Positions 1-64,000 of a stretch of 64,000 nucleotides of DNA are shown piece after piece. This DNA comes from Candidatus Aminicenantes bacterium UBA6228 (lineage in GTDB: Bacteria; Acidobacteriota; Aminicenantia; Aminicenantales; Saccharicenantaceae). Location of the stretch: the NCBI GenBank assembly GCA_002441005.1, contig DJWO01000002.1, positions 70,784 through 134,783 of the forward strand. The letters run 5' to 3'. The translations under genes and the position numbers were made by a program. The notes below the pieces were generated by a model that did no database searches, had not been told where the DNA came from, and worked only from the letters and a program-made list of their open reading frames with translations. How positions within the stretch are numbered: the stretch's first letter is position 1; each line of letters begins with the position of its first letter.

Positions 1-306
1 GACTTTTTCTTCCCTGATAACTTTTTCCAGATTGGGGATGAGCATCGGATCTTCCAGGATCATCAGGTGAGCATCAAAGATAAAAGCCTGGTCTTTGCCC
101 ATCTGCTTCTCGATATAGCCTTTAAGCTTCTGCAGCTCTTCTTTGGTTCGCTCAAAGGCCCGGCGCAACCGTTTCAGCTCATCAGCTACCTGCTGATCAG
201 AAATAGTCTCCCGGCGGGAAGTGAAGACGACCCTCTCCGACAGGATAGCTTCCCCCAGCCCGATCCCAGGAGAAACAGCCAGGCCGCGTAACCGGATAAC
301 TTCCAT
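1..306 (-). CDS. ptsI: PTS enzyme I (PEP-protein phosphotransferase), N-terminal part; the gene runs off the window start
   Basis: Minus-strand translation from the ATG at 306 gives MEVIRLRGLAVSPGIGLGEAILSERVVF..., a typical EI N-terminal domain. It lies directly downstream of ptsH. Confidence 0.75.
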   Translation of the reverse strand, partial: MEVIRLRGLAVSPGIGLGEAILSERVVFTSRRETISDQQVADELKRLRRAFERTKEELQKLKGYIEKQMGKDQAFIFDAHLMILEDPMLIPNLEKVIREEKV

Positions 307-308
307 TC

Positions 309-578
309 TTATTCTTCCTCGCCAAAGCGGTTGTTGATTAAGTCGGTCAGGGCTTTTAAAGCCTGCTCCTCATCGCGGCCGGAAACCAGTAGTTTAAGCT
401 GGGTGCCCTGCCCGGCGGCCAGGGTGAGAATACCCAGAATGCTCTTCCCATCGACTTCACTGTTATCCTTGACTAAGTGCACCGAGGAGGCAAAACGGTT
501 GGCTAAGTTAACAAATTTTACCGCGGCCCGGGCATGTAAACCGAGCTTGTTTTTGATGGTGATTTTCTTTTCCTGCAT
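309..578 (-). CDS. ptsH: Phosphocarrier protein HPr
   Basis: 89 aa with the GLHARAA active-site His motif near the N-terminus; adjacent to ptsI. Confidence 0.9.
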   Translation of the reverse strand: MQEKKITIKNKLGLHARAAVKFVNLANRFASSVHLVKDNSEVDGKSILGILTLAAGQGTQLKLLVSGRDEEQALKALTDLINNRFGEEE

Positions 579-592
579 GGTTCATTATCGCC

Positions 593-1000
593 TTATTTCG
601 ATCTGGAATTGAGCAGGCTGCTAACCAGATGGATATTTTTCTTGCCTTGATCAGCTACCTTTTTGGCCACTTCTTTGAGGTTGTTATTCCTTTGTAAAGA
701 CACAAACTTAATCAGCATCGGCATATTAACCCCGGTAATGATCTCCACTTTATTCTCAGCCAGAAAGCTGAAACTGAGATTGGAAGGAGTGCCGCCGAAC
801 ATATCGGTAAAGATAATCACCCCGTTTTTCTGGTCAACCTTTTTTAAACTCTGGCTGATTTTTTTCTTGGATTCTTCCACATCATCGTACCAGCCAATGG
901 AAATGGCCTCGATATTAGGAGCTTCGCCCAGAATGATAATAACCGCATTCAGCAGCTCTTCTGCCAGCTTGCCGTGCGAAACAATCACTCCGCCAATCAT
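593..1000 (-). CDS. PTS EIIA component, mannose/fructose family
   Basis: 135 aa; the N-terminal GGVIVSHG His-loop is typical of EIIA-Man. Confidence 0.8.
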   Translation of the reverse strand: MIGGVIVSHGKLAEELLNAVIIILGEAPNIEAISIGWYDDVEESKKKISQSLKKVDQKNGVIIFTDMFGGTPSNLSFSFLAENKVEIITGVNMPMLIKFVSLQRNNNLKEVAKKVADQGKKNIHLVSSLLNSRSK

Positions 1001-1047
1001 GCCAAACCGCCCGTTGTCAAATCTTCAATATTCTAACCAATTCTATC

Positions 1048-1914
1048 TTATTTATAAATATCACGGTGAATTATTTTTACTTCCAGTTTTTCCTGGCGTA
1101 AGTGATCCTTTAAAGCCTCAGCGATGACCACTGACCGGTGTTTTCCGCCAGTGCAACCGACAGAAATAGTCAGGGTGCTTTTGCCCTCTTTCCGGAAGCC
1201 GGGAATCTGACTGTCAATAAAAGCCAGGAGATTCTTAAGATAGTCAGCCGTTTCCCCTGACTTCAAAACAAACTCTCTAACCTTTCTTGATTTCCCGGTG
1301 AGATTTCTCAGCTCATCGGCATAAAAAGGATTGGGCAAAAATCTGGTGTCGAAAACCAGGTCTGAATCAAGAGGTAAACCGTATTTGTAACCAAAGCTGA
1401 TGACATTAACCTGCAGGCGGCGCCTGCTCTCTTTTAAAATTCTGCCGGCCAGCAGATCCTTCAGCTGGGAAATGCTCAAACCGGTCGTATCGATGACCTC
1501 ATCGGCCATAGCTTTAATCGGACTGAGTTTTTTTCTTTCGAGCCGGACCCCTTCCAGAATAGAGCCTTTCTTAGCTAAGGGGTGAGGCCGGCGGCTTTCA
1601 CTGAATCTCTTGACCAGAGCTTCATCCGAAGCTTCCAGAAAGATCAGTTTGGGCTTCACCCGCAGTTGTTTCAAAATCTGGGGAAAATCATTCAGAAAAT
1701 TTGGCTCACGCATATCTATGACCAAGGCAATGCGGTCTATTTCAACTTTTCCTTTTTGCCACAGGTCAATCAGCCCGGGTATCAATTTAGCGGGCAGGTT
1801 ATCGACGCAATAATATCCCAGGTCTTCCAGAAAGCGGATAACAACTGTCTTGCCTGAGCCGGACAGGCCGGTAATAATAATGAAATCCCCGTTGGTTTTA
1901 GTTTTAGCCATCAA
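1048..1914 (-). CDS. rapZ: RNase adapter protein RapZ (YhbJ family P-loop protein)
   Basis: Walker A GLSGSGKT near the N-terminus, with the conserved position downstream of ptsN/hprK. Confidence 0.9.
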   Translation of the reverse strand: MMAKTKTNGDFIIITGLSGSGKTVVIRFLEDLGYYCVDNLPAKLIPGLIDLWQKGKVEIDRIALVIDMREPNFLNDFPQILKQLRVKPKLIFLEASDEALVKRFSESRRPHPLAKKGSILEGVRLERKKLSPIKAMADEVIDTTGLSISQLKDLLAGRILKESRRRLQVNVISFGYKYGLPLDSDLVFDTRFLPNPFYADELRNLTGKSRKVREFVLKSGETADYLKNLLAFIDSQIPGFRKEGKSTLTISVGCTGGKHRSVVIAEALKDHLRQEKLEVKIIHRDIYK

Positions 1915-2492
1915 CCCCTCTTAACCGACAGCCTCTTTTCCAGCTGCCGGATAACATCCCGGGCAGCCTCATAACCTCTCTGCCTTAAAAGAAAAACCCG
2001 GCAAGCCACTTCAATCAAGGTGGCAATATTCCGGCCAGGAGCGACGGGAATGTGGAGCTGGGGAATCCTTCGCCCGGCCAGAAGATAATCTTCCTGGAAT
2101 TTAAGGCCGAGACGGTCAACTTCTATTTTTTTGCTCCACTTTTTAAGCCTGATCACCAGGTTAATCGGAGCCCTGTCCAGCAGGGCTGGGGGACCGAATA
2201 TTTCCTTGATATTGATGATGCCCAGCCCTCTGATTTCCATAAAATTCCGGGTTAGACGGGGAGAGCGACCTTGAAGCTGGCCATGTCCGTCTTCAAAAAT
2301 TTCAACGACATCATCGGAGATAAACTTATGCCCGCGAGCGATAAGCTCCAGCGAGCTCTCGCTTTTCCCAATCCCGCTGTCACCGATGATGAGCGTCCCC
2401 ACCCCGAATATTTTTAGCAGGCCGGCCGAGATGACTACCTGGCAGGCCGGGTTCCGGCTGGAAGCCGGTTTCCTTTTTTGACTTTTATTCAA
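1911..2492 (-). CDS. hprK: HPr kinase/phosphorylase, short form with the C-terminal catalytic domain only
   Basis: GDSGIGKSE P-loop and the downstream ELIARGHKFISDD motif; 4-bp overlap with rapZ. Confidence 0.8.
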   Translation of the reverse strand: MNKSQKRKPASSRNPACQVVISAGLLKIFGVGTLIIGDSGIGKSESSLELIARGHKFISDDVVEIFEDGHGQLQGRSPRLTRNFMEIRGLGIINIKEIFGPPALLDRAPINLVIRLKKWSKKIEVDRLGLKFQEDYLLAGRRIPQLHIPVAPGRNIATLIEVACRVFLLRQRGYEAARDVIRQLEKRLSVKRG

Positions 2493-2955
2493 TTTGCTTC
2501 TCTTCCTGCCTTTTGATCGTCTCCCGAACCTCGGCCTGGCTCCTGGCCTGCAGTAGTTTGTCTTTAAGTTCCGGTGACTTTTTAATTAATTGAGCAATCA
2601 GAGCCAGAATCTGCAGATTGAGGCTGGGATCTTCCAGGGAGGTTATGAGAAGAAAAAAGATATTAACCGGACGTCCATCAGGCGCCTCGAAAGGAACACC
2701 CTGCCTGGTAATTCCGACTAAGACGATAGGATTACTAACCCATTTGACTTTACAATGAGGAATAGCCACCCCTTCGCCCAGGGCCGTAGTCCCGAGTGAT
2801 TCCCGCTGCTCGAGCTTGTCAATAACTTCCTCCGGGCGGCTGATTAGCTTATTCTTTTTTAAATAATTGACCATCTCCCGGATGGCTTCCGCTTTGCTCT
2901 TGGCCTTAATATCCAGCAGGATTGTTTTTTCGTCGATAATATTGGATAACCTCAA
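2485..2955 (-). CDS. ptsN: PTS EIIA-Ntr (nitrogen regulatory IIA)
   Basis: 156 aa fructose-type EIIA with the GVAIPH active-site His; located between hpf and hprK. Confidence 0.85.
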   Translation of the reverse strand: MRLSNIIDEKTILLDIKAKSKAEAIREMVNYLKKNKLISRPEEVIDKLEQRESLGTTALGEGVAIPHCKVKWVSNPIVLVGITRQGVPFEAPDGRPVNIFFLLITSLEDPSLNLQILALIAQLIKKSPELKDKLLQARSQAEVRETIKRQEEKQIE

Positions 2956-3016
2956 GTCTAACTGCTCCTTACCGCCAATTCCAACCTGGATTCAATCTTC
3001 AGATAGGTTACCCTTT

Positions 3017-3541
3017 TCAAGCTTCAGGGTCAACCAGTCCAACCGTTCCGTCCTGGCGGCGGAAAATTACCGCCCAGTTCCTACTTCCTTCTTTTTTAAA
3101 AAGAAAGGCTTCTTTCCCGCCTTCTTCCAGTCTGACCAGGGCTTCTTCCAAGCTGATTGGCTGATCAGAATAATAGGGCAGCAGAACCAGTTTGGCCTCA
3201 ATCTGTGGCCTGAGGACAGGAGTGGCCAGAGCCTGACGGCTGGAGGCCCGGCGACGTTTTTGAATCAACTTTCTTCTTTCTTTGACAATTTTTCTTTCCA
3301 GACTGTCGAAGGCCTGGTTAAGTGAATTGAACATGTCGGTTGTTTCTTCCGACAGGGCAAAATCTTCTCCCCTCCTTTTAATTAACAGGTCAACTCTTTT
3401 CCGGCTTTTCTCTTCAGTCAGGATGACCTCAATTTGCTGCACCTCATCCAGGATTTTCCCCATCCTGTTGAGCCTTTTTTCACAATAATCCCTGATCTCC
3501 TCGGTCAACTCCGTATGCCTGGCAGTAAAATTAACGATCAT
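3017..3541 (-). CDS. hpf: Ribosome hibernation promoting factor (long HPF)
   Basis: N-terminus MIVNFTARHTELTEEIRDY; 174 aa with a C-terminal extension; immediately downstream of rpoN. Confidence 0.9.
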   Translation of the reverse strand: MIVNFTARHTELTEEIRDYCEKRLNRMGKILDEVQQIEVILTEEKSRKRVDLLIKRRGEDFALSEETTDMFNSLNQAFDSLERKIVKERRKLIQKRRRASSRQALATPVLRPQIEAKLVLLPYYSDQPISLEEALVRLEEGGKEAFLFKKEGSRNWAVIFRRQDGTVGLVDPEA

Positions 3542-4989
3542 TCGACCTCCTCCAGTAAAAATTTCTTTTTTCTTATATTGGCTGGCGGAAGACCCTGCTG
3601 GCCACGATATTTAGCCACAGTCCGGCGAGCGATCTGAACATTCTCCCTGGTTAATATAGCCACGATTTCCTCATCGCTCAAGGGATTGGTTTTATCTTCA
3701 TTCTGAACCAGCTTCCTGATTCTATCTTTGATTTTTAAGGAAGAAATTTCTTCCCCGTAGGCCCCGCTCAGCGACTTATGGAAGAAATATTTTAAAGGAA
3801 ACAACCCGAGAGGAGTCATCATATATTTGTTGGCTACCACCCGGCCAATGGTTGACTCATGCAGGCCAAGCTCCCGGCCGATCTCGATCAGAGTCATGGG
3901 CTTCAAGGCCTCGAGCCCATTCTCCAGAAATTCTTTTTGTTTTTTGACGATATAATCGGCTACCCGGTAGATGGTCCGGTTTCTTTGATTAATACTCTTG
4001 ATAAACCACAACGCTCTCTTCATCTTGTCTTTAATAAATCTGGCTGTCTCCTGATCAGCCTTGACTCCCGCCTGGGCTAATTGCCGGTAATAACGATTGA
4101 GCCGCAACCTGGGCAGGCCTTCTTCATTCAGGTAAATTTTCCATTCGCCGCGTTCTTTAACCACATAAATATCAGGGACGACATAGATGGTCCGGTCCTC
4201 ACTGTATTTTCGCCCGGGAGCCGGATCAAGGTTTTTAATCAGGTCAAGATGAAGACGCAATTCGGCCAGAGAAATATTAAGCTGGCTGGCCAGCTCCTGA
4301 TGAGCAGCCTTTTCCAGCAGGGGAAGATAATCAGCAATGATTCTCCTGGCCGTCTCATCCTGAAGGTTAAGCGAATCCATTTGAGCCAGCAACGCTTCTT
4401 TTAAAGTCAGGCTGCCGCAGCCAGGCGGATCAAACATTTTTATCTTTGACCGGACCTCTTCCACCAGGGCCAGATCCTCTGGCAGCCGGGAGGCTATTTC
4501 CTCCGGGCTCACGGTGAGATACCCGTCCTCATTGATATTACCGATAATATATTCAGCTACTTTTAGTTCACCTGGCTCAAAGAAAGTCAGCCCAGCCTGC
4601 CAGTTCAAATGATCCCAGAGAGACGGGCTCTCTGATACCTGATTTTCAAATCTTGGCTCATCCTGGCCGGTTTCATTTAAAGTTGGAATTGAGTCATCTA
4701 AATAATCTTCGAAACCAGCTGAAAAAATCACATCATCATAATTCTGGCCATCGCTGTCTGCCTGACCGGTTTCAGCGTCAGCTCCGCTTTCTTCCGGACT
4801 GGCCTCGCCGGCCGCCGTCTCCTCGCCTGACTCTCCCTCTATTTCCAGCAGCGGATTTTCAGATAATTCATCATAAACCACCTGCTGCAATTCAAGGTTG
4901 GTCAGCTGCAGCAGCTTAATGGCCTGTTGCAGGGCCGGCGCCAGGATCAGTTTCTGGGCCTGCTTTTGATTGAGCTTTTGCTTTATCAT
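3538..4989 (-). CDS. rpoN: RNA polymerase sigma-54 factor
   Basis: 483 aa with an acidic middle region, the C-terminal RpoN box ARRTVAKYR and an HTH. Confidence 0.95.
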   Translation of the reverse strand: MIKQKLNQKQAQKLILAPALQQAIKLLQLTNLELQQVVYDELSENPLLEIEGESGEETAAGEASPEESGADAETGQADSDGQNYDDVIFSAGFEDYLDDSIPTLNETGQDEPRFENQVSESPSLWDHLNWQAGLTFFEPGELKVAEYIIGNINEDGYLTVSPEEIASRLPEDLALVEEVRSKIKMFDPPGCGSLTLKEALLAQMDSLNLQDETARRIIADYLPLLEKAAHQELASQLNISLAELRLHLDLIKNLDPAPGRKYSEDRTIYVVPDIYVVKERGEWKIYLNEEGLPRLRLNRYYRQLAQAGVKADQETARFIKDKMKRALWFIKSINQRNRTIYRVADYIVKKQKEFLENGLEALKPMTLIEIGRELGLHESTIGRVVANKYMMTPLGLFPLKYFFHKSLSGAYGEEISSLKIKDRIRKLVQNEDKTNPLSDEEIVAILTRENVQIARRTVAKYRGQQGLPPANIRKKKFLLEEVE

Positions 4990-4998
4990 CAGTCTAAA

Positions 4999-5727
4999 TT
5001 ATAGACGGAAGTCGTGGCCAAAATATATCTCTCTAATTTCATTTTCCTTTAAGACTTCTTCTGGCCTTCCTTCAAATAAAATCTTTCCCTCATTTATTAT
5101 ATAGATTCTATCAAGAATTTTCAGCGCTTCTTGAGCCCGGTGATCGGTCAGGAGGAGGCCGACGCTCTTTTCTTTTAGCTTGAGAACGACCTGTTGCAAT
5201 TCAGCCACAGCTTTCGGATCAAGTTCTGAAAATGGTTCGTCCAGCAGCAGGAATTGAGGCTCCAGAATCATTGCCCTGACTATTTCCAGTTTCCGGCGCT
5301 CTCCGCCTGAGAGCTGACCGGCCAGCTCCCCGGCCACGCCGAGCAAGCCGAACTCTTCCAGCTGTCTCCTGATTTCTTCCCGGCAGGCGCCGGCTCCTTT
5401 GCTTCCGTTTTTTGCTTCGGCCGCCAGCCAGAGGTTTTCCTCAACTGTCAGTCCGCGAAAAATTGAATCTTCCTGGGGTAAAAAGCCTAAACCTTTTCTG
5501 ACCCTGACATAAATCGGGCAGGACGTCAATTCCTCATCATTGAGCAATACCTGGCCGCTGTCCTGGCGGACCAGCCCGATGATGACCGAAAAAGCCGTGG
5601 TCTTGCCTGCCCCATTGGGTCCAAGCAGCCCAACGATTTCTTTTTGGCTGATTCGGATGGAGACGTGGTCTAAAACCAGGCGCTGACCATACCTTTTGAC
5701 CAGATTTTTGACCTCTAACAGGCTCAT
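4999..5727 (-). CDS. lptB: LPS export ABC transporter ATP-binding protein
   Basis: Walker A GPNGAGKTT, the LSGGE signature and Walker B LLLDEP; positioned upstream of rpoN. Confidence 0.9.
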   Translation of the reverse strand: MSLLEVKNLVKRYGQRLVLDHVSIRISQKEIVGLLGPNGAGKTTAFSVIIGLVRQDSGQVLLNDEELTSCPIYVRVRKGLGFLPQEDSIFRGLTVEENLWLAAEAKNGSKGAGACREEIRRQLEEFGLLGVAGELAGQLSGGERRKLEIVRAMILEPQFLLLDEPFSELDPKAVAELQQVVLKLKEKSVGLLLTDHRAQEALKILDRIYIINEGKILFEGRPEEVLKENEIREIYFGHDFRL

Positions 5728-7541
5728 TTTTCCCTGCGAAGGGTGGTCACTGATCTTTTTTTCCCTTGATTTTCTACTGTGATTTTATCATCCAGGGTAA
5801 ATAAAGTCAATTTATCGGCTTCAACCCTGTTACCATCTTTATCTTTGAGCTTGGCCAGGCTGCTAAAAATAAAGACTTCCTCAGCCGGGCGGTAAGTGGC
5901 TTCTTTTGAGTCAAACTCATAGTCATGCCAGGAAAGCCTGACCGGGCCATCAGCCTCCAGACGGGTCAGCTCATCAGAATTTTCTCTTTCGAAATAAAAA
6001 ATAAGCCGTCCGGCCTGAAGTTTAAATTCATCAGAAAGGAAATTTACCTCTCTCCGGGCCTCGAGGGCCAGCCCGGAGGGAAGAAGGCTTAATTCCTTAG
6101 CGCTGAGTTCGGCTCTTTTTATTTTAGAGCCGGCCTGCCTGTAGGCCAGGTTAGCTTTAATCCCGTCACTTAAAGCTATCATCCCTGTTTCTCTATCCAC
6201 CGAGGCCCGGCCGGCCAGAAAAACATTTTCGTCCTGCCGTAGAACCGTCTGACCCTTGAGGTCAATTCTCTCCCTGTTCCCGCTGGCTTCAGCGCCTCCG
6301 GCAGTCAGGGGTCTATCCTTTTTAAAAAAGGAAACAGCCAGCTTAAAAAAATCCGGGCTTATTTCAAACTTGGCCCGGTTAGCTTTAAAACTAAGGTCAG
6401 ACATTTCTAACTCCAGGCTCTTTGACTCAAGCTTAAATTCAGGATAAGTCAACCGGGCTGAGGCCTGAAGGCTGATTTTCCCGGTCAGGAGATTATCTTC
6501 TAACCCCTGGCCCTCAAGCTCCAGTCGCTTTTCTCCCCCGTCGAAGACAAGCAGGACTGCTTTCCTGGCCAGAAACGAGGCCGCCTGCCCTTCTGGATTA
6601 AAAATTAATTCAATCTCCTCTCCCTGGCCGGCCAGGTCACCCGAGCGGCCCTCAGCCTTTAGTTCCCAGCTGCCCGGAGCCTGGAGAAGCCAGCTACCCT
6701 GTTGCCTGGTTAATATCATCTTAGCGGTAGCCAGGTTAAGACTTGAAAAAGTTGAGGCCTCTTCCATCTGCCTCAAATCAAAAAACGCTTTCCCTTCTAG
6801 TCTCATTTCTTCTGGCACAAAATTATTCTCATCAAGAAGTAAAGTTCCTCCCAAAGCTGTTCCGGACATAGAGCCCTGGTTAAATTTGAGCCCGCCGGCC
6901 TGAACCAATCCGGCTTTCAGGTCAAAATCGACCCTGTTTCCGCTCACTATTAGCGGCGGCTCTAAACTGTTAATCTTTATGACCGCCCCTTTTTGAAACT
7001 GGCCTTTTCTGTCTTTAAGGTCATAAGTGGCGCCGGTGGCAGAAATTTCCAGGCTTCTGAGGTCAAAACGAAGATTCTCTGCCTGCAAAAGGCCTGTTTT
7101 TAAATCATAAGTTAGATCAGGAGCCGAAAGTGTCAGGTCTCCGCTCTTAATTTCCACCGAGCCCTTAGCCAGGAGATTTTGCCAGCCGGAAGCCAGGCCT
7201 GCCTGGTCAGCCTTTAAAATCAGTTGAAAATCAGGTTTTTCCTGGAAAAATTCAACATTTCCCTTTAGCTGCCGGTTATTCTCTTCATCAATTGAGGCCA
7301 GGTCAGCTCTGACTTTTATTTTTCCACCCTGGCTGGTGACTTCCAGAGCGGTAAAATTTTCTTCGAGGCTTTGCACCTTGTCCGGCAACACTCCCCCGGG
7401 GTCAGGCCGGCTGACTTTCTTTTCTTTAGAACCAAGGAAAATGATAAGGATGATGGAGGCTATAAAAGCCACGAGAACCAGCAGGACAATTTTCCTCACC
7501 AGAGGCAGCCAGCCATAAGAGGCATATTTTTTTGGCATCAC
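5724..7541 (-). CDS. LptC/LptA (OstA-like) family periplasmic LPS-transport protein, extended 605-aa form
   Basis: N-terminal TM anchor followed by repetitive beta-jellyroll-like sequence, in the lptC/lptA position upstream of lptB. Confidence 0.55.
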   Translation of the reverse strand: MMPKKYASYGWLPLVRKIVLLVLVAFIASIILIIFLGSKEKKVSRPDPGGVLPDKVQSLEENFTALEVTSQGGKIKVRADLASIDEENNRQLKGNVEFFQEKPDFQLILKADQAGLASGWQNLLAKGSVEIKSGDLTLSAPDLTYDLKTGLLQAENLRFDLRSLEISATGATYDLKDRKGQFQKGAVIKINSLEPPLIVSGNRVDFDLKAGLVQAGGLKFNQGSMSGTALGGTLLLDENNFVPEEMRLEGKAFFDLRQMEEASTFSSLNLATAKMILTRQQGSWLLQAPGSWELKAEGRSGDLAGQGEEIELIFNPEGQAASFLARKAVLLVFDGGEKRLELEGQGLEDNLLTGKISLQASARLTYPEFKLESKSLELEMSDLSFKANRAKFEISPDFFKLAVSFFKKDRPLTAGGAEASGNRERIDLKGQTVLRQDENVFLAGRASVDRETGMIALSDGIKANLAYRQAGSKIKRAELSAKELSLLPSGLALEARREVNFLSDEFKLQAGRLIFYFERENSDELTRLEADGPVRLSWHDYEFDSKEATYRPAEEVFIFSSLAKLKDKDGNRVEADKLTLFTLDDKITVENQGKKRSVTTLRREK

Positions 7542-9241
7542 GCTAAGTGAGTCCTGACATCCTCCAGCTTGAGATGGATCTGGCTTTTCCCCCGGTAATC
7601 TGAGACTTCAAGTGAATAAGCCAGATCGACCTTCTGGCCGCGGCTTAACTCCTGCAGGCTGCCGGCTTTATCCCAGGCCAGAACCTCAAAGACCCGGCCC
7701 CCCTGCCTGGCCCAGAATTTAAGATGCCTGTTCTTCAAGACCACCGGCTCTCCGAGAATGTCTACCTCTTCGGCCATAAAAACCGGCCGCGAATTACCGA
7801 CTCCAAAAGGCAAAAGCCGGGTATAAAATTCCAGAAACGAAGGAGTAATAGCCGGGAAATTAAGCCGCCGGTCGATGACCAGTTTTTTCTGTAAGAGGTC
7901 ATCAGTTATTCTTTCGGCCGCCAGACTGTTTATTCTTTCTTTAAAAGGCAGAAGCTCAGACTGGTTAATCGTGCAGCCGATCGCCTGCTCATGCCCGCCG
8001 AAATTAACCAGCAGGGAACTGCAGTCATTGATCAGGTCGATGAGGGACAGATCAGGCAGGCTGCGGCCAGAGCCATAGGCCTGACCGTTTTCATAAGCAA
8101 ACAAAATTACTGGCCGGTAAAACAGCTCTTTAATTTTTGAGGCCACAATCCCGATTACCCCCCGGTGCCAGTGATCGCTGCCCAGAATTAGCAGGCGGTA
8201 TTTTTCATCCAGCTTTCTGCTCTTAATTTTTTGCACAGCTTCTTTAAAAATCTTTTCTTCAATCCTCTGCCGGGTATTATTGAGCTCGTTGAGCTTCTGG
8301 ACCAGCCCGGCACATTCTTCTTCCGAATCGGAAAAGAACAGCTGCAGGGCCAGCTCAGTTTCGCCCAGGCGGCCGGCCGCATTTATCCGCGGCCCGAGCC
8401 TGAACCCCAGGTCAACCTCATTTATCTTCCGGTTAGTAATTCCGGAAATTTCCAGCAAACTCTTTAGCCCCGGAGTTCTGACTCCTTTTAGCTTGTTCAT
8501 CCCCTCTCTGACCAGAATCCGGTTTTCTCCCTTGAGACTGGCCACATCAGCCACTGTCCCGATGCTGGCCAGCTTCAGAAAGGAAGTCAAATCCTGTTTG
8601 ATGCCCCGTTCTAAGAAAAGAGCCTGGATAAGTTTGAAGACTACTCCCACCCCGGCCAGATTTTTATCTGGATAACCAGAGGATTCGATGACTGGATTAA
8701 GGACGGCCACCGCCTGGGGTAAATCATCTCCAGGATGATGATGGTCGGTAATGATAACCTCCAGCCCCTTTTCTTTAGCTTCCTCCACAAAATCAGTAGC
8801 TTTTATTCCACAATCCACACTGATCAGCAGGTTAGCTTTCATTTCCAGGATATGGGGAAGATGGTGAATCTTCAGTCCATAGCCGTCTTTCATTCTATCG
8901 GGAATAAAATATTCGGCCTGGCCGCCAAGAGAACGGAGGGCCTTGACCAGCATGACCACCGACAGAATACCATCCACATCATAATCACCGAAGACCACCA
9001 TTTTTTCTTTTCTGGCTATAGCCTGAAAAATCCGGCCCGTAGCTTCCTTCATGCCTTTCATCAGAAATGGATTATGAAGCTCGGCCAGCTGGCCATAAAG
9101 AAAAAAAGCGGCTTCCCCGGCAGTCTTGATACCACGGTTAACCAGAATGGCAGCTATCTCGTCGGGGAGATTAAGCTCCTGGGCCAGAATCCAGGCTTCA
9201 GGATTTTCGGGCAGGATCCGCCAGTGGTAATTGGCCTTCAT
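7538..9241 (-). CDS. recJ: Single-stranded-DNA-specific exonuclease RecJ
   Basis: DHH motifs including ITDHHHPGD, plus a DHHA1 region; 567 aa. Confidence 0.9.
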   Translation of the reverse strand: MKANYHWRILPENPEAWILAQELNLPDEIAAILVNRGIKTAGEAAFFLYGQLAELHNPFLMKGMKEATGRIFQAIARKEKMVVFGDYDVDGILSVVMLVKALRSLGGQAEYFIPDRMKDGYGLKIHHLPHILEMKANLLISVDCGIKATDFVEEAKEKGLEVIITDHHHPGDDLPQAVAVLNPVIESSGYPDKNLAGVGVVFKLIQALFLERGIKQDLTSFLKLASIGTVADVASLKGENRILVREGMNKLKGVRTPGLKSLLEISGITNRKINEVDLGFRLGPRINAAGRLGETELALQLFFSDSEEECAGLVQKLNELNNTRQRIEEKIFKEAVQKIKSRKLDEKYRLLILGSDHWHRGVIGIVASKIKELFYRPVILFAYENGQAYGSGRSLPDLSLIDLINDCSSLLVNFGGHEQAIGCTINQSELLPFKERINSLAAERITDDLLQKKLVIDRRLNFPAITPSFLEFYTRLLPFGVGNSRPVFMAEEVDILGEPVVLKNRHLKFWARQGGRVFEVLAWDKAGSLQELSRGQKVDLAYSLEVSDYRGKSQIHLKLEDVRTHLA

Positions 9242-9338
9242 CTTTTTAAATTTAACATAACTTCAAGCCGGCGACAACCGGCTAAACCAGCTTAGCCTGG
9301 TTGACATCATCCGGGCTCAAAAATATAATTCATAGGCC

Positions 9339-10223
9339 GTGTTAGAAAAACTTAAAGAAACCCTGGCCAGGACCAGAAAATTCTTTGCCCCGATCGAACA
9401 GCTCTTAACCCGCAACCTGTCGCAGGAAGAAATTCTAAATGAACTGTTTGAGTTGCTCATTCTGGCCGATATCGGTCCTGCTACCAGTCAGAAAATTATC
9501 GACGGCCTCAAACAAAAAAGCCGAAAGTCAGGCCAGGCAGACCTCAGGTCTTTATTAAAACAAGAACTCATTGACATTCTGTCCTCTGAACCAGCTACGG
9601 TCAACGAGGCCTTTCCAGCTGTCTGGCTGCTGGTCGGGGTTAATGGCGGAGGCAAAACCACCTCGGCCGCCAAGCTGGCCTCTAAATACCAGAGCCAGGG
9701 TAAGAAAGTTATGCTGGCCGCGGCTGATACCTTCCGGGCAGCTGCTCAAGAACAACTGGTTCTATGGGGAAAGAGGCTGAATCTGCCGGTAATTCAGGGA
9801 CAAACGGGAGCCGATCCGGCTTCGGTCGTCTATGATGCTGTCCAATCATTTAAAGCCAGAAATTATGACCTGTTGATCATTGACACCGCCGGCCGCCTTC
9901 ACACTTATGCCAATCTGATGGCCGAGCTGGAAAAAATAAAAAAGGTTATCAGCCGGGAAATTCCTGGAGCCCCGCAAGAGATACTTCTGGTCCTTGATTC
10001 GACTATCGGGCAGAATGCCATCGTTCAGGCCAGAGAGTTTAACCGCTTTTCCGGCCTGACCGGGGTCTTCCTGACCAAACTTGATGGCACGGCCCGCGGA
10101 GGAAGCGTCCTGGCAGTCGTCGAAGAATTAAAACTGCCCATAAAATTTGTTGGCCTGGGCGAGACAGAAAAGGATATAATGGAGTTTGAACCGGAAGCCT
10201 TTGTTGAGGCTCTCCTCTCATGA
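9339..10223 (+). CDS. ftsY: Signal recognition particle receptor FtsY (NG domain)
   Basis: GVNGGGKTT, DTAGR and TKLDG GTPase motifs. Confidence 0.9.
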   Translation: MLEKLKETLARTRKFFAPIEQLLTRNLSQEEILNELFELLILADIGPATSQKIIDGLKQKSRKSGQADLRSLLKQELIDILSSEPATVNEAFPAVWLLVGVNGGGKTTSAAKLASKYQSQGKKVMLAAADTFRAAAQEQLVLWGKRLNLPVIQGQTGADPASVVYDAVQSFKARNYDLLIIDTAGRLHTYANLMAELEKIKKVISREIPGAPQEILLVLDSTIGQNAIVQAREFNRFSGLTGVFLTKLDGTARGGSVLAVVEELKLPIKFVGLGETEKDIMEFEPEAFVEALLS

Positions 10224-11323
10224 TCAAGACAGCTGGTGATGAAGCCCTGATGGAAATGGCTTATTCCTTAGCGGAAAAAGCCAGAGGCCAGACCAGCCCT
10301 AATCCCTGTGTCGGCGCTCTGATTGTCAGGCAGGGGCAAATTGTTGGCTGGGGATATCATCAGGCCGCCGGCAGCCCCCATGCTGAAATTATCGCCCTGG
10401 AAAGAGCGGGCCAGAGGGCCAGAGGTTCAACCCTCTATTTGACCCTGGAGCCCTGTGTTCACTGGGGGAAAACACCTCCTTGTGCTGACCGTCTGGCCGG
10501 GGCCGGCTTCGAGCGGGCCGTTATTTCCACCTATGACCCCAATCCCCTGGTTTACCGGAAAGGAGTGGCTAAACTCCGGGCTGCCGGTATCAAAGTGGTT
10601 ACCGGCGTCCTGGCTGAAAAACAGGTCAGGCTGAATGAAGCTTATAGCAAGTATATTGTGAACAGAATTCCCTTCGTGACGCTCAAAGCAGCCATGAGCC
10701 TTGACGGGAAAATAGCCAGCCGGACTGGCGATGCTCGCTGGATATCTTCAGAAGAATCAAGAAGATTCGGCCAGGAATTGAGAGCTGAGCAGGATGGAAT
10801 TCTGGTCGGAGTTAATACCATTCTCAAGGATGACCCTCAGCTAACTGTCAGGCTGGAAAACTTTGTTAAGAAAAGATGGTCAAGGATTATCCTGGACTCC
10901 AGACTCAGAATTCCCTTAACGGCACGCCTGCTGAAAAATCCAGAGCAGGGTAAAATATTGATCTTTACCGGTTATAATAGCTCCAGGCAAAAAGCTCAAA
11001 GATTAACGGAGAGAGGAGCCGAAGTTATCCGCGTCCCGGGGAGAAAAAACAGGCTATCACTCAAAGCGGTTCTTAAAGCACTCGGGCAAAGGGAAATAAT
11101 CTCAATCCTGGTTGAAGGCGGGGCCAGGGTCATGACTTCATTTCTGGAAGAAAAACTGGTTGATAAAGCTTATTTCTTTATCTCGCCCAAGCTTATCGGT
11201 GGAGAAAGGGCTCCAACTATCTTTGAGGGTCAGGGAGTTAGCCGGGTATCAAGAGCCATCAGGTTAAAAAACATCTCGACTTTAAGACTCAAAGATGACA
11301 TCATCATCGAAGGATATTTTTAG
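10220..11323 (+). CDS. ribD: Bifunctional riboflavin biosynthesis deaminase/reductase
   Basis: HAEIIAL and PCVHWGKTPPCA zinc-deaminase motifs plus a C-terminal reductase domain. Confidence 0.9.
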   Translation: MIKTAGDEALMEMAYSLAEKARGQTSPNPCVGALIVRQGQIVGWGYHQAAGSPHAEIIALERAGQRARGSTLYLTLEPCVHWGKTPPCADRLAGAGFERAVISTYDPNPLVYRKGVAKLRAAGIKVVTGVLAEKQVRLNEAYSKYIVNRIPFVTLKAAMSLDGKIASRTGDARWISSEESRRFGQELRAEQDGILVGVNTILKDDPQLTVRLENFVKKRWSRIILDSRLRIPLTARLLKNPEQGKILIFTGYNSSRQKAQRLTERGAEVIRVPGRKNRLSLKAVLKALGQREIISILVEGGARVMTSFLEEKLVDKAYFFISPKLIGGERAPTIFEGQGVSRVSRAIRLKNISTLRLKDDIIIEGYF

Positions 11324-11917
11324 GTGTTTACCGGGCTTATCCGCTATCAAGGAAAATTCAGGGGCTTAAGAAAGAACCTGACCGAGATTCTTATTGAAGT
11401 TCCTGAAGAACTGGCCACTCAGCTGGTCCCGGGTCAGAGTCTGGCCGTAGATGGTATCTGTCTGACTGTCAGCCTTAAAGAAAAGGACCGTCTGTCTTTC
11501 AATCTGTCCAAGGAAACCCTGGACCGGACGAATCTAAAAGATTATCGCCCGGGGAAAACGGTTAACCTGGAGCTGCCGCTCCGGCTTGACGAACTGGTAG
11601 GGGGCCATCTGGTGACCGGCCATGTTGACGGCACTGGCCGGGTTCTGGAAGTTAAGAGCAGGCCACCGGGAAAAAGACTTAAAATCAAACTCCCCCCCGG
11701 CCTGAGGAAATATCTGACTGATAAGGGCTCCGTAGCCGTCAATGGGGTCAGCCTGACCGTAGCTTCCCTTGGTCCTGATTGGTTCGAAGTGGAGTTAATA
11801 CCTGCCACCCTTCAGGTTACTAATCTCCGTGACCTGCGGGCTGGCGACCGGGTTAATCTTGAAGGTGACATCCTCGGGAAATACGTGTATAATTTTATAG
11901 CAGAAAAGAAATTTTAG
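11324..11917 (+). CDS. ribE: Riboflavin synthase alpha subunit
   Basis: MFTGLIRYQGKF start (GTG codon); internally duplicated lumazine-binding domain. Confidence 0.85.
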   Translation: MFTGLIRYQGKFRGLRKNLTEILIEVPEELATQLVPGQSLAVDGICLTVSLKEKDRLSFNLSKETLDRTNLKDYRPGKTVNLELPLRLDELVGGHLVTGHVDGTGRVLEVKSRPPGKRLKIKLPPGLRKYLTDKGSVAVNGVSLTVASLGPDWFEVELIPATLQVTNLRDLRAGDRVNLEGDILGKYVYNFIAEKKF

Positions 11918-11937
11918 ACCTCATCTTTTAGCTAAAA

Positions 11938-13155
11938 ATGGAAAACAAACCAAAAGTTATTGGTGTCGATGAAGCTCTGGCTTATCTCCGGGCTGGACAG
12001 ATGATCATCATTGTTGATGACGAGGACCGCGAAAATGAAGGTGATCTGATGGTCGCCGCTGAAAAGGTCACTCCGGAAATAATAAATTTTATGGCTAAAA
12101 ACGGCCGGGGGCTGATTTGCCTCTCCTTGACTAAGGAAAGAGCGGAGGAGCTCAAACTACCGCCGATGGTAACTGAAAACACAGCCAGGTTTGGGACAGC
12201 TTTTACTGTCTCTGTTGATGCCCGCCAGGGTGTGACCACGGGAATTTCCGCTTACGACCGGGCCAGAACCATTCTGACCGCAATTAACCCCGCCAGCAGG
12301 CCCGAAGACCTGGCCCGTCCAGGGCACGTTTTCCCGCTGACAGCTAAAGAAGGCGGAGTCCTGGCCCGGGCCGGGCAGACAGAAGCGGCTGTTGACCTGA
12401 CCAGAATGGCTGGCCTTTACCCGGCTGGTGTCATCTGCGAGGTAATGAAGGAAGACGGCATGATGGCCAGAAGGCCTGACCTGGAAAAATTCGCCGAAGA
12501 ACACGGCGTGCCAATTCTGACTATTGCTGATCTTATTCGCTACCGGATGCGGACCGAGACTCTGGTCAGAAAAATTGCCGAGGCTGATCTCCCGACCCGC
12601 TATGGTCATTTTCGCTTGGCTGTTTTTGAAGATATCATCCATGGCGATCATCACGTGGCCCTGATCAAGGGTAAGATTGCCGGCCAGGAGCCTGTTCTGG
12701 TCAGGGCTCATTCTCAATGCCTGACCGGCGATGCCTTTGGCTCCCTGCGCTGCGACTGCGGCGATCAGCTGCATCTCTCAATGGAAATGATTGAAAAGGA
12801 AGGCCGGGGACTTGTTCTTTATATGCTGAATCATGAAGGCCGGGGCATCGGCCTGGCCAATAAAATCAAAGCCTACGCCCTTCAGGATGAGGGAGCTGAC
12901 ACGGTTGAAGCTAACTGCCGGCTGGGCTTTAAACCTGATCAGCGCGATTACGGCATCGGGGCTCAGATTATGGCCGCCTTAGGAATAAGAAAAATCAGAT
13001 TGATTACCAATAACCCCCGCAAATTCCGCGGACTGAGCGGTTATGGCCTGGAGATTGTAGAAAGAGTTCCAATTGAGATTCCCCCCAACGAAGAAAATCT
13101 GACGTATCTAAAAACCAAAAAAGAAAAGATGGGCCATCTGCTGGATATCACCTGA
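11938..13155 (+). CDS. ribBA: Bifunctional DHBP synthase / GTP cyclohydrolase II
   Basis: RibB N-terminal half (ENEGDL) and RibA C-terminal half ([15 protein letters not shown] zinc site). Confidence 0.9.
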
Positions 13156-13198
13156 AGACTTTTAAAAAATCGGTAGCTAATGATCCCGCCGGACAGGT

Positions 13199-13651
13199 TT
13201 AGAGCTGTTTTATCTTTGAATCCAGAATGAAAGTCACCGGCCCGTCATTGACCAGATAAACGTCCATCATGGCCTGAAAGACGCCGGTTTCCACCTTCAG
13301 CCCGCTGGCCTCGAGCCGGTCAACAAAATAATTAAAAAGACTGGCTGCCCGGTCCGGGGATTCAGCCTGGTCAAAACTTGGCCGCCGGCCCTTTTTGATT
13401 GAGGCAGCTAAGGTAAATTGAGAGACGGCCAGAATGCTCCCGCCGGTCTCCTTCAAAGACAGGTTCATTTTCCCTGCCTCGTCCGGAAAAATGCGCAATT
13501 CAATTACTTTACCGGCTAAGTAATCAGCCTCAACTTCCCGGTCCCCTTTTTCGATGCCAACCAGGAGGCAAATCCCGGGTCCAATTTCACCGGCTATTTT
13601 TCCTTCGACCAGGACTCTGGCTTCTTTTACTCTTTGTAAGACTATCTTCAC
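13199..13651 (-). CDS. dtd: D-aminoacyl-tRNA deacylase
   Basis: SQFTL and GPVT motifs. The start was reassigned to the GTG at 13651 (VKIVLQRV), preceded by GGAGGAG, because the longer ORF would overlap rpsT. Confidence 0.8.
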   Translation of the reverse strand: MKIVLQRVKEARVLVEGKIAGEIGPGICLLVGIEKGDREVEADYLAGKVIELRIFPDEAGKMNLSLKETGGSILAVSQFTLAASIKKGRRPSFDQAESPDRAASLFNYFVDRLEASGLKVETGVFQAMMDVYLVNDGPVTFILDSKIKQL

Positions 13652-13755
13652 TTTTTGAGCTCCTCCTGCCACCGTTGGTAGCCTTAGGACAAACCCGGTC
13701 CAGTTGACTTTAAACTTTGAATATTCTATCATAATGCCCTCTAAAGGAGATACAG

Positions 13756-14034
13756 ATGGCACTGAGACACAAATCAGCTATCAAGCAGCATCGTCAAAGC
13801 CTTAAGCATCAGGCTATCAACCAGAGAAATAAATCTCTGATGAAAACCTATATTAAAAAAGTCAGAGAAGCCATAGCCAGCGGCGACCATCAGGCAGCGA
13901 TTGAACTGCTGCCAAAAGCGATCAAGGCTATTGATCAGACTGTGGCCAAGGGGGCCATTCACCAGAATACAGGTTCCCGCTATAAGTCGCGTCTGTCCAA
14001 GCAGGTCATGGGTCTGAAATCGCAGGCCAGCTGA
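13756..14034 (+). CDS. rpsT: 30S ribosomal protein S20
   Basis: 92 aa basic protein, MALRHKSAIKQHRQS. Confidence 0.9.
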   Translation: MALRHKSAIKQHRQSLKHQAINQRNKSLMKTYIKKVREAIASGDHQAAIELLPKAIKAIDQTVAKGAIHQNTGSRYKSRLSKQVMGLKSQAS

Positions 14035-14036
14035 CC

Positions 14037-15167
14037 TCAACCAGTTTTTTTATCCCTTAAAGCAAAATAATCTAAAAGAAAAGTCTCTATCAATATTTCC
14101 GGCTCGAGGTCGCTGCTCTTCAGGCTTAGATCGAGCCTGGCCAGCCGGTGAATCAGTTCGTCCAGTTCTTTCTGGCTAAAAGCTTCGAGGTTAGCTGCAA
14201 AAGCCTGGAGCTTCCGGTCGAACAGGCTCCAGCCTTCAACAATTTGCGGATGCGATTTTTTAAAAATTTCCCTGACCGGTTTCTTAAGCCTCTCAACCTC
14301 AACTTTCGCCTGATTTAAGGAAATGATATAACGGCTGATGGAGGCAAAGTAATTCAGTCTATCAGCTGCTGCTGGCTCGGCTGCGAAAAAACTGCGGTTA
14401 AGACTTAAAGCTTCCTCCAGCTGGCCTGATTCCAGAGCTTCTTCCAGAGCAAAACGGTCATAATTCCGGCGGGCAGCACAAACTTCCAGAACGTCTTCTT
14501 CGGTTATTTCATTTTCTTTCTGGGGGTAAAGACTGAGCTTTTCCAGTTCCTGGCTCAGAGTGAGCAGTTCCGGGCCGCAGAGGTCGAGCAATCTCCTGGC
14601 CGCCCCGGGCTTCATCTTTTTTCCTCTCAATCTCAGTTCTTCGTTCAGCCAGAAAAGAAGCTCGCTTTCCTTCGGAGTTTTTATTTCGAGGGTCTGGAAA
14701 AAACTTTTATTCCGGTTCTCCAGTCCCTGGAAAAAATTGAAAAGCTTCTGGCCCCGTTTAAGTTTTCCCTGGAAAATAATGACCAGAAAAACATGGTCAG
14801 GAGGCTGCTGAAAATAACGGGACAGGGCCTCTTCAGCCGGAGCGATCAACTGCCGGTAAGCCTTATCTCCAGCCTGCCAATCGCCATTCTCATAATCAGG
14901 AAAATAAATAATAAATATTCTGTCCCGGCCAGCAGAAAACATATCCAGGCTCGAAGCTTCATCCAGAATCTCAGCCCAGTCAGTTTCAAAAAGAAAATAA
15001 GCCTTGAATTCAGGCCCGTTTTCGCCCAGGCGGCTGGCGGCTTTAAATTTATCAAGATAAAGCCTGGCGGCTAAGGCCTGGTCGCCATAAATAAAGGTTC
15101 CGGGCTTTAAATTTTGGGGAGAAAGAAGTTTCTCCAGAGTACGGCTAAAAACTTCTCTCGAAGCCAT
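14037..15167 (-). CDS. holA: DNA polymerase III delta subunit
   Basis: Conserved leuS-lptE-holA synteny and a size appropriate for delta; the similarity itself is weak. Confidence 0.65.
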   Translation of the reverse strand: MASREVFSRTLEKLLSPQNLKPGTFIYGDQALAARLYLDKFKAASRLGENGPEFKAYFLFETDWAEILDEASSLDMFSAGRDRIFIIYFPDYENGDWQAGDKAYRQLIAPAEEALSRYFQQPPDHVFLVIIFQGKLKRGQKLFNFFQGLENRNKSFFQTLEIKTPKESELLFWLNEELRLRGKKMKPGAARRLLDLCGPELLTLSQELEKLSLYPQKENEITEEDVLEVCAARRNYDRFALEEALESGQLEEALSLNRSFFAAEPAAADRLNYFASISRYIISLNQAKVEVERLKKPVREIFKKSHPQIVEGWSLFDRKLQAFAANLEAFSQKELDELIHRLARLDLSLKSSDLEPEILIETFLLDYFALRDKKTG

Positions 15168-15698
15168 TTAAAAACCTTCCAGCAGGCTGACCACTAATTG
15201 CCCGGCAAATTTTTCAGCTAAGCGGTCAATCGCCTGATTTTCCATCGTTTCGTAATCGAGCCCGGCCGGGACTTCATATTCATCTACATAGGTAAAATTA
15301 TCATCGGCAAAAAGTATCTGATCAGTCAAAAGATCGGTAAAGACTACACTGGTCACGACAGTTATCTTATAGCGGCTGGCAGCTCCTTCCGAACCAAAGG
15401 CAATGGGCTGAACTTTAAAAGAGGTAATCTCCCCGGCCAGCAGGCCCTGAGCTTTATTCTGGTCAGGTTCAATGCTCACCCGGGCTCTGGCGATGAGTTC
15501 ATTAATGACACTTCTGGTCAATTTAAGATCAAGTTCAAACCGTCCAGAGCTATTGTTAAAAACCGGTACACAGATCCGCTTCATCCCGGGCGGCCAGACA
15601 CTGCCCCGGCCCCGCAGCTGATAGCCACAGGCCGAAACCGAAATTACGACCAGAGCCAGTAGCAGCCAGCTGCTGATATATTTTTTAAAAAATTGCAT
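15168..15698 (-). CDS. lptE: LPS-assembly lipoprotein LptE
   Basis: Lipoprotein signal with lipobox SACG, and a position immediately downstream of leuS. Confidence 0.65.
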   Translation of the reverse strand: MQFFKKYISSWLLLALVVISVSACGYQLRGRGSVWPPGMKRICVPVFNNSSGRFELDLKLTRSVINELIARARVSIEPDQNKAQGLLAGEITSFKVQPIAFGSEGAASRYKITVVTSVVFTDLLTDQILFADDNFTYVDEYEVPAGLDYETMENQAIDRLAEKFAGQLVVSLLEGF

Positions 15699-15711
15699 CT
15701 AACCCCGGAGG

Positions 15712-18192
15712 TCAGACGACCAGGCTGACCAGTTTATTTTTTACACAGACAATTTTTTTCGGCTCTCGGCCGCCGAGCAATTCCTGGATGCGAGGCAGGC
15801 TCAGGGCTTTTTCCTTGAGAATCTCCTCTTCAGTCTCAGCCTCCACTTCAAATTTATCCCGGAGCTTGCCGTTAATCTGGACCACAATGGTAATCATCTC
15901 TTCTTTAGCCAGCTCCGGGTTATAAGAAGGCCAGCTGGTTTGAGCCACCAGGGTTGTCCGGCCGGTTTTCTGCCAGAGCTCTTCGGCCAGATGAGGAGCA
16001 AAAGGCCCCAGCAAAAGAATCAAATCAGTTAGAGCTTCTGCCAGGAGCTCTCTTCCCTCCCGGCTCTGTCTCAGGAGGTCCCTGCCTTTTTTCAGGCTGT
16101 TGGTTAACTCCATCAGAGCTGAAATGGCTGTATTCAAATGAAAACGCTGCTCTATATCATCGGTGACTTTCTTTATGGTCTGATGAAGCTTCTTACTGAG
16201 CCGCTGAAAACTGGCCTCGTCAAATTGCCCGGCGGCTATCACTCCCTTCTCCTGGAAGAGATCCAGGTTTTCTTCTGCCAGATTCCAGATTCTCAGAATG
16301 AAGCGGTAGCAACCTTCCAGCCCTTCCTCTGACCAGGCAAATTCTTTTTCGGGTGGAGAGGCAAAGAGGATAAAAATCCGGAGGGCATCAGCTCCGTAAG
16401 TTTTGACCATCTCGTCCGGGTCAACCACATTGCCCCGTGATTTCGACATGGCCGAGCCGTCTTTAGTTACCATGCCCTGAGCCAGATAGTGGGGAAATGG
16501 TTCATCAATCCGGGTCAGGCCCAGATCCCGCAAATACTTGGTGAAAAAGCGGGAATAAATTAGATGAAGAATAGCATGCTCGACACCGCCAATATAAAGA
16601 TCAACCGGCAGCCAGTAAGCTGCTTTTTCAGGTTTAAAAGGCAGCCTGGTTTCACCGGGAGAGCAATAACGGAAAAAATACCAGGAAGAATCAACAAAAG
16701 TATCCATGGTATCAGTCTCGCGCCTGGCTGGCCCGCCGCATTGGGGGCAGGTGGTATTAACAAATTCCGGTATTTTTTCGAGAGGCGAGCCTTCTTCGCC
16801 GGTAAATTCAGCCTTAAAGGGTATTTCCACCGGCAGCTGGTCATAAGGAACAGGCTGAAGACCGCATTTCTCACAATAAATAACCGGAATTGGTGTTCCC
16901 CAGTAGCGTTGACGGGAAATGCCCCAATCACGGAGGCGATAGGTAACACTTTTCCGGCCAAAGCCCTTAGTCTCAGCCAGACCCGCCATTTTCTCCATGG
17001 CCTCTTCTGAGCTCAAGCCATTAAACTCCCCGGAATTGATCAGGATTCCATATTCCTCAAAAGCCTGGCCCGGAAGTGGCTGAATTTCAGGCGAGGCCGG
17101 TTTTATTACCGGTGTAATCGGCAGGCTATATTTAGTGGCAAATTCATAATCCCTTTGATCGTGAGCCGGAACTCCCATGACCGCTCCGGTTCCATAATCC
17201 ATCAGGACATAATTGGCCAGAAAGACAGGAACGGGCTGGCCGGTAAAGGGATTAATGGCCTTAAGGCCGGTATCATAACCAACTTTTTCTTCCTCTTTAA
17301 TTTCTCTTTTCGCCCTGCTTTCAGCTATTGTTTTTTTAATCCAGTCAAGAAGTTTCTCTTTTTCTGGATGGCCAGCAATCAGCTCCGCAGTCAGAGGATG
17401 TTCAACCGACAGGACGACAAAGGTCGCCCCGTAAATAGTGTCAATTCTGGTGGTAAAGACTTCAATATCTTTCTTTATGGCCGGCACTTTAAAATTCACC
17501 AGCGCCCCTTCGCTTTTGCCAATCCAGTTCTTCTGCATCTCCAGAACATGCCCCGGCCACTGGCTGAGTTGCTCATGGCCGCTCAGCAGCTCATCGGCAT
17601 AAGCGGTAATTTTTAAAAACCACTGCTCCATCTTTTTCTGACTGACTTCACTGTCGCAGCGCCAGCAGCGCCCGGCTACCACCTGCTCATTGGCCAGGAC
17701 TGTCCGGCACTGGGGACACCAGTTTACCCAGCTCAACCGGCGATAAGCCAGACCCTGTTCAAACATTTTGAGGAAAATCCATTGATTCCAGCGGTAATAA
17801 TCAGGCAGGCAGGTATTAACCTCTCTTGACCAGGAGTAGCTGATACCCAATCTCTTCAACTGGGAACGCATGTAGTCAATATTATCGAGGGTCCATTTTT
17901 GAGGATGAGTACCGTGTTTGATAGCGGCATTTTCGGCCGGCAGGCCCAGGGCATCCCAGCCGATAGGATGGAGGACATTGAAGCCTCTCATTCTTTTAAA
18001 ACGGGCAATGACATCACCAATTGAATAATTCCGCACATGCCCCATATGAATCCGGCCGGAAGGATAGGGATACATTTCGAGGCAATAGAACTTGGGTTTA
18101 GCTGGATCTTCTGCCGCTTCAAAAATCCGGCTTTCGGCCCAGATTTTCTGCCATTTTTTTTCAATTTCTTCAAAATTATAGGCTTCCTTCAT
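15712..18192 (-). CDS. leuS: Leucyl-tRNA synthetase
   Basis: 826 aa with the HMGH and KMSKS class-I motifs. Confidence 0.95.
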   Translation of the reverse strand: MKEAYNFEEIEKKWQKIWAESRIFEAAEDPAKPKFYCLEMYPYPSGRIHMGHVRNYSIGDVIARFKRMRGFNVLHPIGWDALGLPAENAAIKHGTHPQKWTLDNIDYMRSQLKRLGISYSWSREVNTCLPDYYRWNQWIFLKMFEQGLAYRRLSWVNWCPQCRTVLANEQVVAGRCWRCDSEVSQKKMEQWFLKITAYADELLSGHEQLSQWPGHVLEMQKNWIGKSEGALVNFKVPAIKKDIEVFTTRIDTIYGATFVVLSVEHPLTAELIAGHPEKEKLLDWIKKTIAESRAKREIKEEEKVGYDTGLKAINPFTGQPVPVFLANYVLMDYGTGAVMGVPAHDQRDYEFATKYSLPITPVIKPASPEIQPLPGQAFEEYGILINSGEFNGLSSEEAMEKMAGLAETKGFGRKSVTYRLRDWGISRQRYWGTPIPVIYCEKCGLQPVPYDQLPVEIPFKAEFTGEEGSPLEKIPEFVNTTCPQCGGPARRETDTMDTFVDSSWYFFRYCSPGETRLPFKPEKAAYWLPVDLYIGGVEHAILHLIYSRFFTKYLRDLGLTRIDEPFPHYLAQGMVTKDGSAMSKSRGNVVDPDEMVKTYGADALRIFILFASPPEKEFAWSEEGLEGCYRFILRIWNLAEENLDLFQEKGVIAAGQFDEASFQRLSKKLHQTIKKVTDDIEQRFHLNTAISALMELTNSLKKGRDLLRQSREGRELLAEALTDLILLLGPFAPHLAEELWQKTGRTTLVAQTSWPSYNPELAKEEMITIVVQINGKLRDKFEVEAETEEEILKEKALSLPRIQELLGGREPKKIVCVKNKLVSLVV

Positions 18193-18378
18193 CGTCTCTA
18201 CCTCTGTTCAGGGAAACAAGTCCCGGATAAAGCTGGCGCTATGTCCAATCAGCTTAAAATGATAAGTTTATGGTGACTAAAAGTCAACCAAACCAGGGCG
18301 GGTTATAGCTTATTCAACTAATTAAACTTATAATAATCTTTTAAGCCAGAATTTATTCATCAGAAAAAGATTCACCGG

Positions 18379-19215
18379 ATGAAACTCTTGGAAGTCAAGA
18401 ACCTGGAAGCCGGCTACAACCACCTGCCGGTTATTCATGACATCTCCTTTGATCTTGAGCAGGGAGAATTTCTGGCTGTCTGCGGTCCTAATGGCTCAGG
18501 TAAGAGTACGCTGGTTAAAGCTTTGCAGCGCCTGACTCCTTTTACCCGGGGAACAGTCAAGCTGGAAGGTAGAAATGTCTTTCGCCTGAAAACTAAGGAA
18601 ATAGCCGCCCTGCTGGCTTATGTGCCCCAGGTCTCAGATCAGGTTTTTGACTTCACCGTTGAAGAGACAGTAGCCATGGGCCGATACGTCCATCAAGGCC
18701 ACAAATTGGCTGGCCAGTTGGATAAAGACCGGTCAGAAATTGAAGAGGCTATGAGACTGACCGGGGTGGCCGCTCTCAGACAGAAAAACCTCAGCCAGTT
18801 AAGCGGCGGGGAAAGGCAGCGAGTGCTCATCGCCAGGGCTTTGGCCCAGGAGACGCCGGTTCTCCTCCTGGATGAGCCAAGTTCCCATCTGGATATAAAT
18901 TTTCAGCTCCAGATCTATCATCTTCTCCAGGACCTGCAGATAGAAAAAAAGAAGACCATTCTGGTCGCCGAACACAATCTCAATCTCTGCATCCCTTACT
19001 GCCATCGATTGCTGTTCCTCAAGCAGGGCCGGATCGAAGCGGCCGGACCTCCAGCCGAAGTAATTAACCGCAAGGTAATCCGCCGCGTCTTTGATCTGGA
19101 AGTCGAGCTGAGAGAGAACACTTCTTCCGGCCTGCCTGAGATATCTTTCATTCATTCTGCGGGCCGGACAGTGAACAAAATCGAGCCGGGACCGGAGACA
19201 GGAGCTAAAAATTAG
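18379..19215 (+). CDS. ABC transporter ATP-binding protein (iron-siderophore/cobalamin/heme FepC-BtuD type)
   Basis: Walker A GPNGSGKST, LSGGERQRV and Walker B LLLDEP. Confidence 0.85.
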   Translation: MKLLEVKNLEAGYNHLPVIHDISFDLEQGEFLAVCGPNGSGKSTLVKALQRLTPFTRGTVKLEGRNVFRLKTKEIAALLAYVPQVSDQVFDFTVEETVAMGRYVHQGHKLAGQLDKDRSEIEEAMRLTGVAALRQKNLSQLSGGERQRVLIARALAQETPVLLLDEPSSHLDINFQLQIYHLLQDLQIEKKKTILVAEHNLNLCIPYCHRLLFLKQGRIEAAGPPAEVINRKVIRRVFDLEVELRENTSSGLPEISFIHSAGRTVNKIEPGPETGAKN

Positions 19216-19327
19216 AAAAAAGCCAGTTAATCCCGGATTAAAGCTCTGGCGGCTTGACCGTCTGGCAACCGGTTCTTGTTTTTGTCCATTTAATCCGCCA
19301 CCGGCCAGGCCGAACCACCGCTGGCTT

Positions 19328-20233
19328 TTGCTCTGTCTGACTTTTCTGATAATTTTCCCCCTGACTCTCTCCAGCCTTTTTCCCCAGACAAGGGTACTGG
19401 CTGATGACTTTGGCCACCGGCTTGAGCTCAGCCATTGCCCTGAGAGAATAATTTCTTTAGCTCCCAATCTGACCGAAATACTCTTTGCCCTGGGCCTCGG
19501 CCAGAAGGTCGCCGGGGTAACCAGTTTCTGTGATTATCCGCCAGAAGCCAGACAGAAAGAAATAATCGGCGGGCTGGTTGATCCTAATTTAGAAAAAATC
19601 AGGGTTCTTAAGCCAGATTTAATTCTGGCTTTCAGGGGCAATCCGCGCCGGATTCTCGACCGGTTGTATGCAGAAAAGATGCCGCTTCAGGCCTTTGAAA
19701 CCGGACAGAACTTTGAAGACCTTTTCTCTCTTATTGAGCGGATTTCACTTTTAACCTGCACCCGGGCCAGAGGACAGGAGCTTATTTCCAGCCTGAAAGA
19801 AAAAATTAAGCTGATTGAGACCAGCCTCCCGGCCAGCCGGGAGAGCCTAAGAGTTTTCCTGACCCTTTACGGCCAGGGACAGGGGCTGTGGACCTGCGGC
19901 CATAATAGTTATCTTAATTATTTACTTGAGCGGGCTGGCCTTCAAAATGTCGCTTCTGGACTTGAGGGCAACTGGTTTGCTTATAATCCCGAGAAATTAA
20001 TAGCCGATAATCCCGAGTTGATTCTTATTCTGGCTGGTAATAAAGAGGCTTTCCAGCAGGCTACCAACTGGCTCGCCAGCCTGCCTCCCCTTAAAGACAT
20101 TAAGGCCATTAAAAATAAAAAATTCGTTTTTCTCGATGAAAATCTGTTCAGCCGTTTTGGCCCGAGGCTAATTGAGGCCTTTAACTGGCTGGTCAGGGCA
20201 GTTTATTTTCCTGCTGAACAGGAGGAAAAATGA
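19328..20233 (+). CDS. Periplasmic substrate-binding protein (BtuF/FhuD class)
   Basis: Signal peptide and position in the transporter operon. Confidence 0.75.
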   Translation: MLCLTFLIIFPLTLSSLFPQTRVLADDFGHRLELSHCPERIISLAPNLTEILFALGLGQKVAGVTSFCDYPPEARQKEIIGGLVDPNLEKIRVLKPDLILAFRGNPRRILDRLYAEKMPLQAFETGQNFEDLFSLIERISLLTCTRARGQELISSLKEKIKLIETSLPASRESLRVFLTLYGQGQGLWTCGHNSYLNYLLERAGLQNVASGLEGNWFAYNPEKLIADNPELILILAGNKEAFQQATNWLASLPPLKDIKAIKNKKFVFLDENLFSRFGPRLIEAFNWLVRAVYFPAEQEEK

Positions 20234-21231
20234 GCCCCCGCCACAGGAACTGGTTTTTTCCGGTATCCCTTATTCTTCTGACTCTGGCCGGCTTCCTGTT
20301 GTCAGTTAAGCTCGGAGCCGTCAGAATGACCTGGCAGGAAATCCGGGCCGGTCTTTTTTCCGGCGGTCAGTTTAAAGATATCCTGATTCACCTCCGGTTG
20401 CCCCGGGCTATTCTGGCTTATCTGGTCGGTGCAGCTCTGGCTCTTTCTGGAGCGATTCTTCAGGGGTATTTCCGGAACCCTTTAGCCGACCCCTTTATTC
20501 TCGGCGTTTCTTCAGGGGCATCTCTGGGAGCCGTCCTTAGCCTGGAGATTGGCCTGACCTGGACCGTCTTCGGTTTTTCCAGCCAGAGCTGGCTGGCTCT
20601 TTTGACCAGTCTCCTTCTGGTCGGCTCGGTTTACTTAATTTCAGAGAATCAAAGTCCCGGGCGGTCTGAAAGCCTGCTTTTGACCGGGATTGCCGCCGGG
20701 GCAATGGCTTCAGCCCTGACTTCCTTTTTTCTTTTCAGGCGGGCTGATGCCTATGAACAGGCAGTGTTCTGGCTCTTAGGCAGTTTTTCCCTTTCAGGCT
20801 GGAAAGAAGTCTGGTTGCTTCTTCCCTATTTTCTTCTGACCCTGATCATTTCCCAGTATTTTGCTCCTGAGATGAATCTTCTGGCCCTCGGCGACGAGGT
20901 TGCTCAGTCATTAGGCTGCCCGGTAAAAACCATCAGGAGACTTTTTCTTTTTCTGGCCACACTTTTAGCTTCATTTTCAGTAGCTGTAGCCGGAATCATT
21001 GGTTTTGTCGGGCTGATTGTGCCTCATTCAGTCAGGTTGTTGATTGGTCCAGATCACCGCCGGCTTTTTTTATTTTCTGCTTTGACCGGTGGGATGATGC
21101 TGGTTTTTTGCGACCTGCTGGCCAGGACAGTCTTTTCTCCCTCAGAAATCCCAATTGGCGTGATTACCGCAGCCCTCGGTGCCCCGTTTTTTATCTATCT
21201 TTTAAACCGCCACCAGCGGGGCAGGTCCTGA
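20230..21231 (+). CDS. FecCD-family ABC permease
   Basis: About 9 TM segments of the FecCD/BtuC type; overlaps the upstream gene. Confidence 0.85.
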   Translation: MSPRHRNWFFPVSLILLTLAGFLLSVKLGAVRMTWQEIRAGLFSGGQFKDILIHLRLPRAILAYLVGAALALSGAILQGYFRNPLADPFILGVSSGASLGAVLSLEIGLTWTVFGFSSQSWLALLTSLLLVGSVYLISENQSPGRSESLLLTGIAAGAMASALTSFFLFRRADAYEQAVFWLLGSFSLSGWKEVWLLLPYFLLTLIISQYFAPEMNLLALGDEVAQSLGCPVKTIRRLFLFLATLLASFSVAVAGIIGFVGLIVPHSVRLLIGPDHRRLFLFSALTGGMMLVFCDLLARTVFSPSEIPIGVITAALGAPFFIYLLNRHQRGRS

Positions 21232-21331
21232 AAATTAACATTTTCCCCTTTATATCGCTGGCCGCTCTCTTCTGGAAACAGCCTGGAAATGGTTGACAAC
21301 CGGCTATCTTTTAGCTTAATGTAAATATATC

Positions 21332-21703
21332 ATGCTGCTAACCTTCAACCAGACCCTTTTTCTGATTTTGACTGTGGCGGCAGTAGTTATAGCTGTTTTT
21401 TTAATTCTCTTTCTCCTTCAGCTCCGCCGGACAGCCAGGGAGGCAGAGAAATCTCTCCAGGAATTCCAGGTCACTCTTGAAAAGCTCAAGACGATTGAGG
21501 ATAAGGTCGAACGCCGCCTCGACGAGACAGGGACAATTATTCAATCAGCCAAAAAAACGGTTTCGGGTCTGTCAGAACTTTCCCTTTTCTTAACGACCAG
21601 AGTGGTCAGGCCGGCCTCTAAGTACTGGCCGGTTATTTTCCCTTTGGTGCGTTTTGGCTGGCAACTGATAAAAAAAAGAAAGGAGAAAAAAAATGGGAGA
21701 TGA
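21332..21703 (+). CDS. DUF948-like membrane protein
   Basis: N-terminal TM segment followed by a coiled-coil region. Confidence 0.45.
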   Translation: MLLTFNQTLFLILTVAAVVIAVFLILFLLQLRRTAREAEKSLQEFQVTLEKLKTIEDKVERRLDETGTIIQSAKKTVSGLSELSLFLTTRVVRPASKYWPVIFPLVRFGWQLIKKRKEKKNGR

Positions 21704-22019
21704 CAGAGATTCCCACTTTGCTGACACTCTTTTGACCTTTTTAGCCGGGGCAGCGACAGGTTTTATTCTGGGCATTTTATTCGCTCCTTCCAGCGGCAAA
21801 GAAACCAGAAAAAAGATTAAAGAACAGGCCAAAAAGGGCCAGGAGCTGGCTGTCCAGGGTTATAGCAAAGTGGCCAAAGAAGCGGAAAAAGGAGCTAAGG
21901 TAGTTAAAGAACGGGCCGAAGAGGGCATTGAAGCCATAAAAGAATTTCTTGAAAAGAAAAAAACTGAGACAGCTGGGGAGAAACCAGAATTTCCTGAAGA
22001 CTTAGAAACAGAAAAATAA
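21693..22019 (+). CDS. YtxH-like protein
   Basis: N-terminal TM segment then a Lys/Glu-rich helix; overlaps the upstream ORF. Confidence 0.5.
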   Translation: MGDDRDSHFADTLLTFLAGAATGFILGILFAPSSGKETRKKIKEQAKKGQELAVQGYSKVAKEAEKGAKVVKERAEEGIEAIKEFLEKKKTETAGEKPEFPEDLETEK

Positions 22020-22099
22020 CAATTCAGCTTTTTCTACCTTTCAAAGGGCCTGAAATAAACGGGGATTAATAGAAGTCTAAAAACCAGGCGAGGATCGGC

Positions 22100-23428
22100 A
22101 TGGGCAAGCGCTTAACTAAATTTATTTTCCTGACTTTCATTTTAGCTATTGTTCTAAAAGGGCCAGTCAGCCTGGCAGCCATTGACCTCAAGACCGCCAC
22201 AGCCATTGACCAGGAAATAGAGAAGAACCGGGCCGAGATTATAAAAATTCGCCGCTTCCTTCATATGAATCCTGAGCTTGGCAACCGCGAATATGAAACC
22301 AGCAAATTAGTGGCCAATAAATTAGCAGCTCTCGGGCTGGAAGTAAAAACCGGCGTGGCCAAAACCGGTGTAGTCGGGCTTCTGACCGGGGCTTTGCCCG
22401 GTCCAACCGTAGCCATCAGAGCCGATATGGATGCCCTGCCCATTGCTGAGGAGAACGATTTCCCCTACAAATCTCTTAACCCCGGGGTGATGCAGGCCTG
22501 CGGCCACGATTTTCATACCTCCATTGCTCTGGGGACAGCCACCGTCCTCAGCAGTCTCAAGGATAAAATCAGAGGCAAAATAAAATTTATTTTCCAGCCG
22601 GCTGAGGAAGGCCCTCCTCCGGGAGAAGAAGGCGGAGCAGAGCTGATGATCAGAGAAGGTGTGCTAATTGACCCGCCGGTCCGGGCGATCTTTGGCCTCC
22701 ACGTCTGGCCCGACCTTAAAATTGGCCAGGTTGGTTATGCTTCGGGCTATTCCATGGCCAGCTCGGACAGTTTTACTCTGACGATCAAAGGGAAAAGTGC
22801 TCATGGAGCCAGACCTCAGGAAGGCATCGATGCCATTGTTATCGCCGCTGAAATAATCAGCAACCTTCAAAATATAAGAAGCCGGCTGGTTGATCCGACC
22901 GAATCACTGGTCATTTCCATCGGCAAAATCCAGGGCGGAGTCAGATCTAATATAATTGCTGAGACCGTTATCCTTGAAGGAACAGTCCGGACCTTGAATG
23001 CCGGTGTCCGGGAGGCCATTCCAGGACTGATAGAAAACCTGGCTCAAGGAATCTGTCAGAGTTATGGCGCCACCTTTACCCTTGATTATGAACGCCAGCT
23101 GCCGCCTGTTTATAATCACCCCGAATTTCTGAATGCCGTTCTACCCTGGTTAGCAGAATCTCTGGGTGAAGATAACCTGATCGAGGTCAAGCCCCAGATG
23201 GTGGCTGAAGACTTCGCCTTTTATGCTGAAAAAATTCCTGCCTTTTATTTCTTTCTGGGAGTCAAAAGCCCGAGGCAGATGATAGCCCCTCCTCTCCATA
23301 GCCCTAATTTCAATCCTGATGAACGGGCCATCCCGGTTGGCATCAGGGCTATGTGTCATCTTGTCCTCAACGCCTTAGAACAGCAAGCCTCTTTAAAAAC
23401 AGCCAGCGAGACCCCGCCTGTTAATTAG
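22100..23428 (+). CDS. M20-family amidohydrolase (N-acyl-amino-acid amidohydrolase / hippurate hydrolase-like), secreted
   Basis: Signal peptide plus the M20D metal-binding pattern (CGHD...H...E...H). Confidence 0.85.
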   Translation: MGKRLTKFIFLTFILAIVLKGPVSLAAIDLKTATAIDQEIEKNRAEIIKIRRFLHMNPELGNREYETSKLVANKLAALGLEVKTGVAKTGVVGLLTGALPGPTVAIRADMDALPIAEENDFPYKSLNPGVMQACGHDFHTSIALGTATVLSSLKDKIRGKIKFIFQPAEEGPPPGEEGGAELMIREGVLIDPPVRAIFGLHVWPDLKIGQVGYASGYSMASSDSFTLTIKGKSAHGARPQEGIDAIVIAAEIISNLQNIRSRLVDPTESLVISIGKIQGGVRSNIIAETVILEGTVRTLNAGVREAIPGLIENLAQGICQSYGATFTLDYERQLPPVYNHPEFLNAVLPWLAESLGEDNLIEVKPQMVAEDFAFYAEKIPAFYFFLGVKSPRQMIAPPLHSPNFNPDERAIPVGIRAMCHLVLNALEQQASLKTASETPPVN

Positions 23429-23451
23429 TGGACAGCCGGCCGTCTATCTAA

Positions 23452-25887
23452 TTGATGGCCTGTCCTCTGCTTTTTCCGGTTTGTAGCTTTGTCGCCGGCC
23501 TCATTCTGGCCGGACTTCTTAAGCTGGATTTCTCTGCCGGTCCGCTTCTGCTTCTTCTGGCCGGCTGGCTCGCTGCCTGGCTGGCCTATTTTCTAAAAAA
23601 GGACCGGCTGGCCTACTGGCTCCTGATCATAGCCTTTCTAATTTCAGGCGTAAATCTCAGGGCTCTGGGCAGCAAATTTTACCTGGATAATCCGCTTAAG
23701 GACTTCCAGCCGGGAAGCTACCTTAACTTCAAAGGGCTGGTCTTGAAATCACCGGAAAGAGGTCTTGATCGCGACCGCCTGCTCATTGCTGCCAGGGAAA
23801 TCGAGAGCGGCGGTCAAATAAGAAATATAAAGGTTAAATTACAACTGACCGTCCCCCACTCCCCAACCAGTTCTGAGCCTCTGGAACTTCAAGCCGGCGA
23901 CCAGCTTGAATTCTCAGCCAGCCTCAATGAGGATAGCTCTTTTAAAAACTTCTATCCCGATTTTATGCCCCGCTATCTTCGAAGCCAGAAGATTCAGACC
24001 AGAGCCTATACCAAAAGCCCGCTTCTTTTAAAAAAGCTTAACCAGACAAACCATAGCTTTCGAGGATTCTTTTCCCGGTTGAGACGGAAACTCCAGAAGG
24101 AAATAGAAGCTGATTTTCCCGGCCAGACAAAATTTAATCTAAGCCGCGAAGGAGCTATTCTGGAAGCCCTCCTTCTGGGCGAAGATGGCCGGCTTGACCG
24201 CCAGACAGATAGCCAGTTTCAAAAGACCGGGCTTTACCATCTTTTAGCCATTTCCGGAGCTCACGTCGGGGTCGTCTCAGCCTTTCTTTTCTTACTCCTC
24301 AAATTTTTCTTGACTTCAAAAAAACTAACTTACCTGATTCTCCTGGTGGCCTTAGCCTTTTACGGCTGTTTGGTCGAAGGCCAGCCATCAGTTTTCCGGG
24401 CGGTTATCATGGCCTCACTGGTTATTGCCGGTAAACTAATTTTTGCTCAGGTCAATCTCTTAAACACCATCTCACTTTCCGCCCTGATTCTTCTTGGTCT
24501 CAACCCTTTTAGCCTTGATGAGGCTGGCTTTCAATTGACCTTTCTGGCCACTCTGGGTTTAATTCTCTTTTATCAGCCAGTTTATCGCTGCCTGCCCCGC
24601 CTGCCACTGAAACTGTCAGAACTGGCCGCCATGTCGGTGGCAGCGGTGGTAGCCACCCTGCCCGTCATTGTTTATGATTTTAACCGGGTAACTTTCGCCT
24701 CAGCTATCCTGACCATTCCAGCCTCACCTTTAGTTAGCTTACTGATGGCAGCTGGCTATCTTTATTTATTTACCGGGCTGATTTCACCTTATATCAGTCA
24801 CCTCCTGTCCGTCTTAATGAAGTTTCCAGTCAGGCTGTTTATCTGGCTGACCGGCTGCCTCGAGCCCGTCTCTTCCCTTTCCTACCGCCTGCCCTCCCCG
24901 CCTTTAGCTGTCATCCTGGGTTTTTATCTTTTCCTCCTTCTTCTTTTGCTAAAGCCAAGGTTTAAAGGCCAAAGGCCAGTTACCTGGCTGGTCTTTCTGG
25001 CCTTTTTTCTGATTCTCGTGACCTATCCTTTTAAACCAGGGACAGATGAGCTGACGGTAACTGTCATTGATACCGGACAGGGTGAATCACAGGTGGTGGA
25101 GTTTCCCGGCGGCCGGCTCATGGTCATAGATGCTGGTGGATTTTTACAGAGTAATTTCGACCCTGGAGAGAGCCTCGTTTCTCCTTTCCTCTGGTCAGGC
25201 GGTCATAAAAAGATTGATTATCTGGTCTCCAGCCACCTTCATCCCGACCACGCCGGCGGACTGCCAGCCCTGGCCAGAAATTTCAAAATAGGAGAATACT
25301 TTTTTACCGAAAACTATGCAGGCAATGCCCTGAATCAAGAAATCCAGTCCGCTCTGAATAAAAAAGTCAAAAGGACCAGAATAACTTCGGGCCTGAAACT
25401 CTGGCCAGCACCAGAAATTGAAGTGAGATTCTTTTATCCGGACGAAACGGCCCTGGTTTCTTTTCAACCAGGTAACGACCGGTCAGCGGTAATCAGAATA
25501 AGGCAGGGCGATGTCTCCTTCCTTTTTCCAGCAGATATCACCGGTCAGGTCGAAAATTATTTAATCAGTCAAGAAGAAATTAAAGATGAATTAAAGGCAA
25601 CAGTCTTGAAAATTCCTCACCATGGCAGCCGCTCCTCTTCAACGGCCGCCTTTCTCCAGGCAGTTTCGCCTGTCATCGCTGTCGCCACCTGCGGCCGCCA
25701 TAATGTTTATGGCTTCCCGGCGGAAGAAGTTGTCTTGAGACTAAAAGAACGCGGGGTTAAGTTCTACCGGACTGACCTGGATGGGGCCATAGAGTTTAAA
25801 ACAGATGGCAGGCATCTGAGCTTGAGAACGGCCAGGTCGGAAGCAGCTCTTGTGTTTGAGGCCAACGGCCAGCCTTATCCTGATTGA
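23452..25887 (+). CDS. comEC: DNA internalization competence protein ComEC/Rec2
   Basis: Polytopic N-terminal channel domain with a C-terminal metallo-beta-lactamase domain (HLHPDHAGG). Confidence 0.85.
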   Translation: MMACPLLFPVCSFVAGLILAGLLKLDFSAGPLLLLLAGWLAAWLAYFLKKDRLAYWLLIIAFLISGVNLRALGSKFYLDNPLKDFQPGSYLNFKGLVLKSPERGLDRDRLLIAAREIESGGQIRNIKVKLQLTVPHSPTSSEPLELQAGDQLEFSASLNEDSSFKNFYPDFMPRYLRSQKIQTRAYTKSPLLLKKLNQTNHSFRGFFSRLRRKLQKEIEADFPGQTKFNLSREGAILEALLLGEDGRLDRQTDSQFQKTGLYHLLAISGAHVGVVSAFLFLLLKFFLTSKKLTYLILLVALAFYGCLVEGQPSVFRAVIMASLVIAGKLIFAQVNLLNTISLSALILLGLNPFSLDEAGFQLTFLATLGLILFYQPVYRCLPRLPLKLSELAAMSVAAVVATLPVIVYDFNRVTFASAILTIPASPLVSLLMAAGYLYLFTGLISPYISHLLSVLMKFPVRLFIWLTGCLEPVSSLSYRLPSPPLAVILGFYLFLLLLLLKPRFKGQRPVTWLVFLAFFLILVTYPFKPGTDELTVTVIDTGQGESQVVEFPGGRLMVIDAGGFLQSNFDPGESLVSPFLWSGGHKKIDYLVSSHLHPDHAGGLPALARNFKIGEYFFTENYAGNALNQEIQSALNKKVKRTRITSGLKLWPAPEIEVRFFYPDETALVSFQPGNDRSAVIRIRQGDVSFLFPADITGQVENYLISQEEIKDELKATVLKIPHHGSRSSSTAAFLQAVSPVIAVATCGRHNVYGFPAEEVVLRLKERGVKFYRTDLDGAIEFKTDGRHLSLRTARSEAALVFEANGQPYPD

Positions 25888-25932
25888 CATAACGGGTAAA
25901 TTAGGCTTATTCTTAAAATAGCGAGGGAAATC

Positions 25933-26538
25933 ATGGTCAAAAAAATAATGGCTGTTCTGGTTTTCTTAAGTTTTTGTACTCCTGTCTGGCTGCTGGCCCA
26001 GGATCAGGAGCTGGCAGAACTGGCCAAAAAGGAAAAAGCCCGGCGAGAAAGTCTTAAAGGGAAGGAAATAAAAGTTATTACCAACCAGGATCTGGAAAAA
26101 CTGACTAAAACTCCGGCCATCATCATTGCTAATGAAACGGAGGGTATCGCTGTGAATCAGGAAAACCAGCAGCCTCCGTCTCGACCGGACAATTATGTCC
26201 CTCCGGTCGTCCACCGGGTAACGGTTGAGAATCCAGCCCCGTCGAAACCGGGCGAGGCTCAGTCCGCCGGAGTTGATGCTACCGGAGGCCCGGTTGAAGA
26301 TGCCTGGAAAAAAGCTAAGGAATATGTTGAGCTTCTGACTCTAAAAATGAACGCTCTCTGGCAGCAATTTTACGGTCTAACTGATGCCCGGACTAAAGAC
26401 AGCATTCAACTGGAAATTAGTGAAACGTATGAAAAGCTGCTTAAAGCCCAGGAAGAAGAAACCAGACTCAGGGAGGAATACGAAAGTCAGATAAACCAGA
26501 AAAAAAGCTCCGAAGCTCCCCAGATCTGGATAAAATAA
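25933..26538 (+). CDS. Hypothetical secreted protein
   Basis: Signal peptide with a Glu/Lys-rich C-terminus. Confidence 0.5.
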   Translation: MVKKIMAVLVFLSFCTPVWLLAQDQELAELAKKEKARRESLKGKEIKVITNQDLEKLTKTPAIIIANETEGIAVNQENQQPPSRPDNYVPPVVHRVTVENPAPSKPGEAQSAGVDATGGPVEDAWKKAKEYVELLTLKMNALWQQFYGLTDARTKDSIQLEISETYEKLLKAQEEETRLREEYESQINQKKSSEAPQIWIK

Positions 26539-26549
26539 AAGATAACTGG

Positions 26550-27449
26550 TCAGCGGAAATAAATAGTCTCAAGCCGGAAGCCAACCTGCTCCTGATCTTT
26601 AAGTTCAGGGTAGATCTCATTTATTTTTACAGTCTTATTAACTTTTAAAATTAATTCTAACCCGTCTTTCTGACCAAGGCCGGAGGCGGTCAGTTGATAT
26701 ATTTTTTCGAAATTTCCAGGGGGCAGGGCAAATTCCTCCAGGACCCTGTCAGCGAGGGTAATAACCATTGTTAGCCCGGGTGGAGCTTCAACCGGGAGGC
26801 TGCCTCTTAACATCAGAGTGGCTGCTCGCCCCGGGTTTTTTAGCCAGCAGAAAGCCTGCTGGCCTGCCCAGCGCTCGCTCTGCCAATCGCCTGCCTTTTT
26901 CCCCGGGCGCTTGATGACTACCCAGCCGTCGAGAAAAACAATATCGGGAGTATCAGCTGGGCTGGGAGAAAGCTTTAGTTGCCGCCGGTAGACGACCACG
27001 GTGTCCTTCGCTCCTGACGGCTCAAAATACAGGCTGAAATTTACCGCCTTACCGGGCGCCGGCTGCGGGCTAAAGCGATCAATAAAAGGAGGGAAATATA
27101 ACAATTTTTCAACTTCATAAACCCGGTTAGGCTGCCATTTAGAAAGCGGCAGGGGGAGAGAAAGCCTTTCCTCAAATAGGGCCCTGTTTCCAGCCGTAGC
27201 CCTGGCCACCAGCTGGTAATCTCCGGCCGGCGGCTCAAAACCGGAAGTGGTAATAAACTTAACTTTTAAATTGGTCAGCAGGTTATCGCTCAGATTTTTA
27301 TCAGTAAAACTAACACTTATCTCCAGGCCTGGCACCGGCAGTTTTTTTTCACAGGAAACCGCCGGTATTAGCAGCAGGGCGGTCAGGGCCGCCAGCCAGA
27401 CTGGCTTGAAATAAAAGGAGGATTTATTTCCTGTTTCTCTTTTTTTCAT
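26550..27449 (-). CDS. Hypothetical lipoprotein
   Basis: Signal peptide with the AVSC lipobox. Confidence 0.5.
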   Translation of the reverse strand: MKKRETGNKSSFYFKPVWLAALTALLLIPAVSCEKKLPVPGLEISVSFTDKNLSDNLLTNLKVKFITTSGFEPPAGDYQLVARATAGNRALFEERLSLPLPLSKWQPNRVYEVEKLLYFPPFIDRFSPQPAPGKAVNFSLYFEPSGAKDTVVVYRRQLKLSPSPADTPDIVFLDGWVVIKRPGKKAGDWQSERWAGQQAFCWLKNPGRAATLMLRGSLPVEAPPGLTMVITLADRVLEEFALPPGNFEKIYQLTASGLGQKDGLELILKVNKTVKINEIYPELKDQEQVGFRLETIYFR

Positions 27450-27760
27450 TAAAAACTTAGCTTTGGAGACCGGACTGATTTAAATTTTATTATAGATGAA
27501 ATGGCTTCTGTTAGCAAAACTCCTTCCTTGCTTACTGACAGATTTTAAATGAGTTAATGTTAATTTTGCTGGATTTTTCAAAACCGGTCAAACCAGAAAC
27601 CGGGCAGCTGCCTATTGACAGGCGCCGAGTTTTTATTATCCTGAAACCTTAGAGTTCTTTTTTTAGTTCCTTTATTTTTAAGGAACTGACTGCTGGCCCG
27701 CCTTAAAAATGACAGGACTTTTTCCTGCCAAAAAATTTAACTGGAAAAGGAAGCTGTCCA

Positions 27761-28882
27761 ATGAAGAGACAAACTACCTGCCACCGGCCAGCCCGGACCG
27801 CAAGCCGGAAAGAATTATTGGCTATTGTTTTTGCTCCTGTTTTTTTTGTTCTCTTTCTTCGCCTCCCCGGCGTCAGCTGCCCGCGGGCTGCGGGGATAGG
27901 ACAGGCTGATGAGCAGAGGCAGGCGGCCAGGGCCAGCCGGTCAGAGTTATCTTCGGAGATAAATGCCCCGACTCAGGAGAAAACAGGCGAACAGCAAAAA
28001 ACCGAAGAAAAGGCCGCCGGGAGCCAGGCAGAAAATAAACCCAAATCAGAGCAAACTGACCAGACCCAGCAGGCCGGGCGTCCTGATAAAAATAAAACTC
28101 TTAAGGACTGGCTTGAACCCTGGAAAAAGACCCTGGAACTGAGCTATGTTGTCACTGGCGGGAATACGGTTTCCTCCTCCTTTAGCCTTGGTAGCGCTTT
28201 GCTCAAGACTCCCAATGACCGGGACTCCTACCTGCTGAAGGCTTTTTTCCTCAGGACTCACTCCACCACCATTAATCAGAAGGCAGTCGGCACTGAAGAC
28301 AATTTCAGCCTGATAGAAGAAAAGACCAGAAAATTAACTGCTGAAAATTATTTAATTCAAGCTCAGTATGACCACCGGCCAACGGGAAAATTGTTGACCA
28401 ATCTGGGCTTTACCTGGGACCGGAACAAATTGGCCGGGGTTGAGGGCCGGGCTCTGGGGACGGCCGGTGCCGGGGTGGTGCTGGCCGATTCTGACACCAC
28501 CAAAGCCAAAACTTCAGCCGGCCTGAGTTTGACCATCAGAAAATACAGCGGCCAGAAAATGTCCTCCTTTCTTGGTTTTCAATATGCCTTTTCCTGGAAG
28601 CAAAAGCTTTTTGATGGGGCCTCTTTTGAGACAGGCCTAGTCTTTGATGACAATCTCAAGCGGCTGAGTGACTGGCACTACGACTGGACAACCAGTTTGA
28701 TGGCCCCGCTGACCAAATCATTAGCTCTTAAAGCCAGCCTCAGGCTGATGAGAAACAACCGGCCGCCGGAAATCGAGGTCCCGCTCTATAGCCCGGACGA
28801 TCTCGACACCGGTCTGACTGTTCTTGTCCCGCGGCGCAAAGTTGATACATTTTTTACCACCACCATTGTCCTTAACTTTTGA
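27761..28882 (+). CDS. Putative outer-membrane beta-barrel protein
   Basis: Signal peptide, alternating amphipathic strands and a C-terminal Phe (…VLNF). Confidence 0.5.
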   Translation: MKRQTTCHRPARTASRKELLAIVFAPVFFVLFLRLPGVSCPRAAGIGQADEQRQAARASRSELSSEINAPTQEKTGEQQKTEEKAAGSQAENKPKSEQTDQTQQAGRPDKNKTLKDWLEPWKKTLELSYVVTGGNTVSSSFSLGSALLKTPNDRDSYLLKAFFLRTHSTTINQKAVGTEDNFSLIEEKTRKLTAENYLIQAQYDHRPTGKLLTNLGFTWDRNKLAGVEGRALGTAGAGVVLADSDTTKAKTSAGLSLTIRKYSGQKMSSFLGFQYAFSWKQKLFDGASFETGLVFDDNLKRLSDWHYDWTTSLMAPLTKSLALKASLRLMRNNRPPEIEVPLYSPDDLDTGLTVLVPRRKVDTFFTTTIVLNF

Positions 28883-28986
28883 GACCCGGGCTGATTTTCT
28901 GCCAGTCAGTTGAAAATTGCCGGCGCCTGGCTTATCATAAGATATAAATTCGTATCCTATTTTTTGTCATCGAACGGAGAAAACTG

Positions 28987-29775
28987 TTGAATCCTAAACA
29001 GCCCAAAAAAGAATCAGCCAGAAAAGATGTTTTCGAACGCCCTTCCGGCCGGGCTTTTAATGAACTCCGGCCGGTGGCCTTCAAACCTGACTATTTAGAT
29101 TTTGCTGAAGGCTCAGCCTATATCGAAATGGGCAGAACCAGAGTGGTGGCCACCGCTTCGGTTGAAGATAAAGTCCCGCCTTTTCTCAAGGGCAGCGGCA
29201 CCGGCTGGATCACTGCCGAATATTCCATGCTTCCCCGGTCAACCGAGAAAAGAACGCCCAGGGAAAGAACTCAGGGAAAGATTTCGGGCCGGACTCAGGA
29301 AATCCAGCGCCTGATCGGGCGGGCTCTCCGGGCCGGAACAGACCTGTCTGTTCTGGGCGAAATGACCATTATCATTGATTGCGATGTTCTGCAGGCCGAT
29401 GGCGGAACCAGAACAGCCTCAGTCAATGCCGGCTGCTTAGCTCTGGCCATTTGTTTTAAACGGCTGCTGGAAGAAGGATTAATTCCGGCTTTTCCCTTGC
29501 GCAACCTGGTTGGAGCAGTCAGTGTCGGTCTGGTCGAGGGAGCTGAGCTTCTTGATCTCGATTATGCCGAAGACTCCCAGGCTGAGGTGGACATGAACGT
29601 CATAGAAACAGACAGCGGCCGGCTGGTTGAAGTTCAGGCCTCAGCGGAGAGAGTGCCCTTCAGTAAAAGCGACCTATCCTCCTTACTGAAGCTGGCTGAT
29701 AAGGGGATTAAAGATATCCTTGAAATTGAGCGGTCGGTTCTAAAAAAAATCCATCCGGTTTTTATCGCTTATTAG
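28987..29775 (+). CDS. rph: Ribonuclease PH
   Basis: RPSGRAFNELRPV, CDVLQADGGTRTAS and other RNase PH motifs; probably uses a TTG start. Confidence 0.85.
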   Translation: MNPKQPKKESARKDVFERPSGRAFNELRPVAFKPDYLDFAEGSAYIEMGRTRVVATASVEDKVPPFLKGSGTGWITAEYSMLPRSTEKRTPRERTQGKISGRTQEIQRLIGRALRAGTDLSVLGEMTIIIDCDVLQADGGTRTASVNAGCLALAICFKRLLEEGLIPAFPLRNLVGAVSVGLVEGAELLDLDYAEDSQAEVDMNVIETDSGRLVEVQASAERVPFSKSDLSSLLKLADKGIKDILEIERSVLKKIHPVFIAY

Positions 29776-29838
29776 GGACAGCCTGGCCAGCCGTTTTCTG
29801 ATCTTCCCGTCTCAATGTTAAATCTTTTGGCCCGAATT

Positions 29839-30864
29839 TTATTTATAATCTTCTTTTAATTCATAGCCTTTTTCACGGAAAAGCCGGAGGCAGGCCTCAA
29901 CCACCGCCGGATCATATAAAATGCCTTTATTCTTCTCAATCTCTCCCAGAGCTGCCTCCAGGCCAACACTTTCACGATAAGGACGGAGAGAAGACATGGC
30001 TTCAACCACATCGGCTACGGCCAGAATTCTGGCTTCAATTCTTATTTCTCCTTCCTTTAAACCGCGGGGATAGCCAGAGCCATCGAGCCGCTCATGGTGC
30101 TGATAAATAATCTCGGCTACCGGCCAGGGAAACTCCACATCCTTTAAAAGGTCATAACCGATCCGGACATGATTTTTAATCAATCCCCATTCACAGTTAG
30201 TAAGTGACCCGGGCTTGTTAAGTATTTCAGAAGGAATGGCGATTTTGCCGACATCATGAATCATGGCGGCCAGACTCAAGCCATCGGCTACTTTGAGGTC
30301 AAGCTCCATTTCTATGGCTATAGCCCGGACTAAATCAGCTACTCGCCTCTGGTGACGGCCGGTATAAGGGTCCCTGGCTTCAACCAGTTTATTTAAAGCT
30401 TCAACTAAAGCTCCAAAGGTCTTCTTGAGTTTTTCAAGCCCGTCCTTCAATTCTTTATCGAGTTTTTTCTGTTCCGCCCCATCGTGGAGGATAATCAGAG
30501 TGGCTGGGTTGCCTTTATAGTTTATTTCCGCTACATCAGCTTCAACCGGAATTTCCCGGCCATTTTTGCTAAGAATCATCAGCTCATAAGAATCAGATTC
30601 ACCGGGCTGACGGGAGCTGGCAAAATCCTGTCTCAGTATTTTCGCGGCTGCCTCCCGGCTCAAAAATTTTTCTAACGGACTGGCTACTACTTCGTCCAGG
30701 CTGTAACCAAAAATCCAGCAAGTAGCCCTGTTAGCAAATTCAATCCGGCCGTCACGGGCAATAAAGATAGCAGCTCTGCCAGTGTCAAACGCGCTCCCCC
30801 GGATAGATTCTTCGGCTTCTAAGCTTTTTTGAGGCTTAATATTTTCTTTTTTCCGCTCACCCAA
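29839..30864 (-). CDS. PAS-domain HD-GYP c-di-GMP phosphodiesterase
   Basis: N-terminal PAS domain, then HD (HDVGK) and the HHERLDGSGYP motif. Confidence 0.85.
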   Translation of the reverse strand: MGERKKENIKPQKSLEAEESIRGSAFDTGRAAIFIARDGRIEFANRATCWIFGYSLDEVVASPLEKFLSREAAAKILRQDFASSRQPGESDSYELMILSKNGREIPVEADVAEINYKGNPATLIILHDGAEQKKLDKELKDGLEKLKKTFGALVEALNKLVEARDPYTGRHQRRVADLVRAIAIEMELDLKVADGLSLAAMIHDVGKIAIPSEILNKPGSLTNCEWGLIKNHVRIGYDLLKDVEFPWPVAEIIYQHHERLDGSGYPRGLKEGEIRIEARILAVADVVEAMSSLRPYRESVGLEAALGEIEKNKGILYDPAVVEACLRLFREKGYELKEDYK

Positions 30865-31094
30865 CTCACACTTACCTCCTTAGCTTTTTAGCCTCTTCAA
30901 TTCCCTGGCCGCTTCCTTTTCGCCGATTTTTGTAAATATTAGTATAATTTTTGTCAAAGTTCAATCTTTTTTTAAAATTTTTTACTTTCTTTTTCAATCC
31001 TCACCTTCTTTAGCCAGGATCTGGTTACTGTTACCCGAATTTTGCTGACCGCACTTCTGGCAGACGAACCGGTTTCGCCAGGCGAGTTTTTCCC

Positions 31095-31123
31095 TTGACT
31101 TTAAAAATGATAAGAATTAATAT
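31095..31123 (+). promoter_or_regulatory. Putative sigma-70 promoter (TTGACT - 17 bp - TAATAT) upstream of the flotillin gene
   Basis: Hexamers read directly from the sequence. An 8-bp perfect inverted repeat, CAGACCAT-gttg-ATGGTCTG, follows at 31138-31157. Confidence 0.35.
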
Positions 31124-31271
31124 TTTTCTTTAGTTAGCAGACCATGTTGATGGTCTGACAAGGGAAGGTTTAAGTTAAAAAAGAATGAAACTTACGGGAT
31201 GGCTTTTTTCCTTTTTCCCTTTATCTTTTAATTATGCTCGGTCATGTGATTTGAATTGAGGGAGGTTTATC

Positions 31272-32729
31272 ATGCCGCTTACTACCTGGCTTATCATCAT
31301 CGGGGCTATTATAGTTTTTTTAGTTCTGGTCGGGCTGCTGCTGGGCACCCAGTACCGGAAAGTCGGTCCAAATGAAGCGTTAATCATTGCCGGCGGCCGC
31401 AAGAGGACGGTCACCCTGCCAGACGGAAGCAGGATGAAAGTCGGCTACAGGTACAAACTCGGCGGTGGAACTTTTGTCTGGCCATTTATCGAAAGAGTCT
31501 ATACCCTGCCTCTCGAAACAATTAGCCTGCTGATTAAAACGCCGGAAGTTTTAACTCATGAGGGAATTCCCATCATGGCTGAGGCCACGGCTCAGGTCAA
31601 GGTTGACTCGACAGATCTGGCTATCAGACTGGCTGCCGAACAGTTCCTGGGAACCGGCAAGGAAGGCATCCGCGATGTGGCTATGAATGTTCTCGAAGGA
31701 AAAATGCGGGAAGTCATGGGAACCATGACCGTTGAAGAAATTTACCGGGGGCGGCAGGAATTCTCGCGCCGGGTTGTTGAGATCACCAAAGAAGATTTCG
31801 GCAAGATGGGGCTGGTTCTGCTGTCTTTCTCACTCAAGGACATCAGCGATGCCCAGGGTTACATAGATGCCCTGAGCCGGCCGGTCATTGCCGCGGCTAA
31901 AAGAGATGCAGCTATCGCTCAAGCCGAAACCGAAAAAGAAGCGATCATCAAATCATCTCAGGCCAGAAAAGAAGCGGAAGTCGCCCGCCTGCAGTCTGAA
32001 GCTCAAATCGCCAAGGCTCAGTGGGAAAATGAAGCCAAGAAAGCTGAATCTCAGGTTCTGGTCAATCAGAAAAAAGCTCAAGCCGATTTCTCCTATGAAC
32101 TTGAGCGGCACAAAGTTTCTCAGGAAATAAAAAGAGAAGAAGCTAAGGCTCAGGAAATAGAAAAAGAAGAATCAATTAAGATTGAAGACCTGGAAATAAA
32201 ACGCAAAGAAAAGGAACTCGAGGCCAATGTTCTCAAACCGGCCGATGCCCGTAAGTACCAGATTCAGGCTGAGGCGGAAGCCGAAGAAGCCAGGCTGGTG
32301 GCAGAAGGCCGGGGAAAAGCTGAAGCCCTGAGACTGGAAGGCCAGGTAAAGGCTGAGGAAATAAAACTCCGCGGGCTGTCTGAAGCTGAAGCCATGCTCA
32401 AAAAAGCCCAGGCCTGGGAAAAATACAATGAGGCCGCTCTGCTCGAAAGCTACATCGGGGTGCTACCGGAACTGGCTAAGGCGGTGGCTGAGCCTCTGTC
32501 CAAAGTGGATAAGATTGTGATGATCGGCGGGGATAAGGGAACGGGAGCTAATCAGATAACCGGCCAGGTGACCCAGATTCTGGCTCAGATGCCAGAGGTC
32601 CTGAAGGCTTTGACCGGCGCTGATATCAGTGAGTATTTAAAAAATAAATTCAGCTCAAAAACTGAAGCTAAGGCTCAGGCCAAAGCTGAGACAGGTAAAA
32701 CTCAAGGCCAAACGCCTGAGAAAAAATAA
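31272..32729 (+). CDS. Flotillin / SPFH (band 7) domain protein
   Basis: N-terminal TM segment, an SPFH domain and a long Ala/Glu/Lys-rich coiled coil. Confidence 0.85.
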
Positions 32730-32761
32730 TTGACGTCAGAAGCGTCAGAAGCAGGATTGCC

Positions 32762-35089
32762 ATGACCATCTCAGAAAGAGCCACGAAAATAGGTGCTTCC
32801 CCGACCTTAAAAATATCGGCTAAAGCCAGGGCGATGAGGGCGGAAGGCCTGGATGTCATTGATTTAAGCCTGGGGGAACCAGATTTCCCCACGCCAGAAA
32901 ATATCAAGGCGGCCGGTATTAAGGCCATCCAGCAAAACTTCACCAAATATACCGAAAATGACGGCATCCTTGAGCTGAGGAAAGCGGTCTGCCAGAGGCT
33001 CAAAGAAGATTACGGTTTGGAATATAAGCCGTCGGAAGTCCTGGTGTCGAGCGGGGCCAAAAATTCCCTGTTTAATTTGATTGAAGCCATCGTCAATGAG
33101 GGCGATGAAGTCATTGTGCCGGCTCCTTACTGGGTGACTTATCCGGAGGGCGTCAGTCTGGTCAAGGGGAAACCGGTCATTGTTGAGACCAGGGAAGAAG
33201 ATGGATTTTTGCTTACCCCCGAAAAATTGAGAGAAGCGATCTCGCCTTCGACCAGGGCTATTATCCTTAATAACCCGAGCAACCCGACGGGAGCAGCTTA
33301 TGGACGCGAACAGCTGGAGGCTCTGGCTGAGGTTATAAGGAAAGAGGACATTTATGTCATCGCCGATGAGATTTACAGCCGGCTGGTCTATGACGGTTTT
33401 AAATTCGTGAGTTTTGCCGCCCTGGGCGAAGATATCAAGAAAAAGACAATCATTATTACCGGCGTTTCCAAGACTTATTCAATGACCGGCTGGAGAATAG
33501 GTTTTGCCGCCGGGCCGGCCGAAATCATAAACGCCATGTCGAAGGTTCAGAGTCACACCACCTCCAATGCCTGTTCAATTTCCCAGAAAGCCAGCGTCGA
33601 AGCGGTGGGCGGGCCGCAGTTTGAGGTTAACCGGATGGTGGCTGAGTTTCAGAGAAGACGGAACTATGTGCTGATGAAGCTTCAGCAGATGGCGGGGATC
33701 AGCTGTTTTAAACCGCAGGGAGCTTTTTATGTCTTCCCCAATGTCAGGTCGTTTTACGGGAAAGAAGCTGGCGGGATTCAGATCAGAAATTCATACGGGC
33801 TGGCCTATTATCTTTTGAAAGAAGCCAGGGTGGCTATCGTGCCAGGAGATGCTTTTGGAGCCGATGATTATATCCGGATCTCTTATGCCACTTCGATGGA
33901 GAATCTGGAAAAGGGGCTGGAGCGGATGGCCGGGGCGCTGGCCAGGCTCAAGACCGCTAAGAAAGTAAAGAAGATTTATCTTCAGAATTATGTCACCAAG
34001 GTCAGAAAGCCGGTGCCGGTGGAGGTGGTGGGCGAGCTGAAGGTCCGGGATGCCTTAGTCACGGAAATAGAAAGCCACCTCGGCTATGACAATTATTACG
34101 AGTGGAATGCCAATATCAACGGGACAATTGTTCAGCTGCGGACCAATGTGGGGCATCTGGCTGATTTCTGGGTGGAGAACTGGTTCCCGGGACAGCTCGA
34201 AGCCGGGTTGGAGCCGCAGGCGGTAATTTACGCCGTGGATAATATCCCGGGAAGAGAGCCGCGGGCTTACTATCATCCTGAGACCAGAACGGGGCTGCTG
34301 ATTAACGCCGATAATTATGGATCGCTGAGGAAGCTGGCCCTGGGCATGGTGATAGACTCGGAAGAACATTTAGGGATTAACGCCATCCGGGGAATGGCGG
34401 TCGCCCTGGACGGAAAGAGCCTGGTTCTCGTGGGGCAGCCGGGAACGAAGAAGACCGAGTTGTTTTTTGAACTGCTGAAGGGCGCGGGGGTTCAGGCTCA
34501 GACCAATGAGATAGTTTTTGTCAGATTCTCAGGCAACCAGGCCATGGCGGATAGTGTCGAGAGGAAATTTTTTATCCCGGCTAACACTGTTGAACTTGAT
34601 GACCGGCTGGCCAAACTTTTTGACCACAGCAAGTGCGAGAACGTCGTAAGCAGAAGAGAAGATTGCACCGATCTGAGCTGCCCGATTCAGGCTGACTGCC
34701 GGCTGGATAAAGGCGCGCCCTATTGCTTCAGAGCTTCGAATGAAGCTCAGGCCATGCTCGATCCAGCCTGGCTGGCGGGGAAACAGGGTTATGCCAGAAG
34801 AACAAACTTGAAGTCGCTGGTCATTCTGAGAAATGACCGGGTATCACCGGCGGTTGTCGAGCTGAAGAAGGATGAAGCTTTGAGGATTCTGGAAAGCGGC
34901 GAGCCAGCGGGAGCGGTTAGAACGTCGGGCGCCAGACCACAGCCATTTTTCAATCCCCATCTTTTAGTCATAAACGAAGACAAACTGGCTATTCAGCGGA
35001 TGTTTTTTAGCCGGCTGCTCGGCCAGGTTAAATGCTATTTAGTAAATAGCGGGGTGGCTACACCCGCCGACCTTCAGTCCCTCTTGTAA
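32762..35089 (+). CDS. Fusion protein: class I/II (aspartate) aminotransferase domain + C-terminal HprK-like P-loop domain
   Basis: Residues 1-~400 carry the PLP-fold motifs (NPSNPTG, SKTYSMTGWRIG). Residues ~560-610, GMAVALDGKSLVLVGQPGTKKTELFFELLKGAGVQAQTNEIVFV, parallel the HprK catalytic core in this same window ([36 protein letters not shown]). The ORF is continuous over 775 aa. Confidence 0.75.
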   Translation: MTISERATKIGASPTLKISAKARAMRAEGLDVIDLSLGEPDFPTPENIKAAGIKAIQQNFTKYTENDGILELRKAVCQRLKEDYGLEYKPSEVLVSSGAKNSLFNLIEAIVNEGDEVIVPAPYWVTYPEGVSLVKGKPVIVETREEDGFLLTPEKLREAISPSTRAIILNNPSNPTGAAYGREQLEALAEVIRKEDIYVIADEIYSRLVYDGFKFVSFAALGEDIKKKTIIITGVSKTYSMTGWRIGFAAGPAEIINAMSKVQSHTTSNACSISQKASVEAVGGPQFEVNRMVAEFQRRRNYVLMKLQQMAGISCFKPQGAFYVFPNVRSFYGKEAGGIQIRNSYGLAYYLLKEARVAIVPGDAFGADDYIRISYATSMENLEKGLERMAGALARLKTAKKVKKIYLQNYVTKVRKPVPVEVVGELKVRDALVTEIESHLGYDNYYEWNANINGTIVQLRTNVGHLADFWVENWFPGQLEAGLEPQAVIYAVDNIPGREPRAYYHPETRTGLLINADNYGSLRKLALGMVIDSEEHLGINAIRGMAVALDGKSLVLVGQPGTKKTELFFELLKGAGVQAQTNEIVFVRFSGNQAMADSVERKFFIPANTVELDDRLAKLFDHSKCENVVSRREDCTDLSCPIQADCRLDKGAPYCFRASNEAQAMLDPAWLAGKQGYARRTNLKSLVILRNDRVSPAVVELKKDEALRILESGEPAGAVRTSGARPQPFFNPHLLVINEDKLAIQRMFFSRLLGQVKCYLVNSGVATPADLQSLL

Positions 35090-35102
35090 AGGGTGACTAA
35101 AC

Positions 35103-35125
35103 GGTGACGTAACACTCTGTCCCTG
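35103..35125. repeat. Degenerate copy of the palindrome arm of the 119-bp element (GGTGACGTAACACTCTGTCCCTG)
   Basis: 19 of 23 positions match arm 1 plus the loop of the elements at 36642 and 39992. Confidence 0.5.
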
Positions 35126-35195
35126 TTCTCGCAATTTTGTTTCATTTATTTTCAATCATTTACTAAATGGGGGGCGATACTCCGTTCTCAATTTT

Positions 35196-36585
35196 TTATC
35201 TTCCCTCTAAACAGATTCTATCCCCTTTGTATAAGCTAATTTTTTCGTATCTGGCAAGCTTTATCATTTCAGGGGTGAAACCACTTCGAGAGAAAAGCAC
35301 ATAATAAACTCGAGTCTTGGAATCTCCCCAGCTAACCAGTTGAGCCTTTCGTTTAAGTTCATTGAAGATGCCAACCCCTACCGGATTTCGGCTCCATTTT
35401 ACTTCGCCCAAGAGAAGGCTATTTTGCTTGCGGTTTAACCCGACTAAATCTATCTCCTGATTTTTGTCCCACCATCTCCCGAGTTTTTCAAATTCGAAGA
35501 AAAGGTCGGCTCGCTGTCGAATAATTTGCGCCGCTATTTTCTCATAAATGAAGGAAAGATAGACTGGCAATTCAGCTTTTATTTCTTCCAGAGCTTTATC
35601 GGTCTGGCCCATTTCGAGCTGACCACGTCTCGGGAAAACAAACTTAAACCAGAACTGAATAAATTCATCTTTAAACCGATATAAACCCTTCTTACTCTTT
35701 AGAGGTTTTTCTTCGGTGACCGGGATCTCCCTTTCAATGATATCAAGGTCAGACAGGACCCCTGAATATTTATTAGCTACAGGCTGGGAAATACCGGTGG
35801 CCTTAACAATCTCCCCTAACCGCCTTTTCCCTAAGGCAATAGACTGAAGTAAAGAAAAATAAAATCTCAGTTCTCTTAATTCTTCCCTTAAAATAAATTC
35901 AACCTCATCATATAACGGTTCGCCTCTGGTTAAAATCTGGCTTTTTAGGTTATTGAAAAAATCTCCCTTCCTTGATAGCCATAGCCAATAGGCTGGAGTT
36001 CCTCCGGCAGCAGCAAAATGATGCATATGATCCCCAAAAGATTTGCCCGGCCTGAATTTTCGGACATCCTGGAAAGCCAGCGGCTGAAGCTTCTACTGGC
36101 CAGTTCTTCTCCCATAGAGAGGAGCTTTATAATTCAATACTTCAGTTTCCATCATAGCCACACTTGAACCCATCAAAATCAGGTATACCCTGCTCTTAGA
36201 AAGATATTCATCCCAGAGCCGCTGGAAAATACCCGTGATTCCCCCGGTTGGCCTGGATTAGATGGGTAAATTCATCAAAAACCAAAACTAATTTCATATC
36301 CTTTTCTTTTATATAACGAAAACTCTCCTCCCAATTGGCAAATCCTCGCGTGGTAAGCAGAGGTTCTTTATAATAGTTCCCGAGTTCAACCGAAAATCTA
36401 CGCAGCTGTTCTTTCTCGTTAGCAGGCTCACTCAGAAAATAGACATGCGGTTTCGTGTCGATAAACTTTTTAACCAGCTCTGTTTTGCCCACCCTTCTTT
36501 TACCCCAGAGAATAATCATCTGAGCCTGGTCATCTGCCCATTTTTTCTCCAGAAACTCTAACTCTTTTTCCCGGTTGATAAACAT
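35196..36585 (-). pseudogene. DUF234-type AAA ATPase, disrupted by a frameshift and an in-frame TAG
   Basis: The N-terminal ORF (36208-36585) has Walker A GKRRVGKT and Walker B LVFDEF. The reading frame changes at a G5 run near 36230. An in-frame TAG follows ...LYGRRTGQ, then the frame continues KLQPLAFQDVRKF... into the C-terminal ORF (35196-36026). Confidence 0.7.
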
Positions 36586-36641
36586 AACATCCTCCAGATT
36601 ATTACTGATATACTTTAGAGTATTATACTTTTGGATAAAGA

Positions 36642-36760
36642 GGGGACGTGATACTCTGTCCCTGGGGACAGAGTATCACGTCCCTAATTTGCAACTCATT
36701 TAATTACAACAAGATAGAGATTTGAGATGAGAAAAAAGAGGGACAGGGTATCACGTCCCC
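36642..36760. repeat. 119-bp element: perfect 20-bp palindrome (GGGACGTGATACTCTGTCCC / GGGACAGAGTATCACGTCCC, 2-nt loop) + 55-bp AT-rich spacer + third arm copy
   Basis: Read directly from the sequence; identical to the copy at 39992-40110 except for the loop (tg versus ca). Confidence 0.9.
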
Positions 36761-38268
36761 ATGATAACTTTTTTAACCCTGGTCCGATAATCGAGAGGGT
36801 TGCCGCTGAAGATAACCAGGTCGGCTCGCTTGCCAGGCTCTAAGCTGCCAATTTTGTCGCCAACACCGATAATTTCGGCGGCATTAATGGTGATGGATTT
36901 TAAAGCTTCTTCTTCCGACAGCCCACCTCTTACCGCCAGCGCCGCCACCAGCGGTAACTCTTCCAGGGCAGCCAGACCATACTGCGTTTCACTCTCCAAT
37001 GCAATTTTAACTCCAGCTTTATGGAGACGTGCAGCATTGCTTATTTCAACGTTTTCTGTTTCCGTCCTTCTTGGCCCAATTCCCATCGGGCCAACAATAA
37101 CCGGGATCCCTCGCTTGCTTATTTCCTCAGCCACCAGATAGCCTTCGGCACAGCCTATAAAAACCGCTTTCAGTTTGAACTCATCCACCAACCTGATAGC
37201 GCCACTGATATCATCAATTCGGTAGCATTCCATAAAGGCAGGGATCTCTCCCCTCACCACTTTAGCTAGAGCCTCCAGCTTTAAGTCACGGCGTGGAGGC
37301 TGAATCGTGGTCGTGCTCTTCTTTTCCCTTTTGGCCTTAGCCAGACTGTCGTTATACTCAGCCCACTGACCAGCGTATTCTCTAGCTTCCAGCAAGGCCT
37401 GTCGAATCACATAAATATTCCCCATTCTGGTTGATGGCAACCGCCCTTTGCTGCCGAAAGCCTGCTTTGGTCCCTCGCCTATTGAAAACTTAACTCCGGC
37501 TGGCGCCAGTATTTTCATTTCGTCCACAGTCTGGCCCTTGAGCCGGACCACAGCCGCCTGGCCCCCAATCACCGACCTGCGACCAGGGCAGATAAGCGCA
37601 GCCGTAATCCCCGACGCTCTCGCCTGGGCTATTTTTTTGTCAAAAGGATAAAACCCATCAAGCACATCAAGCTGGGCAACGTTCGGCTCTGATAGCTCTT
37701 CATTCTCGCTCTGTCCTCGCTCGTCTACCAGGCCAAGCGATGAGTGGACATCAATCAGCCCGGGAAGTACCCAGGCCTCCGGTTCATCTATGATTTCAGC
37801 TCCTTCCGGGATTGGCAGACCCTTACCGACCGCCTTTATTTTCTCTCCCTCGACGATGACAACACCATGTTCGATAGGCGGTCCAGCCATAGTCAGAATC
37901 TTGCCGGCTTTGATTACCACTACTCTTGGCCCACCGGCCTGAGAACCAGATTCAGGTTCGCGGCTGGCATATCCGGCATATCCGGCCGCCAGCAATTCCG
38001 GATTAAGCAGATTTAACAAGCCCGGCATTAACCAGCTGACCGCCATCGACAAGGCCATAGCCAGGACCACATCAGCCAGGACAACACCAGTCAACCTCGC
38101 CACTCGCCGCTTAGTTCCGTTCAAAAAAATCCGAACTTTAAGCTTCAAGCCATCTCCGGGCTTGCCTTCGTTTAGGGCTGCTCTTCGGCCAGGACGATGG
38201 GCTTCTTTTTTGATGCTGCCCTCGCCGCCGATTGGGGTCGTTATTTTTATGACCTCTGTTTTCATCAT
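36751..38268 (-). CDS. Amidohydrolase-family metal-dependent hydrolase (paralog 1); membrane-anchored or secreted
   Basis: Amidohydrolase-fold motifs (GLIDVHSSLG). Start set at the internal MMKTEV because the longer ORF begins in upstream repeat DNA; the start is uncertain. Confidence 0.7.
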   Translation of the reverse strand: MMKTEVIKITTPIGGEGSIKKEAHRPGRRAALNEGKPGDGLKLKVRIFLNGTKRRVARLTGVVLADVVLAMALSMAVSWLMPGLLNLLNPELLAAGYAGYASREPESGSQAGGPRVVVIKAGKILTMAGPPIEHGVVIVEGEKIKAVGKGLPIPEGAEIIDEPEAWVLPGLIDVHSSLGLVDERGQSENEELSEPNVAQLDVLDGFYPFDKKIAQARASGITAALICPGRRSVIGGQAAVVRLKGQTVDEMKILAPAGVKFSIGEGPKQAFGSKGRLPSTRMGNIYVIRQALLEAREYAGQWAEYNDSLAKAKREKKSTTTIQPPRRDLKLEALAKVVRGEIPAFMECYRIDDISGAIRLVDEFKLKAVFIGCAEGYLVAEEISKRGIPVIVGPMGIGPRRTETENVEISNAARLHKAGVKIALESETQYGLAALEELPLVAALAVRGGLSEEEALKSITINAAEIIGVGDKIGSLEPGKRADLVIFSGNPLDYRTRVKKVIMGT

Positions 38269-38514
38269 CGCCCCTTTGACCTCAAAGTCCTTCAGACCTG
38301 TTTTCTGATTAATTTTTAGATTGGTTTCATTTGTTTCACAAGCCAATTGGCAGCTTCTGATATTCCTCATCTTTCCTCCAGAATGTCTAAAACAAAGTCT
38401 TCCCGGCGGCTCCTCTCATCGTGCCTCATCGTGCCTCATCGTGCCTTTTCGTGCCTTTTCCCGCTTTATTTCTCTTTTTGCGCACGCCGCCCTCATTATG
38501 TATTCAAGATTTAT

Positions 38515-39912
38515 TCAGGATTTATTCAGGCCGCTAACGACTCTCGGACTTTGGTACACCTCAACACCGTCAATAAAGACACGCAGCGCTTCCTCCCGGA
38601 CATCAAACAGATCCCCGCTCCAGACGACAAGATCAGCCTCTTTTCCGGGCTCGAGGCTGCCTATCCTTTTCTCGAGTCCCATCAGCCTGGCCGGATTTAT
38701 GGTGATAGCCCGCAAAGCTTCTTCCGGCTCCAGGCCATATTTTACGGCAATAGCAGCCTGGCTCCTGAGAAACGGCTGCTGAACAACGTCCGCATCGGTC
38801 ATGATACAGATCTCAACGCCATGGCGGTGCAGATAATCAGCCAGATTGACAAGGCGGTTGTCGTCATCGTAAACGATCATTCGTGGACCAACGACCACCG
38901 TCACTTTTTCGCGAGCCAGGTCATCGGCCACCTTATAGCTTTCTTCGGCGTGGGCCAGTGACAGCTTTGCGAAACTAAATTCTTTAGCCAGCCGGACGGC
39001 TGTCATGATATCGTCGGCCTGATCAACATGAATATGCACAGGTATCTGCCGGTCGAGAACCAAGGTCATAGCTTCCTTTTTCAGATCGCGTGGTGGCGGT
39101 GTGATAGCCGTCGATGGATTCTTCTTTTTCTCATTTTCATACTTTTCCAGGGCGGCACGATAGTCGGCTGCTTCGAGCATGGCCTGTCTCACCAGATAGG
39201 CTGTCCCCATTTTGGTCATCGGCATCTGACCCTTTTGAGAATAGGCTGCTTTCCGCCCGAGGGCCATTTTCATGTCGGCCGGGAAGAGGATACACATGTT
39301 GTCGACTGTTCCGCCGCGAAGCTTGAGGACGGCCGATTGTCCGCCGATAACATTGCCCGAGCCAGGTCTGATCACAGCCGTCGTGACACCTTCGGCTACC
39401 GCCTGCTGGAACTGATTTTTATCAGGTGCGACCCCATCGGGGTGAATCGAATCAATAATACGAAGCTGCGGTGTAACCGGATCGCTCATCTCATTATCTT
39501 CAGTTATCCCGCCACTTGGTCCAAGCCCGAGGTGTGAGTGAGCGTCAATCAGACCGGGCGTAATAATACAGCCGGAAAGATCGATAACTTCTGCGCCTGC
39601 CGGAATCTTCAGGTCTTCACCGATCTCAGAAATCCTACCGCTTTTGATGATAATCGTGCCACGCTCATAATTCTTACTCGCAGAAGTTAAAATCCTGGCC
39701 CCTTTAAGAACGAGAATTCTATCATTATCGGTGGGAGCGTAGGTGCCAGCCATAACACTACTGATCAAAAAGAGAAGGAGAGAAGACAGAAAAAGCGAGA
39801 TCGGCCCGAGACAGGGAATCCTAAGAGCTAACCACCGATCAACCGGCCCGCTCGAAACCGACTGAATTTCTGCTTGCCTCGGTTCTTTTTTATTAATTCT
39901 TTTTAACTCCAT
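38515..39912 (-). CDS. Amidohydrolase-family metal-dependent hydrolase (paralog 2)
   Basis: GLIDAHSHLGLG motif. Start set at MELKRINKK (39912) because the longer ORF reads into the 119-bp repeat. Confidence 0.7.
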   Translation of the reverse strand: MELKRINKKEPRQAEIQSVSSGPVDRWLALRIPCLGPISLFLSSLLLFLISSVMAGTYAPTDNDRILVLKGARILTSASKNYERGTIIIKSGRISEIGEDLKIPAGAEVIDLSGCIITPGLIDAHSHLGLGPSGGITEDNEMSDPVTPQLRIIDSIHPDGVAPDKNQFQQAVAEGVTTAVIRPGSGNVIGGQSAVLKLRGGTVDNMCILFPADMKMALGRKAAYSQKGQMPMTKMGTAYLVRQAMLEAADYRAALEKYENEKKKNPSTAITPPPRDLKKEAMTLVLDRQIPVHIHVDQADDIMTAVRLAKEFSFAKLSLAHAEESYKVADDLAREKVTVVVGPRMIVYDDDNRLVNLADYLHRHGVEICIMTDADVVQQPFLRSQAAIAVKYGLEPEEALRAITINPARLMGLEKRIGSLEPGKEADLVVWSGDLFDVREEALRVFIDGVEVYQSPRVVSGLNKS

Positions 39913-39991
39913 ATGTTTATCACTCCTCATTAACTCCGGGCTAACTATTGCTCCAATTTTATTAAATTCCCGTCGGGTAGGCAATCCAATT

Positions 39992-40110
39992 GGGGACGTG
40001 ATACTCTGTCCCCAGGGACAGAGTATCACGTCCCTAATTTGCAACTCATTTAATTACAACAAGATAGAGATTTGAGATGAGAAAAAAGAGGGACAGGGTA
40101 TCACGTCCCC
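39992..40110. repeat. Second copy of the 119-bp palindromic element
   Basis: Direct repeat of 36642-36760, about 3.35 kb away, in the same orientation. Confidence 0.9.
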
Positions 40111-40787
40111 AATTTTTGAGAAACCTGGGAGGCAAGAGCCGGGATGTCAGCCGGCGTCTTACCGGCTGTGTCCACCGGTGGATGGAAAATCACCTTAATT
40201 TTCCCGCGCCGCGGAAATATTCTGCCTTTCGGCATCAGTTCAAAAGTCCCCTTAATGGTAATAGGTATAATTGGCACCTGGGCAGCCACCGCTAAAAAAA
40301 ATCCCCCTCGCTTCAGGTCGTGTAGCTTCCCGTCGCGGCTCCGCGTCCCTTCCGGAAAAATCAAAAAAGAATAGCCTTTCTCCTTCATCGCCTGGACAGC
40401 CTCATCTATGCTTCTTTTGCCACCACTCATTCTTTTTCTATCGACCGGTATAAAACCGGCAAACCTCATTCCGGCTCCAACCACCGGTATCCTGAAGATG
40501 CTTTTCTTGAGGATGACCCTGACCCGCTGCGGGATAACATAAAACAAAAGCGGGCCATCGAGAAAGCTCACATGATTGGCCACATAGACATAACTTTTCG
40601 CCGGGTCAACGTTTTCGCGCCCCTCAACTTCTATTTTGAGCCCCAGGATCAGCCGGCTCACCCCCATCACCCATTTGCCTATATCCAGAACCGGATCCTT
40701 TTTCTTCACCGCCCACAAAACCAGCAGCACCGGGCTAACCAGGATGATGGCTATCAGATAAAAAATCAGCAAAATGACTGTTCGCAT
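40101..40787 (-). CDS. plsC: 1-acyl-sn-glycerol-3-phosphate acyltransferase
   Basis: NHVSFLDG (HX4D-type) and FPEGTRS motifs, with an N-terminal TM segment. Confidence 0.85.
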   Translation of the reverse strand: MRTVILLIFYLIAIILVSPVLLVLWAVKKKDPVLDIGKWVMGVSRLILGLKIEVEGRENVDPAKSYVYVANHVSFLDGPLLFYVIPQRVRVILKKSIFRIPVVGAGMRFAGFIPVDRKRMSGGKRSIDEAVQAMKEKGYSFLIFPEGTRSRDGKLHDLKRGGFFLAVAAQVPIIPITIKGTFELMPKGRIFPRRGKIKVIFHPPVDTAGKTPADIPALASQVSQKLGT

Positions 40788-41042
40788 TTTTCTGCCATTA
40801 ATGATAGCTGAAGCTGGCCTTTTTTAATAGTTTTATTCATTATGACTGAAACGGTTGCCTATCGCCTGGCTATCCTAACTACCCGGCCCCATTCAAGACG
40901 GCCAGCGACGGTCACTTCTGATTCTTTCCGCCTTATTCTGGTCTCTAAGTCTCAGGCCTCAAGCCTTAGATTTCTTTCAGTCTTTGATTTTTTACCAGTT
41001 AAAGTTAAAATAAAAACAATAAAGAAGAAAACTGGAGGTAAA

Positions 41043-41219
41043 ATGGCTGGAATAACTTTTGCGGTCATAATTGGCATCATCAACCTGTTACTGGTCCTTT
41101 TTCAGGTCAGTACTGGAAAAAGGTGGCTTAAGGTCAACTTCATCTGGCACCGCCGCCTGGGAGTAGTGTTGCTGGTAACGGTAGTTATCCATGCTATTTT
41201 AGCTGATCTTGGCCTTTGA
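41043..41219 (+). CDS. Small two-TM membrane protein (58 aa), hypothetical
   Basis: Internal ATG of a longer ORF; two hydrophobic helices. Weak support. Confidence 0.3.
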   Translation: MAGITFAVIIGIINLLLVLFQVSTGKRWLKVNFIWHRRLGVVLLVTVVIHAILADLGL

Positions 41220-41400
41220 TTTTCCTGTTGACCAGAAGGAAGCTCGCAGCCGAAGCTCACTTCGTATCATGATCGCGCCGCCGCCCAAATTCCATCCGGT
41301 TTTTCTCAGCACAAGAGATACACGAGAAATACATAGACGCAGATGACCAATGGGAGAAACTGCTGAAATAGATAAAATATCAGAAAGCCAGGGTAAGAAG

Positions 41401-41436
41401 AAAAAAATAGGAAATATAGATTGTGTCCCCAGTTTT
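41401..41436 (+). repeat. GTGTCCCC-box repeat (F orientation) upstream of the sensor kinase
   Basis: AAAAAAATAGGAAATATAGATTGTGTCCCCAGTTTT is almost identical to the copy at 52254. Confidence 0.85.
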
Positions 41437-41439
41437 AAC

Positions 41440-43134
41440 ATGGCGAAACGTCAAGTTTTATCCGGCTTGAATATTTTCTGGAGGATGATTCTTGGCTATC
41501 TGGTGGTCATCTTCCTGGTAGTAGCCATCAGCGCCTACTCCATCCTCAGCCTGAATAAAATTAATCGCCTGGCCAGCTCCATCCTCTCTATTGACCAACA
41601 GGTGACCGACCTCGAAACAAAGATGACGGACTCTCTCCTTGCCCAGGCTCAGAACGAGCAAAAATATCTCGTGACTCGCGATGAATCATATCTCAATCTT
41701 TATCTCTCCCAGCGGCAGGCCTTCCTCGAAAATTTCGCCCGGCTGGCCCCGCTCCTTACTTCACCCGAAGAGCTGTCTTTAAAAGAAAAAATTCAGGAAC
41801 TATTTTCGCTCTACTCCTCCCATGTGGAACAGCTGATGAACCCGTCTTCCTCACCTGCTTCACCCTCTACACTCCCCGCGCCCTCTGCGCCCCCTGCGTC
41901 CTCCTCGCCGCCCTCCACACCCCCTGCGCCGTCCTCGCCATCCACATCCTCCACGTCCTCCTCATCCCCTCCATCCTCCGCGCCCCTAAATCCTATCTCC
42001 TCTCCCTCGACGGCCATCATCGCCAGTGACTACTCTGCGGACAATAGCGCTTTACTCGGCAGTGACCCCAAAGCCCTGGTCGATGAGCTGACCGCCTCCC
42101 TCGAAAAATTGATTGGCCTGCGCCAGTCGATGATCAACCAGAAGATGGAACAGTTGCGGCAAATGGGCAACCAGGCCTCCCTCATCACCCAGATTTTGGT
42201 CGCGGCCAGCCTGGTCCTGTGCCTGATTCTGGCCTTCTTTATCACCCGCAGCATCAGCCGGCCGCTGCGGAAGATCGAAAAGATGACTGAATATATTGGT
42301 GACCTGAATTTCGATCACCACCTTAACCTTGGCGTTCATTCGCCACGCGAGCTGGCCCAACTGGCTCAATCTTTCAGTCAGATGGCTGACCGGCTAAAAG
42401 AAATAGATGAGATGAAAAACAATTTCATTTCCCATGTCTCTCACGAACTCCGCACGCCCCTGACCTCCATCAATGAAGCCGGCGATTTACTGCTGGATGG
42501 GGTGGGCGGAGAGATTACCAGCCGCCAGGAGCACCTGCTGCAAATTATCAAACAGTGCACCGAGCGGTTGATCAAAATGGTCAATAACCTCCTCGACCTG
42601 TCCAAGATGGAAGCCGGCATGATGAATTATGAATTCGTTCAGGCCAGCTTTAGCCAGATAATTCTCCATAGCCTCCAGGAGCTCGACTTGCTGGCCCGGA
42701 AGAAATCTATCCGGCTCGAAGTTCAGCTGGAAGACAATCTGCCCCTGCTTAAAATGGATGTTGATAGAATGCAGGAAGTCGTGGATAACCTGCTGAGTAA
42801 CGCGGTCAAATTTACTCCGGAAGGCGGGACTGTCCGGATTGAAGCCCGCCAGGTGACGAGCTTTCTTCAGGTCAGTGTGTCTGACACCGGGCCCGGTATT
42901 CCCCCCGAGTATCAGTCCAGAATATTTGAAAAATTCCAGGGAATTAAGTCCGGCCGGACGTCTCAGACAAAGGGAACCGGCCTGGGCCTGTCCATCGCCA
43001 GCCATATTGTCAAAGCCCATGGAGGAAAAATCTGGGTGGAAAGCACCGAAAGGAAAGGAAGCACCTTTTATTTTAGTCTTCCGCTCACTGCTGCCCGGGA
43101 GAAAGACCGCCCCGAGGAAAAGAAGGAGAAGTGA
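41440..43134 (+). CDS. Sensor histidine kinase (TM - extracytoplasmic domain with P/S/A-rich tract - TM - HAMP - HisKA - HATPase)
   Basis: HELRTPLT H-box plus N and G boxes (GTGLGLSI). The MAKRQVL start was chosen because the longer ORF begins inside the repeat. Confidence 0.85.
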   Translation: MAKRQVLSGLNIFWRMILGYLVVIFLVVAISAYSILSLNKINRLASSILSIDQQVTDLETKMTDSLLAQAQNEQKYLVTRDESYLNLYLSQRQAFLENFARLAPLLTSPEELSLKEKIQELFSLYSSHVEQLMNPSSSPASPSTLPAPSAPPASSSPPSTPPAPSSPSTSSTSSSSPPSSAPLNPISSPSTAIIASDYSADNSALLGSDPKALVDELTASLEKLIGLRQSMINQKMEQLRQMGNQASLITQILVAASLVLCLILAFFITRSISRPLRKIEKMTEYIGDLNFDHHLNLGVHSPRELAQLAQSFSQMADRLKEIDEMKNNFISHVSHELRTPLTSINEAGDLLLDGVGGEITSRQEHLLQIIKQCTERLIKMVNNLLDLSKMEAGMMNYEFVQASFSQIILHSLQELDLLARKKSIRLEVQLEDNLPLLKMDVDRMQEVVDNLLSNAVKFTPEGGTVRIEARQVTSFLQVSVSDTGPGIPPEYQSRIFEKFQGIKSGRTSQTKGTGLGLSIASHIVKAHGGKIWVESTERKGSTFYFSLPLTAAREKDRPEEKKEK

Positions 43135-43135
43135 A

Positions 43136-43819
43136 ATGTCCCGCTTTACTGGCCTTACTGGCTCTGCTGGCTTAAACTTGAAAAAGCCTGACCTGTTTCT
43201 GACCCTGGCCCTGGCCGCGGCCGTCATAGGTGCTGCCGCCATGACCCTGAGCTGCTCAACCATGTTTGTTTCTCCACAGAAAGAGGAAATCAAAATCCAT
43301 CTTTCCCGGGCTGAATATTTCTTTAATCGCAGTGATTATCAAAAGGCCGCTCAAGAATATGAACAGATTCTGGCCCGGTATCCCCGGAACCCCTGGCAGG
43401 ATAAAGTCCTGTTTTCCCTCGGCCGGCTTTACGGCCGGAGTGATAATCCTCAGCGGGATTTTAAAACCTCGTTTTCTTATTTTCAGAGGCTAAAAGCCGG
43501 GTTTCCAAAAAGTACTTATATCAAAGAAACCGAAGAGTGGCTCAACTGGCTCGAAGAGATTATCTCTCTCCAGGAAAAAATTAATTCTCTGCAAACTGAA
43601 ATCAGTACTCTCCAGGCTGAATTAAATAAGGTCACTGCCGAAAAACTTGAAGCGGAAAAAGCTCTGTCAACCGAGACTTCGCGTCAGGCGCAAGAAAGAA
43701 CTGAGCTTGAAAATAAAATACGCCAGCAAAATACCCTGATTGAAAACCTTAAAAGCCAGCTGGAAAAAATCAAAGAGATAGACGTCCTCACCGAGAGAAA
43801 AACCAAAAAAGATAATTAA
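43136..43819 (+). CDS. TPR-like / coiled-coil lipoprotein
   Basis: Signal peptide with the TLSC lipobox, a TPR-like segment, then heptad-rich QTEISTLQAELNK... Confidence 0.55.
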   Translation: MSRFTGLTGSAGLNLKKPDLFLTLALAAAVIGAAAMTLSCSTMFVSPQKEEIKIHLSRAEYFFNRSDYQKAAQEYEQILARYPRNPWQDKVLFSLGRLYGRSDNPQRDFKTSFSYFQRLKAGFPKSTYIKETEEWLNWLEEIISLQEKINSLQTEISTLQAELNKVTAEKLEAEKALSTETSRQAQERTELENKIRQQNTLIENLKSQLEKIKEIDVLTERKTKKDN

Positions 43820-43832
43820 TAAGGAGGCCGGC

Positions 43833-45194
43833 ATGGCCGCAGAGAAAATTCTGGTAGTTGATGATGAAACCAACATCCTGGAAGTTTTAAAAATCAGGCT
43901 GGAAGCTGAAGGCTATGCAGTGACGGCCGTCGAGACAGCCGGCGAAGCCATAGCCAAAGCCAGAGAGGAATTCTTTAATCTGGCTATTACCGACCTCAAG
44001 CTTGGCTCGGCCGACGGACTTGAACTTATGGAAAATCTTCTTCTGATTAATCCTGACCTGCCGGTCATTATTCTGACGGCCTATGGGACCATTGAAAGTG
44101 CTGTCCAGGCGGTCAAGAAAGGAGCTTATAGCTATCTGACCAAACCGTTTGATCATAAGGAGTTAAGCCTGCAGATCAAAAATGCCCTGGAAAAACAAAG
44201 GTTAATGTCCCGGATCAGGGAGCTGCAGACTCTTGTTCAAGATAAATACAACATCACCAACATCATCGGCAAGAGCGAAAAGATGAAGAAGGTTTTTGAA
44301 CAGATTGGTCAGATCGCCGCCACCGACTTTACTGTCTATATCTACGGTGAAAGCGGCACCGGTAAGGAACTGGTGGCCAAAGCCATTCATTGCAACAGCC
44401 TCCGGGCCAGTCAGCCCTTTGTTGCCGTCAACTGCGGAGCCTTGCCTGAGACACTCCTTGAAAGCGAGCTCTTTGGACACGTCAAGGGTGCTTTCACTGA
44501 TGCCCATCAGGCCAAAAAGGGGTTATTCGCCCAGGCCGATAAAGGCACCATCTTCCTGGACGACATCTCCGAGGCCCCGCCGTCTCTCCAGATTAAACTT
44601 TTAAGGGTACTGCAGGAGCAGGAAATCAGGCCGGTTGGTAGCGACGCCAGCCAGAAGGTTGATGTCCGGGTTATTGTCGCCACTAATAAGGATCTGGCTA
44701 AAGAAGTTCAGGAGGGAAGATTCAGAGAGGACCTGTTTTACCGGATCCATGTGATTCCGATCGACCTGCCGCCACTGCGGGAGAGGAAAGAAGATATCCC
44801 GCTTCTGGCAGACTATTTCCTCAAAAAATACAGCCAGGGACTGAATAAGCCAATCGAGGGCATTTCGCCCGAAGCGCTGCACAAAATGATGCTCTACGAC
44901 TGGCCAGGGAACGTCCGGGAACTCGAAAACAAAATGGAATATGCTGTGGCTATGTGCCAGAAGGCGGTAATTTCGCCTGAAGACATTTTTCTGGGGCCAG
45001 CTGCCAGCAGCGGGGAGGAGCAAGTCAAAGCTTTGGAGGAAGCCAGGCTGGAGTTTGAGAAAGAATACCTCATTAACCTTCTTAAGATAAACAAGGGCCA
45101 CGTAGCCAGGGCAGCTAAGATGGCGAAAAGGCAAAGATCCGACATTTACTATCTCATTAAGAAATATAATATTAACCCGGCCGATTACCGGTAG
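43833..45194 (+). CDS. Sigma-54-dependent response regulator (NtrC family: REC-AAA+-HTH)
   Basis: Receiver Asp, Walker A GESGTGKE, GAFTDA (the GAFTGA variant), ESELFGH and a C-terminal HTH. Confidence 0.9.
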   Translation: MAAEKILVVDDETNILEVLKIRLEAEGYAVTAVETAGEAIAKAREEFFNLAITDLKLGSADGLELMENLLLINPDLPVIILTAYGTIESAVQAVKKGAYSYLTKPFDHKELSLQIKNALEKQRLMSRIRELQTLVQDKYNITNIIGKSEKMKKVFEQIGQIAATDFTVYIYGESGTGKELVAKAIHCNSLRASQPFVAVNCGALPETLLESELFGHVKGAFTDAHQAKKGLFAQADKGTIFLDDISEAPPSLQIKLLRVLQEQEIRPVGSDASQKVDVRVIVATNKDLAKEVQEGRFREDLFYRIHVIPIDLPPLRERKEDIPLLADYFLKKYSQGLNKPIEGISPEALHKMMLYDWPGNVRELENKMEYAVAMCQKAVISPEDIFLGPAASSGEEQVKALEEARLEFEKEYLINLLKINKGHVARAAKMAKRQRSDIYYLIKKYNINPADYR

Positions 45195-45231
45195 GGTCAT
45201 AATTCAGCAGACAGACAACCCCCGGATGAGG

Positions 45232-45249
45232 TGTCTAAATTTTTAGACA
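45232..45249. promoter_or_regulatory. Palindrome TGTCTAAA-tt-TTTAGACA, candidate activator binding site (UAS)
   Basis: Perfect 8-bp inverted repeat about 200 bp upstream of the sigma-54 promoter; a half-site TGTCTAAA recurs at 45315-45322. Confidence 0.35.
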
Positions 45250-45442
45250 AAGCCTCTAAGCCTATCATCTCCCTTAGAAAGCCTGAAAAGCTGGCTTTTG
45301 TGGCCTGAATTTGTGTCTAAAAGCTTGGAAAAATTGGGCGAAAGGGATCGAAGGCCTGCCTGAATCATCGATGATTTTATCTCCCTGATTATAAATAACT
45401 TAGACGAGCGCAGTCATGTTTTTGGGGCTCCAGTAGAAGGTC

Positions 45443-45458
45443 TGGCACGAATTTCGCT
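45443..45458 (+). promoter_or_regulatory. Sigma-54 (-24/-12) promoter TGGCACGaattTCGCT
   Basis: Matches TGGCACG-N4-TTGCW at 15 of 16 defined positions, with correctly spaced GG and GC. It lies about 30 nt upstream of the AGGAGG RBS and the ATG at 45486. Confidence 0.6.
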
Positions 45459-45485
45459 TTATTAGCAGCTTGAAAGGAGGTTTCA

Positions 45486-45791
45486 ATGAAAACCTTAAAA
45501 AATCTAATGGTTCTCGTCCTGGCCCTGGGACTAATTGGTTCCGTGGCCATGGCCTCTCCGAACCCGGAGAAAATCACCGGCGCGGTGACAGCGGTTGACA
45601 CCGCGGCCAAAACCCTGACTGTCAAAGCTGATCAGTCAGGAATCGAGTATGTGCTCCAGGTGGACGAAAACACCGTCATCAAGAAGGGTGACAAGAACAT
45701 TAAACTATCTGAAATCGTTGTCACCGATACGGTTGAAGTAGAAGCCCAGGACAGCAAGGCTCTGTCCATCACGGTCATAGTCAAAAAGTAG
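45486..45791 (+). CDS. Small secreted protein (101 aa), function unknown
   Basis: Clear signal peptide (LVLALGLIGSVAMA), a strong RBS and the sigma-54 promoter upstream. Confidence 0.6.
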   Translation: MKTLKNLMVLVLALGLIGSVAMASPNPEKITGAVTAVDTAAKTLTVKADQSGIEYVLQVDENTVIKKGDKNIKLSEIVVTDTVEVEAQDSKALSITVIVKK

Positions 45792-45870
45792 AAGAGAGAA
45801 TAACCGGTTGGCAAAGGCTGAGGGGCCCGGGGGGTCCTGACAGCCATTATGGTTGAGGTCAGTAGAAGCC

Positions 45871-45919
45871 AGGGGAAGAGAGTACCTCTGATACGCTCCG
45901 TTCCCAGCTCTCTTCCCCT
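45871..45919 (+). terminator. Possible intrinsic terminator: 12-bp stem AGGGGAAGAGAG / CTCTCTTCCCCT
   Basis: Perfect 12-bp inverted repeat followed by a T-rich stretch, downstream of 45486..45791. The 25-nt loop is unusually large. Confidence 0.35.
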
Positions 45920-45987
45920 TCCTCTCTACCATTTAATCATTTGTTAAATCTGGTAATTAAGATTCCTTTTAAGGAGGGATAAGAGAA

Positions 45988-46623
45988 ATGAAAAAACATC
46001 AAAAGATTTTCATTTTCGCCATCGCCACTCTTGTCATCTTTATCTCGAGCCAGAGTTGCGCCACCAAAAAATTTGTCAGAACCGAAGTAGGAACAGTAGA
46101 TCAGCAGGTAAAAGATGTTAAGACAGCGGTTGATGAAAACACCAAAACCATCCAGGCCCATGAAGAAAAGCTGGCCAGCTTAGGGTCGCTTATCACCCAG
46201 CAGGGCTCGGAGCTAAAAAATGTGGAAACAAGCCTGGAAGAAGTCCGGAAAACTGCTCAAGGGAAACTAATTTTAAAGGAAGTCCTCAAGAACGACGAAG
46301 TTAAATTCGCCTTTGATAAGGCCGAGTTGACGGCTGAGGCTAAAGCCAGGCTGGATGAATTTGTCCAGAAACTTATCGAACTCGACCGCGGCCTGTATCT
46401 TGAAATTCAAGGGCATACCGACAATACCGGCCCGGATAGCTGGAATATGAGGCTGGGGAAGATGAGAGCAGAGGCAGTTAGAGATTATCTGTACAAGCAG
46501 CATCACCTGCCACTTCACCGGATGGAGGTCATCAGTTTAGGAAGCTCGGTGCCGGTAGCCGATAACAACAGCCGTGAGGGAAGAGCAGCCAACAGGCGGG
46601 TCGAAATCTTAGTCTATGAATAA
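45988..46623 (+). CDS. OmpA-family lipoprotein (coiled-coil + OmpA/MotB peptidoglycan-binding domain)
   Basis: Lipobox SQSC and a C-terminal OmpA-like domain (…NRRVEI). Confidence 0.8.
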   Translation: MKKHQKIFIFAIATLVIFISSQSCATKKFVRTEVGTVDQQVKDVKTAVDENTKTIQAHEEKLASLGSLITQQGSELKNVETSLEEVRKTAQGKLILKEVLKNDEVKFAFDKAELTAEAKARLDEFVQKLIELDRGLYLEIQGHTDNTGPDSWNMRLGKMRAEAVRDYLYKQHHLPLHRMEVISLGSSVPVADNNSREGRAANRRVEILVYE

Positions 46624-46653
46624 ATGGGGACACATTCTATATTTCCTATTTTT
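46622..46653 (-). repeat. GTGTCCCC-box repeat (R orientation, variant)
   Basis: AAATGGGGACACATTCTATATTTCCTATTTTT, located at the stop of the OmpA-family gene. Confidence 0.8.
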
Positions 46654-46699
46654 CGCCCCTTTTTTATGGCGACAAGATTGAGAAATAGAGAATACCTAT

Positions 46700-47551
46700 A
46701 TGAAGAGGGTACCTGGATCAGCCAATTTTCGCCGCCAGGCGATGGTGGCCCTCCGGAGTGTGGCGGCAGCGACGGCACTGCTTTACCTTGCTGGCTGTGC
46801 AAGCGGGCTACGAGCCCCAGGATCACTGCCGCCTCCTCCATCCTCTGCCTCACGGCCTGGTCCCTGGGAGACAAGCTACGCTGTCTATGACCCCGCCCTT
46901 TTTGGGCCAGAGTTGCCACTCACCGGACTTGTTGAACAACACCGGCTCAAACTCAAAAACGGCAAGCTAAAAAAGGCCAGGCTTCTCATCATCAAATCAC
47001 AGCGGCGGCTCGAACTCTGGGTTGGGAAAAAGATGGTTAAGGCCTATCGTATCCAACTCGGCCAGAATCCCGCCGGGCCGAAAAAGCGGCAGGGTGATTT
47101 GCGAACTCCTGAGGGCGAATACTTTATCTGCGAGCACCGGCCATCAACCTACCATCGCGGTCTGATGATTTCCTATCCAAATGTTCAGGATGCCAGGCGC
47201 GGACTGGAAGCGGGCTTAATCAGTCAGAAACAGTTCGACGAGATTAGAGCTGCCATCAAAGAGGGGAGATGCCCCCCACAGAACACCAAGCTCGGCGGAC
47301 TGATTTTGATTCACGGCCAGCTGCCCGAGTATACGGCAGATTTTGCCCGGAGCCAGAGGGCAAAACCAGGCTCGCGTCGGCCAGGACTTGAGCCCGGGGA
47401 TGCCAATCCCGCCGAGATTCGCGAATTTCATGATTGGACCAACGGCTGCATCGCCCTGTTCAATCCGGACATTCGCGAGCTCTATGAGTTTGTCCCGGAC
47501 GGAACCCCCGTGACCATTGTGGCTAACGGTCCAGTCACCGCCCCTCATTAA
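46700..47551 (+). CDS. L,D-transpeptidase (YkuD domain) lipoprotein
   Basis: Catalytic HGQ…TNGCIAL motif and a lipoprotein signal peptide. Confidence 0.8.
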   Translation: MKRVPGSANFRRQAMVALRSVAAATALLYLAGCASGLRAPGSLPPPPSSASRPGPWETSYAVYDPALFGPELPLTGLVEQHRLKLKNGKLKKARLLIIKSQRRLELWVGKKMVKAYRIQLGQNPAGPKKRQGDLRTPEGEYFICEHRPSTYHRGLMISYPNVQDARRGLEAGLISQKQFDEIRAAIKEGRCPPQNTKLGGLILIHGQLPEYTADFARSQRAKPGSRRPGLEPGDANPAEIREFHDWTNGCIALFNPDIRELYEFVPDGTPVTIVANGPVTAPH

Positions 47552-47750
47552 AATCGGGACACCCTAGATTTTCACTATTTTCTCCCTACAAATTTGTGCT
47601 AATTCGGGACACCTTAAATAATACGGACACAATCTATATTTCCTCTTTTTACCATCACCAGCATAGATGTACTGACTTAAAAGAAGCGAGGTAACGCAAA
47701 GCCAAAACCATCTTTAAAAAAAAGTGAATATCTAGGGTGTCCCCATTTTT
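47552..47750. mobile_element. MITE-like ~200-bp element with terminal inverted GTGTCCCC-box repeats (three R-type units on the left, one F-type on the right)
   Basis: The left end CGGGACACCCTAGATTTTCAC is the inverted match of the right end GTGAATATCTAGGGTGTCCCC. The element lies immediately after the L,D-transpeptidase stop. Confidence 0.7.
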
Positions 47751-47791
47751 CTTTTCTTGCAGGAAGTGGACATATTTGGTATATTATTGCC

Positions 47792-48412
47792 ATGAAATGG
47801 GCGCAGTTTCTCGACCTTGCTGGCAACGAGCCTATTTTCTCCTCTTCGCTTCTAAAGACAGAGGACATCAGTCCCGCCGAGGCTGGCAAGCAGCTCTCCC
47901 GTTGGGTCAAGTCTGGAAAGCTCATCCAGATTCGCCGCGGTCTTTACATGTTAGCTGAGCCATATATAAAAATCAGACCTCATCCCTTCTATGTCGCCAA
48001 CAAGCTCCAGAGAGGCTCTTATGTCAGTCTGCAGTCAGCCCTGGAATACTATGGCCTTATCCCGGAATATGTGCCGGCCGTTACGAGCGTTACTACCAGG
48101 CGCACCCAAACTTTCGCCACTCCCCTTGGCAATTACATTTTCCGCCATGTCAAAAAGGAGCTTTTCTTCGATTATGTTCAATTAGACATGGGAGGAGGGC
48201 AACTGGCTTTTGTGGCCACGCCAGAAAAGTCCCTCCTTGATCTTTTATATCTCACTCCCGGCTCTGATAATCCTTCTTATCTCCGCGAACTAAGACTTCA
48301 GAATCTCGAAAATCTGAATATTGAACGTTTCAAATCTCTGGCCAGCCAGACACGCAGCCGCAAGCTTATCCGAGCCGCAGGAATTCTTGGAGGTCTGTTA
48401 AGGAGGCTTTAA
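47792..48412 (+). CDS. abiEi: AbiEi-family type IV toxin-antitoxin antitoxin / transcriptional regulator
   Basis: 206 aa with an N-terminal wHTH and the typical C-terminal domain; paired with the downstream NTase. Confidence 0.75.
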   Translation: MKWAQFLDLAGNEPIFSSSLLKTEDISPAEAGKQLSRWVKSGKLIQIRRGLYMLAEPYIKIRPHPFYVANKLQRGSYVSLQSALEYYGLIPEYVPAVTSVTTRRTQTFATPLGNYIFRHVKKELFFDYVQLDMGGGQLAFVATPEKSLLDLLYLTPGSDNPSYLRELRLQNLENLNIERFKSLASQTRSRKLIRAAGILGGLLRRL

Positions 48413-48426
48413 AGGAAGGCCGAAAA

Positions 48427-49260
48427 ATGAAAGAGCAAATCAAACAGATCATTCAACAGGCATCGACTCCTCTTCAAGCCAGAAATCTTATGCGCGAGTA
48501 TCTTCAGGCTCGCCTTCTGGAGTTTATTCAAGAGCACGGGCTGTTCCGTACCTGGGTCTTCCAGGGGGGTACAGCCCTTAGATTTCTCTACGGCCTTCCC
48601 CGCTATTCTCAGGACCTGGATTTTTCTTTGGACCAGTCAGACGCTTCTTATGATTTAAACCAGGCTATTGCCCGGATCCGTCCGTGGTTTGAGGCTGAGG
48701 CTTATGAAGCCGATTTAATAATTAAAAACGAAAAAAATGTAAAGTCAGCCTTTGTCCGCTTCCCCTCGCTCCTTTTTGAACTCGGCCTTGCGCCGCACCG
48801 CTTTCAGGTTTTCTCGGTCAAAATCGAGCTCGACAGCCAACCTCCGGCTGGAGGTAGAACCGAGACCACCATTATCCGCCGCCCCGTCCTTTTGAACCTT
48901 CATCACTATGATCAGGCAACACTTTTCAGTGGCAAAGTGCATGCCTTACTTAGCAGAAATTATACCAAGGGGCGGGATCTATACGACTTCTTCTGGTATC
49001 TTTCCGACCCCTCCTGGCCGGCCCCGAATTTCATTTATCTTAATGAAGCTCTGAAGCAAACAGGCTGGAGCGGCCCTCAGCTTGACCAGAATAACTGGGC
49101 CGATCTTGTGGCCGAAAAGCTCGAGGCTGTTGACTGGAGGCAAGCCATTGAAGATGTCCGGCCTTTTTTAGAAAGAGCTTCCGATCTAAACCTTTTGACT
49201 AAAGGCAATGTCCTCAAGCTGCTGGGGACTCGTTCCAGGGAGGCGAGGAAACATGGCTGA
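48427..49260 (+). CDS. abiEii: AbiEii-family nucleotidyltransferase toxin (DUF1814)
   Basis: GGTALRFLYG…SQDLDF nucleotidyltransferase motif. Confidence 0.8.
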   Translation: MKEQIKQIIQQASTPLQARNLMREYLQARLLEFIQEHGLFRTWVFQGGTALRFLYGLPRYSQDLDFSLDQSDASYDLNQAIARIRPWFEAEAYEADLIIKNEKNVKSAFVRFPSLLFELGLAPHRFQVFSVKIELDSQPPAGGRTETTIIRRPVLLNLHHYDQATLFSGKVHALLSRNYTKGRDLYDFFWYLSDPSWPAPNFIYLNEALKQTGWSGPQLDQNNWADLVAEKLEAVDWRQAIEDVRPFLERASDLNLLTKGNVLKLLGTRSREARKHG

Positions 49261-49272
49261 ATCGGCTGGATA

Positions 49273-49464
49273 ATTCGGGACACCCTAGATTTTCACTATT
49301 TTCTCCATACAAATTCGGGACGCCTTAATAAAAAATATGGACACGATCTATATCTTCCGTATTTCCCCTCGGCAACAGAGATGTCCAGAGTATAGGCAAG
49401 GAAAATATAGGGAAGCAGAAAGCCTCCTTAGAAAAATAGGAAATATCTAGGGTGTCCCCATTTT
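49273..49464. mobile_element. Second MITE-like element with the same terminal inverted repeats
   Basis: The left-end 31 nt are identical to the 47552 element, and the right end is AAAATAGGAAATATCTAGGGTGTCCCCATTTT. Confidence 0.7.
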
Positions 49465-49520
49465 CCAAGCTGATTGAGTATTTAAATTGATAATGATTTC
49501 GACCGTCATCTATAATCAAA

Positions 49521-49778
49521 GTGATCATAAAAAGGCAAGAATCAAGAATAAGGGAAGGCAGGATTTTAATGGCTGATGAAATAATTTTTTTAGTTACAGA
49601 ATCATTGGAAGGTGGTTACGAAGCTAAAGCCTTAGGGTATCCCATCTTTACCCAGGCAGAAACCATAGAGGAACTTAAAGAGGCAGTTAAGGACGCCACC
49701 CGTTGCCATTTTGACCAGGCCGAAATGCCACGGATTATTAGATTCCACCAGGTCAAAGAAGAAGTCCTTTCATTATGA
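49521..49778 (+). CDS. hicB: HicB-like antitoxin
   Basis: 85-aa RNase H-like fold family (UPF0150), immediately upstream of hicA with a 4-bp overlap. Confidence 0.65.
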   Translation: MIIKRQESRIREGRILMADEIIFLVTESLEGGYEAKALGYPIFTQAETIEELKEAVKDATRCHFDQAEMPRIIRFHQVKEEVLSL

Positions 49779-50023
49779 AGCTACCCAGAGATATTCAGGG
49801 TATTGAACTGGCCAATTCACTTAGCAAATTTGGCTATAAAATTACCAGGCAAACAGAAAGCCACTTGCGTCTAACAAGAATCTCGGAGGATGTACATCAT
49901 ATTACAATCCCAAAGCATAAAACTCTGAAAATTGGGACGTTGAATAACATTCTTAATGATGTTGCCGGGCACCTGGGCAAGACAAAAGAAGAAATAGCTG
50001 AAGAACTCTGGGAAAAGAATTAG
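49775..50023 (+). CDS. hicA: HicA mRNA interferase toxin
   Basis: 82-aa YcfA/HicA-like protein with the conserved His. Confidence 0.75.
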   Translation: MKLPRDIQGIELANSLSKFGYKITRQTESHLRLTRISEDVHHITIPKHKTLKIGTLNNILNDVAGHLGKTKEEIAEELWEKN

Positions 50024-50098
50024 CTGGGAGCCACACCGTATTTATAAGGTGTATCACGTTTTTTGCTTTTCTATAGGCCAGCCGGCTGCTCTTGTCCC

Positions 50099-50133
50099 GA
50101 AAATAGGAAATATCTAGGGTGTCCCCATTTTTC
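50099..50133 (+). repeat. GTGTCCCC-box repeat (F orientation)
   Basis: CGAAAATAGGAAATATCTAGGGTGTCCCCATTTTT. Confidence 0.85.
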
Positions 50134-50153
50134 CAGTCTTCTCCCTATCTGGC

Positions 50154-50696
50154 CTACAACATTCTTTCTATTTCTTTAAGTACATTCTCAAAATGACAGA
50201 TATCATCTGCATCTCTCTGGGTTGAAACTTTTTTTCTCAGATAATCAATCCTTCTCTTTAAATCTGATAAAGATAAGCTCCTGGTCCTTATGGTTTCAAC
50301 TAACAGTTCCGGAGTCCTTTTTAATCTGTGTTCGGTTATTATTCTTCTCACTTCTCTCATAAAAGCCCTGTTATTCTCGTCTGATAATATGTAACAGTTA
50401 TGATAACGGGCATAAGCAAGCGAAGCTGCTTCCCCGATATCTAATGTTGTTGTCAGTTCAGAAAATAATTTTAGTTCTTCAATATCATTCAGAGACACCC
50501 TCCAGATTAGCCGGGCATTTATTATCTTCTGGAGGACATTTCTTTGCTTGTCCCATTTAATTTCGCTGGTAACCTCTTCAGTTATCAAAAAGACATAGCC
50601 GGATGCCTTAGGCACGACAGGCAGGACATCTAATTTGATCAAATCTATGACCGAATTCGCATCCATTACTATTGCGCCTCTTCCGCCTCCGGCCAA
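50154..50696 (-). CDS. DUF4411-like PIN-domain protein
   Basis: The probable true start is MDANSVIDL… with a PIN-like acidic-residue pattern. Transcribed immediately after the HTH-ImmA gene. Confidence 0.5.
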   Translation of the reverse strand: MAGGGRGAIVMDANSVIDLIKLDVLPVVPKASGYVFLITEEVTSEIKWDKQRNVLQKIINARLIWRVSLNDIEELKLFSELTTTLDIGEAASLAYARYHNCYILSDENNRAFMREVRRIITEHRLKRTPELLVETIRTRSLSLSDLKRRIDYLRKKVSTQRDADDICHFENVLKEIERML

Positions 50697-50713
50697 CTCT
50701 GCCTCCCACCTAT

Positions 50714-51970
50714 TTAAGTGGTGCGTCTGGCTTCAGAAATTGCACAAATGTCTTCATTTTGTAAGCCAGCCAGCTCGAGCAATTCAATCAGCTTATTCCT
50801 GCTGATGAGCCCTCCCCTTGCTGCTTCGACTGCCAGATAGAAAAGATGCTCGGTGGCGTTTTGGAAAATACCCCCTTTCTCACTATCCTTATCGGGGTCT
50901 TTCTTTCTCAGAATATCCTTAATTGCCTTACCGGCCGGGCTACTATCCTGCTCTAAAAGTAAATCCTTCTCTTTTCCACTTATAAGATTAAGGTTAAAGA
51001 GCCTCCAGATAGAAGCTTCGACGCTTACCCCAAAATATCTGGCCATTCGTACCACATGCGGATAGTTAATCGTGGATGACCTCGATTGTTTGGCCACAGC
51101 CTGCCTGGCTTCGTAGCTTACAACTTTATCTTTGACCATCAATGGCACCTGAATCCTTGACGGCATGGCCTTGCCGCACCTCTTCAAGAACTCTCTTACA
51201 GCGTTTTCTGGTATAAGAAAACAGGCAGCAAAAACATCTGCTCTTACTTCTCGAAGATCTTTCTTGCCTTCTTCCCGGGAAACTATGGCCGGCAAATCGT
51301 TCAGATCACAGAGTGCATGGCAGTATTCATGAATTACGGAATATCTCTGGCGAACAGGAGGTTCGGTACTATTAATTGCACAGACTGTAGCCTCCCCGGA
51401 GCGAAAAGTGAAACCGGAAAGCCCTGCCGGCAATTGCATCTCGAGGGTTAAAATCCCCTGGGTATCAAGCAAAGAAGCCGGATCGCCTACCGGAGCAACT
51501 CCCAGGCCGAGCCTGTTTCTTTCCTGAGCAGCAATCTCTTGTCCCTGCTCAACGGCATCCCACCTGGTGCGCATTTTTCGGTCGTATGCACAAAGAGGTC
51601 CAGAACTAAGGCGGTTAACGCCCAATTTATTTTCAAGGTCAAAGATAGCATTGATGATTTCCAGCCCTCTGTTCATGCCTTCCTGTATTTGATGGTCAGA
51701 ACAAACCTCCGGAACTGCCCTTAAAATGTAAGAGAGCCCCTCAGCCTCAAAGGCCTCTTCAAAAAAGCTGTGAATTGGACGCCCGTATAAGTGGGCTAAA
51801 GCCGCCAGCTCCAGACTTGAAACCTTTCTCTTGCCTGCTTCGATCTGGGCAATTACGGGCCGAACCAGGCCCAGGGCGCTTGCCACCTGTTCTTGAGTAA
51901 ATCGAGCTTTTTCCCTGGCTTCCTTTAGCCTTCGGGCCAGTTCTTCCTGGGTTATGGTCATTTTTGCCAC
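50714..51970 (-). CDS. HTH-XRE + ImmA/IrrE metallopeptidase fusion regulator
   Basis: N-terminal XRE HTH (FTQEQVASALGL) and a HEXXH zinc-peptidase motif (VIHEYCHAL) with a downstream Glu. Confidence 0.8.
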   Translation of the reverse strand: MAKMTITQEELARRLKEAREKARFTQEQVASALGLVRPVIAQIEAGKRKVSSLELAALAHLYGRPIHSFFEEAFEAEGLSYILRAVPEVCSDHQIQEGMNRGLEIINAIFDLENKLGVNRLSSGPLCAYDRKMRTRWDAVEQGQEIAAQERNRLGLGVAPVGDPASLLDTQGILTLEMQLPAGLSGFTFRSGEATVCAINSTEPPVRQRYSVIHEYCHALCDLNDLPAIVSREEGKKDLREVRADVFAACFLIPENAVREFLKRCGKAMPSRIQVPLMVKDKVVSYEARQAVAKQSRSSTINYPHVVRMARYFGVSVEASIWRLFNLNLISGKEKDLLLEQDSSPAGKAIKDILRKKDPDKDSEKGGIFQNATEHLFYLAVEAARGGLISRNKLIELLELAGLQNEDICAISEARRTT

Positions 51971-52253
51971 CTTAAATTAAGTAATTAAGCTAACAAGCTT
52001 CAGCCAGAGGCGATATTATCATTAATCATTAACTGAGCTCCCTTCGGATTGGGGTTCCGCCTCCTCCCTTTTAAAATATAGAAACTATTACATCATTTGT
52101 CAAGATATGGCTATTTATGTAATTAAATACTACGCCAACTAAAAGAAAGTCAGCTACATTTGGCGCGGCCTGAATCGGGCCAATTCAGCAGGAATAAGAT
52201 CCAACAAGATTAAGTTATATAATTTTTATCCGCCAGCCCCTTCGCCGCCAGAC

Positions 52254-52289
52254 AAAAAAATAGGAAATATAGAATGTGTCCCCATTTTT
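52254..52289 (+). repeat. GTGTCCCC-box repeat (F orientation)
   Basis: AAAAAAATAGGAAATATAGAATGTGTCCCCATTTTT. Confidence 0.85.
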
Positions 52290-52309
52290 GCCCTGATTTC
52301 TTGCCGATT

Positions 52310-52786
52310 TCACTTTTTAATTATGCCAAGCTCAGCTAAAAAAACCGCCAGATCTATCTCAACAAGGTTTTTAGCCTCGTCTGGAGGAAAATAATCAGAA
52401 GCAAGCCCATCAAGCCATTGAGGGCTCTTTCTTGATCCAATCCTGCAAAGAGTGAGATAACGTGCGGTCTCAGAAGCATCTCGTAGCTTCCTAAATTTTT
52501 TAAAAGCTTCTTCGCTAAGGTGATTATGGATTAATTTTTCCCGCCAGGCATGAGGAGACGTATTAAATTTGCCATCTCTACCGACGGGTATGCTTGTCTC
52601 TGTATGCTTCTCTCTCTTATCATATAGCCAGCACTCAAAATAATGAATCGCAGAATAAAATGAGGCAGTGATACCCCAATCATGGTACGGAGGTTCGTTT
52701 ACTAGTTTTTTTGCTAATTTTTTATTGTGTTCAGCTTGAGAAAGATGCACATGACGATCGGCCATGTTTATCTCGCAAAAATGCAC
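52310..52786 (-). CDS. Hypothetical protein with a HEPN-like Rx4-6H motif (REKLIH); third gene of a three-gene operon
   Basis: 158 aa in an AT-rich region. The Rx4H motif was seen by eye; I recognise no other family signature. Confidence 0.45.
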   Translation of the reverse strand: MHFCEINMADRHVHLSQAEHNKKLAKKLVNEPPYHDWGITASFYSAIHYFECWLYDKREKHTETSIPVGRDGKFNTSPHAWREKLIHNHLSEEAFKKFRKLRDASETARYLTLCRIGSRKSPQWLDGLASDYFPPDEAKNLVEIDLAVFLAELGIIKK

Positions 52787-53382
52787 TGCGCCTGGGGATG
52801 AATAAAATCTGTCTTGTCTGAAATAAATACCGGAGGATAAAAGAACTCAAAAATCAAAGAAGAATATATTTTTCTTATTTCATATTCAATATCTAAAAGC
52901 TGGTCCATTAAACTACCATCATACCGATCTGAAGTAATTAGAATATAAACCTGAATTTCTTCTCTAAATTTTTGAGCGTAAATAGATTTAACTTTTCTAA
53001 TCTTGGCATAATTCGCGGCAATTCTGAGAAGGGCAGCTTGCTCTAAATCTTCCTTCTCTAATTCCATAATATATGACATTAAACCAAGAATTGCCTCCAG
53101 ATTATCATAATAACTTCTAATCTCTTTTGTCCTAGTCTTAGATAGGGGGAAAATCGATGAGGCTATAAACACGCCAGGGTCTGTATAATCGCTCCTCGCC
53201 ACGATTTTCTCAAGCAGTCTCTCGAATTCTCTAAAAACGAATTCACGAAGGCTATATCTATATTCTTTATCTCGCCAGGGTATTGCATAGCTTTTTGTTT
53301 CCCCACCCGGGCAAAGAGTATTATAACTATTCCCTGGCCAAATTAAATCTGTTCCTGTATAAACAGTTTGTGCTGTATCCAA
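52768..53382 (-). CDS. Hypothetical protein (204 aa), second gene of the operon
   Basis: Long ORF in AT-rich DNA that overlaps its neighbours in an operon-like arrangement; no recognisable motif. Confidence 0.5.
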   Translation of the reverse strand: MDTAQTVYTGTDLIWPGNSYNTLCPGGETKSYAIPWRDKEYRYSLREFVFREFERLLEKIVARSDYTDPGVFIASSIFPLSKTRTKEIRSYYDNLEAILGLMSYIMELEKEDLEQAALLRIAANYAKIRKVKSIYAQKFREEIQVYILITSDRYDGSLMDQLLDIEYEIRKIYSSLIFEFFYPPVFISDKTDFIHPQAQCIFAR

Positions 53383-53384
53383 AG

Positions 53385-54092
53385 TTACTCTCCTAATAAA
53401 CTTAAATGCGACTCTAAAGTGCTTTTCATAATCCTAACGCTCTCTTCTAAAAAGGCCTGGATTGATTCTTTTTTAAAATCATAAGTATTTTCAGCTAAAG
53501 TATTTATGTCTAAAAGAAATGAGATTAATCTATCTTCATGAGGAAGAGATATATCATGGGCAGATCTAATCCGTGTCCACTTATTTGCCTCAAAATCAGA
53601 TAATGTTTCCCTATTCAAGCAATGGATCTCCAATTCACGAGGCCTGGCTATCGGCGCTTCTTTATTGATATATTTAGACAGAAGATGCTCTGCAGAAGAG
53701 CCGCTGTCTAACTCTATAACCCAATGAGTCACAATCGCCAGTCTCGTAACCTTAGCATTTAGCTCATTTTTTAGATATTGAAACAACGATAAAAAGTTTT
53801 CAAAAAGTTCTTCGAAGGAAGAAACATTACTGAATTCATCCTTTTTATATCTTAATATAAGATCAACTCTGTTTTTTGATATAGACAAATTGTATGTCTT
53901 ATCTTTTGAGCTCATTTGAATTCTTGGGATTTCAACAGGAGCATCGTCTGGTATAGGCAAGATTACAGGTTCACCATCCAGAACATTTAGGTATTTCTCC
54001 CTTATTGTAACTCCTGCCTTTAGCACATCAAAAATAACGATCCCCGGACTAAACAGTACTAGTTGAATGCTATCTACCCTTGTATTCATCAT
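53385..54092 (-). CDS. Hypothetical protein (235 aa), first gene of the operon
   Basis: Long ORF 2 bp upstream of the next gene; no recognisable motif. Confidence 0.5.
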   Translation of the reverse strand: MMNTRVDSIQLVLFSPGIVIFDVLKAGVTIREKYLNVLDGEPVILPIPDDAPVEIPRIQMSSKDKTYNLSISKNRVDLILRYKKDEFSNVSSFEELFENFLSLFQYLKNELNAKVTRLAIVTHWVIELDSGSSAEHLLSKYINKEAPIARPRELEIHCLNRETLSDFEANKWTRIRSAHDISLPHEDRLISFLLDINTLAENTYDFKKESIQAFLEESVRIMKSTLESHLSLLGE

Positions 54093-54465
54093 AAACTCCT
54101 GTTTTTATTATCATATACTCTACTTAAAAAATCAAAAAAGCAGATCATTTAGGAACCCGCTTAATGATAAGGCTACCCTCTTCTTAAATACGCATTCTGT
54201 CAAAGCCATCACTTCCCTTTTATTTTATAAGTATAACATATTGTTCTTCATTTTTAATAATTCTATTTTAATTTTAAGATAGTGTTTCCAAGCCATAAAG
54301 TTTGTCTCGCCCTGGGCATTAAGAATAAATAGCCCCGCCCAATTCTCCCGGCTCGACCAAAATATGGTTGATTTTCCCATAGACATGAAGCTTAACTAGG
54401 CAGTCATCCCTCAAGAAAAAGAAAGGTTGGTTGTGTCGCCTCTTACCATCTGTAAAAAAATTCAT

Positions 54466-54501
54466 TTGACAAAACGTTATGTGTGGTATATTCTTACCAC
54501 A
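54466..54501 (+). promoter_or_regulatory. Sigma-70-type promoter (TTGACA, -10 TATATT/TATTCT) with an overlapping inverted repeat TGTGGTA-tattct-TACCACA (candidate XRE operator)
   Basis: Read directly; lies 20-50 nt upstream of the HTH-XRE gene ATG at 54520. Confidence 0.45.
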
Positions 54502-54519
54502 TAAAGGAGAGAAAAGGAA

Positions 54520-54879
54520 ATGGTTGCCTTTGGTGAATTTATCAGGGAGCTCAGGTTAAAGGCGGGGCTGACGCTACGTCATTTTTGTCAGCTGACCGGC
54601 TTCGACCCGAGCAACTGGAGCAAAATTGAGCGGGGGCTATTATCGCCCCCAAAAAGCAAGGCAGTGCTGATAGAAATCGCGCGTGTCCTTAACCTGACCG
54701 AAGAATCTGAAGACTACAAGACCTTATTTGATCTGGCCGCCATCGGTCAGATCCCTGTAGATTTGGTTTCCACCCCCCAGGTGATGGAAAAGCTGCCAGT
54801 TTTCTTTAGAACGATAAGAGGCGAAAAGCCGACTCGCCAGGAACTTGAAGATTTGATTAAAATTCTCGGTGAAGAATAA
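54520..54879 (+). CDS. XRE-family HTH transcriptional regulator
   Basis: HTH (LTLRHFCQLTGFDPSNWSKIERG). Confidence 0.75.
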   Translation: MVAFGEFIRELRLKAGLTLRHFCQLTGFDPSNWSKIERGLLSPPKSKAVLIEIARVLNLTEESEDYKTLFDLAAIGQIPVDLVSTPQVMEKLPVFFRTIRGEKPTRQELEDLIKILGEE

Positions 54880-55512
54880 ATGTCCGCTTCCAAAAGACCC
54901 CCGGCCACCATTACTCCGCCCTGGCTAAGCTTTGACTATATAAGACAGCAAGCAGACAACTTCAGACAACAATACGTAAAACCTCCAGACCTTGTGCCTG
55001 TCCCCATGGAGGATGTAGTCGAGCTCGATTTGAAGTTTCAAATAATCCCAATAATTGGCTTACAGGACAGAATAGACGTCGATGGTTTTTTAACTAATAA
55101 TTTAAAAGCTATCTGTGTTGATTATAATGTATATACGGATGAACGCTGGTCGTCGCGCTTGCGATTCACGCTGGCTCACGAAGTCGGTCATCTTGTCCTG
55201 CATAAAGAACAAATACAACAATGCAGATTTAGAACCCCCGAAGATTGGATCCATTTCAGAGAAGACTTCACTGAAGATGATTTAAATTGGTTCGAAGCCC
55301 AAGCTTATGAATTTGCCGGAAGACTCCTCGTCCCAAAAGAAGAACTGGAACAGCAAATAAGATCACGTAGTGATGAGATAAGAACTTTTAAGGAACGTTT
55401 TCCGGACAGTCCTGATCTTAACGAGGCTATTTCGCGGGTCATTTGCGGCCATTTCGGTGTCTCAGATCAGGTAATTTGTAGAAGGATTGCAAAAGAGAAA
55501 ATCCGCTTATGA
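54880..55512 (+). CDS. ImmA/IrrE-family metallo-endopeptidase
   Basis: HEXXH motif (AHEVGHLVLH); start abuts the stop of the HTH gene. Confidence 0.75.
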   Translation: MSASKRPPATITPPWLSFDYIRQQADNFRQQYVKPPDLVPVPMEDVVELDLKFQIIPIIGLQDRIDVDGFLTNNLKAICVDYNVYTDERWSSRLRFTLAHEVGHLVLHKEQIQQCRFRTPEDWIHFREDFTEDDLNWFEAQAYEFAGRLLVPKEELEQQIRSRSDEIRTFKERFPDSPDLNEAISRVICGHFGVSDQVICRRIAKEKIRL

Positions 55513-55572
55513 TGATCTAAGGCCGCGGCTGTTGAGCTAATTCAATCTTACAAGTGAAAGAGAGGTAAGGGA

Positions 55573-56073
55573 ATGGCAGTTGAAATTATTAAAGCAGTGG
55601 GCGCATTTATCATAAGCCCTATAATATTCCTTTATGTTTCATTAAAAATAGCAAAATTTCATTTTGAAAAAGACATGAGAAAGCAATATCTCATTGCAAA
55701 GGATAAAACAGCCAACGAAATGCTGACTTCTATGACTGAAATGTTATTAGCCATGTGGGATGTTTATAATGCGACCAAGATGGACACGGATGATAAAAGA
55801 ATAAAGGATTTATCTTGTGAGAACGCCAGGGGTAGGTTCTGGTTTCACCTGAGACAGACTTATCTTCAACTGGCTCGGATGGGTCTATATCATGGGACTG
55901 AAATTGTTGAAGACATTGCCAAGCTACAAGACGAGTGGTCCGATAAAATAAATAATAATGATTTCAAGTTTTTAGATACATGGGAAGAATATCGGGTAAA
56001 CACGGTATTTCTTCTGCTGGAAAAACTTCACACAGAACTAAAGGACACTGTTTTCGGCAAAAAGCCCCTTTGA
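55573..56073 (+). CDS. Hypothetical membrane-anchored protein (166 aa)
   Basis: N-terminal TM segment and an AT-rich context. Confidence 0.4.
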   Translation: MAVEIIKAVGAFIISPIIFLYVSLKIAKFHFEKDMRKQYLIAKDKTANEMLTSMTEMLLAMWDVYNATKMDTDDKRIKDLSCENARGRFWFHLRQTYLQLARMGLYHGTEIVEDIAKLQDEWSDKINNNDFKFLDTWEEYRVNTVFLLLEKLHTELKDTVFGKKPL

Positions 56074-56159
56074 TTAAATTCTTGTACAAAATAGATGATA
56101 GCACTGTAGATATAGCGTTTTATGTCCAGACTTAAACCTCCCAGCATAATCCGATGATT

Positions 56160-56340
56160 TCGGCCACTGAATCCAGTCGAAATCCAATCGTGGCCGGCCG
56201 CCTTTCGGAGCGTAGCAACGCCGGGCCTAATTTTTTTATCCCAGCTGGCCAAGTTCCCGTCGAAATATCCACCTGAATTCAATTGGAATTGACGGCCGGA
56301 TTCCATTGGAATGGGTGGCCGGCTTCCCGTCGGGATACGC
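56160..56340. repeat. Iteron-like array of ~26-bp imperfect direct repeats (GGCCGGC-TTCCCGTCGRRAYAYCC)
   Basis: At least five units with variable 10-25-bp spacers; two more units lie at 56657-56706. Confidence 0.6.
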
Positions 56341-56363
56341 ATGGCTTTGTTAATCATTCCTAA

Positions 56364-56585
56364 CTGTTAATAGGCGCCTAGTATTACAATGTAGATCTGC
56401 ACACAGTTTTACGAGGCCGGCGGTAGTGGCTGGTAGGAGGGGGAGAGTCACATTTTACTTGGGCTCCGCACTGGAAGATACCAGGTGCCGAGAACCATTG
56501 AGAAGATCAGACGAAACCGATAGGCGGGCAACATTTTGAAGATTAAGGGATTCGGGCGGTTAATTTTAAATTGGTAAAGGACGGG
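56364..56585 (+). repeat. Conserved ~200-nt module (copy A) shared with 58335-58560; candidate structured ncRNA or recombination site
   Basis: A 75-nt block, TACTTGGGCTCCGCACTGGAAGATACCAGGTGCCGAGAACCATTGAG[A/G]AGATCAGACGAAACCGATAGGCGGG, is shared with a single A/G difference; the flanks are about 80% identical. Confidence 0.75.
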
Positions 56586-56735
56586 TTCCTTATCGCATCA
56601 CAGGCGAAAAAAGGAGGATATCTGGTGTGCCCCTTTTTTGGCCACCTATTCCAACTATCACCACGAAATTGGCCGCCTTCCAGTCGAAACACCCGGCCGG
56701 CTTGCATCGGAATACCGGAATACAGAAGCCACCAG

Positions 56736-56873
56736 AGAAAAAAGGAAATATAGACTGTGTCTCCCTTTTCAATCGATAAAAGGGAATAAATAGGGCCTAT
56801 TGATTTTCCTGGCTGATGCGTTTATGGCCCGTGCCCGAAAAAAATAGTGAATATCTAGGGTGTCCCGATTTTT
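56736..56873 (+). repeat. Pair of GTGTCCCC-box repeats (variant + canonical F) forming the right end of the composite element that starts near 56364
   Basis: AGAAAAAAGGAAATATAGACTGTGTCTCCCTTTTC … GAAAAAAATAGTGAATATCTAGGGTGTCCCGATTTTT. Confidence 0.8.
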
Positions 56874-56956
56874 CTGGGAGCAATGTCCCGAAAGGCGAGG
56901 GCATCAGCCCGAAGCCTATATGCTGTGTTATGCGCTGGTGCCGAGCATGTATTTCA

Positions 56957-57640
56957 TTAATGAGCATTCTTTTTACTCTCCATTAAGAACTCTTTAATGT
57001 CATTAATAAATTCATTGAGTTTCCCCTCTTTAGACAGATTATACACTCTTAGCCCAGTTCTTTGACTACTGATTAAAGATACAGGTGGCACGCTTAAACT
57101 CATACAAAGGCTATACCCCAATACGCTGGGATACCTATTTCTTATGTTATCCAAGATAGCTCTATCTTCGTCAAGCCAGTTTGTGCTTTGCCAAATCTTG
57201 CAACTTATGATTATTAGAGGATGGATCAAATTATTTTCTCGCTTACCTATAGCCAGGTCTACGGCTTTGTATTTTGGATATTTTTTAAATCCTCTATTTT
57301 CAAACATATAAAATTCTTCTGTTAAAATCTTTGCATTCCAGAATAGTTCGACTGCCTTTTCAGCTTCGCTTTCCTTGATTGCTTTTTTCAATATGTCAAA
57401 ACAAAACTCCTCAAAGGCAATTCCTCTAAAATTGTTGTAAGTGTTTTCACCCAACTTAGGTTTAATGTTGCCCTTTTCTTCCCAAGTGATCTTTAGGAAG
57501 TGTGATAACGATTTAATATCAAGTTTCTTTTTCCATTTTTTATAAAAAATGAGAAGTTCATTATATCTGCTATAGCCTTTATCTTTAAGTTCCTGCAAAT
57601 AGTCGGTAGTTTTCTTGATCCTTCCCATATTATTCACCAA
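56957..57640 (-). CDS. Hypothetical protein, possibly a PD-(D/E)xK-like nuclease
   Basis: 227 aa in AT-rich DNA. The pattern AVDLAIGKRENN…IIISCKIW resembles a D…(E)xK motif; weak support. Confidence 0.4.
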   Translation of the reverse strand: MVNNMGRIKKTTDYLQELKDKGYSRYNELLIFYKKWKKKLDIKSLSHFLKITWEEKGNIKPKLGENTYNNFRGIAFEEFCFDILKKAIKESEAEKAVELFWNAKILTEEFYMFENRGFKKYPKYKAVDLAIGKRENNLIHPLIIISCKIWQSTNWLDEDRAILDNIRNRYPSVLGYSLCMSLSVPPVSLISSQRTGLRVYNLSKEGKLNEFINDIKEFLMESKKNAH

Positions 57641-57776
57641 TAGTTAGCGTGGCATTTGCCTATAACTTAAAATAACCGAACTACTTCATTTATGCTCCCG
57701 GACCGACACATTTTGTGAAGTATTTCGTTTAGGCAAGATTCTAAGTGAAATCTCGAATTGTAACCTTTTCTTGTTA

Positions 57777-58337
57777 TCATTTCTTTCCAAAATCCAAAGA
57801 GCTTTTAATCCGTCCGATATCCTGCTGGCTGACGGGAGTACAAATTTCTGTAGTTTTCGAGTTTTTATGTCCAGGTAACTTTTGAACATACCATAAATCT
57901 GTAGTACCTTCTAAAAGATGAGTAGCAAAACTATGTCGCAAGGTGTAGACAGTAACATTTTTAGCAATACCCGCTTTTTGGCTGACAGCTTCCAGAGTCT
58001 TCTCAACTGTTCTTGCTGTTAAATGGCTATTTGGTTCTGATCCTATGAAAAGCCAGTTTTTAGGCTGATAGGCCTTCCAGTATTCTCGTAACACTCTTAG
58101 AGCAACTTCTGAAAGAACTTTATATCTTTCCTTTCGACCTTTTGCCGCCTTTATATAAATCATATTGCGTTTCGTATCAATATGTTCTGTAATTAATTTT
58201 ATCACCTCACTCACCGTTAATCCAGCAGAATATACCAGCATAAGAATTGCTTTATGCTTGATATTATTTACAGACTCAAATATGCCTATGACATCTTCAC
58301 GACTAAGAATAATGGAGAATTTTTTCTTGGTCAGCTG
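57777..58337 (-). pseudogene. 5'-truncated, catalytically degenerate tyrosine recombinase (phage-integrase family) remnant
   Basis: C-terminal catalytic-domain motifs are present (LMLVYSAGLTVSE, TLRHSFATHLL, GHKNSKTTEICTPV), but Arg-I is replaced by Thr, His-II by Tyr and the catalytic Tyr by Cys. The frame opens just after a TGA at 58338-58340 with no upstream start codon and no N-terminal core-binding domain. Confidence 0.7.
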
Positions 58338-58560
58338 TCAATAGGCGTATAGTATTGCGAGGTAGATCGGCACATAGTTTCACGAGGCCGAAGACACTGG
58401 TGGGGAGGATGGTGAGAGTCACATTTTACTTGGGCTCCGCACTGGAAGATACCAGGTGCCGAGAACCATTGAGGAGATCAGACGAAACCGATAGGCGGGG
58501 ATATTATTGCCGGAAAGGGATTCGGTTGGTTAATTTTAAAGTTGGTTAATTTTAAATTGA
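58335..58560 (+). repeat. Conserved ~200-nt module (copy B), abutting the recombinase truncation point
   Basis: See copy A; begins CTGTCAATAGGCG…. Confidence 0.75.
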
Positions 58561-58593
58561 AAAGTGGCAGGTTCTGCTATCGCTTCACGCGGA

Positions 58594-58692
58594 AACAAAT
58601 AGAATATATAGCGCCTCCCGATTTTCGGGCTGACGCCTGTATGGCCCGTGCCAGAAAAAAAATAGTGAATATATAGGGTGTCCCTATTTTTT
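58594..58692 (+). repeat. Pair of GTGTCCCC-box repeats (variant + canonical F) ending the copy-B composite element
   Basis: AAACAAATAGAATATATAGCGCCTCCCGATTTT … AGAAAAAAAATAGTGAATATATAGGGTGTCCCTATTTTTT. Confidence 0.8.
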
Positions 58693-58739
58693 GAAAAATA
58701 TCTTATAATAACAGGCAAGAAATTTGACAGAGGCATTGA

Positions 58740-59246
58740 TTGGAAGAGAAAGGCAGCAGCTTAACACTTTATCAGTTACTCTTAATAATAGTTTTCATAG
58801 TTATAGCTATTGTGCTTTTATATCCAGTCTATGAAAAAGCTGTGAACACAGCCAGTCAGAAATCCAGCATCAAAGATATGGTCACCTGGTCTCGGGCTTT
58901 CTCCGATTATTTGTTAGAGCATAGCACTCTTCCGGCGATTTCCGGCCCATTAGCCTTTAAGAAAGATGTACTCGAAGAATTAAGCCCGTATCTTGAGGTG
59001 ATAAGGCTTAACGATTACTGGGGTAACAGGTTCTATATATGGACAGGGCTGTCCTGCCATCAGTACGGGCTTGTCCCGGGCGATCAAAATTATATCGTCG
59101 CTTCATTCGGCCGAGACCGGATTAAAGAGAATTGGCGCTACAACCCGCTGCTTCCCGCAGCTGGCCTTTATGATATCAAAGCCATCTCGGATTTTGACCG
59201 GGATCTCATCATTTATAACGGCAGTCTGATAAGAGGTCCCAGATGA
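58740..59246 (+). CDS. Pilin-like protein with a degenerate N-terminal prepilin motif (paralog of 63011..63571)
   Basis: Hydrophobic N-terminal helix LLLIIVFIVIAIVLL, and shared C-terminal blocks SFGRD / SYGRD and IIYNGSLIRGPR / IANWNGSIVVGPR with the downstream pilin. Confidence 0.5.
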   Translation: MEEKGSSLTLYQLLLIIVFIVIAIVLLYPVYEKAVNTASQKSSIKDMVTWSRAFSDYLLEHSTLPAISGPLAFKKDVLEELSPYLEVIRLNDYWGNRFYIWTGLSCHQYGLVPGDQNYIVASFGRDRIKENWRYNPLLPAAGLYDIKAISDFDRDLIIYNGSLIRGPR

Positions 59247-60502
59247 ACCTCGTCCATTTCTTAAACAAGCCAGTGAGCTCATGTTGCCAGATAAAAAGTA
59301 TTCCTGCTCTCAATATAATTTACAAAAAACCTTTTTTCTATGCCGTCATGTTCCTCATCTTCCTTTTTATTTTATTGCAGATGTGGCCTTTCCTGACGGG
59401 GATAAAAGTGGATGATACTTCTTATTATACGACCGCCCATGGAATCCTCGATAATATTAATATCTATGATGAAACAGAATTCTATGCTTTAGCCGCTAAG
59501 CTTTTCGGACAATCCATAGTGGTCTGGCCTTATACCTATCCACCCCTTTTCGCTCAGATCCTCCTTCCGCTTTGCCTGTTGCAATATCAAACTTTTACGG
59601 CTATCTGGATGATATTTAACATAATTGCTGGTTTTGCCTGTATCTTCTTAACTTTTAAGCTTATACTTCGAGAAAAACAGAACAATTATTTGCTTTTGAG
59701 CTTAATCGTACTTTTTTGTTTGGAAAGCCAGCCCTTCAAACTGAATATTTTATATGGCCAGGCTCATTTTATTGTTTATTTGTTGATAATTCTGTCTCTT
59801 TTGTTCTTCCGCAAACAAGAATTCTGGCTTTCTTCTCTTTTCCTGTCTTTAGCAACTTTTATTAAGATATTTCCAGTCATCTTTATGCTCTATTTCCTTC
59901 TCAAAAAAGACTTTAAATATATAAAGAACTTTATCCTTAGCTCCTTAGCTATTCTTTTTCTTTCAATCGTAGCTTTCGGGTCAAAGATGTGGATTGATTA
60001 TATCTTTTACTTTAGCGATATATTCCTTAAAAGTAAGAGAACGCTTTTTTCTCTTCATTTTAATACTTATCAGAATAATAAAAGCTTAAGAGCTTTTTTA
60101 TTTAATCTGATAGAACCCGGTGCGCCGGGCAGCAGCAAATTGGGTCTTATCTATCTAATCTTTATTGCCTTGTTTTTAGTTTTAAGCATCCTGGCTATTT
60201 TGCGGAGAAAGGATGATATTATTTATGCCTTTTCTATTTTAGGCCTAGTCGCAGTGGTCCTATCTCCTATGTCCTGGCGCCACCATTACGTTATGGTTGT
60301 TCTTCCTTTCTTCTACTTGCTTTTTCAATATCTTCGAGAAAAAAGGTATATTCCAGTTCTCATCTTATGCTTCCTGGTGGCCTTGATTTTCTATTATCCC
60401 AACTGGGCCGGTTTCCCTTTTAGTTACATGATCCTTTTTGCCCTTATTGGTCTGTTGGCCATGTTATTATTTGAGCCGCGGGTGAAAAACGTTCAAGCAT
60501 GA
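59243..60502 (+). CDS. Polytopic membrane protein, DUF2029/GT87-like glycosyltransferase candidate
   Basis: About 10 TM helices, low GC, and co-located with gmd and a PAP2 protein. Confidence 0.45.
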   Translation: MNLVHFLNKPVSSCCQIKSIPALNIIYKKPFFYAVMFLIFLFILLQMWPFLTGIKVDDTSYYTTAHGILDNINIYDETEFYALAAKLFGQSIVVWPYTYPPLFAQILLPLCLLQYQTFTAIWMIFNIIAGFACIFLTFKLILREKQNNYLLLSLIVLFCLESQPFKLNILYGQAHFIVYLLIILSLLFFRKQEFWLSSLFLSLATFIKIFPVIFMLYFLLKKDFKYIKNFILSSLAILFLSIVAFGSKMWIDYIFYFSDIFLKSKRTLFSLHFNTYQNNKSLRAFLFNLIEPGAPGSSKLGLIYLIFIALFLVLSILAILRRKDDIIYAFSILGLVAVVLSPMSWRHHYVMVVLPFFYLLFQYLREKRYIPVLILCFLVALIFYYPNWAGFPFSYMILFALIGLLAMLLFEPRVKNVQA

Positions 60503-61719
60503 AGATTTCCGCTGAAAATTCAAGCAAAATTTATTGGATAACAATTCTTTCTCTGTTGTTTATTTTTTTTCTGGCAGGACTGCGCTTCCAAATATTCGCT
60601 TATTTCCCCAAGATATCAATTCTTATAATACTTATTGGTTTTGCCCTTTTGCTAAAATCAGGAAGACTATTCTTCAAAGACTGGTATTTTTTTCTGGCCT
60701 TTATCTATCTGACCGATACTCTGAGGGGATTGATCTACTATCTGGTAAGTAAATACCAATTGCCTGTTTATTGTGAATACGTTCTTAAGGCGGAAAAGAG
60801 TATCTTCAGGACGGTTCCCTCGGTCTGGCTCCAGTATAAGCTCCTTGGAGACTCGCAGTTTGGACTTCTCGAAGAACTGGTAACATTTTTTCACGGTACT
60901 CACTTTATTGCTTTTTTAATTATTGGATTTTTTATCTGGCTTAAGGATAAAGAGAATTTCCGGGTTTACAAGCTTTCATTTTATCTTTTAATGGTTATGG
61001 GGATAAGCCTTTATGCTTTGATTCCAACTGCCCCGCCCTGGATGGCCTCAAACCTGTTTGGTCTGTTGCCACCGCTTCGCCATTTTAACCTCGAAATTTA
61101 CACTGCTATCATTCCTGATTTAACTGCTGGCTTTAACACAGATCCGGTGGCGGCCATGCCTTCTTTGCATGCCGCCTTCCCCTTCCTGTGCAGCCTGCTA
61201 CTTTTTAAAAAATATAAGTTCAGAGCCTTCCCTTTTTATCTTTATACCGCCGCAATATTTTTTAGCATTATTTATACGGGAGACCATTATGTTGCCGATA
61301 TAATTGCGGGAATAGTCCTGGCCATCACAGGCTTTGTATTGGCCAATCACCTGACTAAAAATTACATCTCCTTTGCCCATCAAGAGAAGTCTTCTGAATT
61401 GCGGTTAAGAAGAAGCAATGTCGTAGCCGGGACAATACTTATCGCTTTCAGTTTGGTTAGCGGAGAAATAATAAAACCTGAGCTAAAGAAATATTATGCG
61501 GAATACAGTCATCTTAAATTCCCTGATTTCATAAACCATTCTGAAAAGGCAGATTCAAACTACCTGATTGCTGTCTATCTGGGCGATTTTGAAGCCAATC
61601 AACATAACATCGGAAAAGCTTCCTATTACTATGAAAAGGCTCAAACCTTAGCTAAAACCACCTACGAAAAGAATCAAATAAAAATGAAGATAAACAGGCT
61701 GAGGTTATCCTCTTTTTGA
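60499..61719 (+). CDS. PAP2-superfamily membrane protein (inositolphosphotransferase/phosphatase-like) with a C-terminal TPR-like tail
   Basis: PSLHAAFPF and …GDHYVADII… PAP2 motifs. Confidence 0.55.
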   Translation: MKISAENSSKIYWITILSLLFIFFLAGLRFQIFAYFPKISILIILIGFALLLKSGRLFFKDWYFFLAFIYLTDTLRGLIYYLVSKYQLPVYCEYVLKAEKSIFRTVPSVWLQYKLLGDSQFGLLEELVTFFHGTHFIAFLIIGFFIWLKDKENFRVYKLSFYLLMVMGISLYALIPTAPPWMASNLFGLLPPLRHFNLEIYTAIIPDLTAGFNTDPVAAMPSLHAAFPFLCSLLLFKKYKFRAFPFYLYTAAIFFSIIYTGDHYVADIIAGIVLAITGFVLANHLTKNYISFAHQEKSSELRLRRSNVVAGTILIAFSLVSGEIIKPELKKYYAEYSHLKFPDFINHSEKADSNYLIAVYLGDFEANQHNIGKASYYYEKAQTLAKTTYEKNQIKMKINRLRLSSF

Positions 61720-61774
61720 TGTGCCTTGTCTTATAAGTAAAATAGGTAATATATCCTTGGAAGGAGGATGGAGA

Positions 61775-62815
61775 ATGAAAAGAGCATTGATCACCGGGAT
61801 TAGAGGCCAGGATGGAGCTTATCTGGCCAGTTTTCTCTTGAAAAAAGGGTACGAAGTCATAGGAGCTGACAGGAGAAATGGAGCTGATTCTAACTGGCGT
61901 CTCAAAGAACTTGGAATAGATAAAGACGTTAAAACTATCTATATGGATCTACTCGAGCTGACCAATATCATCAGAGCCCTGGAGAAGACCAAGCCTGATG
62001 AGATATATAATCTCGCCGCTCAAAGCTATGTAGCCGTTTCTTTTGAACAGCCTATCTTTACTTCTGAAGTTAACGCCATAGGTGTAGCCAGATTGCTTGA
62101 AGCTATCCGCCTGGTTAATCCCCGGCTTAAATTCTATCAGGCTTCATCCAGCGAAATGTTTGGCCAGACTAAAACCGTTTATCAGGATGAGAATACACCA
62201 TTCTATCCTAAGAGCCCTTATGGGATATCCAAACTCTTTGGCCACTGGACCACTGTTAATTATCGTGAAGCCTATGATATGTTCGCCTGTTGCGGAATCT
62301 GTTTTAACCATGAATCACCTTTAAGAGGGCTTGAATTTGTAACCAGGAAGATAACCTATTCTTTAGCAGAAATTAAGTATGGACTCCGCGAAAGGCTGAT
62401 TCTGGGTAATCTTGAAGCTAAGCGAGATTGGGGATATGCGCCTGAATATGTAGAAGCTATGTGGCTAATGCTCCAAGCTGGCCGAGCAGATGATTATGTT
62501 GTGGCAACTGGCGAGACACATTCAGTAAAAGAATTTTTTGAGATAGCTGCTGAAATAGCAGATTTTAAAATAAAATGGGCTAAAAGAAAAAATATGCTGA
62601 TAGGAATAGATGAGAAAAAGGGTAAAGCGATAATCAAGGTCGCCGATGAGCTCCGCCGGCCAGCCGAAGTTTCAGAGCTAAGAGGAAACGCTCAGAAAAT
62701 AAGAAAAACGCTGGGATGGGAGCCAAAGGTAAAATTTGAAGAGCTGGTAGCAAAAATGGTGCAAGCTGACCTGAGAAGGTTAAAAAATGCTGCCAGAAAA
62801 AGAAAGACATATTGA
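61775..62815 (+). CDS. gmd: GDP-mannose 4,6-dehydratase
   Basis: MKRALITGIRGQDGAYL Rossmann motif and a downstream YxxxK. Start placed at the ATG 8 nt after AAGGAGG rather than at the longer ORF. Confidence 0.9.
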   Translation: MKRALITGIRGQDGAYLASFLLKKGYEVIGADRRNGADSNWRLKELGIDKDVKTIYMDLLELTNIIRALEKTKPDEIYNLAAQSYVAVSFEQPIFTSEVNAIGVARLLEAIRLVNPRLKFYQASSSEMFGQTKTVYQDENTPFYPKSPYGISKLFGHWTTVNYREAYDMFACCGICFNHESPLRGLEFVTRKITYSLAEIKYGLRERLILGNLEAKRDWGYAPEYVEAMWLMLQAGRADDYVVATGETHSVKEFFEIAAEIADFKIKWAKRKNMLIGIDEKKGKAIIKVADELRRPAEVSELRGNAQKIRKTLGWEPKVKFEELVAKMVQADLRRLKNAARKRKTY

Positions 62816-62963
62816 ACGATCGGATAATTAATCGATCTTAATAAAATACGTTGAAGTTCAGAGATGTCCAACTCGTTGGTATCCTCTTGTAGCCCCATAG
62901 GGCCAATAATTTTATGGAGTTGATTAAGCCTCTGTAAAAAAAGAATATTCAATAATAAAAAAA

Positions 62964-62981
62964 GGGCGGCCGAAGCCGCCC
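62964..62981. terminator. Bidirectional rho-independent terminator GGGCGGC-cgaa-GCCGCCC
   Basis: GC-rich 7-bp stem flanked by A-run and T-run, between convergent gmd and the pilin gene. Confidence 0.7.
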
Positions 62982-63010
62982 TTCATTCAATTCTCAGGCT
63001 ATCAACCTGA

Positions 63011-63571
63011 TCAACTGGCGGTACCACCGCCTGAAGTCCTCGGGCCAACAACGATAGAACCATTCCAATTAGCGATATCATTGTTGAAATCCTTCATGGA
63101 ACCAACTTCATAAAGGCCTTTGCTGGGATCAGTAATGTCATATGCATATGTAGTTGTCTCGACTCCATCCCTGCCATAGGAGCCAACAACAAAGTCGTCG
63201 ACCCCCTCCAGTTCGCCAGAAGCAAGCTCGATTCCAAAATCGCTCGTTATCGCATCTCTAGTATTAACTACATAATAATTTCCCCATTGGTCTTTTTGTG
63301 GGAAAACCTTCATATAGAAACCCTGTAATGCGGCGACTACTGCATCAGTTGGTCCTGTGATCTGACCCGTATGCGCTGGGACATTTCCTTTGTCGGTTAC
63401 ATGATCCATAAAAGCGGTGGCGATGGTGTTAATGTCCTTGACGGTGCCTTTCTGCTTAGCTTTCTGCAGGGCGGACATGGCGTTGGGGATTAACAGAGCG
63501 GCCAGAATACCGATAATGGCCACGACGATGAGCATTTCGATGAGGGTGAATCCTTTCATCTTTCTTAACAT
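63011..63571 (-). CDS. Type IV pilin / pseudopilin with a prepilin-type N-terminal cleavage-methylation domain
   Basis: KGFTLIEMLIVVAIIGILAA motif. Confidence 0.8.
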   Translation of the reverse strand: MLRKMKGFTLIEMLIVVAIIGILAALLIPNAMSALQKAKQKGTVKDINTIATAFMDHVTDKGNVPAHTGQITGPTDAVVAALQGFYMKVFPQKDQWGNYYVVNTRDAITSDFGIELASGELEGVDDFVVGSYGRDGVETTTYAYDITDPSKGLYEVGSMKDFNNDIANWNGSIVVGPRTSGGGTAS

Positions 63572-64000
63572 TTTAATACCTCCTAATTTCTCGCCGACTA
63601 TCCGCCGGCTGAGATGTTATTAATTTTCCTTCACCTATTTAAGGTGCAAGTTATGTGCCAGCTTTATTTTCTCTGCTAACTTATTAATTATCAAGCATTT
63701 ACCAATCATGTCCATTCCAACCAGCCTCAATTCTGACACAATTTGTCAGATATTCCTGCCAAAATTTGGCACTCTGGCCTCCAACATTATTAAGTATCGC
63801 TCCCGTTTCAGAGTAAACTTTAGTTAAGGTTATCATAAAAGGGAAGAAAAGTCGACAATTCATCTGCCTCTCCCTCGCTCTGGCTCTTTGGCTGCAGCTT
63901 TCCCGTTATTCATCAGCGGCACAGACGGTTCATCAGCCGCCAGCCCGCTTGCACCCAGCTCCTCGCCTTCTTCCTCGCCGTTTAAATCACTCACCCGTGG

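Follow-up and report, generated by a model that had tools for sequence, protein, structure and literature searches.

What does a three-gene operon encode when its proteins match no described family, and does the regulator pair beside it belong to the same system? The question is raised by three minus-strand genes, A, B and C, in the stretch of 64,000 nucleotides analysed here, which we call the window. An earlier note on this DNA had proposed that the trio is an undescribed abortive-infection or anti-phage system, switched by an adjacent ImmR/ImmA-type pair and ending in an RNase-like third protein. We followed up this proposal by analysing gene starts, homologues, structural models, genomic contexts and the boundaries of the locus.

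Gene anatomy and co-inheritance of the trio

Gene A (53385..54092, minus strand) is an ORF of 235 aa, for which gene callers pick the second ATG, resulting in 234 aa. Gene B (52768..53382, minus strand, 204 aa) starts with a TTG located 2 nt past the stop of A, with AGGAG 7–11 nt 5' of this TTG, and the preferred start of gene C (52310..52765, minus strand, 151 aa) is an ATG located 2 nt past the stop of B. A longer C of 158 aa, which starts at a GTG, had been described previously, but this is simply the longest ORF; since all of the 66 aligned homologues begin with M-A-D/E at the ATG, the 151-aa form was preferred. The three tightly packed ORFs are therefore all present as described, with a shorter third protein. 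The mean pairwise identity in 28 non-redundant trios was 43% for A, 58% for C and 50% for the C-terminal domain of B, indicating that A, B and C are genuine genes and not chance ORFs. Upstream of A lies a 345-nt region (54093..54437, minus strand) that is absent from the sister genome L077. In this region, a promoter-like site, TTGATT-17-GATAAT, is placed directly ahead of the AGGAG and ATG of A (54135-54107, minus strand; 9 of 12 matches in a consensus scan), and the same scan showed no significant enrichment of promoter sites over the whole of 54093..54437 (13 sites vs 8.5 expected).

The earlier note had suggested looking for the trio in other genomes, and there the three genes were indeed found together. 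A-B-C occurred in the same order in 28 of the 29 metagenome loci that were found with C as the bait and had at least 1400 nt of upstream DNA, and they were tightly spaced in all of the eight distinct annotated contexts. The family is distributed sporadically across unrelated phyla of bacteria and archaea, with only 3 trio loci among 185,579 species genomes, and a search of IMG/VR did not find the trio. Thus, the trio is a conserved and co-inherited operon, rare and horizontally moving, which is carried by dozens of uncultured microbes.

Regarding known families, none of A, B and C gave a match above threshold in Pfam, NCBIfam, PHROGs or PADLOC. Against PADLOC-DB v2.0.0, A showed noise-level matches only (E = 0.005–0.013), B and C showed no match, and 141 remote relatives of C showed no consistent match; PDB sequence searches with the trio proteins returned only noise. 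The expectation that the trio lies outside characterised families was borne out for Pfam, NCBIfam and PADLOC, none of which has a family that takes in A, B or C.

Folds of A and B and the affinity of C

No signature had been recognised in the first two proteins, which is true for their sequences, but their folds are recognisable in structural models, TBP-like for A and MNT-like for B. The model of A (pLDDT 90) forms a TBP-like pseudo-dimer composed of two beta-alpha-beta-beta-beta-alpha repeats, and the top folds for this model were TBP and AdoMetDC. In one sheet of A, conserved residues (Arg, Asp, Glu, His and Asn) occur in alternation along the strands, and A has no DNA-binding HTH. In the model, this fold and conservation suggest a resemblance to a ligand-binding sheet, and A is predicted to be a sensor or ligand-binding component. 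A also gave a weak, almost end-to-end alignment with NCBIfam TIGR04255 (21.3 bits, E = 1.9e-4, for a curated cutoff of 30 bits), to which two of 30 A-family members were matched at E ≤ 0.1. Homology between A and TIGR04255 was left unconfirmed, with a score below this cutoff and an hhalign probability of 0.2% between the A family and two true TIGR04255 members. At locus L052, an ORF of 265 aa occupies the position of A and appeared A-like by eye, but was set aside at an hhalign probability of 0.45%.

The N-terminal half of B is hypervariable, with a mean identity of 15% vs 50% for the C-terminal domain. Since the model of whole B was poor (pLDDT 60, from an alignment of 8 sequences), only the C-terminal domain (approximately residues 110–204) was interpreted; its model has a minimal-nucleotidyltransferase (MNT, Pol-beta-like) fold and can be superposed on MntA as solved in HEPN-MNT complexes. 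An hhalign comparison between the B family and a canonical MNT sequence was negative, so that the MNT assignment is a structural one. Of 41 B sequences, one matched the GSX10DXD pattern. B of the window contains a 'GS', which is unconserved and lies within a helix, and the beta1 and beta2 strands of the model are connected by a 2-residue turn. On the modelled structure, the C-terminal domain of B is an MNT fold without the catalytic motif, and by analogy B is predicted to be an antitoxin or adaptor.

C has 90 homologues and a wider family of 2,034 representatives at E ≤ 1e-3; one relative, P0124, bears the JGI label 'UPF0332'. The window C had no Pfam match above threshold, and a match to YafO_toxin (E = 0.007–0.009, below cutoff) was taken as noise. 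Weak matches to PF05168 were obtained with 8 of the 66 close and 15 of the 141 remote relatives of C (best E = 1.8e-6). PDB sequence profile searches with C found no HEPN, and hhalign comparisons of the C family with HEPN_SAV_6107-like and HepT-like proteins from fetched loci were negative. The PF05168 matches, recurrent and sub-threshold, hint at an affinity of C to the HEPN superfamily, and by its sequence C is predicted to be the effector, a small HEPN-superfamily-like protein. Invariant residues in the 66 aligned C sequences were Q10, H13, N14, D29, W30, H41, E44, H54, H72, W74, R75, S98, R102 and Y103, which include an H72-x-x-R75 arrangement and the R102-Y103 pair (66 of 66; in the 141 remote relatives, R in 137 and Y in 135). 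The HEPN likeness of C had originally been put down to an R-x4-H motif, WREKLIH; this motif is not kept, as H80 is His in 8 of the 66 close relatives and neither of the invariant residues R75 and R102 is followed, 4–6 residues on, by a conserved His, whereas the likeness itself persists as the weak PF05168 affinity. In distant relatives of C, a 140–210-aa gene lies directly upstream and A is absent. These upstream partners appeared B-like by eye, but their hhalign probabilities were at most 4%, and for this reason the B-C pairing is not claimed past the trio clade.

One of the closest known systems is HepT/MntA (HEPN/MNT, type VII toxin-antitoxin), above all its class II pairs. In HepT/MntA, a toxin with a HEPN domain (Pfam clan CL0291: PF01934, PF08780 or PF05168) arrests growth and is neutralised by its cognate antitoxin. 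Class I HEPN toxins carry an RX4HXY / Rx4-6H RNase motif, and class II (PF05168/PF01909) toxins are devoid of RX4H, retain a conserved Tyr and are encoded downstream of the MNT gene (PMC7641770). The same order is seen in all trio loci, where the MNT-fold gene B lies directly upstream of the HEPN-like C with 2 nt between stop and ATG, and C is likewise without RX4H and with a conserved Tyr, which may be the equivalent one. Unlike MntA, B is devoid of GSX10DXD and of the beta1-helix-beta2 nucleotide loop, and hence AMPylation by B is not expected. Further differences are the extra, hypervariable N-terminal half of B, the scores of C, which fall short of every Pfam HEPN threshold, and the obligatory third conserved gene A that is added in the trio clade. 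Because GSX10DXD is absent in B and Rx4-6H in C, an antitoxin role for B and an RNase role for C are extrapolated.

A second likeness concerns A. RnlA has the arrangement TBP1-TBP2-HEPN (PMC8266594), and other RNase LS proteins have N-terminal TBP-like domains (PMC3710099). RnlA/LsoA-RnlB (RNase LS, an anti-phage toxin-antitoxin) and the trio both comprise two TBP-like repeats, a HEPN or HEPN-like module and a small antitoxin or putative antitoxin; however, RnlA/LsoA is a single polypeptide of TBP-like and HEPN parts with Rx4-6H and an RnlB-type antitoxin, which the trio is not.

Cassette boundaries and the HTH/M78 pair

At the DNA level, synteny between the window and the sister genome L077 ends at position 52289 and picks up again at 54438, which delimits an exchangeable cassette of 2.15 kb (52290..54437, minus strand) consisting of the trio and its own 345-nt upstream region. 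The GC content of 52290-54437 is 0.366 compared to 0.471 for the whole window and 0.44–0.46 for the flanks, in agreement with the AT-richness that had been pointed out for the trio DNA. The cassette is self-contained and horizontally exchanged, its mobility being supported by the low GC and the exact synteny breaks. The same regulator-flanked slot in sister genomes holds a different three-gene operon, led by a bona fide TIGR04255 protein (257-141-173 aa).

The GTGTCCCC octamer occurs 7 times vs 0.88 expected, and belongs to a longer repeat of 32 nt. The window contains 12 copies of this longer repeat, of which 11 are inside 46.6–58.7 kb. One copy, AAAATAGGAAATATAGAATGTGTCCCCATTTT (52257..52288, plus strand), lies at the C-side junction of the cassette and belongs to the conserved flank, the synteny break being at 52289/52290. 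The A side of the trio has no clear copy of the 32-nt repeat. The repeat that was said to bound the trio therefore exists, but bounds it on the C side only. The alternative cassette of L077 is flanked by direct copies of the 32-nt repeat, one at either end (3896-3927 and 5863-5894). The variable region around the trio is rich in toxin-antitoxin and Abi genes (AbiEi/AbiEii and HicA), and no tRNA genes or Rfam families were found in or near the island. AbiE, HicAB and an HTH with an ImmA-type M78 protease are present among the neighbours as previously listed, but the neighbouring 180-aa protein is DUF3368/PIN-like, not DUF4411.

The HTH and M78 genes deserve separate consideration, as they had been taken for the switch of the operon. 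This block (54520..55512, plus strand), identified by Pfam and PADLOC matches as an XRE/CapH-like HTH and an ImmA/CapP-like Peptidase_M78, lies outside the cassette. The HTH gene (Pfam HTH_31) is divergent from the trio at a distance of 427 nt and is followed by the Peptidase_M78 gene, whose product matches PADLOC capP (E = 1.2e-13), the HTH weakly matching capH (E = 4.8e-5). This arrangement would suit a defence operon turned on by the adjacent CapH/CapP-like or ImmR/ImmA pair, as would the sister genomes, in which the block (92% and 83% amino-acid identity) stands beside the other three-gene operon, which is placed and oriented there as the trio is here, and fits a resident regulator of inserted cassettes. 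However, homologues of the window HTH or M78 protein were found in none of the 67 related loci, and an M78 protease adjoined the trio in none of the 8 other annotated contexts, so that a similar HTH and M78 pair is next to the trio here and absent from all other trio loci. In addition, the synteny break at 54437/54438 leaves the HTH promoter (54466-54494, plus strand, by promoter scan) in the conserved flank, approximately 375 nt from the start of A, together with the only palindrome seen, a 7-bp inverted repeat (54482-54488 / 54496-54502) spanning the -10 of this promoter; the whole of 54466-54502 is thus outside the cassette, and the trio carries an upstream region of its own. The gene downstream of M78 varies as well (166 aa here vs 274 aa in L077), so that the pair may instead act in this other direction. 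The XRE/ImmA link is confined to this genome, control by such a switch could not be upheld as a feature of the trio system, and we give little credence to a model in which the pair turns on the trio.

Candidate mechanism and genomic contexts

Our leading explanation, to which we assign slightly short of an even chance, is that the trio serves as a toxin-antitoxin or abortive-infection module of a strongly derived, HEPN/MNT-like kind, combined with a TBP-fold sensor. C would be an effector of the PF05168 ('class II') kind that binds or cleaves RNA via a non-canonical site, keeping the invariant R102-Y103 and a dense invariant polar set (Q10, H13, N14, D29, H41, H72 and R75), and may be toxic. 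B, translationally coupled to C, would neutralise it by binding and not by AMPylation, as the MNT domain of B has lost both the Gly-Ser loop and the DxD carboxylates, and the hypervariable N-terminal half of B may be a specificity, sensor or lability region. A would be a regulatory subunit, or one that senses a ligand or nucleic acid, and would set the timing of C release by B; the module may have an anti-phage effect. It is quite improbable, in our judgement, that A acts as an enzyme, in which case its sheet would be of the guanido-kinase / glutamine-synthetase-like fold and A a small ATP-using kinase or ligase that modifies B or C, for example at Tyr103, in replacement of the dead-MNT chemistry.

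The genomic contexts of the trio bear on whether such a module would serve in conflict. In three lineages or more, the trio is found inside or beside operons with DUF499/DUF1156/SNF2 (Hma / BREX-related; PMC12839542), and in further contexts AbiEii is nearby, an integrase is adjacent, or MNT/HepT pairs and transposases are present. A location among defence and toxin-antitoxin genes, as the earlier note had anticipated, is thus seen elsewhere. One locus lies directly 3' of an ATP synthase operon in ordinary housekeeping surroundings, with no defence genes near. A plain addiction-type toxin-antitoxin (three-component, type II/VII-like), in which A is a transcriptional or accessory regulator, would stabilise its carrier DNA and give no phage defence. 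The adjoining integrase and transposases, the sporadic, cross-domain spread over so few loci, the presence of HicAB and AbiE in the same cassette array and the compact, translationally coupled order of an MNT-fold gene followed by a HEPN-like gene would all be accounted for in this way. We nevertheless regard it as rather unlikely, since the repeated embedding in Hma/BREX-related defence operons, the hypervariability of the N-terminal half of B, as under arms-race selection, and the ligand-binding-like sheet of A in place of a DNA-binding HTH are suggestive of more than addiction. Alternatively, the trio might serve physiology and not conflict, as an accessory complex that handles RNA or nucleotides and whose neighbours are coincidental, to which the locus after the ATP synthase operon and the lack of an intact toxin motif would correspond. 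The extremely patchy spread over unrelated phyla and archaea, the foreign GC of the segment, its cassette-like exchange for an unrelated operon, and the recurrent defence, toxin-antitoxin and mobile-element neighbours make this highly improbable.

HEPN/MNT is regarded as the most abundant type of toxin-antitoxin, and by the accepted mechanism its toxin is neutralised when the MNT antitoxin AMPylates it. If the trio is a derived HEPN/MNT-like module, its clade has kept both folds (a predicted one in the case of C) and the gene order and lost both catalytic signatures; a TBP-fold partner has become obligatory, and the MNT-like protein has acquired a hypervariable region. Such a module, if functional, would represent a different mode of HEPN effector control, and would open a first route to the function of the A/TIGR04255-like proteins, which stand at the head of small operons in hot spots of prophages and defence genes. 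The sister genomes, in which this cassette is exactly exchanged, amount to a natural experiment with a clean boundary (52290-54437).

A broader proposal, which we consider tentative and somewhat doubtful, is that A and, more distantly, TIGR04255 form an unrecognised superfamily of TBP-fold sensors heading modular conflict systems of two or three genes, the effectors of which are interchangeable. In this lineage, such cassettes would be swapped at the 32-nt-repeat hot spot, and the HEPN/MNT pair would be governed by protein binding and an external sensor, not by AMPylation. Bona fide TIGR04255 members also head three-gene operons of similar sizes, one of which lies between lysis and terminase genes in a Pantoea prophage (266-189-149 aa), and their partner proteins are unrelated to B and C. 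The partners seen with A-like or TIGR04255 proteins were the dead-MNT/HEPN-like pair, plasmid 2-TM proteins, and unrelated proteins in the prophage moron site and in the sister genomes. As for the plasmids, A-like proteins (hhalign probability 97.3%, E = 1.8e-11) precede the 2-TM proteins on 3–4-kb enterobacterial plasmids, which fits a sensor with swappable effectors.

Anatomy, boundaries and distribution of the cassette

All three minus-strand open reading frames described in the earlier note are present. Gene A (53385..54092, minus strand) encodes 235 aa, or 234 aa from the second ATG used by gene callers in public assemblies. Gene B (52768..53382, minus strand; 204 aa) starts with TTG 2 nt past the A stop codon, with AGGAG 7–11 nt upstream, and gene C (52310..52765, minus strand) starts with ATG 2 nt past the B stop. 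Since all aligned homologues begin at the same Met, the start of C was assigned to the ATG at 52765; C is thus best read as a protein of 151 aa, the 158-aa GTG version being merely the longest possible ORF. The five genes at the locus are annotated as hypothetical proteins (DCW97_07200-07220), and A, B and C are all missing from Pfam, PADLOC and, above its cutoff, NCBIfam. The AT-richness also held, with a GC content of 0.366 at 52290-54437 versus 0.471 for the window and 0.44–0.46 for the immediate flanks.

Sister Saccharicenans genomes carry the same flanks (amino acid identity of 82%, 92% and 83% for the fused HTH-M78 gene, the HTH and the M78 protein, respectively), between which lies a different three-gene operon encoding 257, 141 and 173 aa, headed by a genuine TIGR04255 gene (149.5 bits). 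DNA synteny with the sister genome breaks at 52289/52290 and 54437/54438; therefore, the exchangeable unit is 52290-54437, comprising the trio together with an upstream region of its own (345 nt), in which a promoter-like site is found (54135-54107, minus strand).

Control of the trio by an ImmR/ImmA-type switch had been proposed from the neighbouring regulators. The analysis confirmed the HTH protein (Pfam HTH_31; weak match to PADLOC capH) and the Peptidase_M78 protein (PADLOC capP, E 1.2e-13) but places both outside the system: phmmer (E<0.01) detected no homologue of either one across 67 related loci, and in none of eight other annotated contexts is the trio adjoined by an M78 gene. The HTH promoter (54466-54494, plus strand), with a 7-bp inverted repeat across its −10, is located outside the cassette in the conserved flank, approximately 375 nt from the A start, and we consider such control improbable. 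The HTH and M78 block (54438-55512) shows 86% DNA identity between genomes, and the co-directional gene after M78 differs (166 aa here, 55573-56073, versus 274 aa in the sister genomes; the stretch compared is 6001-7836 of the sister-genome locus L077). Since both the cassette and the gene past M78 vary whereas the block is conserved, the regulator pair is a conserved anchor with a variable slot on either side. It could influence whatever adjoins it, with no specific tie to the trio.

Database searches returned 29, 7 and 90 relatives of A, B and C, respectively, every one derived from metagenomes or MAGs, and no Pfam domain was found in any of them. The A-B-C order and tight spacing recurred in every annotated context fetched (a Nitrospirota MAG, several ENA, Logan and JGI contigs, and one further MAG). 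An independent scan of metagenome contigs with C as bait gave 55 loci; 29 of these combine a strong C with 1400 nt or more of upstream DNA, and in 28 of the 29 both A and B lie upstream. Co-occurrence of the trio in other genomes is thus borne out, and the three genes are a conserved unit. In the exception, database locus L052, B is present and the A position is taken by a 265-aa ORF, which was rejected as A, its relatedness to A being undetectable. The family is rare: GTDB searched with one genome per species gave only three loci (a MAG, a Desulfobacteraceae MAG and an Aerophobetes MAG), and no trio was found in IMG/VR. It nonetheless ranges over bacterial phyla and archaea (for instance, an Aenigmatarchaeota C homologue). 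Among 28 non-redundant trios, mean pairwise identity was 43% for A, 58% for C and 50% for the C-terminal domain of B, versus only 15% for the N-terminal part of B; the length of B as a whole varies from approximately 140 to 330 aa.

Proteins C and B compared with HEPN/MNT modules

The C family comprises 2,034 representatives at E<=1e-3, mostly of 130–145 aa. Matches to Pfam HEPN PF05168 were weak but recurrent (8/66 close and 15/141 remote relatives, best E 1.8e-6), and one member is labelled UPF0332 by JGI. The HEPN-like R-x4-H motif (WREKLIH) seen in C by the earlier note turned out to be no family feature: R75 is invariant, but His occupies position 80 in only 8 of 66 sequences, and no conserved His follows R75 or R102 by 4–6 residues. 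The conserved residues are Q10, H13, N14, D29, W30, H41, E44, H54, H72, W74, R75, S98, R102 and Y103. 'Class II' HEPN/MNT modules (PF05168/PF01909) lack RX4H and keep a conserved Tyr (PMC7641770), a description that the invariant R102-Y103 of C fits.

The model of B, from an alignment of eight sequences, was poor overall (pLDDT 60); residues ~110–204, however, were well predicted (pLDDT 71–92) as alpha-beta-beta-alpha-beta-beta, and in this model the C-terminal domain has the MNT fold. The defining MNT motif GSX10DXD (PMC7641770) is absent from B, with 1 of 41 sequences matching; the 'GS' of the window B is unconserved and inside a helix, and at the modelled beta1-beta2 junction a two-residue turn replaces the Gly-Ser loop and helix.

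The analysis demonstrates the gene anatomy, the joint inheritance, the modelled folds of A and of the C-terminal domain of B, the missing motifs, and the limits and surroundings of the cassette. The best-supported reading, which we hold tentatively, is a derived module of the HEPN/MNT type that includes a third component. C would be the effector, with a HEPN fold and toxicity that we infer, and the MNT-fold domain of B would neutralise C by binding, its nucleotidyl-transfer chemistry lost. The variable half of B may determine specificity or lability, and A may act as a sensor or regulator. A plain addiction module is a rather unlikely alternative, and any phage phenotype of the trio is presumptive. 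Unlike HepT/MntA, the trio lacks both catalytic motifs tested and adds an obligatory gene of predicted TBP fold. No account of such a trio turned up in keyword literature searches. Its core is recognisably HEPN/MNT-like, however, so the trio is not categorically new. With the exact cassette boundaries now known, the trio is a solid candidate worth cloning, its function being a prediction.

Distant C relatives (24–34% identity) lack A and always have a 140–210-aa gene directly upstream, often overlapping (L064 4456-5369, L065 2213-3245, L066 4505-5462, L070 3604-4417, L085 5449-6363 and L086 5535-6402, all fetched database loci). Relatedness of these partners to B was undetectable; a 'Y(Y)H-VDIVA-AY--G--DGK' motif is common to several of them, which seem to constitute a separate family.

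Protein A and its relatives

The AlphaFold2 model of A, a confident one (pLDDT 90.1, pTM 0.87), consists of two beta-alpha-beta-beta-beta-alpha repeats. Because TATA-box-binding proteins ranked first in Foldseek against PDB (prob 0.97–1.0), followed by AdoMetDC, the modelled A is described as a TBP-like pseudo-dimer built around a single large antiparallel sheet. The invariant or near-invariant residues R57, R75, D77, R117, E127, E155, H157, N170, W172, R174, D195 and N197 lie on or beside strands, and their alternation suggests one conserved polar face. That A is a modifying enzyme seems very unlikely. TBP-like repeats are combined with a HEPN nuclease in RnlA/LsoA (PMC8266594, PMC3710099); since RnlA was not found among the best structural matches of A, this likeness is an architectural analogy only.

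The sole sequence lead for A was a nearly full-length match to NCBIfam TIGR04255, which at 21.3 bits stays below the cutoff of 30; 2 of 30 members gave such a hit. A full-text literature search for 'TIGR04255' returned no paper. A true TIGR04255 gene heads a 266-189-149-aa operon on the Pantoea sp. Lij88 plasmid NZ_CP118267.1 (locus L087, 4983-6831), within a prophage between holin/lysozyme/DUF2570 lysis genes and the small terminase, a site typical of morons or defence genes; the two proteins encoded with it have no relation to B and C.

A-like proteins also occur on enterobacterial plasmids of 3–4 kb (hhalign prob 97.3%, E 1.8e-11, 178 columns), each gene being directly followed by one whose small product has two transmembrane helices predicted at its C-terminus. 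In CP134916.1 (L068, 988-2045) and Rahnella pHW42 (NC_019203.1; L069, 70-1241), the A-like gene encodes 225 aa. The partner gene (127–163 aa) overlaps or abuts it, both being annotated only as hypothetical, and the pair could be a sensor with a membrane effector, or an exclusion module.

Genomic contexts and the repeat array

In at least three lineages, the trio lies inside or beside operons of DUF499 ATPase, DUF1156 methyltransferase and SNF2 helicase. These are 'Hma' or BREX-related systems, which are known with auxiliary HEPN, MNT and other effectors (PMC12839542). In four loci of a Desulfobacteraceae-type lineage (L006, L007, L011 and L031; for instance, L006 1858-12151), the trio is inserted within a co-directional operon, with a DUF499-like ATPase (869 aa) and a 329-aa protein upstream and DUF1156 methyltransferase, DUF8076 and SNF2 helicase downstream; here C bears a C-terminal extension of approximately 65 aa, giving 216 aa. 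Further trio loci were found near an AbiEii gene, directly past an integrase, and among MNT/HepT pairs and transposases. One simply follows an ATP synthase operon; a non-conflict function is the least probable of the readings considered.

The 'GTGTCCCC box' said to bound the trio is over-represented (7 copies versus 0.88 expected), but it bounds the C end only, with no clear copy on the A side. This box forms the core of a 32-nt repeat (consensus AAAATAGGAAATATCTAGGGTGTCCCCATTTT), and one copy of the repeat (52257-52288) abuts the C end. Copies lie at 46621, 47550, 47618, 47718, 49271, 49433, 50100, 52257, 56738, 56841 and 58659, with one more at 41404, and are concentrated in a 12-kb stretch (46621-58690) in both orientations; some are inverted arms ~130 nt apart that form a long ssDNA hairpin on folding (z −5.3). 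Copies are found where synteny with sister genomes breaks: the HicAB segment (49269-50119) has an MNT and HEPN_SAV_6107 pair in its place there, and the TIGR04255 operon replacing the trio is flanked on both sides by a direct copy (L077 3896-3927 and 5863-5894). The stretch has the look of an array in which TA and defence modules form cassettes delimited by the repeat. It recalls an integron, although it lacks attC-type cores, and the repeat array gave no Rfam match.

A neighbour previously called DUF4411 is DUF3368 by record (PIN-like; PADLOC PDC-S70, E 4e-8). This gene (50154-50696, minus strand) and its partner (50714-51970, minus strand), a fused HTH-Peptidase_M78 protein matching PADLOC RmrA (E about 5e-21), are a candidate two-gene defence or TA module. 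Direct repeats of 165 nt with 88% identity (56364-56528 and 58335-58499) bracket an unannotated 227-aa ORF (56957-57640, minus strand) and a 154-aa tyrosine recombinase fragment (57777-58241, minus strand; assigned through Pfam Phage_integrase in database locus L071), which may be a remnant of the recombinase that serviced the cassette array.

What the first reader, a model, noticed from the sequence alone, without database searches (positions are those of the whole stretch)
56364..58560. Duplicated ~200-nt conserved module, a candidate structured RNA or site-specific recombination site, with one copy exactly at the recombinase truncation point
Copies at 56364-56585 and 58335-58560 share a 75-nt block that is identical except for one A/G, and diverge in a patchy pattern elsewhere (for example GGTAGGAGGGGGAGAGTCAC versus GGGGAGGATGGTGAGAGTCAC), as expected for a conserved core with freer flanks. 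Copy B begins 1 nt after the stop that opens the truncated integrase frame. Either the element inserted into and destroyed the recombinase gene, or it is the recombinase's own att/core site. The strong conservation over 2 kb of otherwise unrelated sequence argues for function: an ncRNA such as an element-encoded guide or regulatory RNA, or protein-binding DNA.
Basis: seen in the sequence. Interest (0 to 1): 0.55.

Follow-up and report, generated by a model that had tools for sequence, protein, structure and literature searches.

The report
Mosaic repeat flanking a dead integron
The duplicated module is real, but it is a fast-changing, non-coding repeat of one Aminicenantes lineage that ends in a REP-like motif and brackets a decayed integron. 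The evidence does not support a conserved RNA or the recombinase's own site.

Summary
The duplication is confirmed. Copy A (56364-56873) and copy B (58335-58691) are direct repeats 1971 bp apart, with an 86-nt block differing at one base.

The conservation argument fails across lineages. In contigs that share the same module/integrase junction, the flanking integrase pseudogene plus attI is 94-98% identical to the window. The adjacent module is only 78-87% identical, and its "core" is no better conserved than its flanks. Copies are mosaics of one another, so the identical core reflects recent gene conversion.

There is no Rfam hit, no significant folding, no covariation and no coding signal.

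The recombinase is an integron-type integrase. It has lost about 100 N-terminal codons and its catalytic Tyr, and it evolves neutrally. Its real attI lies downstream of the gene.

- Copy B sits at the deletion endpoint.
- Copy A sits inside the split attC of the single cassette.
- Each copy ends in a ~35-nt motif ("M"). M is dispersed through Aminicenantes genomes, usually just after stop codons, and it flanks REP-associated tyrosine transposase-like genes.

Best reading: a BIME-like mosaic repeat. It is ordinary in kind and new only in lineage.

The parts
56364..56873 (+). Module copy A (510 nt). It consists of the left end CTGTTAATAGGCG, a duplicated ~25-nt unit, a variable patch, the 86-nt block, a right half with GGTTAATTTTAAA and TATCGC, an M-like motif (56605-56640), a nested ~130-nt unit ending in another M-like motif (56641-56770), and a terminal M motif (56838-56873).
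   Evidence: The right part, 56519-56878, is 99.4% identical to L015 2800-3160, which lies at a different genomic site.
58335..58691 (+). Module copy B (357 nt). It has the same architecture without the nested unit, carries a 16-nt tandem duplication of GGTTAATTTTAAA (58528-58556), and ends in a terminal M motif (58656-58691). It abuts the truncated integrase.
   Evidence: The same junction..TATTGACAG|CTGACCAAGAAAAA, occurs in L006, L011, L012 and L058.
56443..56528 (+). The 86-nt near-identical block of copy A (60 nt, one A/G difference at 56503, then 25 nt). The matching block in copy B is 58414-58499.
   Evidence: It is 97-100% identical among A, B and L003_1 but only 74-81% identical to L006 and L011.
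57777..58337 (-). Integron-type integrase pseudogene. Only the catalytic domain remains (Pfam Phage_integrase positions 13-166 of 172). About 100 N-terminal codons are missing. LLGH is replaced by LPGH, and IYTHV by ICTPV, so the catalytic Tyr is lost.
57651..57734 (-). attI-like site downstream of the integrase. It has direct repeats GCCTAAACGAAATACTTCA (57716-57734) and GCATAAATGAAGTAGTTCG (57677-57695) and the core GTTATAGGC (57651-57666). Homology among all family members ends here.
56957..57640 (-). The single gene cassette ORF (227 aa). It has no Pfam family.
   Evidence: It is conserved in L012 and L058.
56874..56933 (-). The 5' half of the cassette's attC (R''-L'' GCATAACACAGCATATAGG...), cut off by the M end of module copy A.
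   Evidence: The matching intact attC is L006 2090-2185.
56131..56149 (-). The 3' half of the same attC (L'-R' TTATGCTGGGAGGTTTAAG). It lies about 740 nt from the 5' half.
   Evidence: The 11-mer TTATGCTGGGA is identical to that of an L007 attC.
56150..56363 (.). Other short repeats between copy A and the attC 3' half. They include the unit GACTGGATTCAGTGGCCGAAATCATCGG (56151-56178, minus strand), which recurs three times in L015, and GGCCGGC-type repeats about 70 nt apart.
   Evidence: (D6)
52257..52283 (-). One example of the dispersed M (REP-like) motif. Others lie at 41404, 46626, 47555, 47718, 49276, 49433, 50100, 56841 and 58659. Homology between the window and strain L015 breaks exactly after GTGTCCCC at this copy.

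Best explanation
The module is a lineage-restricted, non-coding mosaic repeat, comparable to a bacterial interspersed mosaic element (BIME). It combines a body of about 230 nt, one or two degenerate M-like motifs, and a terminal M motif. M is the REP-like repeat of Aminicenantes genomes.

Shown: the copies are scattered at different sites in closely related strains, as full and half-length forms. They exchange sequence with one another by gene conversion or recombination. That exchange accounts for the identical 86-nt block between A and B, the patchy divergence elsewhere, and the rapid turnover between lineages.

Inferred: in this window the repeat acted as a rearrangement substrate in a small chromosomal integron. 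One copy lies at the endpoint of the deletion that removed the integrase's N-terminal domain. The other lies inside the attC of the only cassette. Together they leave a dead integron (pseudo-integrase, attI, cassette, half an attC) bracketed by direct repeats, which could in turn delete it by homologous recombination.

No RNA, protein or recombinase-site function needs to be assumed. Initial spread of M-bearing units by the REP-associated Y1 transposase is plausible but is an inference.
For: Multi-copy and movable:
- A related strain (L003/L015) has one full copy in a different context and three right-half copies. One of these is 99.4% identical to the right part of A but lies next to a ubiA gene. 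Two are cut at the same point, CGCCTATC|AGAAAAATCGGGAC.
- The left boundary, (C)TGTYAATAGGCG, is the same in three unrelated contexts.

Not under constraint:
- The module is 79.5%, 77.6% and 86.7% identical between the window and L006, L011 and L058. The abutting int'+attI is 93.8%, 96.7% and 98.2% identical.
- The core is no better conserved than the flanks across lineages.

Mosaic copies:
- L003_1 equals B in the left unit (100%) but is A-like in the next patch (91% vs 73%) and in the right half.
- The int'-adjacent copy of L058 carries the A-type patch.

No RNA or protein signal.

Integron context.

Pseudogene status of int': dN/dS is 0.5-1.5 among truncated copies and 0.08 between untruncated ones; catalytic motifs are lost; there is no N-terminal remnant.

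M is REP-like:
- 37 exact-pattern loci in about 12 MAGs, mostly Aminicenantes, Saccharicenans or Acidobacteriota; a few are labelled Eubacteriales, Bacillota, Omnitrophota or Thermoplasmatota.
- 131 sites in the fetched loci, often as convergent pairs.
- It lies 3-8 nt after a stop codon in about 17 of about 50 cases.
- It flanks Y1_Tnp genes whose only NCBIfam hit is REP-associated tyrosine transposase, in L044 and L056, with remnants in L049 and L036.
Against: - Only five or six independent module sequences exist, from one narrow lineage, so a weakly structured or fast-evolving RNA cannot be excluded.
- On the + strand, most substitutions in the central hairpin are wobble-compatible, and that strand folds better than the other (-27.5 vs -14.9 kcal/mol). 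Part of this reflects its G-richness.
- The sharp, recurrent ends (CTG..ATAGGCG on one side, M on the other) and the head-to-tail stacking of M-terminated units look more like site-specific or transposase-mediated joining than plain homologous recombination.
- No autonomous element carrying the module body was found, and no RAYT gene lies in the window.
- The module has M at one end only, so it is not a classical REPIN or MITE.
Confidence: 0.55

Rival explanations
1. The module is an active non-autonomous transposable element of the IS200/IS605 or REP-RAYT type, with asymmetric ends. M plus its conserved AAAAT flank would be one end, and ...CGCCTAT(TGA)CAG the other. A Y1 HUH transposase would mobilise it as single-stranded DNA, and it would have transposed into the integrase gene and into the folded attC.
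For: - M flanks Y1_Tnp/RAYT-like genes.
- M-terminated units stack head to tail in one orientation: 15 sites, all on one strand, in L015.
- A nested ~130-nt unit ending in an M-like motif is present in A, L006 and L003_1 but absent in B and L011.
- Strain-to-strain homology breaks fall exactly at the GGGG/CCCC end of M.
- A conserved pentanucleotide flanks that end, as at the left end of IS200/IS605 elements.
- attC sites are single-strand hairpins and so would be plausible targets.
Against: - No clean empty site and filled site were recovered.
- The attC interruption is not a simple insertion. About 740 nt of several different repeats sit there, and part of the attC centre is missing.
- The integrase N-terminus is deleted rather than displaced.
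- The int'/module junction is a single ancestral event shared by all carriers, so no independent insertions are documented.
- M folds only weakly.
- No second hairpin was found at the CTG..ATAGGCG end.
Confidence: 0.2
2. The module encodes a structured non-coding RNA on the + strand, antisense to the integron. It could be an sRNA, or an element-borne guide or scaffold RNA of the omega-RNA or bridge-RNA type, terminated at the M motif.
For: - The + strand consensus fold is -27.5 kcal/mol, against -14.9 for the minus strand.
- 16 pairs vary on one side only while staying paired, mostly A-U/G-U or G-C/G-U.
- A weak terminator-like hairpin followed by a T run lies at the M end on the + strand.
- The variable patch next to a constant block resembles a guide-plus-scaffold layout.
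Against: - No Rfam family matches at E<=10.
- Single-sequence z-scores are +0.18 and -1.32.
- The covariation term is a penalty (+1.56), and only 1 of 54 pairs is compensatory.
- All measures fall within the shuffles: 73, 250, 116 and 123 of 500.
- The sequence diverges 3-7 times faster than a neighbouring pseudogene.
- No promoter-like site lies in or before the module.
- No TnpB, IscB or IS110 gene lies nearby.
Confidence: 0.08
3. The module is a protein-binding or site-specific recombination site. It would be either an att site of the integron integrase or a site for another recombinase, with the 86-nt block as the crossover core. A and B would then be attL/attR-like hybrids flanking an integrated 2-kb element.
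For: - Direct repeats with an identical core and diverged arms bracket a recombinase gene, which is the classical attL/attR picture.
- A Logan contig has exactly the 1971-nt period.
- The short motif ATAGGCG recurs at the left end and at the internal point where the half-length copies start.
Against: - The 1971-nt contig runs from 56473 to 58443. That is exactly what a k=31 unitig between two copies of a 60-nt repeat gives, so it is not evidence of a circle.
- The integrase is dead and evolves neutrally.
- Its family's own site is the attI-like region downstream of the gene, and the module is absent from the untruncated (L007, L008, L013) and intact (L060) homologues.
- The exchange points between copies lie outside the core. 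L003_1 switches between the left unit and the variable patch.
- The module has no RYYYAAC/GTTRRRY boxes.
Confidence: 0.07

Closest known systems
BIMEs and REP / REPIN-RAYT systems (E. coli, Pseudomonas; REP-associated tyrosine transposases)
   Same: - A short (~35 nt) imperfect-palindrome motif is dispersed in extragenic DNA, typically just after stop codons, and often occurs as convergent pairs.
- Y1 HUH transposase genes are flanked by the motif.
- The module is a mosaic of this motif with other conserved segments, as BIMEs are.
   Different: - The motif is A/T-armed and folds weakly.
- The phylum, Aminicenantes, is new for such a system.
- The module body (~230 nt) is much longer than BIME linker motifs.
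- The module carries the motif at one end only.
- The RAYT-like proteins score below the NCBIfam cut-off (67 and 62 bits against 80).
MITE-flanked integrons (the 439-bp MITE-like elements bracketing class 1 integrons in Acinetobacter; recalled from general knowledge, see also review PMC3575428)
   Same: Two direct copies of a few-hundred-bp non-coding repeat bracket integron parts.
   Different: - Here the repeat has no terminal inverted repeats of its own and no target duplication.
- One copy replaces the 5' third of the integrase gene, and the other sits inside an attC.
- The integron is dead rather than mobilised.
attC-targeting elements (IS1111-attC insertion sequences, group IIC-attC introns)
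   Same: Foreign DNA is lodged inside an integron attC site.
   Different: - There is no IS110-family transposase.
- There is no group II intron signature (Rfam negative).
- The interruption lies in the central part of the attC, is made of several repeat types, and removes part of the site.
Element-encoded guide RNAs (IS200/IS605 omega-RNA, IS110 bridge RNA)
   Same: A ~200-nt non-coding segment lies next to the end of a mobile-element-like unit, with a constant block and variable patches.
   Different: There is no TnpB, IscB or IS110 gene, no conserved structure or covariation, and very fast sequence turnover.
Integron attI / attC sites
   Same: The module lies next to an integron-type integrase gene.
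   Different: - The true attI-like site is on the other side of the gene (57651-57734).
- The module lacks R and L boxes.
- The module is absent from the untruncated and intact family members.

Membership tests
Known structured RNA family (Rfam 15) | A match to a covariance model at or near the gathering score. | tested here: not met
   The whole window gave nothing at gathering thresholds. Both copies searched at E<=10 gave only four chance hits to eukaryotic families outside the module body.
Novel structured RNA | Thermodynamic stability above shuffles, and compensatory covariation across diverged copies. | tested here: not met
   z-scores are +0.18 and -1.32 on the + strand and +1.15 and -0.82 on the - strand. 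One of 54 pairs is compensatory, and no measure is above the shuffles. Power is limited, with only 5 sequences.
Integron recombination site (attI/attC) | RYYYAAC / GTTRRRY boxes with paired L boxes (attC), or a position beside the integrase with integrase-binding repeats (attI). | tested here: not met
   Canonical attC sites and an attI-like site were identified elsewhere. The module has neither kind of box and is absent from the untruncated (L007, L008, L013) and intact (L060) homologues.
att site of an integrated element (attL/attR) | The crossover is confined to the identical core, and an excised circle or empty site exists. | tested here: not met
   Exchange points between copies lie outside the core. 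The 1971-nt contig is a de Bruijn unitig artefact. Empty sites could not be searched for exhaustively.
MITE | Terminal inverted repeats at both ends, plus a target-site duplication. | tested here: not met
   M is present only at the right end. The left end is CTGTYAATAGGCG, and no duplication is seen at the three junctions. By contrast, M itself does form convergent pairs elsewhere.
REP / RAYT system (applies to the M motif) | A short extragenic imperfect palindrome in many copies, preferentially at the 3' ends of genes. | tested here: met
   There are 37 exact-pattern loci in about 12 MAGs and 131 sites in about 0.35 Mb of fetched loci. An upstream same-strand ORF ends before M in about 31 cases, against 14 in the opposite arrangement, and often within 3-8 nt of the stop codon. 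An 11-bp hairpin is predicted for the type-2 motif.
REP / RAYT system (applies to the M motif) | A Y1 (HUH) transposase gene flanked by the repeats. | tested here: met
   L044: Y1_Tnp flanked by M on both sides. L056: a 62%-identical homologue flanked by an M variant in inverted orientation. Remnants occur between M pairs in L049 and L036. Pfam Y1_Tnp gives E = 6e-12. NCBIfam REP_Tyr_transpos gives 67 and 62 bits, below the cut-off of 80.
BIME-like mosaic element (applies to the module) | A combination of REP with other conserved motifs, repeated at several loci in variable arrangements. | tested here: met
   Full-length, half-length and nested-unit variants occur, all ending in M, at five or more distinct sites across strains.
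BIME-like mosaic element (applies to the module) | Mobilisation or processing by the cognate RAYT. | not testable with these tools
   This needs biochemical assays or population data. No RAYT gene lies in the window.
Integron (applies to the surrounding locus) | An IntI with the IntI-specific I2 segment. | tested here: not met
   TIGR02249 matches in two stretches that skip profile positions ~178-234, with scores of 221-233 against a cut-off of 265. The alignment to VchIntIA (2A3V) lacks its residues ~206-240.
Integron (applies to the surrounding locus) | An attI next to the integrase, and an array of cassettes each ending in an attC. | tested here: met
   L006, L007 and L060 have arrays of 2 to 5 attC sites downstream of the gene. 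The window keeps one cassette with a split attC.

The most novel reading that the evidence does not exclude
M-terminated non-coding units, including this module, are live cargo-carrying derivatives of a REP/RAYT system. In this reading they are mobilised as single strands, insert head to tail next to existing M motifs and into folded attC sites, and thereby remodel and kill integrons in Aminicenantes. The module body could even supply an RNA used in that process.
Probability: 0.1. Interest if true: 0.6.

Novelty: new member of a known kind. Interest (0 to 1): 0.25.

Why it matters
For the finding itself, the result is a caution. An identical core with patchy flanks between two nearby copies looked like functional constraint. 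Comparison with other lineages shows it is concerted evolution of a repeat.

Biologically, the locus shows how dispersed repeats erode a chromosomal integron. The integrase is decapitated, the attC is split, and the remnant is bracketed by direct repeats.

Two by-products may deserve their own follow-up:
- A REP/RAYT-like system in Aminicenantes, whose motif hugs stop codons.
- An IntI-like integrase family that heads genuine attC cassette arrays yet lacks the I2 segment. The literature treats that segment as the innovation enabling attC recombination (PMC7790495 and PMC4792948, abstracts listed).

Tried and rejected
**Searches that found nothing**
- Rfam at gathering and at permissive thresholds.
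- blastn of the module against plasmids and phages, and three pattern scans of viral contigs.
- A genome-contig scan with a right-half pattern that matches all four copies known at that point.
- A metagenome scan with a 20-mer from the core. It found only one sister strain (two contigs) and one chance hit, L005.
- A protein search with the spurious 130-aa ORF across the module, used as a handle for DNA homologues. It found only itself.
- nhmmer with a module profile on all 57 fetched loci. It found no additional diverged copies.

**Ideas rejected**
- Excised circle. The 1971-nt Logan contig has exactly the length expected for a k=31 unitig between two copies of a 60-nt repeat.
- Small protein. 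The + strand ORF is broken in L011, substitutions are mostly non-synonymous, and there is no Pfam hit.
- A naturally split or recoded integrase. The 'short' homologues arise from an in-frame TAG (L007) and a frameshift (L008), so they are independent pseudogenes.
- A Tn3-type 38-bp inverted repeat for M. The flank outside GGGG is conserved as part of the motif and there is no 5-bp duplication.
- A sigma-70 or sigma-54 promoter in the block (and by inspection).
- A DGR template/variable-region pair. The differences are not adenine-specific and there is no reverse transcriptase.
- A decayed RAYT gene or an IS256 end as the origin of the module body.

**Method that underperformed**
- My generic attC scan recovered only 2 of 7 known sites, so I relied on half-site searches instead.
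Full report
**1. The observation**

The two copies are real.
- The repeat finder reports 56364-56528 and 58335-58499 as a 165-nt pair at 88% identity, 1971 nt apart.
- blastn extends this to 216 nt at 84.3% (E = 1.7e-62). It adds a second colinear block, 56784-56873 vs 58602-58691.
- The alignment shows a sharp common left boundary, CTGTYAATAGGCG.
- It also shows an 86-nt block with a single A/G difference: 56443-56528 against 58414-58499.
- Copy A carries a ~170-nt insertion relative to B.
- Both copies share a right end in a ~35-nt motif, GAAAAATAGTGAATATCTAGGGTGTCCCNATTTTT, which I call M.

So the repeated unit is 510 nt in A and 357 nt in B, not about 200 nt. The TGA that opens the truncated integrase frame lies at 58338-58340, inside the module's first six bases.

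**2. Source and relatives**

The window is part of a 142-kb JGI metagenome contig. Exact-protein look-ups and the motif scan place the organism in Acidobacteriota / Candidatus Aminicenantes.

The module is rare in public data:
- Nothing in plasmids, phages or viral contigs.
- Nothing in 185,579 species-representative genomes with a right-half pattern.
- Only one sister strain in the metagenome scan.

Further copies came through homologues of the integrase fragment: L006, L011, L012 and L058. A larger contig of the sister strain, L015, also carried copies. A profile search of all 57 fetched loci found no others.

**3. The recombinase is a dead integron integrase**

The frame 57777-58337 (minus strand) holds only the catalytic domain (Pfam positions 13-166 of 172).

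Full-length relatives carry an N-terminal Phage_int_SAM_4 domain. They match the integron-integrase model TIGR02249 in two stretches that skip the IntI-specific insert, and they also match NF040815. An intact member, P0032, aligns best to Vibrio IntIA (2A3V) but lacks its residues ~206-240.

In every family member examined, a conserved ~120-nt region follows the gene. It has two direct repeats and a GTTAT core. Beyond it come variable cassettes that end in canonical attC sites (L006, L007, L060). This is the layout of an integron whose integrase points the same way as its cassettes (the 'inverted integrase' layout, from general knowledge).

In the window:
- The attI-like site lies at 57651-57734.
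- One cassette follows it (orf227, 56957-57640).
- The cassette's attC is split. Its 5' half is at 56874-56933 and its 3' half at 56131-56149, about 740 nt apart.

The truncated gene is a pseudogene:
- The module-linked copies read LPGH and ICTPV where untruncated relatives read LLGH and IYTHV. L006 keeps the Tyr but has other changes.
- dN/dS among the truncated copies is 0.5-1.5. Between two untruncated relatives it is 0.08.
- No trace of the N-terminal domain exists anywhere in the 64 kb.

The many 'short' homologues in the database are independent decay products: an in-frame TAG in L007 and a frameshift in L008.

**4. Where the module sits**

Copy B abuts the integrase at the same nucleotide (..TATTGACAG|CTGACCAAGAAAAA) in the window, L006, L011, L012 and L058. 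This is one ancestral event. The DNA beyond the M end differs between the window, L011 and L058.

Copy A, together with about 200 nt of other short repeats, fills the gap inside the attC.

In L058, which is 95% identical to the window, the same attC is cut at a different point by a different M copy and is followed by other genes.

In the sister strain the integron is gone. One full module lies between unrelated genes and three right-half copies lie elsewhere. One of these is 99.4% identical to the right part of A but sits next to ubiA. Two are cut at the same point, CGCCTATC|AGAAAAATCGGGAC.

**5. Is the conservation functional? No**

Between the window and L006, L011 and L058:
- The integrase pseudogene plus attI is 93.8%, 96.7% and 98.2% identical.
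- The module that touches it is 79.5%, 77.6% and 86.7% identical, not counting a 26-nt indel.

Segment by segment:
- The 86-nt 'core' is 97-99% identical among A, B and the sister-strain copy.
- It is only 74-81% identical to L006 and L011, no better than the flanks (69-84%).

The copies are mosaics. The sister-strain copy equals B in the first 43 nt and is A-like afterwards. The integrase-adjacent copy of L058 carries the A-type variable patch.

It is not purifying selection.

**6. RNA, protein and site tests**

- Rfam finds nothing, even at E<=10.
- Single-sequence folds are unremarkable, with z between -1.32 and +1.15.
- The consensus fold of five copies is -27.5 kcal/mol on the + strand and -14.9 on the minus strand. 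The covariation term is a penalty and only one of 54 pairs is compensatory.
- On the named structure, none of the measures exceeds the shuffles.
- Many substitutions are wobble-compatible on the + strand. I record that as a weak residual hint.
- The + strand ORF is broken in L011, and no ORF across the module has a Pfam match.
- No promoter-like site lies in the module.
- The module has no attC or attI boxes and is absent from the untruncated and intact integrase loci.
- The 1971-nt Logan contig is not a circle. It spans 56473-58443, exactly what a k=31 unitig between two copies of a 60-nt repeat gives.

**7. The M motif**

A degenerate 27-nt pattern for M hits 37 loci in about a dozen MAGs. 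Most are Aminicenantes, Saccharicenans or Acidobacteriota; a few carry other labels. With up to five mismatches there are 131 sites in the fetched loci, often as convergent pairs 70-290 nt apart.

In the orientation GGGGACAC...CTATTTT, the motif follows an upstream same-strand ORF in about 31 cases, against 14 in the opposite arrangement. In about 17 cases it lies 3-8 nt after the stop codon. In that orientation the commoner variant folds into an 11-bp hairpin.

Homology between strains breaks exactly at the GGGG/CCCC end of M.

M is linked to Y1 transposase genes:
- In L044 a Y1_Tnp gene is flanked on both sides by M.
- In L056 a 62%-identical homologue is flanked by an M variant in inverted orientation.
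- Remnants of such genes lie between M pairs in L049 and L036.
- The only NCBIfam match of these proteins is REP-associated tyrosine transposase, below the curated cut-off.

M is therefore best described as the REP-like element of this lineage. The module body shows no similarity to the transposase or to an IS256-family end found nearby in related loci.

**8. Interpretation**

The module is a BIME-like mosaic repeat. It has a ~230-nt non-coding body, degenerate M-like motifs and a terminal M. Full, half-length and nested variants exist.

Shown:
- It is multi-copy and occupies different sites in close relatives.
- Its copies exchange sequence.
- It evolves faster than neutral neighbouring DNA.
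- It brackets the remains of an integron.

Inferred:
- It served as the substrate or endpoint of the deletion that removed the integrase N-terminus.
- It took part in the disruption of the attC.
- The two direct copies could delete the remnant.
- M-bearing units were originally spread by the RAYT-like transposase.

The sharp recurrent ends and the head-to-tail stacking keep an active, Y1-mobilised element as the main rival (0.2). A structured RNA (0.08) and a recombinase site (0.07) are poorly supported.

**9. Verdict**

In kind this is ordinary: a dispersed mosaic repeat with a REP-like end, new only for its lineage. Interest is 0.25.

The side observations (an IntI-like family that lacks the I2 segment yet heads attC arrays, and a stop-codon-hugging REP/RAYT system in Aminicenantes) are listed separately.

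Noticed in passing
window 57651-58337 (-); L007 235-5200; L006 529-4000; L060 7001-11120: The integrase family is closest to integron integrases. Its best PDB hit is VchIntIA (2A3V), and it matches TIGR02249, but it lacks the IntI-specific I2 segment (2A3V residues ~206-240). Even so, intact and decayed members head arrays of 2-5 cassettes with canonical attC sites. The attI-like site (two direct repeats plus GTTAT) lies downstream of the gene, in the same orientation. Detection that requires an IntI-specific C-terminal signature would probably miss the integrase and see only attC clusters without one.
   Followed up: partly
window 41404, 46626, 47555, 47718, 49276, 49433, 50100, 52257, 56841, 58659; loci L021-L057: A ~35-nt motif, AAAAATGGGGACAC(AATCTATATTTCC / CCTAGATATTCAC)TATTTTT, is dispersed in Aminicenantes genomes. 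It often lies 3-8 nt after a stop codon and often occurs as convergent pairs. It flanks Y1_Tnp / REP-associated tyrosine transposase-like genes (L044 6081-6743; L056 3321-3971, with a variant motif). It appears to be a REP/RAYT system; two literature searches on integron topics turned up nothing on this motif, and I did not search for it directly.
   Followed up: partly
window 52284-54437 vs L015 15253-17047: Between two strains that are 94-98% identical on either side, three ORFs are replaced by three unrelated ORFs. On one side the homology breaks exactly after GTGTCCCC of an M motif.
   Followed up: partly
window 56179-56363; also 56641-56735; L034 3577-3722: Short GGCCGGC...CCAGTCGAAA-type repeats lie about 70 nt apart. 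They have a 77% match in another Acidobacteriota MAG. Their nature is unexplained.
   Followed up: no
window 47551-47749 and 49270-49462: Two ~190-bp intergenic units are bounded by inverted M motifs and flank the AbiEi/AbiEii operon. They are about 73% identical to each other in reverse orientation. They resemble the M-M pairs that enclose RAYT remnants in L049.
   Followed up: partly
window 47792-55512: The variable island is rich in defence and toxin-antitoxin modules: AbiEi/AbiEii, HicA with a partner, a DUF3368 protein, and two HTH plus peptidase-M78 (ImmA/IrrE-like) pairs.
   Followed up: no
L002 (Logan SRR5323211_126, 1971 nt): The contig length equals the repeat period. This is fully explained by k=31 unitig boundaries inside the 60-nt identical run (it spans 56473-58443). 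It is not evidence for a circle.
   Followed up: yes
L007 690-700; L008 1925-1955; the hit list: Many database homologues of 150-220 aa are pseudogene fragments, from an in-frame TAG at a conserved Gln codon or from a frameshift. One hit (P0084, 194 aa) combines a GIY-YIG domain with the integrase catalytic domain.
   Followed up: partly
L058 48-762 and 6600-7682; L003 7290-7420: IS256-family (Transposase_mut) copies and end remnants lie in the same variable islands. One remnant sits immediately upstream of a right-half module copy.
   Followed up: no
window 58528-58556: Copy B carries a 16-nt tandem duplication of GGTTAATTTTAAA. Separately, A, B and the sister-strain copy carry a ~25-nt tandem duplication near the left end that L006 and L011 lack.
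   Followed up: no
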